Counted from the first letter of the whole stretch, positions 1 to 59,064 are shown. The stretch: DNA of 59,064 nucleotides, filler included, from Asterionella formosa (GCA_002256025.1; 4 parts of 4 records of this genome joined end to end with filler, not necessarily neighbours in it); one strand, 5' to 3'. Notes: generated by a model not told the origin, from the sequence alone. A program made the numbers and translations.

Positions 1-644
1 ACCACAACCGGTATTGTCGCCAAGAATAGCTTTGTGCACTGTCCTGGAGTAGTAGTAAACTACTAGTGCTAGCTTCCACTACGGGTTTAACTGGGAGTTT
101 AATTTTTTACGACTACGTTCCCGGTATGATTTGATCACCATCCGACCGCGCGCTGGTTTCATTTCATCACTCCACCACATCGCTCCTGATGAGGAGGACA
201 GGGTGGATAGAGCAGTGTGAAGTACAATACCCGGTATTCATCGTACCAGTTAGCCATGCCACAGCAGTGTACCTGGTACCAGGTACCAGGTACGACTCCT
301 CGAGGTAATACCGGTACCGGTAGTAGGATCGAGAAAAAATCATAATGTACCTACCGTATAGCGCAATACCACGTTCGAACGGTATCATTGCTCGCAACAA
401 AATTGAATATTTCAAAGGCGACGATGGATACATCACAAATGGGAATGTCATAACATGATCACATCATTGTTCAGTACGAAATTGCTTATCGGTAGCAGCC
501 ATGGGAAATCCTCTAGATCAACATGTGTGGTGTGCAAATGTTCAAATGCAAACAACCCACGCATAATTAATTTGTCCATGAAACTTACAACCTAAAAGCA
601 AACAATACCGGTAAAGCAATCAAAGAACGTTGGTTGGTCGCAAT

Positions 645-2612
645 ATGCAATGTTGCGCGATGTGTGGAACCACGCCACCTGACAATGGGGTGGGAAATGG
701 ATTCCCAACCTGCTCTCGATGCAAACTTGTGAGGTATTGCAGCAGGGAGTGTCAGTTGCAGGATTGGAAAGTTCACAAGAGGACAGCCTATAGTAGTACA
801 CATAAACCTCCACCTCAGCATGCACAAGGGACGACAGGACAACTAACTGACGAAGATGCCCTCATTGATGGAGCAACTACAACTGGCGTCCCTTTATTTA
901 CGACGGAGAAACAGCGGAAAATTCGCGATAGCTTCCACGACGCTTATATGGCATCACATGTAACGTCTTCTCAAAAAGATCCGACCATGCAAGTTTGGAC
1001 TCCCTTCACTGACACTCAGCTCCAACGGGGGATTGAAAGCTTTGTGCCGATTGTCGATTATGCAACAGAGTTTTTCAAGCATAGTTCTTCAAAAGCACTC
1101 CGAACCACAGCCATACGCATGCAAGTCAATGAAGAATATCAACAGGCGCGACTCAACTATTTCTTTTACTACAACAGTTATAAAACTGGCATCCTTCCTG
1201 CAGGACAAGATCCTGAGAGCTTGCCCCTTCTACGGCGTCTTGAACTCGGGGGTGCTGGAAGAGAACATTTGAGACAGGAAAAGTTTAAATGGTATCTCAG
1301 TCAGCCACCATCTGGAAGCATCTACGAAGGCGGCTATTGTACAAAATTTTACCATCCATTCATTGCAGCAAGCTTTTCAAATTTCTTCACCCCTAGCTCT
1401 CATAAGTTGACTTGTGGAACAACACACGTTGCTGTAGGTTTTGTCGACCTCTCACTACTGCTCAATTGTCATCTTGAAAACACCAAATCGGGCTGCCCTC
1501 TTGCATTCTTTGGATACGAGTGCAGTGCATACTCCATTGCCAAGTGCTTGGTTATTTGGAACTTGCTACAGACAGGCGATCTCAGTGAGGGGGCTGCTCA
1601 AGTTGTACAGGTTTGGTATTCCGCCGTGTGGACAAAGCGTACAACAAATGCGTTTCTAGCGGCAGCAAAGAGTGTTCTTCTTAGTGACAAGCACTCAGTT
1701 CCACTGCAGCCAGCTGTTGCTCGTATCATTTGCCACTGGGCACAGTCGAAAGGTGTTGGCTTGCAGCGGACTATGAAACTACGAAAAAACACCAAGAAAG
1801 AAAGCTCTCATGCTAGATTATTCCAAAAGAAATGTGATCGGGTTCAAATGCTTAGGTATTACCTGACTGGTGAGTTTGGCCTGTTTGATGGGTCACCATG
1901 CTCGGGAAACATTGTGATGTGGGACTGCCCAGATCATACCCCACCATTACAGCGCGGCGAGTGTGTTTTTAATACAATGCCGGTACGGGACGTACTAGAA
2001 AGTGAAGCTTGGGATGGAAACTACTTTCAAACAGCCGAGAAAGAAAAGCTTGCCAGAGTCATTAAGCTAATGCAAAATATCAGAGATGGGAAAGTCACCA
2101 TCTCATTCCACCTCGCAAAGGTATGCCCCGGGCCTGTTGCGAAGGAAATTGCTTCCCTTAGTCCGCACAGTATTTCGTGGTCGAATGTTCTCGACTACTA
2201 TTGTCCTGATGATTTTCATCATCTTGCCAAGGCGTGCACTTCCAAGAATGGGAGAGTGAAAGCCACTCATTTTGGTTACTCAATGAACTGGCAGTTTGTG
2301 ACCTTTGGAAGCTCAATCCTTGATTTCAAAAGGCCACCACGTGAAATGCTAAAGATCATTGATGAATCAAACAACATCCTCCAACGAACCCTAACTACAG
2401 GGCGTAATAGACAAGGTGTGTTTTCCTTTCCATTTCGGAAAAATCCAGAAAATACAACAGCCTATGCTCTTGCATTAAAGACGTACAAGCCCTGGGTACA
2501 GTATTTCTTTCGTGATTCTCATTCGGATGAGCACGCTTCGTATCTTGAAGGACCTAGCCCTTTGGCAGCTTCTGTTGCACCCATTGCTCTTGTTTGGACA
2601 TATATCAATTAA
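645..2612 (+). CDS. MYND-type zinc finger protein with a large C-terminal domain (DUF4470-like, unknown function)
   Basis: Single ORF; first in-frame ATG at 645. N-terminal CAMC...CSRCKLVRYCSRECQLQDWKVHK matches zf-MYND. The C-terminal SWSNVLDY segment resembles DUF4470-type proteins (inference). Confidence 0.75.
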   Translation: MQCCAMCGTTPPDNGVGNGFPTCSRCKLVRYCSRECQLQDWKVHKRTAYSSTHKPPPQHAQGTTGQLTDEDALIDGATTTGVPLFTTEKQRKIRDSFHDAYMASHVTSSQKDPTMQVWTPFTDTQLQRGIESFVPIVDYATEFFKHSSSKALRTTAIRMQVNEEYQQARLNYFFYYNSYKTGILPAGQDPESLPLLRRLELGGAGREHLRQEKFKWYLSQPPSGSIYEGGYCTKFYHPFIAASFSNFFTPSSHKLTCGTTHVAVGFVDLSLLLNCHLENTKSGCPLAFFGYECSAYSIAKCLVIWNLLQTGDLSEGAAQVVQVWYSAVWTKRTTNAFLAAAKSVLLSDKHSVPLQPAVARIICHWAQSKGVGLQRTMKLRKNTKKESSHARLFQKKCDRVQMLRYYLTGEFGLFDGSPCSGNIVMWDCPDHTPPLQRGECVFNTMPVRDVLESEAWDGNYFQTAEKEKLARVIKLMQNIRDGKVTISFHLAKVCPGPVAKEIASLSPHSISWSNVLDYYCPDDFHHLAKACTSKNGRVKATHFGYSMNWQFVTFGSSILDFKRPPREMLKIIDESNNILQRTLTTGRNRQGVFSFPFRKNPENTTAYALALKTYKPWVQYFFRDSHSDEHASYLEGPSPLAASVAPIALVWTYIN

Positions 2613-2836
2613 CTTGGATTATCAGACTTTGCCCCTTATCTTGTCACACATTCAATGTGACCAACAATATCACATAGTTACCATTGTGAGACTAACTCCA
2701 ACCTGTTATTAGATAAAAATTGCTTGCCAAGAAAATAGATTTTATCGTTTTATTCATGCACTCTCTCTACATAGCCATTAATTCCGTTTAATACTAGTGT
2801 AAAAATAGGTTTGCTTTTGTTGTCGACATGCGCTCA

Positions 2837-4172
2837 TCACTCTTCCTTTCCCTTTACTCCATTTACTGGAGTCCCATTTGGAGGCATATTCTTGAGCCAC
2901 AAGTTCGCCGCCGCTTCGACTTGAGGTTTGAGCCAAGTGGTGGCTCTTGGCATAGCTCGCTTTGCAGTGTAGTCGACTATAAACGCAGGAAGGACAGAGG
3001 ACACCTTTATTTCACACAAGAGCCATACCCGTGTGTATTCCTGTGGCATGGTGAATGGGGGTTAGATAGGAAACAAAAGGCATTAGCAACAACATAGTAG
3101 TAGCACGCACCTCGCCGCGTCCATCCGGATTGGACTGGGTATGCCAAATGCCCTTTGCCGCCTTGAGTACAATATTTGTACATTCAGGGTCCAGCGTAAA
3201 AATCATGTAATCTCCATCGGGATGTGGCCGATAATTGTGAATCGCCGCAATATTGAGTCTAAATTTGGACAAGCAAAACGCAGCACGGGTAGTGGACGGA
3301 GTTCCGTAATGACGAAGTTCCGTCCCACGGTGGAGGGGTTTCTCTGCGTGGTAGCCTGACGTTAGCGCATCCGACGTGTACATGGTAACCTCTCGGACGG
3401 TAGGTATTGTTTGAGGGTACGACTCAAAGTCCAATAGACATTCCCAGACAACATACGGGGGTGCCTTGACATCAAGTACGACATAACCAGAACCCTCCCT
3501 CCCCATTTTGGATTGCTCTTGAATCCGTTCCCCCAGTGCAAGCAGTTTCTTCTTTTCACTGGACAGCGTGGGAAGACAGAACGGAAGTGGTTCGTAAACG
3601 GCAGCCGGCACGTCACCATTCACAGCTTTGAGTTCTGAATTTTGCCGTGGCTCCGACAGTACCAATTTCGGTAGTTCCGCCTCATTGACCGCTGTAGATC
3701 GAGTTGGCAAGTCGTTGAATCCGTTCAGTGGCTCCAACGACAATGGCAAATTCAATTGCAGGTCCGACGCCACACCAAGTGTCCCATTGGGTTGCACAAG
3801 TCCTCCCAGGCCCCCAATCGGCTTCATGTCCGCCGCGATGCTCGTATTGCGAACTCCAGTTCGATTTCTTGCTCGTTCCAGTACAGCTCGCACCCGACGT
3901 CGCACTCCAAGTGGTGATTCAAGCCTCTCCATGTCATCGTCGCAGTCACAGTCGTCGCTATCTTGACTCAAGGAGGCCGACTTGCTCCACGTTTCTTCTT
4001 CCTTGGTGGCAAAGGCTTGAATGCTCCGGGTCCTGCTGGTGGAAAGTACGGACGACGCGAATCCTTCAATGGTCCATACGTAAGTGGTGAATAACAAGGC
4101 GGACGCTAGCAGTAGTTGGGCATGTTGGGGCTGTCTCCGCCGCTGTGTTATTCTTGACGATTGATCACTCAT
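2837..4172 (-). CDS. START/SRPBCC (polyketide cyclase/Coq10-like) domain protein with N-terminal signal/transit peptide, 2 exons, about 421 aa
   Basis: Exon 1 4172-3111, phase-0 GT..AG intron 3110-3041, exon 2 3040-2837; this joins two ORFs of the track. Motif DVKAPPYVVWECLLDFESYPQTIPTV and C-terminal helix LPAFIVDYTAKRAMPRATTWL are typical of SRPBCC. Hydrophobic signal followed by EG-FASS suggests plastid targeting. Confidence 0.75.
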
Positions 4173-5842
4173 TCTGCTTTTTTTGTGAATGTATGCCGGT
4201 GCTTATATTAGACTGTAGCTGTAGTTTTAGTTGTACACTGTCTTATTCATATGTACACCATGTATGATGTTGTAATGATGGTGCAAACATTGATTATTTT
4301 GCGGCGTCTTGTGAGCAATAGCTGCACCTTTATTCCCATCACAGAACCGTGCAGTAGAACTGTACCAGGTACAGTTTTGACATACAGCACGGCATGCTCC
4401 TGCTTCGTCACTCATTCTTTTTTGATTCATCAGCAGCGGCACCATCAGCAAATTGCCAGGTACGTACGTACTTCAGTATGTAGTAACCATTATAAGTTCA
4501 TGTCGCTCGCCGTTTAGATTACCGGTAGAAGGTTGTTGCCTTGTGATGTCCCGGTATGTACAGTATATATGGACATCTATGTACATACAGATGAATGAAT
4601 GTATCGATTTACTTATTATGATACCTGTCGTTGCGGCGAACGCACTTTCTGCTGGCCTCCTTCCACTGCTGGTACCAGGTACCTGGTATCACATTGACGA
4701 CGAGTTTGTGATCGATGACGTATTGAACAGCCAACCGACTTTTTTTGTCGGGTTGGTTTATGCACAGTTTGTAATGGCGATAGAATCTATGTACGAGGTA
4801 CCAGGTACTGGTACCATGTACCAGTCATGACGAATGAAGTAGCGGTAGATGCGTTGTCCTTCTTTATGTAGGCCAAGCAACGTCCCACCATCACGAGCAC
4901 TACAGTATATCACATGTATGTTTAATGAACACACATTACCGGTATAACTTTGGTGACGTTGACCGTGACGTCACTGCTTGTTTTGAGAAAGAAAACCGGA
5001 GTTTCGACATTCATACATCGTTTGATGGTTCAGGAATCGGATTCGCCCATAACCGGTACATGGGACCGGGTGCCTTTGGAAGGTGTGGTACTTGACGACT
5101 GGTCAAACTTTCAGGCGGAAAATAGCTAAACTTCTTTTTACCAGGTTGCTACAGTGCTCTACATAGCGGTTTTTGTACTGAAACATATCACCACTGCCTA
5201 ACAAGAGGAGTAGACACATTTTCGTACCGCAAGTAAGCATCCAAGGTAAGAAGACGAACAGGTGGAGTGTTGCGAGTCGACGAATCCGCTGTCGAATCTG
5301 TGGTCCGATACTGGATAGGAGGACACAATTGGACATGTTATTGCTGAGGGAAGCAATAAATAGGAGAATAGAAAATAGATGGAATGAGTGGGGGCCTTGC
5401 ACGAACAATGACGTTTTTTGATGGAAAAAGGATTCTGATCGTCGCATTGGATAATCGTTCTCGAACTATTGGAGACCTGGGCAGTTTTGCTCGTTTCCTA
5501 ATGTTGCTGCTGCATGCGCACTGCGTTTATAACCTGCCTTGCGGGCCATGAGAAACGGAACATGGACTTTTTTCTTCTTCCACCCGCCCAAGTCTTTCGC
5601 CCTTCGCCAAAAACATATCTTTGTCGCTACGAACACATTGCCTTGCTTGGCTCGCCCGTACATTCTGCGCGTATGTTTTTACGAAGCTCGTCGTAGCCAC
5701 AAGAAATGCAGTTTCATTTTATTTTGCACCGCAATTTTTATATGATATATATGTACACACAAACACTTTGTTTATACCGGTAATGTGACCCAAATCTCAC
5801 ACTTTTTGATTTCTTACTATATTCATAACTAGCAGAATCATC

Positions 5843-6863
5843 ATGTCCAACGATTTCATTATCAACTTTCTTGCCGGTGGTATCTCTGGTGCTGTCGCAA
5901 AGACGGCCACGGCTCCTATCGAACGTGTCAAGCTTTTGATTCAGACTCAGGATGCCAACCCTAAGATCATCTCGGGAGAGGTACGTTACGATGTTGTGTG
6001 TGAATCTGTTGCTATTTGCAACATCAGCTCGCCAGCATTGGGATACTTTGACTGACCATGCACTCCCTCTCTCTTAGGTCAAGAGATATACTGGGATCGT
6101 CGATTGCTTCGCACGAGTTACGAAGGAGCAGGGAATCAAGGCGTTCTGGCGTGGAAACTTGACGAATATCATTCGTTATTTCCCTACCCAGGCATTTAAC
6201 TTCGCGTTCAAGGACTCCATCAAGGCTTTGTTCCCCAAGGTCGACAAGAACAAGGAATTTGGAAAGTTTTTCATGATCAACATGGCTTCCGGAGGTCTTG
6301 CCGGAGCTGGATCACTCTTGATTGTCTACCCCCTCGACTACGCCCGTACCCGACTTGCTTCCGACGTTGGAACTGGAAAGCAATTCAACGGTCTCATGGA
6401 CTGCCTTAGAAAGACAGTCCAGGCAGGAGGAGTCGGCGCGCTTTACAACGGTATCGGAGTCTCCATCCTCGGTATCATTCCTTACCGTGGAACTTACTTC
6501 GGTCTCTTCGACACCCTCTCCGGATACAACCCTTGGCAAAAGGACACTAATTCGATCTTCCGTGCCAGTTCCAAGTTTGCCTGCGCCCAGGTCTCGGCCA
6601 TTGTCGCTGGATACACTTCCTACCCTTTTGACACTGTCCGTCGTCGTCTCCAGATGCAGTCGGAGAAGCCGCAGTCCGAATGGGTTTACCAGGGAACCAT
6701 GGATTGCTTTGGCAAGATTGTCAAGAATGAAGGAACTGCTGCTCTTTTCAAGGGAGCCGGTGCCAATGCACTTCGTACTGTCGGTGCTGCATTGGTCTTG
6801 GTTTTGTACTCTGAGATTACTGCTTTCTTTGGAACTGACTTGGGTGGCGCTGGTGGCGAGTAA
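5843..6863 (+). CDS. AAC: Mitochondrial ADP/ATP carrier, 2 exons, about 307 aa
   Basis: Exon 1 5843-5980, intron 5981-6077 (GTACGT..TTAG), exon 2 6078-6863 in frame. Three carrier repeats (PIERVK, PLDYAR, PFDTVR), [14 protein letters not shown] and an RRRLQMQ variant of the RRRMMM signature. A possible 5'UTR intron lies at about 5671-5832/5835. Confidence 0.97.
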
Positions 6864-7554
6864 ATTTTGCACCTTGACCAAGATTCAAGTAACTATTTGC
6901 CCTTACTAAGGAAACAAAATACGCACACACAAACACACATGATAAAGATATATGTATGTATAATGTCATGGTCTCTATAGCTCTACCTATTTTGCCTTTA
7001 ATAGTTTAGAAAGGTAGAAGTATTGCGATCATCAGATCGACAGTGTCTCCTATGTGTTTCAAGACTTAAAGATTTGGTCTGATATCAGTATCCTTGACAA
7101 AAGGACCACTACATGATATGATAATGTTTTTCAATTTAAATTACGAATGCGGAGGATTATCAAGAACCTTCCCTGATGACAGTGGTGTCTGTCGTCCTCT
7201 ACACTAGACCTTGTTTGGAAATAGTTTACCGTCAATGTATTTTAGTCGAACAATCCAGCGCCATGTTTATAAAGGAGACTTGAGGCACGTTTGACGAGCT
7301 ACTCTACATGGCGCGAAGCAATACTTAACTGAGGACCGAATGTGTGCCGTTGTAGTCGACTACATATATGTTCGACGTCATTGACAACATGAAGTTCATG
7401 GTGATGGTGGTGTGAACAAGTCTAAATGTAAAAAGTGCCGCCCGCCAACTCAACGAATGGTCGTAACAAAGGACATAAAGGAAGAAATATTTAAAAAAGG
7501 CGGGAGTGAATATCACGGTTTATTCAATCTCAATCAATATGTAGGTAGTACTTT

Positions 7555-8006
7555 CTACTTCTTCTTGCTGTTCTTGCTACCAGTGCCTTTCTCAAACTTG
7601 GCCAACATTTTTCCGTCTGCCCAATTGGCTGTATTGAACGAAAATAGTTCCTGATCCATGGCCTTTCGTTTGGCAGGTTCCTTCAATGCCATGCGAATCG
7701 TCGATGTTGACTTGCTCAAGAACTGGTTGTTGGCAGGAAGGAGTAGAGCATCGTATGTATTCGGGATGAATGAAAACAGTTGTTAGTGAAGAATCCACAT
7801 ATTCCTACATATGTGTTTATAGAAAAACAGCAGCGACGACACATGGGAAGCGCCATTCGATTTGAGTCGAACGAATCAAGGGCAAGGGATGCCCACCAGA
7901 TCCTGTCAACGACAAGTCGAAATCACTGTTATTTTAGAAGCCGCAAACGCACCTGAAGGTATGTCATACCAGCAATTCTCCAAAAGGTGGTGGCAGGGGC
8001 CGTCAT
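7555..8006 (-). CDS. ATP15: Mitochondrial F1 ATP synthase epsilon subunit, 2 exons, 73 aa (not in ORF track)
   Basis: Exon 1 8006-7953 (MTAPATTFWRIAGMTYLQ), phase-0 intron 7952-7723 (GTGCGT..CAG), exon 2 7722-7555 (FLSKSTSTIRMALKEPAKRKAMDQELFSFNTANWADGK...KKK*). The WRxAGxxYxxF...IRxALK...WxxGK pattern is the mitochondrial epsilon family signature. Confidence 0.88.
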
Positions 8007-8377
8007 GGTGAATGAATGATGTAATTCACTATTATATATATACCGGCGGTATATAATATGATTACGTTTCGCTTTCGGAGATGCAAACGTCGTGCTGATG
8101 ACAAATTGCCAAGCATCGGCATGATCGCCATCCGCATCACGCCTGCATCACGAGCAGCCAACAAACAGCTTTGCTTGCTTGTTTTTGTCTGTCGGACAAA
8201 CAGACAGTCGGTCGGATGAGCAGACAGACGACCAGCAAGCGGCTGTGTCTTTTTCAGATCGACACGGACACCGCGGTTTTTTGTGATTGTGGCGCAACGA
8301 CAAAACATACACATGAAGGTGCTAGAATACTTCGTAGGAATAAAGGAGTTCAAATTCTTGTTATCAAACCACAAATT

Positions 8378-8386
8378 GCGCGAAAA
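8378..8386 (-). promoter_or_regulatory. Candidate E2F binding site (TTTTCGCGC) upstream of the E2F/DEL gene
   Basis: GCGCGAAAA on + equals the TTTSSCGC consensus on -, about 125 bp before the ATG at 8511. Confidence 0.35.
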
Positions 8387-8510
8387 TTGCCTTGGATCCA
8401 TATACCGGTATTGCTGCACTTTACCTCACGATATGGACGTGCCGATGGAACGATTGTAAACGGCGAAGCATACTGTACAAGCAGCACAATTGGATCCAAT
8501 CAATTTTGAC

Positions 8511-10470
8511 ATGAGTGGAGGCTACTCTAGCGATCACGACGGAGCAACGCCATATCCATGTACCAGCAACCAACAAGAAGCAGTGGCTTCCATTGATGAG
8601 GATCGTTCAGATCATCCGATGATATCTGACAATGCAAGACATTTACTGGGCTCTCCTACTGCCACTGCCGCGTGGGCACTGAGCAATCTGTGCAACGCAC
8701 CTTCGGCGCCGTGCAACCCTCCGGCGGCTAATCTTGACTATTCGGCCCCTCCTGGCCACCACTATCCCCCTGTTGCTTCCTCCTATCGCCATTGGCCTCC
8801 GTACGCATCCGCATATTATTCCTACCCACAGATGAATGTACAGCCGCCATTTGCACGGCATCAAGTCTCACCCTCCCTTTACTCAAATTATGCGATGCTT
8901 CCGACATATAACCACACGACTCCCAACGCACAAGATTATAGGGCCCCTAATACCTGTACCGAGGGGTGGCACTCAATATCACCTACTGCTGGACTGTATC
9001 GGCGTTCGCACATTAAGGTAAGTTCATGTGGGTGTAATAGCGTTGGCACTGCGTCCAACATCTAAGACCTTTGTTCATGTTTATATCAAGCTTCCTACTA
9101 TTAAGAAATGCCAACCATCACCTCCTGTAGAGACTGAGCAGCTCCAAAAGAAAGTAAGTGGAGGAGTATGAATGATTAAATGGCATGGACTATTCTTTCG
9201 GACCTTACATGCCTTACTCTCACTAATTTATCGTTCCTTGCTTCCGGCAACAGTCAACACCACGATCCTTTGCACCTATCCAACCTCGTCCTACGACACC
9301 CATTCGTTACACCGCTCCACCCTCGCCTCCTGTGGAGATTGAGCAAAACCAAAATGTAGTGAGTCGAGGGGTATGAATAATGAATTGTCATGGAATATTA
9401 TCACGTAGCTTGCTTGGCTAAGTCTCACTAATTTTTGGTTCTCCGCCATCCATCAACAGTCAAAACCAAGGTCCTTTGCACCCATAGAACCCCGTCCCAC
9501 GTCACCCATAAGTCACAACGCTCCATCCTCGAGCGAATCGTCAAAACGTAAGGCTACCCCTAACTCCCTTGTCACACCTACGCCAACCAAGAAAGCCCAA
9601 GTGGTGGAATATTCTCGCAAGACAAAATCATTGGGACTCTTGTGTGCAAACTTCATTACTCAGGAATGGCACAACGGAATCCTATCGATTGACGAAGCAG
9701 CCAAGGAGTTGGAAGTCGAACGACGACGCATTTACGACATTGTTAACATTTTGGAAAGTCTCCAAGTTGTCGTCAAACTACACAAGAATACATACGAATG
9801 GAAGGGTCTCACTAACATGGAAACTGTGATTGGAATAATGCAAGAAGAAGCACTCATAGACTTTCCAGAATTGGCACACAAGTTTGGATTAGCTCCTGGA
9901 GACCCGGCACTACCGAAGTCTCAAGAAGTTGACACGAAAAAGAGTTTAGGAAAATTATCTCGTCAATTTTTGCAGCTCTTTCTAGTTGGCTGTCCGTCAT
10001 TGTCCCTTCACGACGCATCGGATTTCATTTTCGGTGAGTCGACTGTTGCTGATTTGTCACGCATTGGAGGCGCTGACACATCGGCATCTCCCAAGTCGAC
10101 CAAGGCGGCAGCTACTAAGGGACTCAAGACAAAGATTAGACGCCTATATGACATTGCCAACATTCTATGTTCTCTAGGTCTAGTTCGGAAGCTGGATGGA
10201 CAACGGTCCAAACATGTCTTTGTTTGGGCCTACTCCAAATCTGTTTTGGATCTCAAAAAGTGTCATGACGAGAACGCGCAGACATTGCTCTCTCCCCAGA
10301 CGCACGAAGCATCTCGGGTTTTGGCCAATATGATGCCCCCTCGAACAGTAACGTTGGACAAATCACCCACACAAATGACCAACAACATCTTGGCCAACAT
10401 TCATGAGCATGGGGCTTGCGAAACTCCGTGCTTGATTCGATCTGTAAGTTTGCATCCTAATGGTGTATAA
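8511..10470 (+). CDS. Atypical E2F transcription factor (E2F7/8, DEL type; two winged-helix DNA-binding domains), 4 exons, about 561 aa
   Basis: Exons 8511-9017, 9091-9153, 9254-9358, 9460-10470; all introns GT..AG, phase 0, and the frame is continuous. DBD1 YSRKTKSLGLLC...VERRRIYDIVNILESL; DBD2 KSLGKLSRQFLQLF...TKIRRLYDIANILCSLGLV. Confidence 0.88.
9120..9530 (+). repeat. Intragenic tandem duplication (about 205 bp unit: exon end + intron + exon start) inside the E2F gene
   Basis: Introns 9154-9253 and 9359-9459 are alignable (gtaagtggaggagtatgaatg / gtgagtcgaggggtatgaata; ctcactaattt...caacag in both). Flanking peptides repeat: PPVETEQ/PPVEIEQ and STPRSFAPIQPRPTTPI/SKPRSFAPIEPRPTSPI. Confidence 0.85.
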
Positions 10471-11666
10471 CCAACATGAACACTACAACACATAACAAGA
10501 CTACCTGAAAACGCATGTTTCCTATTGATTGCCTTACATATATCTTAGTGACGGAGGGTTTTAACTGGACTATTAGCTATATTATTAAGCGACATGGGTC
10601 TAGTTACTGTACCTTGCTTGCATTTGCATATTCTATCTATGCATAGCAACACATGCTACCAGTACCTGGTACCGGTAGCCATAAAACTATTTGCTACATA
10701 TAATACAAGACAAGCACAAGTAAGCAGAGGTCCGTGAAAGTTTACTGCAGAGCAGTATGCTGCAGTATCAGTATACCATCAGTATTATCATTTTCAAAAT
10801 ACCATACTGTTCTAGAATTTTACCAGAACAGTATACTGATCTAGCTTGCCAGCATTCTGCTATGTAGGAATCTTACAGAAAATCCTGCATGTATTGTTGT
10901 AACAAAGAATTGGTTTTGTGCGTACATACCGGTAGGCTAGGAACACCAAAACTAGATAAAAATTGCTCCGGACAAGGATCAACAATCAACTAGGTACACC
11001 AGTTCGAAGAATGCTTCAGAAAAACGAAAAATTGTGGTGCAAAATATCTCGCTCATGATTATTACCGCAATTCTGCCAGGCAGATGGAAGTGTTCCTACC
11101 ATCTGCGGGGTCTGTACCACTTCCGTTGGTGTGCAGCATTGGTTGGCGCGCGTCGCCTTTCTTCGAGCACCCCAAGCAATAAATGATAGCGTCAACTGTT
11201 TCCATCCTGCCTAACGTTAGTAGCTTGCAGCACGTGCGGGAGTAATTAGCTGGTACCGGTAAAAGCAATGGTACTATGGTACCGAAAACATTACTACCGG
11301 TATATTTACTTCGGTATTATGTACCGGTATGTATGTACCGGTAAACCGGTACCTTGCAACCAATTCAAATGTGAAATGGCGGTTTGTCTGACATGCCATA
11401 CCAGGTTCCGGTAGTCCAAAATTGCAAACCGGCTTATCTTTTGTATGCTGTGCACCGCGAAACTACGTGTGGGTACCGGTACTAATGGGAACAAGCAAAT
11501 AATCAAAACACGTATGTGTGTATGAACTGTGTTATACCAGGTACCAGGTACCGCGGTCCCGGTCTACCGGTACATGGTTCTTGACAACCCATGTATATGC
11601 TTCTACCGGTACTTGTTGGGCATCATCCTGTTGTTGATCCACCACCGCTTGCGCTCCGAATCCACC

Positions 11667-14420
11667 ATGAGGAATCTTGAACGTCTCGTACTCCAACACT
11701 TTGACGCCTATCAGCGTGGAAAAGAGGTGCACAAGTCGCATCGAACAAACGGAACTGTCGAGTCGCGAATCGTCTTGTTGAAAGAAGAACTCCAAACATT
11801 GATGCTCTCGTCTGATTTTAATCAAATGTCATTGGAAGGGCGACAACGCGCTTTACACCCCCAAAATGAACTGATTGCATCACTGCTTCATTGCGTTGAC
11901 GTCGCCATGGCCACTGAAATGACAAATGACTCTCATGATTCCATTTCAGCCATTCTTGAGCTAGCATCTGCTATGACGCCATTTGGAAGTCCAGTCGCTG
12001 AGGCAGTCATTGCAAGAAGCTTAAAGTTCACTGATGTCTCCGTGGAACGAGTCAGAGCACAGGCATGCAAGCTGCTGGGACTCTGTGTGGAAGCAATTCT
12101 GTCGGATCACAATAACCACAAGTTGGCCTTCCTGGAGCGCGATGAGGATCACGTCTGGAAAGATAAATGTGTGAACCTAGCCAAGGACGGCTTGTTACCT
12201 CGGTTGACTGACAAGAGTCAAGCAGTCCGCAAAGCTGCCATCACTGCATGCGGATCCTTTGGTGATACTATGCACAGCGAAATGCTTCAGAGTTTGCTTT
12301 GGAGTCTCAATCACGACCCTTCCGCAGCTAACCGATCTGCTGCAATTGAAAGTGTCCCCTGCAATGTAAACTCCATTGATCATTTGATTCAGAGGGTTCG
12401 CGACATCAAAGTCAATGTTCGAGTTGATGCAATAGATGCCATTCGAACCAAGATGAATGTCGCTGACATGACTTACAGTCAGTTTTGTCTCTTGATTCAG
12501 ACCGGGTTAACTGATCGATGTAAGCAGACACAAGAAGCAACTGCACGTCTCGTGTGCACATCCTGGATCAAGTTTGCCAAATATGATCCCATCGAATTGA
12601 TCAAGGTGGTTGGGCCAATTGTGAATGAAGAAGAGTGCGAGAAGATTGTTGGGGTACTCATGAATTGTGACGAAGCGGAGTTACTCAAGGATTTGTCAGA
12701 TCCTGAAATACGTGCATTCCAGCAAGGCATTTGCCATACACCAACTGTGCTAAGTCATGATTTCGAAATGACCCCTGAAGCTGCATTATTTGCTCGGGTA
12801 AAGGCGTCTCACTCACTCAAATCTAAGGACATCTCTGCTTCGAAAAAGGCAGATATCCTTTTCGATGTGATTCCAGATATTCCACTCCTGTGCCAAGCCG
12901 TCGATAAACTGGTTCAGCGTTTCAGTGAAGCTGTTGCGTCAGATGGTGAAGGGACAGGAGAATGTGAATCATTTCTGTGCCGCCAGCTCCTCCAGTTGGC
13001 TCAGTTAACCGACTTGAAGGAAGAAGGTAGCCGCCGGCACTTCAATGCTGCAATGAAGGCAATGTTATCCTCCGTCGATACTCCCGATGACTTGCTTGAA
13101 GATTGCATTAAGGCCATGTCTAAAGCCCATGACCGAGAAGTGGACTTCTTAAGAAATGTTGCCAAAATTGTAGACGACATGACAGGAGGGTTGGCCGAGT
13201 CATACACTGAAGTTGCCGAGTTCACACGGCTCCGCATCATATCAATCTTGTACGTTGTTCTTGAGAACACTTCGACCGTAATGGCGACGAATCCAGTCTT
13301 GAGGGAATTTTCTTCACATATAACTCTCGCTGTCAACAGTGCTGATGCCATGGTGCGCGAATGTGGTGTTGGTTGTCTTGGACGACTTGCAATCCTCTCT
13401 GATGAATCAACTGTCCTCTCGGACTTCAAACCACTTCTCCTTAAAGTGGCTTCAACGGATAACGAATTAATGGAAATTCGAGCACAAGCCATGTTGGCTC
13501 TTTGCGATTTGAGTCTCCTATTTGAAGGTATTTTGAACCCTGACCCAACTTCAATTGTATCTCTTGTGTCGAAATTCCTCCACCACTCGCAAGCTGGTGT
13601 TGTTGCCTTTGCTGCAGAAGTCGGCACAAAGCTTTTGTTTTCTGGCAAGGTCCATGACAATGCGATTCTTGCTGGTTTGCTTGTTGCTTTTTTTGACAAA
13701 TCATTTGCCGATCTCGCCGAAGAGGAGGATAGCGACGTCACGGAAGTTGGAAGTTTGGTAAGAATGCAACAACAATTAGTGGTTTTCTTTCCTGCTTACA
13801 GTATGAAGAGCAAGGAAGGCAAGCTGGCGCTTATTTCTTCCATTGGCCCAATGTTAAATATGATAACGGCAACGAAGACAAAACGAGGTTCGACATGGAA
13901 CGTCGCCAAAATTGTGGAGTACATTGTATCTACTGTTGCCATCGGAAAGGAACAAGTTGGAGAGAAAGACAGCAATGACGATACTCAGAACAATCAAGCG
14001 ATTGAGCCCAGTGGAGTTCTCCATGCATGCATTGAAGTTTCGAATTTCTTGATTCAGCATGGCGACAATATCAACATGACTCACCTTCGTGGCCTTTGCA
14101 AACTTTTGGGCGGAGCCGATATTGATATTGATGCTGATCACTCCCCGACTGTAGTAGCTCTAAAGTCCAATATTGAAGAACTTTCCTTGCTCATCACCGA
14201 CGATAATTCTCTATGCTCTTTAGCGACTGTCCTAGAATTGTTGGAAGATGTCGAAGACGAAATAAGTGAAGACGACGCGAATGAGAGTGATGAAGAATCT
14301 ATCACAGAGGCGCTTATTCATATGAATATCGATGAAAACAAGGAGAACACTGTCCATATGGGGAAGGCAGACGCCAGACAGGCAATTAACATGAAACTGG
14401 GCCGTGCGACTGTGAATTAA
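11667..14420 (+). CDS. NCAPG: Condensin I HEAT subunit CAP-G (Ycg1/Cnd3)
   Basis: Intronless ORF; likely ATG at 11667 because the upstream extension is TACCGGTA-rich non-coding sequence. HEAT motifs RLTDKSQAVR, DPSAANR, RVRDIKVNVR, GLTDR and DLKEEGSRR, plus a Cnd3-like C-terminal region and acidic tail. Confidence 0.8.
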   Translation: MRNLERLVLQHFDAYQRGKEVHKSHRTNGTVESRIVLLKEELQTLMLSSDFNQMSLEGRQRALHPQNELIASLLHCVDVAMATEMTNDSHDSISAILELASAMTPFGSPVAEAVIARSLKFTDVSVERVRAQACKLLGLCVEAILSDHNNHKLAFLERDEDHVWKDKCVNLAKDGLLPRLTDKSQAVRKAAITACGSFGDTMHSEMLQSLLWSLNHDPSAANRSAAIESVPCNVNSIDHLIQRVRDIKVNVRVDAIDAIRTKMNVADMTYSQFCLLIQTGLTDRCKQTQEATARLVCTSWIKFAKYDPIELIKVVGPIVNEEECEKIVGVLMNCDEAELLKDLSDPEIRAFQQGICHTPTVLSHDFEMTPEAALFARVKASHSLKSKDISASKKADILFDVIPDIPLLCQAVDKLVQRFSEAVASDGEGTGECESFLCRQLLQLAQLTDLKEEGSRRHFNAAMKAMLSSVDTPDDLLEDCIKAMSKAHDREVDFLRNVAKIVDDMTGGLAESYTEVAEFTRLRIISILYVVLENTSTVMATNPVLREFSSHITLAVNSADAMVRECGVGCLGRLAILSDESTVLSDFKPLLLKVASTDNELMEIRAQAMLALCDLSLLFEGILNPDPTSIVSLVSKFLHHSQAGVVAFAAEVGTKLLFSGKVHDNAILAGLLVAFFDKSFADLAEEEDSDVTEVGSLVRMQQQLVVFFPAYSMKSKEGKLALISSIGPMLNMITATKTKRGSTWNVAKIVEYIVSTVAIGKEQVGEKDSNDDTQNNQAIEPSGVLHACIEVSNFLIQHGDNINMTHLRGLCKLLGGADIDIDADHSPTVVALKSNIEELSLLITDDNSLCSLATVLELLEDVEDEISEDDANESDEESITEALIHMNIDENKENTVHMGKADARQAINMKLGRATVN

Positions 14421-14702
14421 TGTGTGGTTGTGTGGTGGCATTCAAAGTGCCATAGTTAATGTATCTATATAGATCTTCGCTTCAACAACTGCGATCATGC
14501 ATTCACCATGTTCTCCCAGTCACTTTCCTATTCAATCTAAAATTTTCTGCCTCCTCTTTTGGAGCGAGCAAGCAAGCACAAACGACAATTCAACTAGGTT
14601 GATAATGGACATTCAGTCATATGGACATTCCAATAGCATTTTTTGAATCCTGAACCAGGGTATTCAATTTTTGTTTGTTCATGTACTGTCCTGCCCCCCC
14701 CC

Positions 14703-14802
14703 NNNNNNNNNNNNNNNNNNNNNNNNNNNNNNNNNNNNNNNNNNNNTTAATTAATTAANNNNNNNNNNNNNNNNNNNNNNNNNNNNNNNNNNNNNNNNNN
14801 NN
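14703..14802. other. Assembly gap with artificial six-frame-stop linker (same at 29500-29599 and 44290-44389; plain N gap at 36486-36974)
   Basis: N44-TTAATTAATTAA-N44 layout repeated three times. Confidence 0.95.
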
Positions 14803-15257
14803 CAGGTACCATACTCCCAATACACAAAGGCATGAAATACAAGCAAATAGGCTACGTATAGGATACCGGTAGTTGACTACACAGAACCTGGTACGTGCCA
14901 AGAACCGATGGTGCCTTTCTTGGGAACAAACGTGTTTGTTCCCTCATCATCAGGAACAACTTGGTTGTTCTTCGACTCAATGTCTTGTCCGACTTCGCTG
15001 GCGAGGTCGTCTTGCCCTGCAACTCCTACAGTATACTGCATGTATGCCCCAGTAACTGGTACTGAGTACCGGTACCAGTATTTAGCATCAGCATGCAGGA
15101 CTGGAAATCTGCAATGACGGACTTCTTCGACTACTCTTTTCGGCAGCTAACAATGGTACGGGTACCTGGTACAAGGTGCTTGAGTACAACCAGTGTACAA
15201 AGGTACTGGTACCGGTACCAGGTAGCGATGATGTCCTGACAGCTCTACGGGCCACTG

Positions 15258-15366
15258 CCTGCAATTTACTACGGTAGACTACATACTATGCTGAAACTGA
15301 AGAATTAGCTATCTTTATCTTAGATTAAAATGTTTGTTAAAGCAAAATGACCGCAACTTGCACAGG
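15258..15366. mobile_element. MITE-like element copy A (ends ...ACCGCAACTTGCACAGG|TA)
   Basis: Aligns in reverse orientation to 27882-27989, with a 28-nt identical end agcaaaatgaccgcaacttgcacaggta. The left end is degenerate (cctgcaattt...cggta). Confidence 0.65.
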
Positions 15367-15500
15367 TACCCATGGCAATTTTGGAGGGCATCCACGGGAA
15401 AATACAATGCATGAAAAATTACCTATTTCTATTCCGTTCCTTCTCGTTCATCACAGTCACCCATACCATATATCTTGGTAGCCATTGATCAGCGTCCACC

Positions 15501-18500
15501 ATGTCGAAAAGCAATGGCAGCAATGTCACCCGCGCCCGCCCCATTCACGTGCCCGGCCGAGAGATCCGTTCCGTGCCCGATGACAACGAGCCATCTTACA
15601 GCTACGAAGAAAAGTCCTTTCTCGCGGCGGAACACGACGTGGAAGACGAATTTCTGAACCGACTCAGTGGGAACCGGCGAGATTCGGGAGGGGCCTTTTG
15701 GAGGACGAAACCGGCGGCGAGTGCTGAACCGGCATTTTCCAGTGTGAGCATGATGAGGAATGAAACCGATGCACGGGGCAATGGGCGACCGGTGGTAACT
15801 GAGATTCAAGTGAACGCGACGGAACGGGGGGCAGATGTGAGTGCTGCGCTTGCGCTATTGAGCTTTGTTCGTGTCCGCGATGGAGAGTGGCTGTATTACT
15901 TCCAGTCAATGGAAAGAAAGGAAGCAAGCAACGGAGCGGCAAAGTCAATGCGGCGGTCGTCGTTGTCTCTGTTGTGACTGCTTATTTGAATCCGTTATTT
16001 GTTCGAGCGTGACTCACTCATGAGCTATCTTGTCGATCAACTTTAGCGGACCAGTTTTACCGAAAGTCGAAAGGAATCGAATGCCTCCTCCCAAGTCTCA
16101 ACCTCTTCTTCGCTAGGTGCATCTTCTGTACGAGACACGAAGAAGAATACCGTACAAAGGAGCCGCGACCGACGCAACAAGTTGGACGCACAGCATTCGG
16201 ACTTCGATCTAGGACGCATTGAATGCATAGAAGATACGCCTCCAATCTTGATTCCACCTACAGATGGATCGTTGTCCAGAGGTGCATCGGACCAGTCTGG
16301 AATATATAACAAGGCGCTTATACCGAGGAATGGGGTCCTGCTAGGAAAATCCTCCTCCTTGATTTTCCCCACTGGTGTCGAAGGTCCCGCTAAAGAATCT
16401 TCGGAGTCAGCTGCTTTCAAGCTCGGGAAAGTCAATAAAGTTAACTTATTGTTGGACCAGTGCGAAGCGATCCGTTTTCCCTTTAAAAGGAAGCTCTGTC
16501 TAGAAAATTTGAATTTGGCCGCTGCTGACATTCCCATGAAGGACCTAATGGGCACGGCATTGGGAAATTCTTTGCATAAACTATCTTTGGCTGGAAATCG
16601 ACTCACAGGGATTCCAGATGCGTTGGTGGTTTCATTTCCAGTCCTAAAGCATCTTGATTTAAGTAATTGTGATTTGGTGTCGCTCCCAGAGAAGTGGTTG
16701 TTGCCCCAGTTGAAGCGACTTAATTTGTCGCAAAATCGCCTCACGGACTTTCCAGATGAGGTATGTTGTGTTACGTGCTGTGCTGTGATGCGATTCATGG
16801 GATATATATATACATTGAATGAAAATTTTCCAACTTAACCATTTTAATATTAATTGTGACAGATCATGCTGGAAGGGCTCCTAGCTCTCGAGGAACTCAA
16901 CATGGAAAGCAACAAGGTATCGGAAATCATCATCCCCAGCAACACAAAGCTCATGAGCAAACTAGAAACACTCAACCTTAGCCATAATGACTTGTCGTAT
17001 TTGCCCGAAGACATGGACCAACTCAAATCTCTCCGCATCTTGAAAGTGGAAAGAAACTTTCTCGAAAAAGTTCCGATGCGCATTTGCGACATGGATATTC
17101 GAAGCATTGATGTATCAAGAAACCCAATCATAATGCCTCCAATTGAAACATGTGAGAGAGGAATCTGTAGTATGAAACGATACTATCATTGCCTGCGATC
17201 GGAAGAGCACTTCCAGCATAAATCTCCAAAAGAACTACAAAGGATTACCTCGCAGCTAACAAAGAAGGATGAGAAATGTAAATTATTTGGTCGGTTCTTT
17301 GGTAGCAAAGGAACTCCTTCTCATTCAATGAGCAATCTCTCTACCAAGTCAAGTTTTCATGAAGATGCGCAGTCCCCTAAAGACGAAGCTGTCATCCTAC
17401 TGCGCAAAACAAGTGAAGTTGTATTGACTCGTGATCGAAGTATCAGTTGTGGTGAAGTCATGAGTAGGATCACTTCAGCCTCTGATTCGCTCCTCTCGTC
17501 GTCTATTACAGGCGTAATTACGCCATCGCACGACGTTGTCAAATCGACAGTATCAGAAGAATGGATATCTACGCCTGTGGAAGATGTGACTTACAACGAC
17601 ACACTCAAGGTTATTTTTGTTGGTATGGCAATGGCGGGGAAAACCAGCATGATTAAGCGATTGATCGAAGGCCGTAATGCAGATATTCCTTTACGCGATG
17701 AACGTACTATTGGGGTTGATATTTACGAATGGGACCCGAAGACAAATACGGATCGTCGACCAGTCGATACCAAAATGGAACTTGAGGGTGAAGTGAAACA
17801 GGACGTTTTTGCGAAATTTAGTGTTTGGGACTTTGCTGGGCAGCATGTCTATCATGCTACGCATGAATTGTTCTTTTCCCCGCGCTCCTTGTATGTGTTG
17901 GTGTGGGATATGGGTGCAACTAATGAGAGTACAATGCGCCGTAAGTCAACCCTAGCGGAAGACAAAGGCGCCTTCAAGTTGAGCTATGATTCTTCTGATG
18001 AAGAAGACGAAGATGATTTTGTAGCTGAAGAGGAAGAGAGACGAGCAGATCGTGCCTTAGAGCGGGATATAGACGAAAAAGTGCAGTTTTGGGTGGAGTG
18101 CATTCAGGCATGCGCTCCTGGAGCTGCCATTTTACCGGTTGCCACCTTTGATGATTACTTTGACAAAGATGAGGAAGAAGCTAAGCACCGATGCGATGAG
18201 TTGAAGCATCGATTGCTGAAGCACGAAGAACGCCGTATTGCTGGCATTCAAGAACGTCTCGCCAAATACGAAATGGAACACCGCGCCAACGACGCTGCTG
18301 CATTGAAACTTCGAAAGTTACTTTGTCCTTATACGCGGCCAAAGCTCCTCTTCGGTAACGATGGTGAGGAAAGTGTGGTCAGAGTAAGCGGAACGAAATA
18401 CACTGGGTTTGAAAGGTTGACCGAGAAGATTGTCAACATGGCTACTGGTCGCGATAAGGCTGGTTCCAAGTATCATATTTTCCGTGGTCATGTTGGTGCT

Positions 18501-20981
18501 CAAATTCCTCGAATGCGTTTGGAAGTCAGAGATGCTGTTCGCGGTATGCGAGATCGGTTCAAGGTGGTCGAATGGGGATATTTCCTCAAGACGCTGGCCG
18601 CCGAAAGAAATTTAACAAATGTGGATGATATCAGTGATGCCCTGCATTTCCTTACCAATATTGGAGAGCTTTCGTTTTTTGGCAATGTATTCCCTGACAG
18701 ACAGCAGATGGAAATGATGCTTTTGCAGGGTGATGGCAAACAGTGTAGCAAGGTAGGCAAAGCATGTCAAGAGTTGGAAGTTCAGACCGCTGTCCATAGT
18801 TTTGATGATGATGATGACGACGATGATGAGGATTTCGACCAATCCCGTGCATTGATGTCGATTGATGACACGAACATAACAGCCCCGAGTACTAGAGAAG
18901 ACTTCTCAGTGGGTACATTTGATGATGTTGATACGAATGGGTTATCGCAATTTGTTTTTCTGAATCCCCGTTGGCTGGTAACTGCTGTCGCGTGTATTCT
19001 ACGCCACGATTTGGACCGAGAAATTCGAGAGACTCGTCGATCGTTATCAAATGACGTCAAGAGTGATCATTTCTATAATGCAAATTTAAACTGTCCTGTC
19101 ATTACAGCTGATGATGCCTGTATGTTGTGGCAAAGTAAGCGATTTACAAGGAAGGCTGCTGATCGTGCACAAATATATTCCAACAATATGGCCATAACGC
19201 CGTTCAATTTTCTGCAGCGTCTCCTGGTTCGTTTTGGTGTTTTTGTCCCAATCGATCTAACAATTGAGAAAGCGTTTTTGGGAGGCAAGGAATATGCTCG
19301 CCACATCGTTGACGACGATAAACCTGCCGAAATCATTACGTTTAATACCGAGGTTTCACCGCAAACACCACAATTTTTCTTTTTGCCAAGCTTGCTCGGG
19401 CCTGGAGAACCAGCTGAGGCGTGGACATACAAGAATACTGATAGCTGGAAAGCTACGCTTTGTCACTCAATCCTCTTCCCTGATGGAGTTCCGCCTGGTT
19501 TGATGGAGCGAATAACAGCGTCAGTTCTCAGCAGTGTTTACGCGGTTTCGAAAGGTCTTGAGCAAGTTGTCTTGACCACCGGTTTGAAAGGGCAACCTAC
19601 CAAGACACTTGATGGTGCCCTTTGTGTGAAGGAAATTCTTTGCTGGAGAACTGCATTCTTTTTGAAGCTTGGGACTGTTGTCAGGAACGACAGCAGCGGT
19701 GAAATGAAAGAAAGCATTGTTGAAATCTTTGCTCATCTTGTTGACCGCGATTCTCACCTCTGCGTCGGTTCGAAGTACATGGGCTCGGGAACTAGACGTC
19801 TCATAGTGAGTGCAAAAGGACAAGTGGGTGATGGTGGTCGCAAAATTTGGAGCGGTGGTTACCTATTAGTGTTGAAGTCTGTCAATCGACTAATGAGTGA
19901 ATACGGAGGTCTTGAGTTCGAGAAACAAGGTTTCTGCCCTGAGTGCCTCTCCAAGAAGGCTGTGAGCGAAGCTAGCCATTGGGACTGGACTGTCATTCAT
20001 AATGCTGCCCAGAACGGCGATGGTACGATGCGATGCGGACACGGCCATCGCGTGGACACTCGTCTGATCACTGGTCCTTGTGGATCACTGACGAAGCAAA
20101 GGATCGAGCACTCCATCCCCACTCAGAAGTACTACGACAGCGAGCCAATTGTTCCAGTCAACGATTTGCTGCGGGGTATTGTTCTGGTTGGACTTTGGGA
20201 TGGCAAGACTCGTAAGATTGTTCGAGTTGGTTCTGGTTTTGTTGTTGATAAGAAGAGAGGACTGATTGTAACTGCAGCGCATACTCTCATGAATATCTGG
20301 GGTGACAAGAATTATCCATTTGGAGAGAACTATTATGGCATGCGCGAAGGCAAAGTTGTGATTGGTGTTATCCCTCGTAAGAAGGAGTCCGATACAACTG
20401 ACGGGACTGAGGCAGTATTCAGATACTTCGCAAGCATTGTTGCCAAAGATACAACTATCGAGAGTACTGGAGAGTGCCAAATAGATGCTTGTATTCTTCG
20501 AATTACAACTCGAATGGAAACGGATATAAGTGGCAACGGAGATGGCTGTGGAGATCAACCAGAAATTTTGCTTCAGAATAACCCTGAAGCGTTGAAACGA
20601 GAAAAATTTCAACAACTCAAAGTAACGGAAAAGTGTGAACTTGATGAGCAAGTCCGTATCCTTGGATATAATCAGGGTGGGGAAGGAATTCTGGGCCCCG
20701 GGGAGAGTCTCAACCGATACATGGACTTTGCCCGAGGATATGTGTGTAAGAAATTCGCTAGAGCGGACGATATTGGACTTCGTCGTCGTTTCAAGCCACG
20801 TGAGGAGATTGTTGTCATTTGCCCAACAATTGGAGGACATAGTGGCGGTCCTTGTGTGAATCAACAAGGCGAAGTGATTGGAATTCTCAGCCGAGCAGAC
20901 CCCGCTGAGAGTCAAAGGTGTTACCTCGTCCCTGCTTCAGCTTGGAAGTCGCTGCTGAAAGAAGCGAAAAGTACATATTGA
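15501..20981 (+). CDS. Roco protein: LRR - Roc GTPase - COR - C-terminal trypsin-like serine protease, 3 exons, about 1722 aa
   Basis: Exons 15501-15836, 16047-16760, 16863-20981 with phase-0 GT..AG introns. LxxLxLxxN repeats; P-loop GMAMAGKTS, RTIGVDI, WDFAGQHVYHATHELF; COR motifs LHFLTNIGEL, VFLNPRWL, FFLPSLL, PPGLMER; CPEC...CGHGH; protease motifs GSGF, TAAH, IDACILRI, GHSGGP. Confidence 0.9.
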
Positions 20982-21088
20982 GGATGTCAATCCAGGTAGT
21001 TTCTATAATATTGGTGGTTAGGATACATTTCTTCATGGAGTAGCTCGTCTTTATAAGCTGTGTTGACAGGTGCTAGGACAAGAAATGA

Positions 21089-23026
21089 TTATATGAGCCC
21101 CTCGGTCTTTAGTTTGTCCATCGCAATCCAATGGTGGATTGGGCTAACAAGACTATTGGCGGCACTTGCCCCACTCAAAGCAACTGCAGGAACCCCTATG
21201 CCAGGAAAGATGGAATCTCCCGCAAGAACAAAATTATCCCAAGGCGTAGATCCGTCCTTGAGATAATCCTCTGTTGCAGCGCCATAAGTTCCCATCGGCC
21301 TACGAAGGAAGCGTTCATGTGTTTTGGGTGATCCAATCAAGTAATATACAACACGATCACGAACGTCTGGAATCACACTCTCAACTGCCCTCCATAGCAC
21401 CTCTGCTCGTTCCTCCTTGCATTGAATATACTCGGGTGAGCTTATTGCTAGGTCCTTCCAAATCTCAAACGGCTCGTTTCCTGCTCCATAGGCATGTATG
21501 ACCAAGTACCCTTCTGGCGCAAGATCACGGTCAATGACACAAGGGTTAGAGACTGCAATCATGTTGAGTTCTCCGCATGGCCCATCTTTAACTCCATCGA
21601 CCACTGATCCGTCACCAGCTAGGGATCGATCCATGACCGTGTAGTGAGCTTCCATTTTGTCCAGATTCAATCCATCGGCGTCTATCGCAAGGTGCAAATG
21701 CAAGAAGGATCCTGTCATTTCGGCAGCATCGCATTTGAAAAGGAGACTGTCCTCCTTTTCGATTTTCAATGGTCTCAAAGAAATGTGACTTTTGCTTTCA
21801 CCAACAACCCAACTGGTGGGTGCTAGTCGCACCTTCGTTTGTGGTATGAAATTATTGAGAATATTCTTAGCAAGTGGATTTTGAATTAAATTCGTCAACG
21901 ACCATACGGGAGCATTGCAAATGACACCTTCCTTGGCCACAACCTTTTTTCCTCCCCGCAAAGTAAGCCCTTCTATTTTTGTCCCATCATATGAAAAATC
22001 TATGCTCTCCACATGTCGTTTCAAATTCACTTTTGACCCATGCTCCCCCTGTTCCACCCCTCGCACTAAGGCATTTATAACTTCTCCAAGGCCTCCCTTT
22101 GGATAATCCAAGGCTGCACCATCCCGATGCATATCATACAAGACATATGCCATGGCCGCTGCTGCGGTGCGTGATGCCGGCAACCCTGACAAAGAAAATG
22201 CTACAGCATCCAACCATGATCGTAACCATGGATCTGACACAACATATTTAGGACCATCCATAAAGGGTGCAAAAGTTCCCTGCGTCAATTCCGTTCCTTG
22301 TCGAATCAATCCCAGCAGGGCTGGAATATACCTCAGCAACGGAAGTAGCGCCGTTGGACCAGCTCTCATGGCCATGGCAGGTATTTCAACGGCACCTGCC
22401 ACTAGGGGGTATGTGACACGGCGTAGTTCCTGAAATTCTTCCTGTGCACGTGTCCCTCCAAATTGAGCCAATGGCCCTTGTTCAAAGACATTGGGTCCCA
22501 ATTCCACCTTCCATCTGAGTTCATGTGTTTTGTTGCAAGGATTTTCAACCATTCCCCATCCATCGTACCGGATCCATTCAACAGACTGTCCGACAGCATT
22601 CAGTACTTGTCGTAGTGGGTTGAATGGCTTGGCGCTGCAGCCCAAGACAATTGTGGGCCCCGAATCAAAAGTGAATGTAACTCCGTTGGGTGCAGTTCTG
22701 TTAAAGGCATGGGCACATCCTCCAGGTAGGTAATGAGATTCGTAAATCCCAACGTTCTTATTGTAGAGTGTATTCAGAATAGCACCAGCACAGAGGCCAC
22801 CAATGCCGGCTCCGACAATGGCGATATCCACGTGTTCCACATTGCTGGTATGATCTGAACTAGTATCGGCACTCGCCATTGGGCTCCATTTGGCTCTAAT
22901 CCTCTGCAGCGGAGTGAACGCTACACACATTGTGGCGGTCCCATTCGTCTTGGCAAGTAGTAGTAGTAGTAGTAGTAGTAGCAGTAGTTGTTGTTGAAGT
23001 AACAGTGGCAGTAGCCAGCACCTCAT
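21089..23026 (-). CDS. Plastid-targeted carotenoid isomerase (CRTISO)-like FAD oxidoreductase
   Basis: Likely ATG at 23026 (MRCWLL..., poly-Leu signal, CVA-FTP cleavage motif). Rossmann motif IVGAGIGGL, then PGGCAH, FDSGP, YPKGG, TGSFLHLHL, GSPKTHERFLRR and GDSIFPGIGVPAVALSG are CRTISO/phytoene-dehydrogenase family motifs. Confidence 0.85.
   Translation of the reverse strand: MRCWLLPLLLQQQLLLLLLLLLLLAKTNGTATMCVAFTPLQRIRAKWSPMASADTSSDHTSNVEHVDIAIVGAGIGGLCAGAILNTLYNKNVGIYESHYLPGGCAHAFNRTAPNGVTFTFDSGPTIVLGCSAKPFNPLRQVLNAVGQSVEWIRYDGWGMVENPCNKTHELRWKVELGPNVFEQGPLAQFGGTRAQEEFQELRRVTYPLVAGAVEIPAMAMRAGPTALLPLLRYIPALLGLIRQGTELTQGTFAPFMDGPKYVVSDPWLRSWLDAVAFSLSGLPASRTAAAAMAYVLYDMHRDGAALDYPKGGLGEVINALVRGVEQGEHGSKVNLKRHVESIDFSYDGTKIEGLTLRGGKKVVAKEGVICNAPVWSLTNLIQNPLAKNILNNFIPQTKVRLAPTSWVVGESKSHISLRPLKIEKEDSLLFKCDAAEMTGSFLHLHLAIDADGLNLDKMEAHYTVMDRSLAGDGSVVDGVKDGPCGELNMIAVSNPCVIDRDLAPEGYLVIHAYGAGNEPFEIWKDLAISSPEYIQCKEERAEVLWRAVESVIPDVRDRVVYYLIGSPKTHERFLRRPMGTYGAATEDYLKDGSTPWDNFVLAGDSIFPGIGVPAVALSGASAANSLVSPIHHWIAMDKLKTEGLI
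22956..22981 (+). repeat. (AGT)n microsatellite encoding the poly-Leu signal peptide core of the CRTISO-like gene
   Basis: The agtagtagt... run reads CTA CTA (Leu) on the coding strand. Confidence 0.85.
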
Positions 23027-23685
23027 TGTTACTGAAACTAATGCTGTGGTGGTTGTAAAAATGTTCCTATTATTGAGTGGATTCATTGCTCGCTTGCACG
23101 CATCAGAACGATCATCGGTTCTCGGGCCGAGAAATAAAACGATACATTTGATATGTCGTGTCGTGGTTTCTGTTTCATCTGGCTGAGAATGATACCGGTA
23201 CCAGGTACCTGGTACGAGTGCCGGTATTCTAGTAAGTTCTTGGAGTACCTCTTTACGCATTTACCATAGTAGAGCTATTATACGATAGCTACGTCGTAAG
23301 AGAAATAGGCCTGCATCGCTGCCTGGGGGTTAGTGAGTCAGGTCTAATTAGTCAACATGCCGAACTACCGTACTCGTCCCGTACGACAGCAGTAGAATGC
23401 AAGTGAATGCAATAGGTCCTCGTCCACGCACGCGAATTGTCTTGGGATCGTCAAGTACGTGTTAACACAAGATATTTCGAACCTACTACACCGCACTCCT
23501 CGCTTGCTTGCCGAAGAGCGGATGCGCATGCGAACCTTTTGTTGCTGACAGCATGATGCTGGCTGTGAGAGTGATGACAACGAGCGATCGAGCAGATTGA
23601 TGAGAAGACAAGACGTTGGTCTGACACACTTTCACTTACCAACTTGCTCATAAATTAACAAATACATACCAACAGATACTCAACG

Positions 23686-24449
23686 ATGAAGTTTACCGCA
23701 ACCCTTATCCTTGCTGCACTCAGCAGTGCCGCTGCCTTTGCTCCTTCTGCTTTCGGTAGAGGTACGTCCATCATTAGTCCAGACTCTGACACAAGTCATT
23801 TGAGACGACCCTGGATTAGTTGGTCATTTCCGATTGCAGCGTTGTATCCATCTGTAGTGCCATCTCACGCGTCAGGTCTCGTTCTACCTATACCACAGTC
23901 TCCACTACTTCTCTCGAGGCGACCGTCAATCGCAAACAATTCCTTTCCCAATTCACTGCTGCCACTCTTGCAACCACGATCCTCACTGTTGCACCCAACA
24001 TGGCGTCGGCAGCCAAGTACGGGAGCTTCGGAGCAGATTCTCCGCTTGTGTTGAACCCGACAGATGCCATTATTGATGAAGAAATCTTGAAATCTACTCA
24101 AGTGCAAGACGCATTGGGAAAGATCAAGGCATACCTGAATGGTGTAGTCCAAATGAAAGCTGCCCTGGAGACGGAACCGCAAACGGATGTGGGACCGTAT
24201 TTGCGCAAGGAATTTGACTTTGTGGCACTCCGAACGTCGCTCAATACAGTCAATTCAGCCTTTGATGAAGACACACAACGTGGGACGGATCGTTTGATTC
24301 GAAATATTATGCAAGATATTACGGAATTGGAAACAAGCAATAGACAAAAGCCAGGAGTGCCTAGAAGTGACATTCGATTGAACATTATGAAAGGCAAGCT
24401 CGACAAGTTGGCCAAGGCCTTTGGAGATTATTTGGCGTTTGCATCATAA
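23686..24449 (+). CDS. Thylakoid lumen protein of unknown function (helical, possibly PsbQ-like fold), 2 exons, about 208 aa
   Basis: Exon 1 23686-23761, phase-1 intron 23762-23898 (GTACGT..ACAG), exon 2 23899-24449. The join gives MKFTATLILAALSSAAA-FAPSAFGRVSTTSLEA (ASAFAP), then NRKQFL + hydrophobic stretch + ASA (lumenal signal), then the mature AKYGSFG... sequence. Confidence 0.8.
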
Positions 24450-24834
24450 ACGAGATAATGCAGGAGGGAAGGAATATCTCACTCATTGTGATTCTTAATG
24501 AATGAATGGATGGATACGTATGAATATTACAACCCAAAGTATAATCATAGAAAACAGTTCAATACGCTATTAGTCAAATTTATACAATTAACTTTTACGT
24601 AATATGCGGCAGACATGCAGTATTCATTTAAAGAACCAACTGACTACGAGCACAGCAGGAGGCGCTGAAGAACACCATTTTTTATCATTATATCATCATG
24701 AGGGTGATTCCTAGTGATGCACAAACTCGAGAACCGCCAGCACCAGCACACAATAACCACTGTATAAAGTTAGTGGAGTGGAGTGCTGATTGAATGCAAG
24801 GCTTATCAGAAAGCCATCGCAATGGTCAGAAAAA

Positions 24835-25749
24835 CTACCGTCTATACCCGTCGGAAGCATTCAACATTCCCTTGAACAAAAAGGTATTCACTCTGGAGTT
24901 CATCATTTCTAGGAATACTGGAGATTCCATAAGAATTTTTTGCTCATCCGTTGACTTCTCGGCCCATGGTAAAGGAAGTATACCAGCTGAACAGAATGGG
25001 CTCCAATGTTTTTCCATCACAGATTTTACCAAGTTTGTTTCCGTATCAGTCCATACATATGGAATCGATTCTATCTCATTCAGCATTGATGAGAGGAATG
25101 CAGAAACGGTTTTTGTCAACCCGTAAAGTTCTCCTAGCTGCAGCATGGTTGTGCAATGCTTCAAATGTTCTTGTGATTTGACCATTCCCTCCTTCAAAGA
25201 ATCAAGATAATACTTGCTTTGCATGAGTTCCATTTTAAAGGTGTCGAAACCTAAGATTTTGTCGAGTACAAACCCTTCTAACATTTCGGAATCCGACAGC
25301 GTCATCGATTCCTTTGGGGGGGGGATAGTTGCTGCAATGAAAGCATCACATTCTTCCACACGAGCATTCATCTCGAGACGATGAAACAATGGCAACAACC
25401 TGAATACATTTTCGTTATTGATCTTTTCAGCAACCTTGGTCTCGGGATCAATGAATTTATAAACTTCTCTCCAGTCGTCAGGATCAAGATCGGCAAAAAT
25501 CACTCGTTTCTCGTTTTTCTCAATCATGTCATGGGAGAACATCTTATCAAAGTACTCGCAATTCAAGACCAGAACCAAGGAATAGTGAAGAAATGATGTA
25601 TCGCCAACTTGAACTATAAAGTCCCGCTCCATCGATCGGGCAACCTTGCCTAGCAGAATGGGTGTGTCTTTGTTGCTTTCAACATCGTCGCTCTTTCCCT
25701 TTCGTTTTTCTCCCTTGTTCCCTGCGTCTGTCGTTGGAGTTTTAGCCAT
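24835..25749 (-). CDS. BTB/POZ domain protein
   Basis: Likely ATG at 25749. DFIVQVGDTSFLHYSLVLVLNCEYFDKMFSHDMIEKNEKRVIFADLDPDDWREVYKFI is a BTB fold signature. Confidence 0.8.
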   Translation of the reverse strand: MAKTPTTDAGNKGEKRKGKSDDVESNKDTPILLGKVARSMERDFIVQVGDTSFLHYSLVLVLNCEYFDKMFSHDMIEKNEKRVIFADLDPDDWREVYKFIDPETKVAEKINNENVFRLLPLFHRLEMNARVEECDAFIAATIPPPKESMTLSDSEMLEGFVLDKILGFDTFKMELMQSKYYLDSLKEGMVKSQEHLKHCTTMLQLGELYGLTKTVSAFLSSMLNEIESIPYVWTDTETNLVKSVMEKHWSPFCSAGILPLPWAEKSTDEQKILMESPVFLEMMNSRVNTFLFKGMLNASDGYRR

Positions 25750-26252
25750 TGTTGAGGTCGCAAAGTCCGAGTCGTTTTTGCAATAGCAAGAAGGGACTTG
25801 ATGAGAGGAAATTATGTATATGTTGTTAAAAATACTGCGGCAGGCAAATTCATAGTATGCCAAATTCAATGAGTTGTTAAGCTTGTTGCATTGGACAAGA
25901 TTCAATCAAGCACCTCAAATCCCCATTTTTTTGCTTAGCGGTACTGGATGGATAACTATGTATGGTTACTTCGAATCCCCATTGTTCACGTCAGTCCTCA
26001 CTCATTTGGAATGTGTCAGTCATGTGTGTGGGAACATCGAGAAGCTTGCTTATCAACTAAAATGAGTATTGAAGACTCTCTATTACCGGTCATGCAGAGT
26101 ACCGGTAGCCCTTCATACCAACTACCGGTACTGTATAGATTTTTGGAAGTGTCCATCACGTTCCCAGACCCGGGAGCCGAACCGGTACTTTGTTTCAATT
26201 ATATGCATTTTCTTCCCATGTATTGCTTGCAAGAATAAATGATGTGCGGGTA

Positions 26253-26329
26253 CCTGAAAGGTCTGGTAAAACACGGTGTTTACTTTAGCAAAGGTTCTGC
26301 TAAATAGCTCGCTTTCTGGACCTTGCTGG
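26253..26329. mobile_element. Candidate tiny MITE relic flanked by TA, with imperfect TIRs
   Basis: TA|CCTGAAAGGTCTGGTAAA ... CTTTCTGGACCTTGCTGG|TA. The right end reverse-complements to CCAGCAAGGTCCAGAAAG, which resembles the left end and the ends of the 27882-27989 element. Confidence 0.4.
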
Positions 26330-26704
26330 TACCGGTTACTGGGGCCGGAACCAGGTAGTCAGTCTACTGATGAAGCGTGATATAGATCTAACCGACGAAC
26401 GGGGACGAAAATCCCGGAACGGTCAAATGACATCAATGTGGTAGGAGTAACTGTTACCAGGTACCAGGTATCGTCAACCATGTACTACGGTACCAGGTAA
26501 CCGGTACCAAAATGCTCCAAAAATGAAACATAGTCAGATCTAATTCTAGACTACTTAAACCATTTATCATCTACACCATTATGTTCAGAATAATTTTTAA
26601 ATAGGAGGGGCTCCTAGACAGAGAATTATTGGAGTTTGCGCTTCATGGACTGACCTAGAGGTAGGTTGCAACTATTCTGAAACAGTGGGAGTACGTATTT
26701 ATTC

Positions 26705-27646
26705 TTACTCCCTCTCCATACAAAAATGACTCCGAAGCACATTTTGAATCAGAGTTCTCCCTCTAATCACATCACCATGCGCCGGAATAACAGTCGTTGG
26801 ATTCCATTCTTCCAAAATGTACTTTGCAATTTCTTGGATTTTCGGTTGGTCTTTGACCATAAAATTCATGTAAAAAGGGGCAAATAACTTGTCCATACCT
26901 TGCTTCCACAAGCTACTCCCAATGGGGATCTTGTCTACTGACGGGGCAAGTTCCCAATCTCCAAAGTCGTCTTGTTTGCCAGTCACGCCAACATAGTTAC
27001 TATTGGGGACACCGTCACTTTTTGGATAGTTCCAATACAAGTCCGTTGTCATGAGCGTGGCAGATGGTGAATGAAAAAAGATAACCTCATTAAAAAAGGG
27101 ATCCCCTGTAAATGGATTCACTTCACAATCAACATGAAGCGATTGGATGGTGTTGCCCCACGTTTCGCTGCCATTACTCGAAATTTCTCCAGACCACCTC
27201 ACTTCAGGATGCTTCGCCATCATCCCTGGACATGCCCACATATTCGCCAACGGATACTGGTTGGCCCACTGATTGGCAAATTTGACATGCTCATAATTAG
27301 GTGACACTACATGACGGACAGTCCCAAGTTGCTCCAGTGTTTGGATCAATGGTCCGTCCAACATGACTGGAGAATGCACCCACAAGTCGGGTTTGCTGCC
27401 TTTTTCAGACTCCAACTCAATGACCGTCATTCGACAACCAACGTCAATCTTATTCCAGTAAAATGGTCTATCCGCAGTGTAGACACCAGGGATACTCACA
27501 GGCGTGAGTGTCGTCCCCAGACGATTCGACCACCCCGTCGTGCTGTACGATCCTTTGGTAAGTTGGAGGGAGTTGGCGGATCGAGGCAGGAAAGGAATCT
27601 GGAGCGCTTGACATGATTGTCCATGATAACGTAGGATGGAACAGGC
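26705..27646 (-). CDS. DUF4336-like (metallo-beta-lactamase-like) protein; 5' end unresolved
   Basis: Motifs DVGCRMTVIEL, LWVHSPV, VRHVVSPNYEH, FNEVIFFHSPSATLMTTDLYWN, VIPAHG. The frame stays open upstream of the track ORF to 27646 without an ATG. Confidence 0.75.
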   Translation of the reverse strand, partial: ACSILRYHGQSCQALQIPFLPRSANSLQLTKGSYSTTGWSNRLGTTLTPVSIPGVYTADRPFYWNKIDVGCRMTVIELESEKGSKPDLWVHSPVMLDGPLIQTLEQLGTVRHVVSPNYEHVKFANQWANQYPLANMWACPGMMAKHPEVRWSGEISSNGSETWGNTIQSLHVDCEVNPFTGDPFFNEVIFFHSPSATLMTTDLYWNYPKSDGVPNSNYVGVTGKQDDFGDWELAPSVDKIPIGSSLWKQGMDKLFAPFYMNFMVKDQPKIQEIAKYILEEWNPTTVIPAHGDVIRGRTLIQNVLRSHFCMERE

Positions 27647-27881
27647 TCAGTATTGAAACCAGTGCAACTGGAGAGGTGGTCGGTGTCATCATGGTCAAGG
27701 GAGAAGTGCACAGCTTTTGCTTTATCAGCTCGAGGATTGATTGTACTTTGAGACATGTTGTGTTTGCTTTGCTTGTCCATCAGGGTTTTGTTGAATTTCT
27801 TACCACTGTATTCACTTGGATACCGTAGGATATTCATTATGTAGAAAGCGACTACCGGTACCTTACGAAGGAGCAACGATA

Positions 27882-27989
27882 CCTGTGCAAGTTGCGGTCA
27901 TTTTGCTAAAATCAACAATAACTGGGATAAAGATACCGGTAGTTAAATCTTTAGTTCACCAAATTTACCGCAACTTGCTGGGATCCAGG
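27882..27989. mobile_element. MITE-like element copy B, 108 bp, TA target-site duplication
   Basis: TA|CCTGTGCAAGTTGCGGT ... ACCGCAACTTGCTGGGATCCAGG|TA, with a perfect 12-bp inverted core GCAAGTTGCGGT/ACCGCAACTTGC. Homologous to 15258-15366; a third right-end fragment lies at about 39912-39939. Confidence 0.7.
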
Positions 27990-29155
27990 TACCTGGTACC
28001 CTCGTACGAGGTTACAAGCAAGGAGGAATATGTGATGAAATGACCACTGATCATGATGGCAGATTTTATGGAAATTAGAGATGCACAATTCTTAAATGTG
28101 GTACAGTACATACAAGCAGCTTTGATTTTTTTATAGTAGTTTAACAACAAATCAGACTACGGCTACAAGAATAAAACAAATAATGAGCAAAGAATGTGAA
28201 TTAAGTTATTTTGTCTACTTGCTTTGCTTACAGTTGAGCAATTTGTTTTGAGCCCATTTGTTTAAACTTAAAATATTCTTTCAGTGCTTTAACCCAAAAT
28301 AAAGATTTTACCAGACAGAGAGAAGAAGCAGGGAATGGAGCTCAGCTGCACCTTGCTCCATTGTGGCAATGAGGATATGCAGAAAGACCCAGGGTCAGCC
28401 CAGGAAAAGGAGTTGTTAGAAGGAACCCCATGTCTCATGGGCAAAAGTGCAATTTTTAGTTCATTTAAATGTACTTAAAAATTTTATTGTGAAAAAATAA
28501 CCCAAAATAAAAAGACTTGCAAAGCAACATGGCTGTTGATCCAGACAACAATAGCTACTAGTAGTCTCAGCAAAACACCAAAGATGCAAACTCTTTGTTC
28601 TTTGGCAGGAACCACGGGAGGTTGGGATTGGAGGGCGAAAGCCAGCAAGGCTATATACAAGGGTCGCAAGGGGTAGAGTGACATTCATTTTACTGCCGGC
28701 GCAAAATTCTGTGGGAGACAGTGGCAATGCTAGTTTGTGCTGGCTATACTCCTGCACACACAGCAATAGACCAAATCACATAGTATGGCCAAGTCAAAAA
28801 AGTGTCATACAAAAAAATGCATCTGATATGAGATCATGATCGCACTGGTGGGCATTCACTGCTGTGTGTCTAGATAATTATATTTGAATTTTTAAACTGC
28901 AGTCTCTTTAGTATTGACATTATTTGTTCACAACCTCAATTGTTATAACTTTTTTGTCTAGTACGAGTTCCATAGATTGCACTTTAACATACATTACTAG
29001 TAGTGGTAAAGTTGGGAGGATACAACAAGGGATTTCATTCCATGACACAACTATTGGAGGTGATGGTATTACCCAGTCTATACAGGTATACAATGTATCC
29101 CGAGCTTTGTTGAGGAAAGCGCTACCATGTATTATGTTGAAGTGAGCTCATCTAA

Positions 29156-29195
29156 GTAGTGCACTGGTGGTAGTTAACTAACACCAGTGCACTAC
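29156..29195. repeat. 40-bp near-perfect palindrome
   Basis: GTAGTGCACTGGTG-G-TAGTTAACTA-A-CACCAGTGCACTAC: 14-bp perfect arms and a palindromic centre with one mismatched pair. Confidence 0.9.
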
Positions 29196-29599
29196 ATAGC
29201 TCTATGTAAAACTACATGAATGGTCATAAGGCATGATCATTTGAGAAGGAATCTCTGTACTAAGCTAAACGCAAATTTCTACTGATTTAATATTTCAAAC
29301 AGAATCATGATCGATATTCATAATTAGCACATGAATGTTCCCAGCTCCAGGGGCGGAATTTCTGCAACCCTAAGGGTCGTTCTTATCATTCCGAATTTGC
29401 TGTATCATTTCCGGGTTGTGGGCAAAAAATGACGGTTGGTATCAAAACACGGTATCAGCAACGGTAACTTGATGGTATCAATTTTGTATCATTGATACAN
29501 NNNNNNNNNNNNNNNNNNNNNNNNNNNNNNNNNNNNNNNNNNNTTAATTAATTAANNNNNNNNNNNNNNNNNNNNNNNNNNNNNNNNNNNNNNNNNNNN

Positions 29600-32145
29600 T
29601 TGTAGAGTATGGATAAGGCCGGCGTTCATGGACAGCCCACTTCAGTCCAACAGCATCAAGCTTGTCGACAAACTCCTTCTTCAGTTTATGCTTCATATAT
29701 GCTGACCGTTGTCGGTTTATCCAACGTCCCAAAGCTTTGGAGGGCTTGTCATCAGTTTTGTGGTTTGCAGGAACATTTCCATCCCACTCATTATTTGGGT
29801 CCTCTGCCTTTCTTTCATATACATATTCTAGCAGTGAGTCAAACATAGATTGCCATGATGTAGTGGACAATACCGACCATTTCAAACCAATGTTCTCAAG
29901 CTCCTCTTCACGATCCTTCCTCAGTTTTCCTGCCTGATATAAACTTCTTTGCCGATTGATCCAGCGACCAAGATTCTTATCATCATCATTTTCATTCTCA
30001 GGAATGGGAGTGGGTGTAGCGGGTCCTTTTATTCGATAATTTGTGGGAACATTTCCATCCCACTCGTGGCCATCCTTTGTCCTTTCGGTGACGTAAACAC
30101 GCAATTCATCCATCATGTCCTGCCATGAGTTTGTTGAAAGTACACTCCACTTTAGACCTGCATCAACTAGCTTGACTTCGCGATCAGGTTTTAAACTACC
30201 TTTGTGCTTTGCAGACCTCTGGTTGTTGATCCATCTCCCCAATGCCTTCCCATCTTTGGACTTTGCAACCAAGCATGAGAGAATACCAAGATAAGGAAAA
30301 CAAAAAAAATTCCGCTCTATGAATACTCACCTTGTAAGTGGTTGGGACGTTTCCGTCCCACTCCCATTCCCTTTTGACTTTTTCCGAGGCCCCTTTATTC
30401 TCAATTTCACGTCGAACTTCTACAAACTCAACCAAGCATTCATACATCTCGTCCCATTTCTGACTTGAAGCTTTTGATGTTGTCGACAAAGCGGACACAG
30501 GAGTTGAGGGTGTGTACATGCTTGATGGCGTGAGCATTGGCTCTGGCTTGGGAGTGCATGCATCGTGAGATGTGCCCTTAAACGGAGTTTCAAGCGAGGA
30601 AAATGTCTGTTGAGGCGTTGAGGTCAACTCTGGTCGTTTAGCTCTCTTTTTGATTGGCGGTACAGATGGTTGTCCATCTGGAGGGATATAACCGGCTGCT
30701 GCCCTGGCACGAGCACGAATGGCCTCCATATCGAATTTATTTGTAGGCAGCGGATGCAATGGCGGATAGGAATTCCATGGGTCGCCTGAATGTCTGTTTT
30801 TCTGCAACGGCAACTTACGTGCACTTTTTTTCATAGAATCTGTCCTAAACCTACCAGATGCATCAGAGTGCATGTTCGCAATCGCTGCTAGATCGAGAGC
30901 TGCAGTCGCTGACTCCGCAGCATCAACAGCTGCTTGAACTGCATCATAATCTACAGAAATAGGTCGGGAAGAAGTTGACCAAGATCTCGGTCGTCCTCCT
31001 TCATCAAGTCGAATGTCCGGCAAAGTCGATGTCGTGCTACTTCCGTCGCTCTCTGTGTCTGCTTTTAACATCTCTGATGTGATAGACCCACAAATGCTGC
31101 CTTCCGCTGCTGCTTCTACAGCACCGGCAAGTCCTGCAAGCTGATCGCCAACGTTAGCCATAGCTGCCGCAACAAAGGCGTGGATATCAGAGGAAACTTC
31201 AGCGTCGGCATTAACCTTTGGTCCAGAAAAATTCTCTGACAGTCCCCCAATCGCGAATTTTCTATTCATCAATGTCAGGGAAATTTTGGATGGTATCATT
31301 TCGTTTTCAGAGACCGAGGAGGCTGCAGAATCTGCAGCGGCTGTCAAGTCTTCTAATAAACCAGTATGGTATAATGCAGAATGTGCCAATGCTGCTGCAT
31401 TTTCAGAGCCCATGCCCGACATGGATATATCTGACATTCCACCCCAAGATTCAAAGCGATCTCTTCGAAATGAATGTGACGCCCCCCCTCCCCCAGTTAC
31501 ACCCATGAGAGCCTCCAGCAATATACGTTGATTGCTTGAAGCCATGGTCGCAGCGCTACTCTCCTCCCCATCAGACTTTGCTTTGCCCTCTTCCTTGTTT
31601 AGTTCCAATGAGGCACCATCGTCTCCTAGGGCGTCTAAATGTTCCAAAGCTTGACTCGTCATCAGGGGAAGCCGCGAGTGTGTCTCAGAAGTAATACTTA
31701 TGTTGTCGTTTGAGGGATTGATCTTTAGGTGATCGTCAACGGACCCACCACTTCCTGTTACACTGCCAAGGGGTATTAATCCAAATGCGGACTCATTCTC
31801 AAAGGCTTGAGAATCTAGGGACATGGTCCTCCGTCGATTGTCGTCAAAACAGAAAGACGCCTTCCGCTTGGTCTCGTCACCGAATGTCGAATCAAAAGAG
31901 GCTTTTCGTTTCTTCGGGGGTAATGGCTTGCGTTCCGGTGAGTTCAATCCAACAATACTGCCGCCATCTGTAAATGCTCTGAGTGCCATGGCGGCAGTGT
32001 CATCTGATGCTAGACTTCCCATCAAAGCTTCTGCTTCTGTCGAATCAGTGGATGTCTTCCTTTGTTGCATCAGCTCCTCGCTATTGTTCGAGCCCTGTGA
32101 ATGTTTCCGCTTCTTCCGCGGAAGACAGGCAACAGCGCTAGACAT
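29600..32145 (-). CDS. Helicase-associated (HA) domain repeat protein, putative DNA-binding regulator; 3' end lost in gap
   Basis: Exon 1 32145-30331, phase-0 intron 30330-30261 (GTGAGT..AAG), exon 2 30260 to the gap at 29599. Three HA repeats: W..M...L..Y/F...WDGNVP..Y/H...LGRWIN.QR...L...R/F...L...GLKW. Low-complexity N-terminus with NLS-like PRKKRK and PPKKRK. Confidence 0.82.
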
Positions 32146-33259
32146 TATTGCTGGCGACAACCGAGTAGAGGCAATGCACTCCAATCCCTGCTTAAATATT
32201 CCTTCGATGCACACCAATTAATAAAAGTGAACTGGTTGCTTCGACTTCCCCACCAGATTCAATCAATCGACACCAGCTTCCTTGCTTCGCTTTAGGAGGT
32301 ACAGTAACGATCACACGAATCTCAAATTGTTCTCCTGCTAGTCTCGAAAGCTTCTAGCCAAGGGCTCGTATCTCCGAGCTTCCCTCGACTGAGCACTGCC
32401 TGGGTGAGCGACAGCGAGCGTTAGTGAAACCAATGGAATGCTGATGAGCGAGTTCAAGCGCGCAGCATGAGGGTGACTCCGTCGGCAGAAATTCGGTGGA
32501 GGAGCGATGGCACGACACGATGGAGAGTGATGCAGCTTACGAAAGATAGTGTATTGTATTATAATTTATTTTATTAAAAAACTTGTATGCATATATGTAC
32601 CGGGTATTTTGTAGATGCATGAAAGGCAACTACCGGTACGCGAATGATGATTGGAGAGACAGAAATAAATAAATGGCTCACTCTGCAGCGGAATCTAGAA
32701 TCTACAATGTTGTATTGTGAAGTTTTGTTGTCGTGTCGACTACAGCAACAACGATGCAGCATGAGGAATGAATGAACCAACATCATTATCACGCTACCTG
32801 GTGGTATGCTACTGTCTCATCATTGGCAAATAAATTTGAAGTACACTCTAACTGAAACTCGAATATATTGGAGAACATGGACCCCAAAGGAATGATGAGC
32901 AAGGGTAAGTCAATTGTGGGACCCAAAGGGGTGGTTGCATGCTGGGAAACCAACAATGGAAAAGGGGAGGGGGAGCTCTGTTGTAGTCAGTAACACTGAA
33001 GAAATCACTTTCTATGAGCTCCCAATTTGATTAAGAAGTAAAAGCTATATATCATAGTCTGCATGGTACTCTCGACCATATGATACTAGCAGAAAGCGAG
33101 GCCATGTACGTAACCACCCTCGCAACAAAATGAACCCCTTCATTTTTGGTACATGCGGACTAATAAATAGCAAACGAGAGATAACATCAAAGTCACAAAG
33201 TAAAAGACAAAATTGGAAATGTGATATTCATGTACTTGACGTTTACTACCTCGTTGTGA

Positions 33260-34885
33260 TCAACGATTGTTCGACGCTTGACTCACCTCAGTATGGCGGA
33301 TCACAAAGTCCTGTGATGAGTCAACGCGAAGAATAACGTTCGTAATTTTACCTCCGTCGCGTTCAATTGATTCGCAAGAGCTAGAGATTTTCGCTGGCAA
33401 ACAATAGTCAACAGTGCCATCCAGAAAACGGACAAAATATGCACCTTCGGGGCCTAAAGTAACCTCTGCGAGGGTGACATTGTCAGCCAATCTGAACTCG
33501 AGTTTGTTATGAAGTCGAGCTGGTATGTTCTTCCATGCTACGCGCCCATCGCGACCAACTATGATCCACGAGTGCAAAGTTTCGCCGCCATAATCCCGCG
33601 ACGCCCCAAACGCGACACGTGACACCTTCCATTCCATAACCAATCGTATGAAATCTGGATCCGAAGAGCCCCACCATGTGTGACCAGTAGACAACTCACA
33701 AAAGTAGGCTCCACCAGGTCCAGTTGATAAGTAGTCGATGCTATGCAGGTCTATGCCCTCCTTCTTCAGTCGACGAAATAACCGTGCAGGAACATGTCCC
33801 CATGAATTCTCTGTGTCGCGAGTGACAAAGATGGCAGTCGCAATCTTTTCTCTCGTCCGTGCTTGCACAATCAATTGACGTACATTGTGAGATTCTCGAC
33901 AATTCGCAGGTGTCAGCGACAGGAGATTGGCCTTGTTGTTCTTGATTTTGCGTGTGCCGCCAGTGTCACTTGTTGGAACGTAGCCAAGTTGTGAGCAGAG
34001 GGAGTCCCTTGATTTTTTATTTTGGATTTGAATAGTCCAGCAGCGACCTCGCCGTCTTCGGAGTTCATCAATCTCCTCTGCTGTAAGTTGCGATTGCTGC
34101 TGTTGTCCCTTTAAAAGTAGGTCAATATCCCACCTATCAGCAACCAACTTCTTGGGTATTCGTATCCCCAATAAATCTTGCTCCAGTTCCATCCGATCAG
34201 CTTCCAAAGCTTCGACCTCGAAGTCAAGGCGTTTCATTTCTTCTTCCAATGACGATTGTTCATCCTTTACCACGTGAGATTGAAGCAGAAAAACGATATC
34301 CTCGAACGTCATGTCGTCGCACACAATCCCTCCTCGCCCAAACAGCGGGACTCTATGCTTGTTGTTTGTCTGTAAATCAGGGCTGTTGCCTTGTTTTCTG
34401 TTTCCAAGTTTCGCTATTGCTTCAAAGTTGGTCGAGAATTGCGATCGATAGACTTTTCGAGATGGTCCCAAGTAGTCTTCAAAGGACAACGGCGACGGAA
34501 GAAACGCCATTGCGCTTCCCGAGTCCAAACTGACTTCAATGCCCAATTGAGTATCTGAAATTGACATAGTTTCATCACTGAGAGCAAAACTGACCGGAGA
34601 CGGCACGACTTCGCAATGACGGCTCGTCCCATACTGCCGATAGTCTTCTTTGCCGCTAGATCGGGATGGACGAGTTGATGTCGACACCTTTAGCGCGGTA
34701 TTCCCTCGCTTGCCCTTCTTAATGGGGGTGGCATTTTTTGTGCTGGTGTTCGAGGATCCCGAGTCCACGGCTTCTTTACGAGAGGATGTTCCGAAGCCCC
34801 ACATGGTCAGAATCATCATGCTTGCTTCGGCACTGTATATTACTTTTTCGAAGCTGTTGAGTCGTTTTTGGTCCCAGAAATACAT
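33260..34885 (-). CDS. Hypothetical protein: central coiled coil plus C-terminal repeated W..(V/I/L)P.RL / GPxGAYF units
   Basis: 541-aa intronless ORF. Coiled coil LEEEMKRLDFEVEALEADRMELEQDL; repeats WGHVPARL..LSTGPGGAYF, WKNIPARL..VTLGPEGAYF, YCLPAKI. Confidence 0.7.
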   Translation of the reverse strand: MYFWDQKRLNSFEKVIYSAEASMMILTMWGFGTSSRKEAVDSGSSNTSTKNATPIKKGKRGNTALKVSTSTRPSRSSGKEDYRQYGTSRHCEVVPSPVSFALSDETMSISDTQLGIEVSLDSGSAMAFLPSPLSFEDYLGPSRKVYRSQFSTNFEAIAKLGNRKQGNSPDLQTNNKHRVPLFGRGGIVCDDMTFEDIVFLLQSHVVKDEQSSLEEEMKRLDFEVEALEADRMELEQDLLGIRIPKKLVADRWDIDLLLKGQQQQSQLTAEEIDELRRRRGRCWTIQIQNKKSRDSLCSQLGYVPTSDTGGTRKIKNNKANLLSLTPANCRESHNVRQLIVQARTREKIATAIFVTRDTENSWGHVPARLFRRLKKEGIDLHSIDYLSTGPGGAYFCELSTGHTWWGSSDPDFIRLVMEWKVSRVAFGASRDYGGETLHSWIIVGRDGRVAWKNIPARLHNKLEFRLADNVTLAEVTLGPEGAYFVRFLDGTVDYCLPAKISSSCESIERDGGKITNVILRVDSSQDFVIRHTEVSQASNNR

Positions 34886-35590
34886 AGCCTTTTTCTAGAA
34901 CGCTGCCACACTACATACGAGTCATCCTTTTGGCTATGCTGCATGTAGCTAGCTATGAAAAATCAGGGAATCAAAATTCTGAGTTGAAGCCAACATGCGT
35001 CCATAGCGGAGATGCTGGCTTGTCGCATTTTTAACCCTTGGCGTTGGGCGTTAGAATGGAGTTGGCCGGTGCACCTCAAGCGTGTCACGTCAGATAACGG
35101 AAAGTTATTTATATCGTGTACAAAACTGATCTAATTTCATTACCGGTATTCATACATAACAGTTACCTGCAACCCTGGTACCTGGTACCGATACCGGGTA
35201 GCTATGGCTGGTTGTAACCTAAAGATCAATATTGTAGGATACGTGGGCCTTAGGATAGATTTTCTTTTGCATTTAATAATAAGAGTAAAAAATTGTGAGG
35301 CATACAAAAATTGAAACAAATTCTTTGATATATTTATATTGCTCTCTGCTCATTTCCCCTCAAAAGGTATATAACATTGATCTGTTGTTGCCATTCATGT
35401 TTGTTGATTTTGCTGCTTGCTTTAATATTTGCTTCATTGCTTGGCTTGCGGAAATTCAATTTTTTCCCACTGCATCGACCAAATCCTAAAATAGTCAAAT
35501 AGAAATAGAGCTATGCTGTCTTTATGTGTGCATCGTTGATATAGCAGTACGTATTATATAGCTATTTAAACACAAAATGAAACACTGAGC

Positions 35591-36485
35591 AATGATAGCG
35601 ACTCATCAGATGATGATTGCCTCTACCATTTCCACAAGAATCATCGTCAACAAAGAAGAAGTGAGAACGATGCCAAGAAAAGACAAAATAGGGGAGGAGG
35701 TTCCAAGGTTGGCAAGGCTACAAATGTTAATCGCTTTCGCATAGAATACAACAAACTTTTGAAGGACAACTATTTCGGCAAGAATCCAATCTACTCTCCT
35801 GCACATTTCACAAGGCGCTTCCGGATGCATCCTTCCTTATTTGAAAAGATTCTTGAAGATTTGTTTGAGGCGAATCCATAGTTTGAACAGAAGAAAGATG
35901 CATTGGGTCTGGTCGGTTTTGCGTCTCATCAAAAGTTTACCTCAGTGCTGTTTACAGAACTTCGGCCAATCAGCTGGATCATGACCTCACAAGCAAGAAT
36001 GGCCAAATCGATTACACTCCACAACCTAAAAGTTTTTTTAACTCAATAATCAACAGGTATGGAACAGAACATCTGCGAGCTCCTACAAAAGATGACATGG
36101 AAATGGTTTTCATCTCCATCATGAAGCAAGTTGGCCAGGACTTCTTGGTTCATTGGATGTGATAGAGTGGGAATGGAAGAATTTTCCCAAGGCACACAGA
36201 GGATCATTTCAAGTAAAAGATGCAGTAGCTACTGTTGCTTTGGAAGCTGCTGTTGATGGTAGAGTTTGGTTCTGGCACAAATGGTTTGAAAGGCCAGGTG
36301 CAAAAAATGATCTCAATATTTTGGATCTTTCTCCGTTTTTCCGGTATTTGACAGCTGGAAGGACTCCTGCCATCAAATTCATAATTAACAACAAAGAACA
36401 CAATCTAGGTTACTATTTGGTTGATGGCATCTATCCAGATTGTCACATTTTTGTCAAAACAATTTCGGAACCACAACGTGCAAGA
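35591..36485 (+). pseudogene. PIF/Harbinger DDE transposase pseudogene
   Basis: GGSKVGKATNVNR...NYFGKNPIYSPAHFTRRFRMHPSLF, premature TAG near 35879, frameshifts, then GLLGSLDVIEWEWKNFPKAHRG, LEAAVD..VWFWH, GAKNDLNILDLSP, GYYLVDGIYP; runs into the N gap. Confidence 0.88.
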
Positions 36486-37095
36486 NNNNNNNNNNNNNNN
36501 NNNNNNNNNNNNNNNNNNNNNNNNNNNNNNNNNNNNNNNNNNNNNNNNNNNNNNNNNNNNNNNNNNNNNNNNNNNNNNNNNNNNNNNNNNNNNNNNNNNN
36601 NNNNNNNNNNNNNNNNNNNNNNNNNNNNNNNNNNNNNNNNNNNNNNNNNNNNNNNNNNNNNNNNNNNNNNNNNNNNNNNNNNNNNNNNNNNNNNNNNNNN
36701 NNNNNNNNNNNNNNNNNNNNNNNNNNNNNNNNNNNNNNNNNNNNNNNNNNNNNNNNNNNNNNNNNNNNNNNNNNNNNNNNNNNNNNNNNNNNNNNNNNNN
36801 NNNNNNNNNNNNNNNNNNNNNNNNNNNNNNNNNNNNNNNNNNNNNNNNNNNNNNNNNNNNNNNNNNNNNNNNNNNNNNNNNNNNNNNNNNNNNNNNNNNN
36901 NNNNNNNNNNNNNNNNNNNNNNNNNNNNNNNNNNNNNNNNNNNNNNNNNNNNNNNNNNNNNNNNNNNNNNNNNNAAGATGAGGATAAATAAAATATGGTA
37001 TTTCTTTATTAAACTAAATCTATTGACCCTTGTAGTGTCAATCGGAAACAATGAAATGATACTAGCAGAGTAAATAAGACAATAACCAAATTGCT

Positions 37096-37912
37096 TTAAA
37101 ACTCTTGTTCTTCATTTTCTAGAATCAATTCATCATCATCTGTAGATGCTGATGCAGAAGCTGAAACATCTACTTCAGCAGAACTGCTAAACTCCAATAT
37201 ATCTTTTGACCTTTTTGGCTGCTGGTTTCCCAATCACAGCATCAATATCCTCCATTGCTTCTTTTGCCCTCATGTCAAACCACCTTTTTGCTTCTGCTGA
37301 TTTACTATTCATTGAAAATTACTGAATAGAAACTCATCACCTTGAGTTTTTCACCTTTCTTTCAAGCATCATAATATGCTTCTGCTCAATGACAAGCTGA
37401 ACATTTGCAACGTTCTTTTCATTTTTGGCAGCTTTTGACCCCATGGGACGCAACTCATACTTCAAATCAATCATCAAGCTTCAATTTTGAATGGTCCAAA
37501 ACAAAACCGGAACCACCCTTCCACTTCGGGGCTTCCTTTAAAATACGCCAACACCCATTGAAAATAAATTCTTTGCCTACTAGCCTTTTCCCTTTTCCTT
37601 CCAATTTAAGTAGCTCCGTAGCTTCTTGAAGATATTTATCTTCCATCCATCCTGATTTTGGAACACTTGTCACTTGCGCAAAGAGGCCACAGAACTTTGG
37701 GATGTCTTGGTTTATCGTTCCCGTCGAGCCGTGCATGCTGTTGACATCCGCTCCTTGCCATCCGGGGTAAGACCTACATAGATCTCAAACACACGGCCCC
37801 AAAACTTGCTTACCTTCTGACCAGTCCCAGTGATTGAGTCTTCACTGGCTGCAACCCAGGACCAAGCGAGCGTCTTGTCCTCTTCCTTCTCCCACATAAC
37901 ACCTGAACCCAT
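37096..37912 (-). pseudogene. Harbinger second ORF (Myb/SANT-like + NAM-associated domain), frameshifted
   Basis: WEKEEDKTLAWSWVAASEDSITGTGQKVSKFWGRV, frameshift, INQDIPKFCG..SGW.., FIFNGCWRILKEAPKW, acidic tail. Confidence 0.82.
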
Positions 37913-38399
37913 ACTGACGATGTTGAATAATTTATTTGTATACCGGCATTTATGTGGTGACACCGAACACACACACTGATGGTTGCATTAGTCTACATGA
38001 AGATTGTACTGAAAATGTATTGCTACTATGATGTGTGTATTAATTAAATCATAAAAGTTAGGTTGCCGGCATGAGCCACAATCTAAACAAATAGAAATGC
38101 TTCTATTATTTGGCTACAGTCGGAGTCTAATCGATCAAATCCCTGATATTTGGTCGATTATGGGGTCATCCTCGAACAAGGACCAAAGCACATTTGTTCT
38201 TGGTCGATACGGTGGTGGCTAAAATATGTTTTCTTTTTTGACCAACAACACAATGCATCATGAAGTGTAATGAATCCCAGCTGCAATTGGCTTGGTATTT
38301 GGTCGATGCGGTGGTGGAGATGCTTATGTAGTATCAACCCGGTTTATGTGTAGCAGTACATAGGAATGGTCTGCTGCACATTACTATGATTAAAGGGCA

Positions 38400-39578
38400 C
38401 TGGTAAGGACCCCTGCTCTCACCATGGAGGGCGATGTATATTTACAGCCGCCCAATCAAATCAGACCTCTTTTCCTACAAAATCTCTACACTGTATGCAA
38501 TGAGCTACAAACATATAAAAGAATCAACAGAAACAACAAGAAACTCAAGGAGCTTGACAAAATGACTGGAATAAGATTCATTATTCATTCAAGAAAAGTC
38601 ATGATGATCTTGTCACCACATTTCATTTTGATCCAAACAGATACTAAAGCTGCACAATATTATCAGAATCTGCCATAAATACCACAAAAGGCAAGGCAAA
38701 AACATGGGAGGCAAATAAATGCCTCATTAAAAGATCAAACCAGTTTGACGAAAATGAATGGACAACAACATGCATCATTCAAGTGAAGAGCGCATTTTTC
38801 GATGTGCTGGCATCGGAATCGGGGCTCAACTGGCGCTTTGAGCTTACACAATAACTACAGCGTATGTAATGAGCTACAGACACATGAAAGAGTCAAGCAA
38901 CAGAAACAACAAGAAACTCAAGGAGCTTGACGAAAATGAATGGAATGCAACAACATGCATCATTCAATTGAAGAGCGCATTTGTCGACGTCGTGGCATTG
39001 AAAGCGGGTCTGCACCAGGCCTTTGAGCTACACAATAACTACAGCGTATGCAATGAGCTACAAACATATAAAAGAATCAACAGAAACAACAAGAAACTCA
39101 AGGAGCTTGACAAAATGACTGGAATAAGATTCATTATTCATTCAAGAAAAGTCATGATGATCTTGTCACCACATTTCATTTTGATCCAAACAGATACTAA
39201 AGCTGCACAATATTATCAGAATCTGCCATAAATACCACAAAAGGCAAGGCAAAAACATGGGAGGCAAATAAATGCCTCATTAAAAGATCAAACCAAGCCA
39301 TCTGTCTTCTCCTCGGTCATCAAGATTTGGGGAGAGATTAACTCACCAGTGCCAGAATATGGCATTTACAACACACATAACTTCCCCTACTCTCATTCGA
39401 GAGAGTGTATCCACCCTATCCCCGCCTTGGAGCGCCCAAAGTCACCACGTTTGTTGGGTTGATATTGGGTAGGTTAAGATTTTTATACAACCTAGGCTGT
39501 CAATGCCAGGAAGCGCAATGCGGGCTACCCTACTAACACTTGAGTAGTCTTAAGGCGCTTAATAAATGAAGTTAACTA
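38400..39578 (+). mobile_element. Candidate 5'-truncated non-LTR retroelement insertion bounded by a 14-bp direct repeat
   Basis: ATGATTAAAGGGCA at 38386-38399 and 39579-39592 flanks about 1.2 kb with internal duplications and an AATAAA just before the right copy. No reverse transcriptase motif was seen. Confidence 0.45.
38493..39295 (+). repeat. Nested direct repeats (A-B-B'-A' arrangement)
   Basis: About 250-bp unit at 38493-38742, repeated apparently identically at 39046-39295 (offset 553). A diverged unit of about 135 bp at about 38745-38878 and about 38927-39060. Confidence 0.9.
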
Positions 39579-40449
39579 ATGATTAAAGGGCATTACCTGT
39601 AGTTTTGACGACATCATGCATACACCACCAACAGAGCAAACAATGCTTTCCATTTACCGGCTTCTACAAGGAAAATATACATATTGCCCATTTGCAATCA
39701 ATCAATTCTCAGTACATAATAGCCTTATCTCACATCTTTTGCTTCGATTATTCATGTTAATAATGTAGTCGTAGTTTCATTTGTTGTTTAGCAACTGTAA
39801 AGGTGTCGAATCTGCTCGTAGCATTGTTGTTTAAAGATTGAGCATCTCTAAAATAGATGAAAAATGCATTGCTTGTACAAAGTCGTACATGGAACTAGAT
39901 ATAGGAAAATAACCGCAACTTGCTGGCTGGAACCCAAGGTACTAGCCCTTGTAGACAATTGTTTATAATTCTTTAGCTTAGATGTTGCGATTTATTTCTA
40001 TATATTAAACGCGACAGTGTAGTTGCTGTGAGCGGCTGGAGAATCCTGCATCATGCTGTCTCCACCTTGACCATGACGAAAATAACAAATTTTTCCATGG
40101 GAAATAAAAACGACAATATGCTATTTGGTCAATATATCTAACACGACATAGATAATACAATCATAACAAAAAATTTTAATAACACTAATATTGACAAAGG
40201 AAATTGAAGTCATCGATGGCGCATTTCTTCATGTCGCTTAGAGCGATGATGCACAATTCAAAATGACGAAGTTGCGACAGCTGGAATTTAACACTTTCAC
40301 AGCATACAACACGCTACACTATGGTAATCTGTAGGGCGGACCAAATTTTTTTAATTCTCTATTCAACAATATCAATTAATAGTTCATTGATATCTTCAAA
40401 ATGACTCTTTTGTTTACAAGTACTGATCCAGTTGTTGACTACTGCATAT

Positions 40450-40574
40450 GACTAGAAATTTGCTGACAACGACTAGAGTTCGTTGAATAGTAAGACTAGA
40501 ATTTGCTGACAACGACTAGGTTGAAGCTACTGAGTGATTTGTGAACTCAATAACCAAACACTCAATAACCAAAC
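40450..40574 (+). repeat. Short tandem/direct repeats in the TE island
   Basis: GACTAGA(A)ATTTGCTGACAACGACTAG at 40450 and 40494; CTCAATAACCAAAC twice in near tandem at about 40546-40574. Confidence 0.7.
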
Positions 40575-40935
40575 CGTGGTCTTCCAGTTCCTGAATACTA
40601 TCACCTGTAGAAGTAGTTGAATACGATTTCGACAATCAGCCAGAAGACGACTTGGATTTACTAAACGACTTTTAACGGCAGCCAAGGAAGTTTACTTAAG
40701 AGACTTGGAATGGAAAGCAAGCCAGTTTAACCCTTCCAGTATTCACGGGAAAAATTATTGGGAGTGAGTCGAAACTGAAAAAGTGCGCATAGAAGGTGCA
40801 CTACCGGACTTTCCTGGGTGGTGGGGGTATGTACTCCTACAAGATAAATGGTAGCTAATTACCGGAGTTTCATGTCCACTGCAGCCGCACCCCTGGTGCT
40901 TCGACATTATGTATTCATATGCATGCACATATTGA

Positions 40936-41450
40936 TCAGTCACTGTCATAGTGCCCCATCTGCTGGCACTTGAAACACGTCAAGTTCTTTCTCTTATTCC
41001 GTTGCTTGCTCTGGAGTTAGTTATTTCTTTTCTGTAGTTTCGCCTTTGATTCGGCAATCAACTGTCTTATGGCTGACCATACTTGCCACACTTCCTGCAG
41101 TCTCCCTTCAACTTGCTCTTCGAAAAAAATCGAAAAGAAGGCCTGCTCGCCATTCTTATTCATCTTGATTTCGTCACATACATAAAAATCGTGGTATTCA
41201 TAGACATTCCTCTTGATATCTTGGATTGTGAGTTTGCAAGATCAAATTTTCCTACCACCAAACCCTTGTAGACTTCCGATAGGTTTTTGACAACATGGGC
41301 CACATAGGCACCATCCGAAATTGCAGAGCTTGTACTGCTCAATCGTTCTCGAATTCTATCCAACTCCACAAACCAAATGATGGGGTTCTCATCTTCGTTA
41401 ATCGTGCATTTCGTCCACTGACCTGATAAGAAGGTGATCACATCTGCCAT
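40936..41450 (-). pseudogene. Ty1/copia-type gag relic with two CCHC zinc knuckles
   Basis: ENPIIWFVELDRIRERL...ISDGAYVAHVVKNLSEVY (UBN2/gag-like), then frameshifted GDCRKCGKYG-HKTVDC and TCFKCQQMGHYDSD* knuckles. Confidence 0.7.
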
Positions 41451-44400
41451 ATTACTTGACTCATACATACGTCTGTAAATAAAAACTATCATGAATATAG
41501 GATCAAGGGTATCGTACGCTAAGTGGCAAAGGATTTTTACATATATGGTAGTTTCTTGATCAAAAATATGATCAATGTACCATATAATTATGATCATGCA
41601 ATAAACTTTTACCGAGCTTGACGTATGATGATACTATCATAGTTATAATACCATTGCATCATAGAATTAGTTAAACGTGGTCATATGATTTGTATACTTT
41701 TGTCATACATCTATCTTAGCATGATCGTAATTCTCATCGATATCACTGTCTAAAATAGGATGAAATTGATCGAAATTTAGAACTATATTTAAAAATGGTT
41801 TTATGTTTCTATATCTTGAGTGGCTACAGAATGTTCTACAATGCTCTCATCGCAATGATTGGTGCTTCAGCTTTCACTTCCACATTCCCCCCAATCCAAT
41901 TCTGAAGGTTCTTGTACTGGTTACCTTGCCGTTGTTCCCCTGCGTTGTTCCATTTACTCCTGAGGGTTCTGAGTTTGCATTCACGCACTATTGAATCCGT
42001 TTCGTGTTAATATCAATAAATCCTGATTCTTGAAAATAAATTTTGATCTTTCATTTTCTCATCAACGACACCGTTCATCATATGATCAAAATTTTATGAT
42101 CAAAGGTATAGGATAAACGAATCAAAATTGATTGATTAAAGATTATTGTTTATACTGGAGTAGTTGCTCATGCATGCAACCCCGTCCCCCCCCCTGTATA
42201 TAGTACGGAAGTGATAACCCCCAAGCTACCAAAATTTTATGTCTTGCAAGAATTATCGCAGCATGCATGCATACATACATGACTCCTACTGGTAAATACA
42301 ATGCGGAAATGTTGACCACGTGACTACCAATATTATAGGTCCTGTAGAATTATCGCAAAATGGTTGCATATCTAATGAAAGGGGCGGGAGGAGTCATCCA
42401 TGCTGCACCTGTATAGTATGAAATATGGAAATGATCAAATATAGTCTACACAAGGAGCAGTGCATCGCTCATCTATGCCCTGCTGTTGTTATTTTAATTC
42501 CTATGAAATCTCTTGATCTGTTCTGCGCTTTTCGCCACAATTGTTTTCATTGGATGTTTCACTGAAAAGCATTCGAATTGATTGTGCTTCGAACGAAGCA
42601 ATGATCAAAGTCCACCCCATTTCAGAATGGTGAGTCTCACAACTAAGCATTAGCCAGTCGATTAAAATTGGACTGTCTTTTGTGCACCCTCGTTGTGTTT
42701 GTGCTTGACTTGGCAACTGACAGCCAAGCAAGAGCAGCCAAGGCAAGGTTATGCCACCATTTATTGTCTATACGAGTTTCGAATGCGTTCAGCTATGATA
42801 ACTTTTGCTCCCCCCTCCTAAACACTATCTCACCACCCTTGTCATAGATTTTTCTTTATCCTTTGGCTTCACAGACCCAGGCTACTTAATGCCTTCATCT
42901 GCAAGTTCATTCAAGCAGGCCCACATTGGCGTCAAGAAAACCTCAACCCCGATTTTCCTCACATGTTCCACCCATTGACTTCTTCATTGATGAAGTTGAG
43001 GTAGCTATATTGACGACATCAGGGGGCGCAGGTTGTGTGTATAACTAGATTGATGATGCCGAAAGCATTGCTTCCTTTTCCCGTACTAGGTACCTATTTG
43101 TCAACATTGTTTGGGTCAATCTATTCTTGTTTCCGCAAGACCAGAAGCAATTATCCCTTAACTTCTCCTCCCAAGAACTTTCATTTCTCTTTCACAATTG
43201 TCCTGATGTTTGCAGAGCATTTTTTAGTTCCCTTTTGATTTTCCCACTGGTTTCGATCCCTTTTGCATTCAAGTCAAGAAACAAGCAACAACTCATTGAG
43301 ATTTCTGGAGGTTTTGGTCAGTGGCACCATAAAGCAACAATCAACAGGTCATGGCGGCTGTTCTCCATTTTCTGTAGCAAGTGACAAAGTGACATTCAAG
43401 AAGGGTCTGGGATCATTGGGGAGAAAAATTAGCTAGTAGGATTCTCTGTGTTTGCCCCCGCCCGTTTGGCAGTCATTCTACCATTGCTTCCTTGCACCAA
43501 TCAATACTAGCTAGTATAACTAATGAAAACCGTAATTAGATGAAATGTGACTTCCGGTTTCTAATATTTTACATTGTTGCACTACTGAAACTTGAATCCA
43601 TAAATGGGCATTCAACTTGTGCTTCTTGCATTTTTGCAGTATAGACTGGCTGGTGTTCGATAGGCCAAAGTGTCTCGCTTTTCATGAGCATCTACAAAGT
43701 AGTGCTTTTGTCGAGGTTTATGTCTAAATCCAACTGCTGCCATCCTTTGAAATATTCCAGATACATCAAAGAATACGCTCCTGTCTTCAAATGTAAGGAA
43801 CTAGTGGTACGATGACAAAGAAAATCTAATGAGACATGAAAATTACAAAACCAGAATCACAGTGTTACTATAAATAGACAGTCTCATGCTTCTTTGTGGT
43901 GCATATCGCCTGCTATCATGCTGCTTTTCAATTCTAGATGTATTAAGTTCTTGTTAGAGAGACGATGTTATGGAGAAGTAGATTGCGGAAATATTCGTCT
44001 TGTGTGAAGAGCCATTTCGTTTTCATTGGATTTCTTTTCAAGCTCTTAACAGATTGCATAGGACGAACATACTGTGCAATGTAGATGATGATTCATCAAA
44101 GACATATGATGACTTGAACGACAAATGAAGGTTTTATCACAAACACTCGTTCCTTTCGACAAGGCTGGTTTGTTGTTGTTGCAAGAATCAGATTGAGGAC
44201 TGGCGAGGATGATGAGCCAAACCACATTACTCTAACTGGTACATTATCCTACCAAGAAATTTAAATAAAGGAACCTAAAAGAAACAATANNNNNNNNNNN
44301 NNNNNNNNNNNNNNNNNNNNNNNNNNNNNNNNNTTAATTAATTAANNNNNNNNNNNNNNNNNNNNNNNNNNNNNNNNNNNNNNNNNNNNAAGCTGGATGG

Positions 44401-44811
44401 TTGCGGCTGTCTTCTTCATGTGGTGAGTTACCGGTGTGTCAATCTCCATTTTGACCATCAGTGCTGCTTCCTCATTGTCAAACGAAGTTTCGCTTTATTC
44501 GTGACTGGATTTGATGCTTACTGGGTTTGATTGGCAGCTAGTATTTTTGCTCATCCGCGATAGCTATCTGGCACGACGGTTTTGTCAAAATGCCTCAAAC
44601 CGTCGGAAGTTGCACTTTTTCGTAAATCTTGACTATTACCGGTACTTACCACCCTGTTGCGCCTTTTCTTGAATTTCTGTGTCTGCTGTACCGGTAGGCA
44701 TGCATCCCGCTGTCGTTGCTTTGCTCTCCCGTCTCGGCATCCGGAGGAATCCCCGGTCCAGTCACTCAACCCTCTGCATGTCCAGTGTGCAAGTATGGTA
44801 CCGTCCGCGGC

Positions 44812-47082
44812 ATGGAGCTGTTTCCAATGTGCTTTTCAGATTTGGAGCGAGCGGTCGACCTTCGCAGCAAAGAGTTGGACGACACACAAAAGAAGAGACC
44901 TCGTGACGACGCCTTTCACCAAATACAATTGGAATCAAGCTTCCTCTTGCTCAATCACACGCGTGCCAGATCAGATCACCACAATCATCGAACTGGACGA
45001 TGGAGCAATGATGAAGTTGCCCTTGTCGATGCTCTCGTTGCGGCCTTTGATTGCGGAGCACTCGCCATCCCGTACGGATTAAAGCTTAATGACTTTTTGG
45101 GAGATATGCTCTTGTGCAAGTCTTCAAGACTTACCAAAAAAATGAAGAACGCCAAGTTGAGTACCCGCAGTTATACCTTGGGACAACCGTCCGGGGGACA
45201 TGCCAATAGCGAGGTGTGCTCGACCGTGGCGTCCTTGCAGGAGAAATTTTTGCTCTCGCTCACGTCTGAACCTGTGCAGTTGGAACTGCGATTTAATATG
45301 CTAAAGTTGTGGCGAACACACTTTTCAAACCTTTGTTTGCAAGTGGGGTATGAATTGTTGGATGCACGACGTTGGTTGTCCAGCCTGGAAGACATGGAGG
45401 CACGTGCTGCCGATGCGGAAGACCATATCCGCAAGGCTCGTCGCAGGCGCTTGGGATCAGCATTGAGCAATGATGTCGGAAGTTTGGCCTCAACTGGAGT
45501 CTTCATTGGAGGAAGACCTGCCAAGGAGATCTCGCAACTTACTGCCATGACAGTCACTAAGGCATTTAATGGTCCATCCTCACTTACTATTATTTCCGAG
45601 CAATCAATGGATGCCAGGAAAATAGACAATATGGATGAAATGGAGTTGTTGGTCAATGTCTTGGGCGATTCCATGAGATCAAGATCAGGAAGTTTGGAGT
45701 GGCATGATCTTGAGGATTGCAGTCTTGGTGAGCAACTTGGCCATGTACTTCCGCAAATGAATGATGTTACGGAAACTTTAGGTGATTGTGGTCCCTTCCT
45801 TGACCAGATCATTAACTACATGGAGGCCGAAAAGGGGCCATTCGAACATGTCGATCTATGGGCGCCATCCTCTGTGGATGAAGAAGGTCCATCAAAACAA
45901 GGTGATGCCATACGCCTTTATAATGCAGGCCATGCCACTCGTTCTGACATTAATTCAACGTTGGCCTTCCAGTTGCATGAATATGGCATTTACAGCACCA
46001 ACTTTTCCTTTGCCCCTGGAGTTGGGCTCCCCGGGCGTGTCTTTACAAATGGGGAGCCCTCCTGGGAAACGAAAGTGAACGAAGAAGATCCATTCATTTT
46101 CGAGCGAGCTGGTGGTGCCAAAGTCTATGGGGTCAAGACTGCATTAGGCATTCCCTTGGAGTCACCAGAAGTTGGTCGCATGATCCTTGCTTTGTACTCC
46201 ACCAAAGAAATAGCTGCAGACCCAAAGTTGATCAAGAAGTATGTTTCTGCCTTTTCCAAGTGGATTCCGGATCCGAAATGGCATTTAGTAATTGGTTTGG
46301 GTATTGACTCCAATCATTCGAGTGCCAGTGATGGAACAGTATCTGCCGTTCAGGCTTTGTTGACAACAATTCCTCATGCATCTCATCCTCCATTGACCAA
46401 ACCTCCTGCTGCTCTTGTGAAGCAAGAAATGGCAGCCAATCAAAATAGGCATACACCACCATTGGTTCCAAAGTCTGAACCATCCGAAAAAGAATGGACG
46501 GTTCAGACCACCAGGCCCATGGTTTACGGGGGACAAGATGATGAAGAACAGCAGATTGCATCCCTCTTGGGTCAACATATGCCCATTTCCGACCATCCCT
46601 CACCTGGAGGAGTGGGACCCTCCTTGCTATCCCATTTTATAACCCTCCGGTTGCTGCTCCTCCGCTCATCAGATCGTCGCTCCAGCACCGAGCAGGAATT
46701 GTTGAAAACATTGGTCAAGTCCTTTAGGGGATATTCCAAGGACAATCGCCGAAGTGGATCAGAGCTGGCTGTGTTGTTGGCTAAGGACTGGATGTTTTTG
46801 GCAGCTGCTTATATGCCAGTTACACCGAGCCCCACTCAGTCTTTGCCAAGACAGACTATTCTTGAACAGCACCAATGTCACACGTTGACTGTCAACAACC
46901 CAATGAGTGCTACTGGACGTTTGCCATTTGCACCTCCTCTGTTGGGAAACTCTTTCTCCTCAACCAATTCAATGGATGCTTCATCAAGGATGATGAATCA
47001 CTATCATCACAATATCCAGCATCGTGAACGTCGAGTTTCTGATGCTGAAGCTCCACAAGCCAATCTGGTGGAGGAGTTGTGA
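44812..47082 (+). CDS. Putative transcription regulator: stramenopile Myb-like domain + GAF domain resembling the NIN-like protein (NLP) N-terminus
   Basis: First in-frame ATG at 44812; the start is uncertain because a gap lies just upstream. N-terminal RTGRWSNDEVALVDALVAAFDCG...LNDFLGDMLLCKSSRLTKKM; central FSFAPGVGLPGRVFTNGEPSW...FERAGGAKVYGVKTALGIPL GAF-like motif. Confidence 0.72.
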   Translation: MELFPMCFSDLERAVDLRSKELDDTQKKRPRDDAFHQIQLESSFLLLNHTRARSDHHNHRTGRWSNDEVALVDALVAAFDCGALAIPYGLKLNDFLGDMLLCKSSRLTKKMKNAKLSTRSYTLGQPSGGHANSEVCSTVASLQEKFLLSLTSEPVQLELRFNMLKLWRTHFSNLCLQVGYELLDARRWLSSLEDMEARAADAEDHIRKARRRRLGSALSNDVGSLASTGVFIGGRPAKEISQLTAMTVTKAFNGPSSLTIISEQSMDARKIDNMDEMELLVNVLGDSMRSRSGSLEWHDLEDCSLGEQLGHVLPQMNDVTETLGDCGPFLDQIINYMEAEKGPFEHVDLWAPSSVDEEGPSKQGDAIRLYNAGHATRSDINSTLAFQLHEYGIYSTNFSFAPGVGLPGRVFTNGEPSWETKVNEEDPFIFERAGGAKVYGVKTALGIPLESPEVGRMILALYSTKEIAADPKLIKKYVSAFSKWIPDPKWHLVIGLGIDSNHSSASDGTVSAVQALLTTIPHASHPPLTKPPAALVKQEMAANQNRHTPPLVPKSEPSEKEWTVQTTRPMVYGGQDDEEQQIASLLGQHMPISDHPSPGGVGPSLLSHFITLRLLLLRSSDRRSSTEQELLKTLVKSFRGYSKDNRRSGSELAVLLAKDWMFLAAAYMPVTPSPTQSLPRQTILEQHQCHTLTVNNPMSATGRLPFAPPLLGNSFSSTNSMDASSRMMNHYHHNIQHRERRVSDAEAPQANLVEEL

Positions 47083-48476
47083 GCACCCATCTCATTTTTA
47101 CAATTTTACAGATGATATTGTTTTCCAAACCTTCCGTCAAAATGAAAACTATTTCATCACATTTTCTTTACACCACCCCGAGCATGAGATTGGCCATGGT
47201 CGAATCATTGCTCTTTCTATTTTTGCCTACCATTTTGCTTCTAATTTTTGAATCAGTTTTGTGTGAAACATTCTTTGATTTCCATTTTCATTTTCATTTT
47301 CATGCGTTGATTCTTTCAAAGAATACAATTTAATTTTGACCACATCAAGTTTCATTGTGCATGAACCAAGTCCTTTATTTGGCTTGTTCATGTCTCCAAA
47401 TTCACAATATATTTTTCAAGTCATCTTTTCTCAGGTGATGTTGCCTCCAATAATTTTAAATAACGAAAATTTCTTAAAATACGGATTATATAAACCGCCA
47501 TCAAAATCAGTTACCAGTAATTTGCTCCCATGATTATTGCAGCACTTTGTCACTCAATTCGTGCACTATATGTGTATATTTTATATACATTTATATCCAT
47601 AAAATATGCTCTTTACTAGGGTAACACTGGCTACTACAGTATATGTACTCTGAGCATGATTCCAGCCATTGTAAATAAACCAAAGAAAAAGATGATGATG
47701 CATATGGAGCTAAACGTTATACTTTCATGTGCCAGTATGTAGTATCATCCTTTTATTTATACACGTTTCAAATAGTCGACGTGCTACGTAGGACAATCCT
47801 GAAAAAAATTGGTCTTTAGATTCGAAGGGTTAACTGTTAAATTTGTCCAAAACGTACAATATCCAATATATTATTTTTTTATAACAGGAGTCATTTTCAA
47901 AAATGAACGACATCTGTCTACGATTTACCGGGTATACAATCGCAAATTCGCTCTGTGCTAATAAGAAAGTCAAAGAATTACCAGATGTTCAGTGCTCCAG
48001 GTTACCTGGTTCAGGTGGTAGTAGCAGTACCAGTGTACCTACCGGCAGTACCGGTAGACCATTACCCATGACAGCATGGCATAACAAAATCAGAAATGTC
48101 GTTAGCTATTAATGTAGCTAAAGGGAGCCATGGTCATGGAACAGATGGTTGCCTTCTGATCGTGTTTATATACACATTCATATATGAATATGTACTGTAC
48201 ATAGGGATCCATGGTCATGATTTCGGATCATATGCAGTCATAATTTTACATTACTGCTGGATGGTGTACAAACCCAAGAAGTACGTACAGGTTGGTTTCC
48301 AAATAGGTTCGTTAGAACAGTAAAAACGATGTCTGGTCCAACCCAGTACCAACACTGCTTTAAATACCAATCCCATCAGCATGGAATAAAACAACAAGTG
48401 CCATTGGGATTCATGAAATTCTCCTCGTCCATTCTTTTCTCCTTATTTTACCACACATATTTACTTATTCGCCACC

Positions 48477-48881
48477 ATGTTCTTGCTCTTTATCACATCG
48501 GATAGTTCCAGCAAGGTCGCGTCGTCGCGTACCAACACCGTCACCAAATCAGAAGCTGATACTACGTCAACAAGAATGCTTGACAAGAACAATCATTGTA
48601 GGAGGACGAAACGGATATCGCCGATTCTACTTCATAACTCAAAGTTGCGAGATGAACGGACACTTTTACTAATAGCCTCAATCATTGCCGATGAACAAGA
48701 CTATATCCGTAAATCTCGTCGTTTGGCGATGGAAGCACTAACAATACAAGATTGGGACATATTCCATCAACAACATTGGCAACATCAGGAAGACACCACC
48801 ACCAGTCATGGTACTCCTACTACTTGTGCAACCTCGTCCTCGGACAACCGTCATAACAAAGTGAAACGTCATAGGAAATAG
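48477..48881 (+). CDS. Hypothetical small protein (134 aa)
   Basis: ATG in CCACCATG context and coding-like composition inside an AT-rich region; no recognisable domain. Confidence 0.4.
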   Translation: MFLLFITSDSSSKVASSRTNTVTKSEADTTSTRMLDKNNHCRRTKRISPILLHNSKLRDERTLLLIASIIADEQDYIRKSRRLAMEALTIQDWDIFHQQHWQHQEDTTTSHGTPTTCATSSSDNRHNKVKRHRK

Positions 48882-50048
48882 AACAAATCATGAGAAAGGA
48901 GGAGGATCCGAGGAAATATTTTGGGTAATGTGCAATTATGAAAACTGACTAGTGTGCCTTCCCCCCTGTTCTGTACATAAGGTAGTATTGAATACACGCA
49001 TCATTGGTCAGCCATGTATATACATAATGCAGTCAGTATTCTGGTGGTTCATCATGTGTGCCAATCATATTTTTGGCTGGAACCCCTTTGCTGGAATGAT
49101 GGTAATGCCACCAAAACGTCAATTTGGAAACATGTTTATAAATATGCACATTAAAAAAGGACATTTGGCAGGTATCACTGCTGCTATTTGTGTGGTCTTC
49201 AGAATTGAGTTGGGTGGAGTGAACTATCAAAGCAAACCCATAAATTGAAAAATAAAAAGAAATGATTGCAGCAGTGACTAAATGGAGGAAAGAGTAGAAA
49301 GTCTAGCTAGGAGAGGGAGGGAAGAACATGGTATAATTCTCCTTTGCATGAAATTTATGACTCCACAGTGAGCACATTCCACTCTTGGCAGCCCAGAAAA
49401 CAATTCAGATCATTTAAATTGTAAATAACAGCATCAAATTTGACAATGCGTTTCTCATTTCTTGTTCCTGGGCAAAGGTAGCAGGTTTAGTGATTAGGAA
49501 CCACGACCCCAAACGTAGCTAGTACTCATGGGTACCCCAAGGAACCTTTATACTGGGATATAGCTACCAGTATATAGATTCTTTTAGTAAGTGGGATGTT
49601 GATCCCATCCAATGTGCACACAATCAACTGATGATATGAGCAGACAACAATTTTCAAGTTTATGTTGCATGCTTCTTTCCCAGATTCTGCACTCTGCCAT
49701 CCTCAGGAACCCCATCCTCCACACCGGTTCACCATGGTACCAGCAGTAGCTAAACAATTGTCAGAATACCGGTACCGCTTTGTGTATATATAATATATAT
49801 CTATAAAGGAATATATCTCTATATATGTAAAAATACTGCGGCAAGAAAACATTTATTGACATGTCGGTACCACTGGTACTGGTAGCTACCGGGTGAGATA
49901 GTAAAGGTACCAGGTACCAGGTAGTAGTACATTTATTGACATGTTTGGTTGAGACGATTGTTCTGATATCAGGGGATTGGTGTATTGTGTGTTCATTTGG
50001 ATGAAGCAAGCAAATGAACAACATTCGACAGTAGACTATACAACAACC

Positions 50049-52988
50049 ATGATCATCGATCTCAAGGACGCCAACGATCCAATAAAGTGGTCATTATTTC
50101 CTCATTTTAAAATCCTCTCTGTGCATGCCAAAGAACCAACAGCGAAAAATTGCGTCCTTGATCCTCCTGGCTTGACAAGTGCTTTGTTGTCTGTTCTTCA
50201 AGCACGACAACCTACTAGTACTAGTACCAAAAGTACTAGTACTACTATCAACAGGACTAGTACTAGTACCAATGATTACTCGCACAAGGAACTCCTCCAG
50301 GAGTTACAAATCAGGATAAACACAAAGAGCTTGAATCATCCTGAAGGAACTAATACTACTCATACTACTCCATTATGGAATCAGCTTTGTATATCAAGTA
50401 ACACTATGGAAAATGATGACACACCATTCAATTTGTTTGAAACAACAACAACAGCAACAACAACAACAGCAGCAACTGGGAAATCATTTCTACTTCAAAT
50501 TATCATTACCAACAATAATGACACAGGCGAAGATGAGTTTTATACATTTTGTAAAACAGCATTCATGGTACATCATATATTTCGGTTGGATCAGAGTACA
50601 GCATCAAAAGAAACAATACTCATGGTATTGACAAACATTATGGAATCATTGACATTTGGTGATGCACTTGTGATACACTATGTTGGTACGTGTTTGGTAT
50701 CTACTTCAACCGTAGGACTACTTGTCATCATTAACAACAACTACAACTATTTGTGGTATGACATGCCATGCCATGCCATGCCACTCATTCTTACTCTCTC
50801 ACTCTTACTCTCAATACTACTATTGCTACTATTGCTACTATTGTTACTACACACCCATACGACAGGTAACACAACATTTGAGTATATAATCCAAACAAGT
50901 CCAACGACTGGAATTACTGAACTAGAATTGTGTCAGGTACTGTCAAAGGTACAACAACATGAACAAAATGTCACACTCATTTGGGATGCTGTGGTTGTGG
51001 GATTGCATGTGTTTTCATCCTTTTCCAACAGGCACGTATCATCATCAGTAATACTAGGTGACAATCATCATCAACACGAAACTCATTTTTCTTGGTCCAA
51101 GAATATATCCACACGACGATCCTTGTCATTTCTGAAACAAGAATCAATAACAAGACATACACAAGATTCTGTTGTAGACATGTTAATAAATGGATTTGTT
51201 ATGCAGTCGTTGCAAACAGAATCGATTCCAGCATTATGTGACATGAGTAACACCAACAATAATGACAAAGTGAGGGGATCTTGTAATGATGAGCCACATG
51301 TCAATGACAAAGTTACCTCATTATCTGGAGGGCATACCAATGTCAATAAAGTACCTACTGGTGTCGTGACTATACCACCACCACCACCAAAAATGAAGAA
51401 ACAAGTGTATCTATTCTCAACAAAATGTACAACGTTAGACCACAATACTATTCATGGGGAAGGCACTGCGAATATAAAGGTCGGATGTTTCACAAATGCA
51501 TTTATACATGTCATGAAAGAAGATCATACAAATGGGGAAATATCAACATTGGCATCCACATTACTTCGACTTGAAAAGGCTCTAGCGCGGTCATGTCCAA
51601 GCGCTCATGGTTCCATTATACCGCAAGTTACATCCTCTCAACCCATGGATTGTCATTGTCGATATCCTAGTAGACGAAATACCTTTCAAGGAACAAAACG
51701 TGCTCTACTCATTGGAATCAGTTACAGAGGCAGTTGGAGTCAGGAATTACTTAATGACAACGGCAACAAGAACAGCTGTCATCATGAAGATGTAGAGTCT
51801 GTGAAGAAATATTTGTTTGAGATGGAAGGCTATCTCGATCGAAATTGCATCAAATTGATGGATGATGACAAACATGAGGCACCAACAAAGGAAAATATTT
51901 TGGATGCTTTTGGACGTCTCGCTCGGCTGACTAATCCAGATGACACAATTTTCTTTTATTACTCTGGATATGGTGGAAATTTTGTGGGTGAGTGAGCATC
52001 CTATTTATATTGGGACTGTTTTATATTTTTTATTCTATGAATGGCAATACCATGTTTCTAATTTTATAAACGCACAATAGGTGGTGACAAGTATGACCAT
52101 CGATGTGACTCTATTTATCCTGTTGATGTTGAGACAGAGGGTGTCATCCGAGGTGATCAGATTCTCAAGCTATTGGTCAATGCCATGCCAGAAGGAATAA
52201 CCATGACGTGTCTGATAGATTACCCTCAGTCGGGTCGTGGCATGCTTCAGCTTCCCTTCCGAGTCACTGCCAGGGATGAGTCAATTCAATCCTACATTCG
52301 GGCAAATGTAGTTGTGCTGTCAGGTAGTGTGGCGAATCCTGACGACAATTCAAGAGAAAGAAATCAAACATTAGACTTTTTGAAAATTCTCGAAAATGAT
52401 CCAAATCCATCATGGATATCAGTTGTCGACCAATTAAATAACTTGTATGTTGAAACAAAAAGTCAACAGGTTCCCCATCTGTCATCCAGTCGAGTCATTG
52501 ATCTTTCCAATAAAGTGCAGTTCTCGCCCTTGCGTGCTGGAGCTTCGAAACGAGCATTATTTGTCGTTGGAAACAGACCATTCTGCCAAGAAAATGTCTA
52601 CACCCTGGAGCGATATTTGTTTGCCAATCACGGCTACACTAGGAATAATATGCAGGTGGTGCAGGATACTACGCAATTGCCGCTAGCACTGGACAATCTC
52701 GTCAAATCGACGCATGAAGGCGATATTTGTGTTTTGGGTGGTGAGTGGGGATGCGATCCCAAGCTGATTTGGGAATTGCTTATCCGAAAACTCCCAGAGG
52801 ATTCACACTTAATTTGCGTCATGGAAGAAGGAGTGCTAGCAGGGTTGCCATATTCCTACCGACCCTCAACCAATGTGGTACAGAGGCTTGCTTGGATGTC
52901 GTTCATGTCTGGGTTGAAAGAAGAAGCCGGTGAAGGTTCACATGGTTCACCAAAACAGCGTCGACCATCAATTATTCAAGCTATATAG
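50049..52988 (+). CDS. Multi-module metacaspase-like (peptidase C14 fold) protein, predicted inactive, 3 exons, about 888 aa
   Basis: Exons 50049-50685, 50866-51987, 52081-52988 with phase-1 GT..AG introns. KRALLIGISY, LMDDDKHEAPTKENIL, FFYYSGYGG, IYPVD, TCLIDYPQSG, LPF, VPHLSSSRVID, plus degenerate copies before and after. Confidence 0.8.
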
Positions 52989-53619
52989 ACGTTGCAACTA
53001 ACAATGCACGGCACATGTATACTATTTGGTTGGATTCATCGCATTGTTTGCAATCGTTTCCCAATCATTCCGAAAGTCATGAAGATATATACACATATTA
53101 TATATGAGATGCCCATCCCATTAGTAGTTCTCTATCAGTATTTGCGACAGAACGAAACAAGACGTACAAAAAAAGGGGGGGGGGAAGGCATCACGCGGAA
53201 TGGCACTGGTTCAAAATATAGAAAAAATGGGACACCAAGATTGCATCGCTGTTGTCCCAATTGTTGGGAATCAAAGAAGAGAAAGGACCAAACTGAGCAA
53301 TCGGAGTTTGTAGTCCCAGCAGCGTTCTCCCAGTGGTTGGGGTAGATAGGAAAATGATGTCCCTACATAGCTACAACAAACGTCGCGACGGATGGTTGGT
53401 TGCCGATTCGGATGAGGTCTTGCTGCTCTATATTTGTTGGCAAATTTGACTGTGAATGACTACGGGGGTTCAAAACTGCAGTAAAGAAGTAAATATTGCC
53501 TTTTGTGTTTATTAAATCATAGATTCAACCAATTATAACCAATTGTTCTCAGTAATACTGCTGAAACAGTAGACTGTAGTATTTATAAAGTTTTCTTGAC
53601 ATAGATAGATATCTGTGTA

Positions 53620-54879
53620 TCATCCTCCAATCAATGTCATTGGTCGATTATCATTGGCTTTTACAATTCCCTCTGCTGTCCCATGTCCTCCCAAAACTGC
53701 ATGTTTCTTTTGGATAGCATAATGAATCAGTGGTTCAAGACTTAGTCCACGTCGTAAGGCATCACGTAAACTAACTTCACTTGATCCAAATAAACATACT
53801 TTAAGCTGTCCATCGGCAGTGATACGTAGTCGATTGCACGAACCACAAAAATGTTCCGACATGCTAGTAATAAAACCAACACGACCAGTAGCAGATGTTG
53901 CAGAATCCTCTTCTCTTGTTGTACTCCACCATTTGGTTGTATCGTTTGGGTCCGATGGTACCAGGGAGCGTAGTCCTGGCAATTGTTGTTGCAATGTATC
54001 CACCATGGTCTTGTAGGAAACAAATCTCTCCCGATTCCATCCATTGTCATGAAATGGCATCCATTCAATAAATCGTACATCAACCCCCATGGGTGTAAAT
54101 GTAGTGACAAATTCCATCAATTCATCATCATTGAATCCATTCATAACAACACAATTGATTTTCACTTTCAAGTGTGTTTGTGTCGCCGCCAATTCAATAG
54201 CCTTTAATACCTTTTCTAGTCCTGGTCGTCGTGTAATTTCAATAAATCGATCATGTTGTAATGTATCTAATGATATATTGACATGTGACAATCCAGCCTC
54301 CATCAATGGTTCCAATTGTCGTACCAACGTGAGACCATTTGTTGTCATACCAATGTGTTTGGTAGATAGTCCTCGGACTAAATCTACAATATCTGGTCGT
54401 ACCATTGGTTCACCTCCAGTAAGACGAATTTTAGTAACACCGTGTGTCACAAATACTTGAGCAATGTGCAATAGTTCGTCTGTGGATAATAAATTCGACT
54501 TGGGACTTAATGGTACCCCCTCAGGTGGCATGCAATATTGACATCGTAAGTTGCAACGTTCAGAGACTGACAATCGTAAATAGGTATGATGACGATTGTG
54601 TGTGTCTGTCAATAATTGTTGTTGTTGTTTTAGTTGTTCCTGCTGTGATGGAATAGGTGGAAGTTGATTGTAAATGTCATCCAATGAGAATGATGATTTT
54701 GTTTTCGTGGTCTTGTTGAGAAAATGGTTGACAGGATCCATTGAAGTATCCATGGCAAGTTGATTTCGCAATGTTTGCAGTCGACTTGTGGATAACCAGC
54801 GTTGTGCGGGTAGTTGTAGTTGTTGGTTGTGATGGCATAGTATGGACGACCCTGTTTTGGAAACGCGAGCAAACATCAT
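53620..54879 (-). CDS. CNX2: GTP 3',8-cyclase, molybdenum cofactor biosynthesis protein (MoaA/CNX2/MOCS1A) with mitochondrial-type presequence
   Basis: YLRLSVSERCNLRCQYCMP (radical SAM CxxxCxxC), KIRLTGGEP, RFIEWMPF, FCGSCNRLRITADGQLKVCLF, C-terminal RPMTLIGG. First ATG at 54879. Confidence 0.95.
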   Translation of the reverse strand: MMFARVSKTGSSILCHHNQQLQLPAQRWLSTSRLQTLRNQLAMDTSMDPVNHFLNKTTKTKSSFSLDDIYNQLPPIPSQQEQLKQQQQLLTDTHNRHHTYLRLSVSERCNLRCQYCMPPEGVPLSPKSNLLSTDELLHIAQVFVTHGVTKIRLTGGEPMVRPDIVDLVRGLSTKHIGMTTNGLTLVRQLEPLMEAGLSHVNISLDTLQHDRFIEITRRPGLEKVLKAIELAATQTHLKVKINCVVMNGFNDDELMEFVTTFTPMGVDVRFIEWMPFHDNGWNRERFVSYKTMVDTLQQQLPGLRSLVPSDPNDTTKWWSTTREEDSATSATGRVGFITSMSEHFCGSCNRLRITADGQLKVCLFGSSEVSLRDALRRGLSLEPLIHYAIQKKHAVLGGHGTAEGIVKANDNRPMTLIGG

Positions 54880-55489
54880 GGTATTGCGTTTCAATTCAAT
54901 TCAATTCTGTTCTGTCCTCCCTTGTTTGATGGATGGGGCTGAAGGATAAGGAAGGCAAAATGCTGGTATATATAATTGATTGAATTTGTTCAATACAACC
55001 CTTTGCTAGCATGTAACGGTTTATATATGTAGGTATATACAACAACAATAGAAAGTAAGACTATTGTTCTTTGGGTTGCATCCCACTCATCTACTGAATT
55101 CCAAATCAAGACGTGGTGCGTACTGTAATAGAAAACTGTGGCGCTCACAAAAAATTAAGAGGAAAGAAACTCAAGAAATTAGTACCGGTACCGGTAGTAG
55201 TGTCATACAAATACCGGTATATACAAGTATTTCATATATCCATAAGTAGGAGTATCACCATCATGAGAGCCATGCGGCTGATCATCCGTGGAAATATTCG
55301 AGTGGTATGTCATTTATTTACAAACAACATTTCATTTGCTTCCAAGAAGTGCTGCTTCTCCTTGTGTTGTTCCGAACATCCTGCTGCCTCCTGTGATGAA
55401 TGAATCAAGTGCAAATACCAGTGTCGCTATGTACTCCTAAAAATACCGGTAGACCCCTACTCCTACATGATTGGTCACCAACATAGCAC

Positions 55490-55497
55490 TGACGTCA
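55490..55497. promoter_or_regulatory. Palindromic bZIP/aureochrome-type site TGACGTCA upstream of CNX2 (another at 4966-4973)
   Basis: Exact palindrome about 610 bp upstream of the CNX2 ATG; function not shown. Confidence 0.2.
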
Positions 55498-56455
55498 GCA
55501 CGAAGAAACTCCGGCATTTTCATGCCACAACGATACCAGCATGATACTACAGGTACTTGCTTCTTGCTCCCGGTCGTCGGCGTATTCGTACCAGTACAGT
55601 AGCTACTACGTACCGGTAAATGGACTACATGGTGATTCTACCGGTAACAAACCAGGAGTACTAGTACCTCTTAGTACCAGTTACCCGAAATCAAGGATTA
55701 GGAGTGGAGTATCAATCATTCGTAAAATACTGCATACATAAAACAATAGTGAAACGAGCACTTCAAAAACCGAACACTCCTTGCAACACATGAGGACTGA
55801 TGGCTGAATTCTTCCAAACAAATGTATCACCCGCCGGCCGTGCCTGGTACACCTCCTACAGGTACCAAGCTGGGACTACATATAGATACTGAACTAACCT
55901 TCTGAGCAGTGCGATATGAAATTATCGGTCCTGGTAGTTCCCATTAGTATATATATACATGAATAATATATATAAAGGAATTTGCAAATTCTCCAACATC
56001 CAAATTGTACGTATTAGTTGCCGATTGACATTTGTTACAGGCAGCATGGTACGTTCGTATAGCAGTATTGTTGTGTGCGACATCGTCAGTTATGAAGACA
56101 GTACTGGTATTCATACCGGTAGCTGGAACTATAACAAGGAGTTCAAAAAGTGACGGTATTCACTCGTGTCCTTGCTTTTATGGATGTGCATATAGCTACG
56201 GGTACATGAGCGTTTCATCTTTCTTGGAGGACACACAAATGAATGTGAAGTATTGTGATTCATGATGCAAAACAGTTCAAGTTATTGTATGAAATGATTT
56301 AATAATTAGAAAAGTTAAAAGACCCAATTGCAACAAAAGGAATCCCCTGACAATGAAAGCAATTGTAAATCTCCTACATTGCTTTAGGTGATGGTAATAA
56401 TAATAGCAAAGATTGTTCCCTCACTAACTGCACCTGTGACTGCACCCATGTTCGT

Positions 56456-59032
56456 TTAGAAAGCAAACATACGTGATTTCTTATGCCCGATGGCTGCAAG
56501 GTTAGGTGTGCAGCCCTTGTCTATCATAATTGGTGGACCACACATGAGATTGTATACATCATCACCAGGGGGGTAAAGATTTTCTTCAAACAATGCACGA
56601 TCCACAAACCCAGTAGAGTACTTCCAATCCTTGGACCATGAATCACTCAAAATATAATTCACCTTGAATTTATGAGGAAACTTATTGGCCCACTCGTCCA
56701 GTGTTGACCTCATTAGCAAATCACCTTCCTCACGACACGCAAAGATGATGGAGCACTGGGTGGTGTCATTGGTATTTCGCAAAATTTCTGCTGCAATTTG
56801 CATTACAGGAGTAATGCCCGTCCCTCCAGCAATCATATTGAACTTACTTGCAACACATGGCTCACCCTCAATAGCAAACTTGCCATCGGCGTCGTACTCA
56901 AACTCACCCACGGGACCACGAAAGTCCAAAAACTCGCCCACCTTGAGTGCATCCAAATATTGACTCATCTTGCCACCCTCGGGGAAGCGTTCACATGGAG
57001 GATAGGCCTTGATTACAAACTTGACACAACCGACGTCGTAGTTGGATGATATAGGGGTATATCTACGAACGACTGTTTCGCCATTGATCTTGGCAGAGAA
57101 GAACATGTGCTTGCCTGTGGGGAGTCCCAGAATGTGTTGGGGCGTAGGAAGAGCAAAATCCAACATGAAAGAGTCCCTTGAGAGGACAACCTTTTTTTGT
57201 AGTCGGAAGGATGTCTTCACCTTGGGGTTTAGCGCCAACTTGTTGCCATTAGCATCTGTTAAGTCCGTTGCCTTTGAGTCGGCAGCGACACTGGCCTTGT
57301 CGAGGACTCCGATAAGGTACTTTTCCAACATTTTGGTTGCCTTGATGGAATGAATGGCAACAAAGTCTTCGGTTGCATCTGCACCAGCGTTAATGGAAAT
57401 GCTTTCCACGCCGCCAGGATGAAGCTCCAGGTATTCCGTACAGTCATACACCTTATCATTAACAACAATCCATACATCGTCATCTTTGTCATGCTTCTGG
57501 ATCTCCTCCCAGGTGAATTTCTTAACGCCAACATCTTTCTTGGGCTCGGCCGCCGCAGCAGCGGGTGCTACTGCTTCTTCTTCTCCTTGTATTTCCGCCA
57601 ATCTTCCAAAGCCTGCAGAGTCTGGCTTTCCTCCAGCTTTCGTCATCCACCCTCCTGTCAATTGACCTGGTTGAGTGGGGTGCTCAAAGCGAAAGACATG
57701 CTCACCTGCTGCAGTTTTATCCAGATGCACCTTGACACGAAACACTTGATTGTTCCCCATCCCCATGAGATTCCATGTGGGATTCATGGGTTGAGGGTTG
57801 TTGGACTCGTCCCACGCACGGCACATGATTTCTCGACATCCAATAAAGTCGGCCACCTTGACCGAGAAACTCCACCAGATCCAACACCAGTACATACCGT
57901 GGGGGGTTGGGCGTTCCTTACGTTCATATGTGGCCAATTGCCAATGAACACCTTGATCCAATGACACTTCGACACGAGTTATGGCACGACCACCTCCCGT
58001 GTAAGCGTATCCAGCAATCTCATAAACTTGGTCAATCGACTTGGCAATACTCAACGTTTCATTGTGGTCGGGTTGAGAAATGGCCGAGTTGATGTTAAGT
58101 TCATTGAAAATGTACTCTGGTTTGTACCACCAATTGTTGGCAAGTGACTCTTCGGCAGTAATATGTGGGGGAAGGATGCGATTATCATGATAATGGTAGT
58201 GATTCTTAGTTTCATGATCAATAACATTGATCTCCTTGAGCCACTTGATCATTCGTCCACCAATATATCCCGGAATGATGAGCCGTACCGGAAATCCATG
58301 ATCTGGTTGAAGTCTTTCACCATTGGCTTCGTATGCTACAATGATATCGTAGGCTGGATTCATGCACCGAGAAAGGGGAATCGACGTACCGTACTTGACC
58401 AATTTGCCCCATGGGGCGTCGGCAAAGGGACCAGGTCCGACCTTGTTGGGCAAGTCTTCTAATCCAATGAATTCGACATGCTTGCCTTTCATATCGGCGT
58501 AGTTTTCCGTGGCAACACCAGCTTTCAGGAGCAAGTCTCGAAGCATGACCCCCTTCCACACATTGGTCGAGACTCCAGAAGGACCCCAATGAAATCCAAT
58601 CGTCTGACGAATCATATTTTGCTCCTTGCGACGATTTCCGGCACAGACCAGAGTGACGGGCAATTCACGCGGAGGCATGGCGGCTATTTCGTCCATGGTC
58701 ATGGTGACTGTGTGGTTAATGACAACAGTATAGTCTTCCCACGTCAATTGCGGACAGGCGCCGTGATTGCGAACGTAGTGAAGGCATGAAGGAGTCAAAA
58801 AGCGGGTCTTGTTCAAGACCGCCAAGGGAGGCTCGACATTGAATGGATGGCGACCAGTGAGCCGCACCAATCGGCCATCGCGGGGCAACCATTCATCAGG
58901 AGTTCCAACATCGCGATAGTCTGCCACAGTTGCGTCGCCTGGGGCTTCGTCCTTGCTTACGTAGGGAATCGGAATGGCCAATGGATATGGCCCATACAGA
59001 GACAAGCAGCTTTCGTCTTTATCGCTGCTCAT
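56456..59032 (-). CDS. NR: Assimilatory NAD(P)H nitrate reductase, 858 aa, intronless
   Basis: Mo-pterin domain (RLTGRHPFNVEP, YVRNHG, TLVCAGNRRKEQN, DHGFPVR, GGRMIKWL), dimerisation domain (RAWDESNNPQP, WNLMGMGNN), cytochrome b5 (HPGG..H), FAD (RRYTP, GGKMS) and NAD(P)H (AGGTGITP, CGPP) domains. Confidence 0.98.
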   Translation of the reverse strand: MSSDKDESCLSLYGPYPLAIPIPYVSKDEAPGDATVADYRDVGTPDEWLPRDGRLVRLTGRHPFNVEPPLAVLNKTRFLTPSCLHYVRNHGACPQLTWEDYTVVINHTVTMTMDEIAAMPPRELPVTLVCAGNRRKEQNMIRQTIGFHWGPSGVSTNVWKGVMLRDLLLKAGVATENYADMKGKHVEFIGLEDLPNKVGPGPFADAPWGKLVKYGTSIPLSRCMNPAYDIIVAYEANGERLQPDHGFPVRLIIPGYIGGRMIKWLKEINVIDHETKNHYHYHDNRILPPHITAEESLANNWWYKPEYIFNELNINSAISQPDHNETLSIAKSIDQVYEIAGYAYTGGGRAITRVEVSLDQGVHWQLATYERKERPTPHGMYWCWIWWSFSVKVADFIGCREIMCRAWDESNNPQPMNPTWNLMGMGNNQVFRVKVHLDKTAAGEHVFRFEHPTQPGQLTGGWMTKAGGKPDSAGFGRLAEIQGEEEAVAPAAAAAEPKKDVGVKKFTWEEIQKHDKDDDVWIVVNDKVYDCTEYLELHPGGVESISINAGADATEDFVAIHSIKATKMLEKYLIGVLDKASVAADSKATDLTDANGNKLALNPKVKTSFRLQKKVVLSRDSFMLDFALPTPQHILGLPTGKHMFFSAKINGETVVRRYTPISSNYDVGCVKFVIKAYPPCERFPEGGKMSQYLDALKVGEFLDFRGPVGEFEYDADGKFAIEGEPCVASKFNMIAGGTGITPVMQIAAEILRNTNDTTQCSIIFACREEGDLLMRSTLDEWANKFPHKFKVNYILSDSWSKDWKYSTGFVDRALFEENLYPPGDDVYNLMCGPPIMIDKGCTPNLAAIGHKKSRMFAF

Positions 59033-59064
59033 TATAATGGCTGGCCTAACTGTTGCGTGTGATG

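Follow-up and report, generated by a model that had tools for sequence, protein, structure and literature searches.

The closest described relatives of the gene reported here are ROCO proteins that end in a peptidase. In the relevant passages of a brown-algal ROCO survey (Front Plant Sci 2024, PMC11378527), C-terminal-peptidase ROCOs are mentioned in stramenopile/SAR species, inheritance from a common SAR ancestor is proposed, and the brown-algal 'group 3' is expressly kept apart from the candidate immune groups with exon shuffling. Like the protein described below, these group 3/SAR proteins combine LRR-ROC-COR with a C-terminal PA-clan peptidase (IPR009003), and they likewise occur in few copies per species without LRR exon shuffling. 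Those passages treat architecture alone and do not discuss a zinc element, the catalytic triad, the fold, orthology in diatoms or what the proteins do, and full-text literature searching found no functional characterisation of the architecture. It is thus already recorded, yet uncharacterised: the statement in the first-pass annotation that it was uncharacterised in diatoms stands as regards functional study, but not as regards its existence in SAR.

The Roco core of our protein (LRR-Roc-COR-A-COR-B) is shared with LRRK2, LRRK1 and the Roco proteins of Chlorobium tepidum and Methanosarcina barkeri (structural Z 16.8-26.1), and in LRRK2 and CtRoco the LRRs also precede Roc. The outputs differ, with a protease here versus kinase and WD40 domains in LRRK and nothing in CtRoco. 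Compared with LRRK/Roco proteins, our protein lacks ankyrin or armadillo repeats, and its DFAGQ motif has Gln at the position of an Arg in LRRK2. In addition, Roc is enlarged by an acidic loop and two long helices, and COR-A by a poly-Asp loop.

For the output domain, the nearest known proteins are HtrA/DegP/DegS/Deg1 (MEROPS S1C) and the PDZ-less Rv3671c (MarP) of M. tuberculosis, which have the chymotrypsin-fold domain in common with it. The GSGF...TAAH and G-x-SGGP...G-x-VIGI segments of HtrA1 are in register with our protease, and DegS-deltaPDZ aligns over almost its whole length (about 195 residues, Z 22-23). Unlike HtrA proteins, to which identity is 13-27%, our protein has no PDZ domain, signal peptide or transmembrane anchor, has its His, Asp and Ser segments set apart by long insertions, and places the protease downstream of a GTPase. 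A comparable logic of NTPase switch plus trypsin-like peptidase, including GAP1 GTPases and catalytically dead trypsin domains, appears in the parts of an account of bacterial NTPase conflict systems that concern it (Kaur, Burroughs, Iyer and Aravind, eLife 2020, PMC7159879). As described there, however, these are diversifying prokaryotic operons with STAND, MoxR-vWA or GAP1 NTPases rather than Roc-COR. A pattern scan of prokaryotic genomes, which detects close relatives only, returned no relative of the zinc-plus-protease module.

Results

The gene lies on the plus strand at 15501-20981 of the window (the whole 59-kb stretch of Asterionella formosa DNA analysed, 59,064 nucleotides), and its three exons encode, by spliced translation, a 1,722-aa protein (Table 1). 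The ATG at 15501 and the stop codon ending at 20981 coincide exactly with the bounds given in the first-pass annotation, from which the introns were absent. Splice joints were taken from four RNA runs of three studies: joint 15836/16047 is spliced in all four, as is the intron 2 joint 16758/16861 (skips 102, cut +2), and one X7 contig (15807-16076) is unspliced across intron 1. Spliced RNA contigs cover 15471-17190 and a 4,452-nt X3 contig covers 17220-21200 without a break, although RNA contigs alone cannot prove transcript ends. The ORF at 16860-20981, 1,373 codons from stop to stop, takes in Roc to protease in a frame of 1,371 codons free of stops. The translation differs from public protein P0002 at one residue (132 S/L), RNA of the gene is present in many lake and freshwater metatranscriptomes (16 studies), and complete-flagged MMETSP transcripts of relatives (P0012, P0038, P0074, P0089) encode Roc and Trypsin_2 together. 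The earlier reading as a single transcript unit is upheld by the common frame, the long contig and these complete relatives with all domains; the fusion of a Roco GTPase to a protease is a genuine diatom gene and is expressed.

Table 1. Gene structure, domains and motifs of the Roco-protease gene, in window coordinates.
Feature	Position	Strand	Basis and remarks
Exon 1	15501..15836	+	Start codon, 112 codons; disordered Ser-rich N-terminus; peptide ends map to 15501/15836; GT donor at 15837
Intron 1	15837..16046	+	210 nt, GT..AG; joint skipping 210 in runs X1, X2, X3, X7
Exon 2	16047..16760	+	238 codons; end of disordered region and first LRRs; Pfam LRR_8 E 4.3e-13 on frame
LRRs	16500..17162	+	About 8: 7 canonical LxxLxLxxNxL and one irregular; split by intron 2; Pfam LRR_8/LRR_4
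Intron 2	16761..16862	+	102 nt, GT..AG; donor GTATGT, acceptor ACAG; within LRR region
Exon 3	16863..20981	+	Includes stop codon; remaining LRR, Roc, COR-A, COR-B, zinc knuckle and protease in one open frame
Roc GTPase domain	17583..18452	+	Pfam Roc E 2.4e-14; family profile and structural matches
P-loop GMAMAGKT	17622-17645	+	Roc motif
DFAGQ	17829-17843	+	Roc motif
TFDD, G4-like	18144-18155	+	Roc motif
Family-specific acidic loop in Roc	17982-18041	+	Insertion relative to LRRK2 in profile alignment
COR-A, winged-helix region	18453..19259	+	Pfam COR-A E 7e-6, below cutoff; LRRK2 profile and model alignment
Disordered poly-Asp loop in COR-A	18801-18836	+	Sequence; pLDDT <50 at model residues 382-450
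Linker and COR-B	19260..19901	+	Beta-rich, long terminal helix; bounds from model secondary structure
Zinc-knuckle-like element C-x2-C...C-x3-H	19923..20060	+	Cys1024, Cys1027, Cys1057, His1061 (exon-3 ORF)
PDZ-less HtrA-type serine protease, chymotrypsin fold	20139..20978	+	Trypsin_2 match; protein ends at the domain's C-terminal helix
Catalytic His codon (TAAH)	20280-20282	+	Motif
Catalytic Asp codon (IDACIL)	20484-20486	+	Motif
Catalytic Ser codon (GGHSGG)	20841-20843	+	Motif; S1677, full-length numbering

The protein comprises, in order, a disordered N-terminus, about eight LRRs, Roc, COR-A, COR-B, a CxxC...CxxxH zinc knuckle and a PDZ-less HtrA-type protease. This architecture, already read in the first pass, holds in Pfam searches, alignments and predicted structures, and the conservation of triad, P-loop and four zinc ligands across family alignments places it far beyond chance. 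No Pfam family was matched in the N-terminal region encoded by exon 1, and the LRRs (LRR_8/LRR_4, E 3e-15) are confined to two large exons with no 72-bp repeat exons. Neither a signal peptide nor a transmembrane segment was found, the Kyte-Doolittle 19-residue mean reaching a maximum of 1.41, and of -0.31 within the first 40 windows; the profile bears out the earlier remark that a signal peptide is lacking, and indicates a cytosolic protein. Searching the protein sequence likewise returned no localisation signal.

The Roc domain scores 54 bits with Pfam PF08477, whose cutoff is 27. Its P-loop and switch motif, GMAMAGKT and DFAGQ, are intact as first described, with the P-loop Lys and Thr at K610/T611. 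Conservation of both motifs is at least 95% in a family alignment of 89 sequences, and at least 90% or complete in a more diverse alignment of 75; by homology the domain would bind and hydrolyse GTP. The G4 motif is atypical, with the last Asp of TFDD alone conserved, so that nucleotide specificity or affinity could differ. Two long helices are predicted around Roc strand 5 as insertions (model residues 143-177 and 197-232, pLDDT >90). Of the acidic insertions previously assigned to COR, the poly-Asp run does lie in COR-A, but the other falls inside Roc. COR-A scores below the Pfam gathering threshold (26.4 bits, cutoff 35.3); its position directly after Roc is supported by the family profile alignment, which reaches LRRK2 1510-1612, and the modelled domain aligns to COR-A of LRRK2, LRRK1, MbRoco2 and CtRoco. 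COR-B has no Pfam or sequence-profile match and is placed from the predicted structure, model residues to 781 aligning to LRRK2 up to 1810/1811, LRRK1 1161 and CtRoco 890 (Z 16.8-24.5), with what we take to be the LRRK2 domain limits. The whole Roc-COR AF2 model (pLDDT 80.9, pTM 0.81) matches LRRK2 1328-1811 end to end (Z about 23), LRRK1 632-1161 (Z 24.5), CtRoco 446-890 (Z 16.8-18.2) and MbRoco2 RocCOR (VIA Z 26.1). Consistent with this, the family profile retrieved LRRK2 (E 8e-32), LRRK1 (5e-30) and C. tepidum Roco (6e-21) from the PDB.

Between COR-B and the protease lies the zinc-knuckle-like element, the second half of which reads CxHxH in the window sequence. Conservation of its four ligands (C15, C18, C48, H52) is at least 95% in the 89-sequence family set and at least 90% in the more diverse set of 75, and all four are kept in 11/11 of the WWE/U-box forms introduced below. 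The element is modelled with pLDDT of about 90 and probably binds metal, presumably zinc; this invariant element is new here.

Pfam Trypsin_2 matches the protease above gathering score (E 6.8e-14; residues 1122-1340 of the exon-3 ORF). Foldseek aligned its AF2 model (pLDDT 90, pTM 0.81) with Rv3671c/DegQ/DegP/DegS/HtrA1 at E about 1e-12 to 1e-10 (best 1.5e-12), and HtrA/Deg structures cover the whole domain at Z 22-23 (DegQ: VIA Z 22.8, rmsd 3.0, 195 residues), with the His and Ser regions lining up with the catalytic motifs of HtrA1. The 89-sequence alignment shows His1139, Asp1207 and GGHSGGP at 95% conservation or more; in the diverse set D198 is invariant and H130 and S317 nearly so. The complete His-Asp-Ser triad and trypsin-fold domain noted in the first pass are thus corroborated by profile, predicted structure and near-invariant residues, and by homology the domain would be proteolytically active. 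No PDZ family was detected in Pfam at E up to 0.1, and the protein ends with the terminal helix of the protease (model 348-361 of 362).

Full-length relatives (45-81% identity across 99-100% of the query) occur in centric, araphid and raphid diatoms, and relatives in Triparma (Parmales) combine LRR, Roc and Trypsin_2. Among the matches listed, 96/120 carry both Roc and Trypsin_2; the named genera among these are Thalassiosira, Skeletonema, Thalassionema, Nitzschia, Cylindrotheca, Pseudo-nitzschia, Mayamaea and Epithemia, among others. The only brown-algal match, Scytosiphon P0317, is without a peptidase, with 6% of the query matched. A tree of the C-terminal 560 aa tracks diatom taxonomy and groups our gene with araphid Thalassionema. 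Of all domains the protease has changed least, with 61-80% identity among the 13 LRR-type orthologues compared, from pennates to Thalassiosira. Named species hold about two paralogues (e.g. Odontella, a Bacillariaceae MAG), no tandem paralogues lie within the 59-kb window, and the genes nearby have housekeeping roles (condensin, E2F and amine oxidase among them). In distant paralogues COR-B, zinc element and protease are still alignable (35-48% identity), and this joint conservation argues for one functional unit. Sister forms carry WWE/U-box N-termini. In five of 11 of them the catalytic His is replaced by Arg, and in four of these Ser has also become I/F/T/V; the five retain Asp, zinc ligands and fold motifs. 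Such loss of catalytic residues with the fold kept suggests that the protease domain can act non-catalytically in this module. These sister forms, including the subclade missing catalytic residues, are new here.

Discussion

We propose, on grounds of homology, that this single nuclear gene of a pennate diatom probably encodes a cytosolic 1,722-aa Roco protein whose HtrA-like protease output is gated by a Roc-COR nucleotide switch. The Roc G-domain would cycle between GTP and GDP, and the COR tandem would pass its nucleotide state on to the rigidly co-conserved COR-B/zinc/protease unit, whether or not the oligomeric state also changes. The first-pass annotation suggested COR dimerisation on GTP as the activating step; in bacterial Roco, current work finds that GTP favours the monomer, not the dimer. 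An otherwise latent protease, attached to COR-B via the conserved zinc knuckle and replacing a kinase or death output, would thereby be switched on or off. The LRRs, a short and conserved block, may bind a fixed partner or hold the protease autoinhibited, rather than sense variable ligands.

That adjacent Roco and protease genes were misread as one is scarcely credible given the stop-free frame, the single RNA contig, and the co-occurrence of both domains in complete MMETSP transcripts and in most listed relatives. A candidate immune or cell-death receptor, as first suggested, would sense a pathogen or danger signal through its LRRs, oligomerise through Roc-COR and execute defence or death through the protease. 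In its favour, the protein does have a sensor-switch-effector layout, an executioner present as one conserved form would need no diversification, and the HtrA2/Omi protease is pro-apoptotic in animals. Furthermore, in the passages concerned, trypsin-like peptidases serve repeatedly as effectors in the NTPase conflict systems of bacteria, some of them centred on GTPases (PMC7159879), and brown-algal LRR-ROCOs are proposed as immune receptors (PMC3341825, PMC11378527). Nonetheless, we consider this role unlikely, and the receptor claim finds no support: the gene is a low-copy, strongly conserved orthologue that tracks species phylogeny, its neighbours are housekeeping genes without tandem paralogues among them, and its LRRs are no more variable than Roc (62-72% versus 64-74% identity among pennates, 12 full-length orthologues for LRR), with no hypervariability. 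The roughly eight LRRs fall in two exons, and the large expansion with shuffled LRRs that marks brown-algal groups 1-2 is not seen in the named species or the 59-kb window, the peptidase-bearing group 3 being itself outside exon shuffling in the relevant passages (PMC11378527). RNA across the 16 metatranscriptome studies carries no infection link. The NTPase is a Roc small GTPase and not a STAND ATPase, NB-ARC and NACHT cores being absent in the Pfam search and PADLOC matches weak and partial (E 5e-6 to 5e-5), so that the core of NLR-type proteins is missing.

Similarly improbable is an HtrA-like protease for quality control or processing that is competent at all times, and that Roc-COR and the LRRs mainly target to the cytoskeleton, a membrane or the surface of an organelle without switching its catalysis. 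The likeness to HtrA/Deg quality-control proteases, the housekeeping-like conservation and the broad environmental RNA presence favour it, and LRRK2-type Rocos have a trafficking role and are regulated by recruitment, as when Rab binding recruits LRRK2. Against it, the protein lacks a PDZ or other substrate-tethering domain and a recognisable localisation signal, and the co-conservation of COR-B, zinc element and protease in distant paralogues suggests allosteric coupling over mere tethering. Most doubtful of the functional alternatives is a mainly non-catalytic, peptide-binding or scaffold module with dispensable catalysis: the His-less and largely Ser-less WWE/U-box relatives speak for it, but in the LRR-type clade to which our gene belongs His, Asp and GGHSGGP are nearly fixed, and no other domain is as well conserved as the protease.

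Nucleotide-gated proteolysis is the reading that we consider most probable. Judged from its relatives, the gene is of old origin, conserved and kept at low copy number in diatoms and related lineages, and this conservation may be compatible with a conserved death or stress executioner role. With its C-terminal PA-clan peptidase and unshuffled LRRs it has the group 3-type layout of the survey passages cited above, a likeness by architecture alone. Overall, it is a member of an old ochrophyte 'Roco-peptidase' lineage and not of an expanded receptor family.

Results

On the + strand, the window's gene occupies three open frames that share one phase (15501-15977, 16047-16838 and 16860-20981), which the exon model built on the near-identical public protein P0002 (1,722 aa, 100% identity over the query) joins across two introns (see table). 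The spliced translation is likewise 1,722 aa, with a single mismatch to P0002 at residue 132 (S/L), and the gene is free of N runs, the closest lying at 14703-14802. At least part of the stretch was present in 20 of the 22 public runs listed, and half or more of the sampled words in 7; 19 of the matching runs are RNA on record, drawn from 16 studies that are chiefly lake and freshwater metatranscriptomes.

Splicing was checked with contigs from four RNA runs (three studies) aligned to 15301-21200. These contigs are uninformative on transcript ends; both intron joints were found in all four runs. One 1,408-nt contig from run X3 spans 15471-17190 with both introns spliced out, and another of 4,452 nt is unbroken over 17220-21200, from upstream of Roc to past the stop. 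Furthermore, Roc and Trypsin_2 occur together in complete-flagged MMETSP transcripts of four relatives (P0012, P0038, P0074 and P0089). Together with the uninterrupted 1,371-codon frame of the third exon, these transcripts make a separately encoded protease very unlikely, and a single transcript for Roc and protease is upheld. A 270-nt contig from RNA run X7 (15807-16076) leaves intron 1 unspliced, with non-zero depth in the intron bins, and could stem from intron retention, from pre-mRNA or from DNA contamination. Both intron lengths are divisible by three, and read-through of intron 1 meets a stop at 15975-15977.

Features of the gene, its protein and its immediate neighbours
Feature	Position	Strand	Detail
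Condensin Cnd3-like gene	11526-14417	+	
Exon 1	15501-15836	+	model from P0002
Intron 1	15837-16046	+	210 nt, GT..AG
Exon 2	16047-16760	+	model from P0002
Intron 2	16761-16862	+	102 nt, GT..AG
Exon 3	16863-20981 (including stop)	+	model from P0002
Amine-oxidase-like gene, convergent	21092-23260	-	
LRR_8/LRR_4			Pfam E about 3e-15
Roc			Pfam 54 bits, cutoff 27
COR-A			Pfam 26 bits, cutoff 35 (under threshold)
Trypsin_2			Pfam 53 bits, cutoff 27.6
Roc-COR model vs LRRK2	target residues 1328-1811		Z about 23
Roc-COR model vs LRRK1	target residues 632-1161		Z 24.5
Roc-COR model vs CtRoco	target residues 446-890		Z 16.8-18.2
Roc-COR model vs MbRoco2 RocCOR	model residues 1-605		Z 26.1

The stops of the gene and of the convergent amine-oxidase-like gene lie about 110 nt apart and contigs from RNA runs X2 and X3 extend beyond 21200, so the two 3' UTRs probably overlap. 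Further genes in the window are E2F-like, BTB, DUF4336, MoaA-like and nitrate-reductase genes. The assimilatory nitrate reductase (56456-59062, -), with Mo-co, cytochrome b5, FAD and NAD domains, continues off the window's end; the MoaA-like radical-SAM gene for molybdenum-cofactor synthesis (53623-54900, -) is about 1.5 kb away, placing an enzyme beside a gene making its cofactor. The N runs at 14703-14802, 29500-29599 and 44290-44389 are each a pair of 44 N with 12 bases between; N runs are masked or gap stretches, and one of 489 N at 36486-36974 accounts in part for an apparent low-GC dip at 36-38 kb.

The protein begins with 255 residues that have no Pfam match, followed by seven canonical LRR motifs and one irregular repeat (full-length residues 264-450). 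Hydropathy gave neither a signal peptide nor a membrane segment, and an NCBIfam scan returned only generic LRR and HtrA-motif matches, far under their cutoffs. The identity of the Roc-COR region was examined with a profile of 75 family members, whose PDB matches include LRRK2 (E 8e-32, aligned from Roc into COR-A as far as LRRK2 residue 1612), LRRK1 (E 5e-30) and the Rocos of Chlorobium tepidum (E 6e-21) and M. barkeri (E 1e-18). An AlphaFold2 model of 781 residues, from a 64-sequence alignment, reached pLDDT 80.9 and pTM 0.81, its low-confidence parts being the acidic loops. Its whole-length alignments to LRRK2, LRRK1, CtRoco and MbRoco2 argue that the region contains all three of Roc, COR-A and COR-B, the last being recognised here at the level of the predicted fold.

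Several features of this Roc-COR region are family-specific, including a poly-Asp loop in COR-A. In the profile alignment the family has Gln in DFAGQ, whereas LRRK2 has Arg. Its G4 motif, by our own assignment, is an atypical TFDD in which the last Asp alone is conserved. An acidic segment is inserted relative to LRRK2, and strand 5 is flanked by two confidently modelled helices of about 35 residues (window 18012-18350; model residues 143-232), the first of which follows the acidic loop and is strongly conserved (mean identity 0.81 in the 89-member alignment). In the model, the paired helices form a family-specific protrusion. The first-pass annotation had placed two acidic insertions in COR; one is indeed a disordered poly-Asp loop in COR-A, and the other sits in Roc.

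The C-terminal 362 residues, modelled with a 75-sequence alignment (pLDDT 90.0, pTM 0.81), comprise a small element and a protease. Model residues 82-362 match the HtrA-type proteases Rv3671c, DegQ, DegP, DegS and HtrA1 (Foldseek E 1.5e-12 to about 1e-10). For DegQ, VIA-align superposed 195 residues at rmsd 3.0 (Z 22.8); DegP, DegS, plant Deg1 and HtrA1 score similarly, with nearly the whole target protease domain covered. GSGFVV...GLIVTAAH and GGHSGGPCVNQQGEVIGI align in register with the His and Ser motifs of HtrA1. Pfam detected no PDZ domain, and the protein ends with the terminal helix of the modelled protease. N-terminal to it, the small element has a pLDDT of about 90, and its C-x2-C ... 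C-x3-H residues, at least 90% conserved across 75 sequences, would bind zinc.

The first homology search returned 176 proteins at E up to 1e-3. By our own tally of the 120 matches listed, at least 117 contain Trypsin_2 and at least 96 both Roc and Trypsin_2, while at least 21 shorter relatives (757-1,061 aa) have the protease alone, with or without COR-A, and at least 3 have Roc alone. Many of those listed, at about 1,350-1,420 aa, begin at the equivalent of exon 3, as expected from prokaryote-style gene calling on intron-containing DNA. The named members among these matches are all diatoms (Thalassiosira, Skeletonema, Thalassionema, Nitzschia, Cylindrotheca, Pseudo-nitzschia, Mayamaea and Epithemia); neither Phaeodactylum tricornutum nor Thalassiosira pseudonana is named among the 120 of 176, most of which lack a species name. 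Later look-ups added Odontella and Leptocylindrus and, outside the diatoms, two Triparma species (Parmales) with LRR, Roc and Trypsin_2. One Triparma verrucosa entry (P0313, 2,336 aa) additionally bears DEAD-box helicase annotations (PF00270, PF00271); this could be a genuine fusion or the product of merged gene models.

Conservation was assessed in the 89 members that reach 1,300 aa or more; of 121 sequences, P0002 was omitted as a duplicate of the query and a further 31 for being shorter. The P-loop, DFAGQ, His1139 and Asp1207 (numbered in the exon-3 frame), GGHSGGP and the putative zinc ligands are each at least 95% conserved. Against 12 full-length pennate orthologues, identity is 62-72% in the LRRs, 64-74% in Roc, 55-73% in COR-B and 65-80% in the protease, falling to 24-47% at the N-terminus and 17-35% in the LRR-Roc linker.

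A midpoint-rooted FastTree phylogeny was built for the C-terminal 560 residues of 164 sequences, over 533 columns after trimming; sequences without G-x-SGGP near the end had been excluded, a filter that removes pseudo-protease forms. Its 103-tip LRR-type clade tracks taxonomy: Thalassiosirales diverge first, and the window's protein pairs with araphid Thalassionema, the raphid pennates being their sister group. Around a 48-tip core with support of 0.98 lies a second paralogue group; the core includes additional copies belonging to Odontella and to a Bacillariaceae MAG, both of which also have the LRR type. Leptocylindrus sequences and a divergent LRR-type Odontella protein (P0123) fall at the base of this group with weaker support. 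Members of this lineage, such as P0129 (Odontella aurita), P0133 (the Bacillariaceae MAG) and P0172 (Leptocylindrus danicus), have a long N-terminus in which Pfam recognises no domain (E up to 1e-5). WWE/U-box sequences form a small separate clade.

An exhaustive search of representatives gave 2,711 matches with E up to 1e-3, of which 270 reach 1e-30 or better, and in many of the best 150 the aligning stretch is COR-B, the zinc element and the protease (35-48% identity). A Pfam scan of 33 long representatives (E up to 1e-5) found Trypsin_2 in all 33, LRRs in 3, an N-terminal WWE and/or U-box in 7, and no recognised N-terminal domain in 23. WWE and/or the E3-ligase U-box replaces the LRRs in P0149, P0159, P0175, P0178, P0179, P0186, P0142, P0299 and P0300, metagenome proteins with the same Roc-COR-zinc knuckle-protease core. 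Eleven such sequences were compared, two being 90%-cluster mates of others: six keep His, Asp and Ser, while in five (P0149, P0175, P0178, P0179 and P0299) His is replaced by Arg, and in four of these Ser by I, F, T or V. None of the 11 has lost Asp or the C..C..C..H ligands. Judged by these residues, the His-to-Arg subclade looks like a group of pseudo-proteases. The scan and these losses together describe a Roc-COR-Zn-protease core with exchangeable N-termini, in which the protease can persist in pseudo-enzyme form.

Remote searches covered other collections. The best ESM Atlas cluster (0.85), in which 100% of members have Trypsin_2 and 26% have Roc, probably represents this family itself; the others, at 0.76-0.78, were generic Roco/MFHAS1 clusters and scored too low to count as more than a lead. 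A single-protein scan of prokaryotic genomes, which detects close relatives only, matched 12 pattern stretches and confirmed none, and PADLOC gave weak partial matches alone, to LeoA and RT-Protease_XI.

Discussion

The anatomy of this gene is that of a Roco protein with a protease as its output. Much of the first-pass annotation stands: the LRR-Roc-COR-protease architecture is borne out by Pfam, PDB profiles and model alignments, the absence of a signal peptide by hydropathy, the trypsin fold by the modelled resemblance to HtrA/Deg proteases, the His-Asp-Ser triad by residue conservation, and the cysteine-histidine element by its conserved, confidently modelled ligands. Its interpretation of the gene as a candidate immune receptor does not. 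The LRRs are about as conserved as Roc and are therefore not a hypervariable surface, the 59-kb window contains no second Roco, and the protein has no STAND core; the immune reading thus fails sequence-level tests of expansion, LRR diversification, clustering and core type.

Roc-COR is a conformational switch in LRRK2 and in bacterial Rocos, and in inactive LRRK2 the LRRs shield the kinase. HtrA proteases, in turn, have an inactive loop conformation at rest, which an allosteric cue relieves. By analogy with these precedents, the most economical mechanism would be one in which the nucleotide switch gates the protease. To our knowledge, a small-GTPase switch directly gating an HtrA-like protease would be a kind of G-protein output without demonstration to date. 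Two alternatives to such gating carry minor weight: that the Roc-COR-protease protein acts mainly in targeting, or that its protease domain serves a non-catalytic role, the near-invariant triad of the long members speaking against the latter and the apparent pseudo-proteases among the WWE/U-box forms for it.

The Roco plus C-terminal peptidase architecture is already on record for SAR ROCOs. PMC11378527 describes a brown-algal ROCO 'group 3', with three members in four species, that carries an extra C-terminal peptidase domain (IPR009003), is exempt from LRR exon shuffling, and falls in one clade together with ROCOs from further SAR organisms, of which some likewise have C-terminal peptidase domains. 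PMC3341825 places one atypical Ectocarpus ROCO nearer diatom ROCOs, and PMC7159879 reports that the NTPase conflict systems of bacteria use trypsin-like effectors, many of them inactive. A functional study of any Roco-protease was not found in the full-text literature searched, most subscription journals being outside its reach. Added here are a verified gene model with expression, the fold-level assignment of COR-B and the HtrA-like domain, an invariant predicted zinc element, diatom-wide orthology, the second paralogue, and the WWE/U-box forms with their pseudo-protease variants.

Drawing these strands together, we offer a reading that is tentative and, as a whole, rather doubtful. It would see Roc-COR-zinc knuckle-protease as an ancient ochrophyte cassette for signalling, with an HtrA-like protease under the direct control of a small-GTPase switch and with swappable N-termini (LRR; WWE plus U-box; unrecognised domains in the second diatom paralogue). 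One lineage with a second enzymatic output, the U-box, would have let the protease become a pseudo-enzyme, and in diatoms the LRR form could serve as an executioner protease, conserved and triggered by stress or damage. Such a conserved role in stress or death is possible.

For LRRK2, the way in which Roc-COR governs the output domain is still under debate. In a natural Roco with a protease output, peptide cleavage would report on the switch simply and irreversibly, and the choice of well-conserved orthologues is wide. More generally, 'LRR + NTPase + effector' does not equate to 'immune receptor' unless diversification is checked. The WWE/U-box relatives and the pseudo-protease subclade suggest a broader family tying together GTPase switching, ubiquitylation and proteolysis. 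In diatom biology, where candidate regulators of stress and death pathways are few, the gene contributes a conserved, expressed and predicted cytosolic protease.
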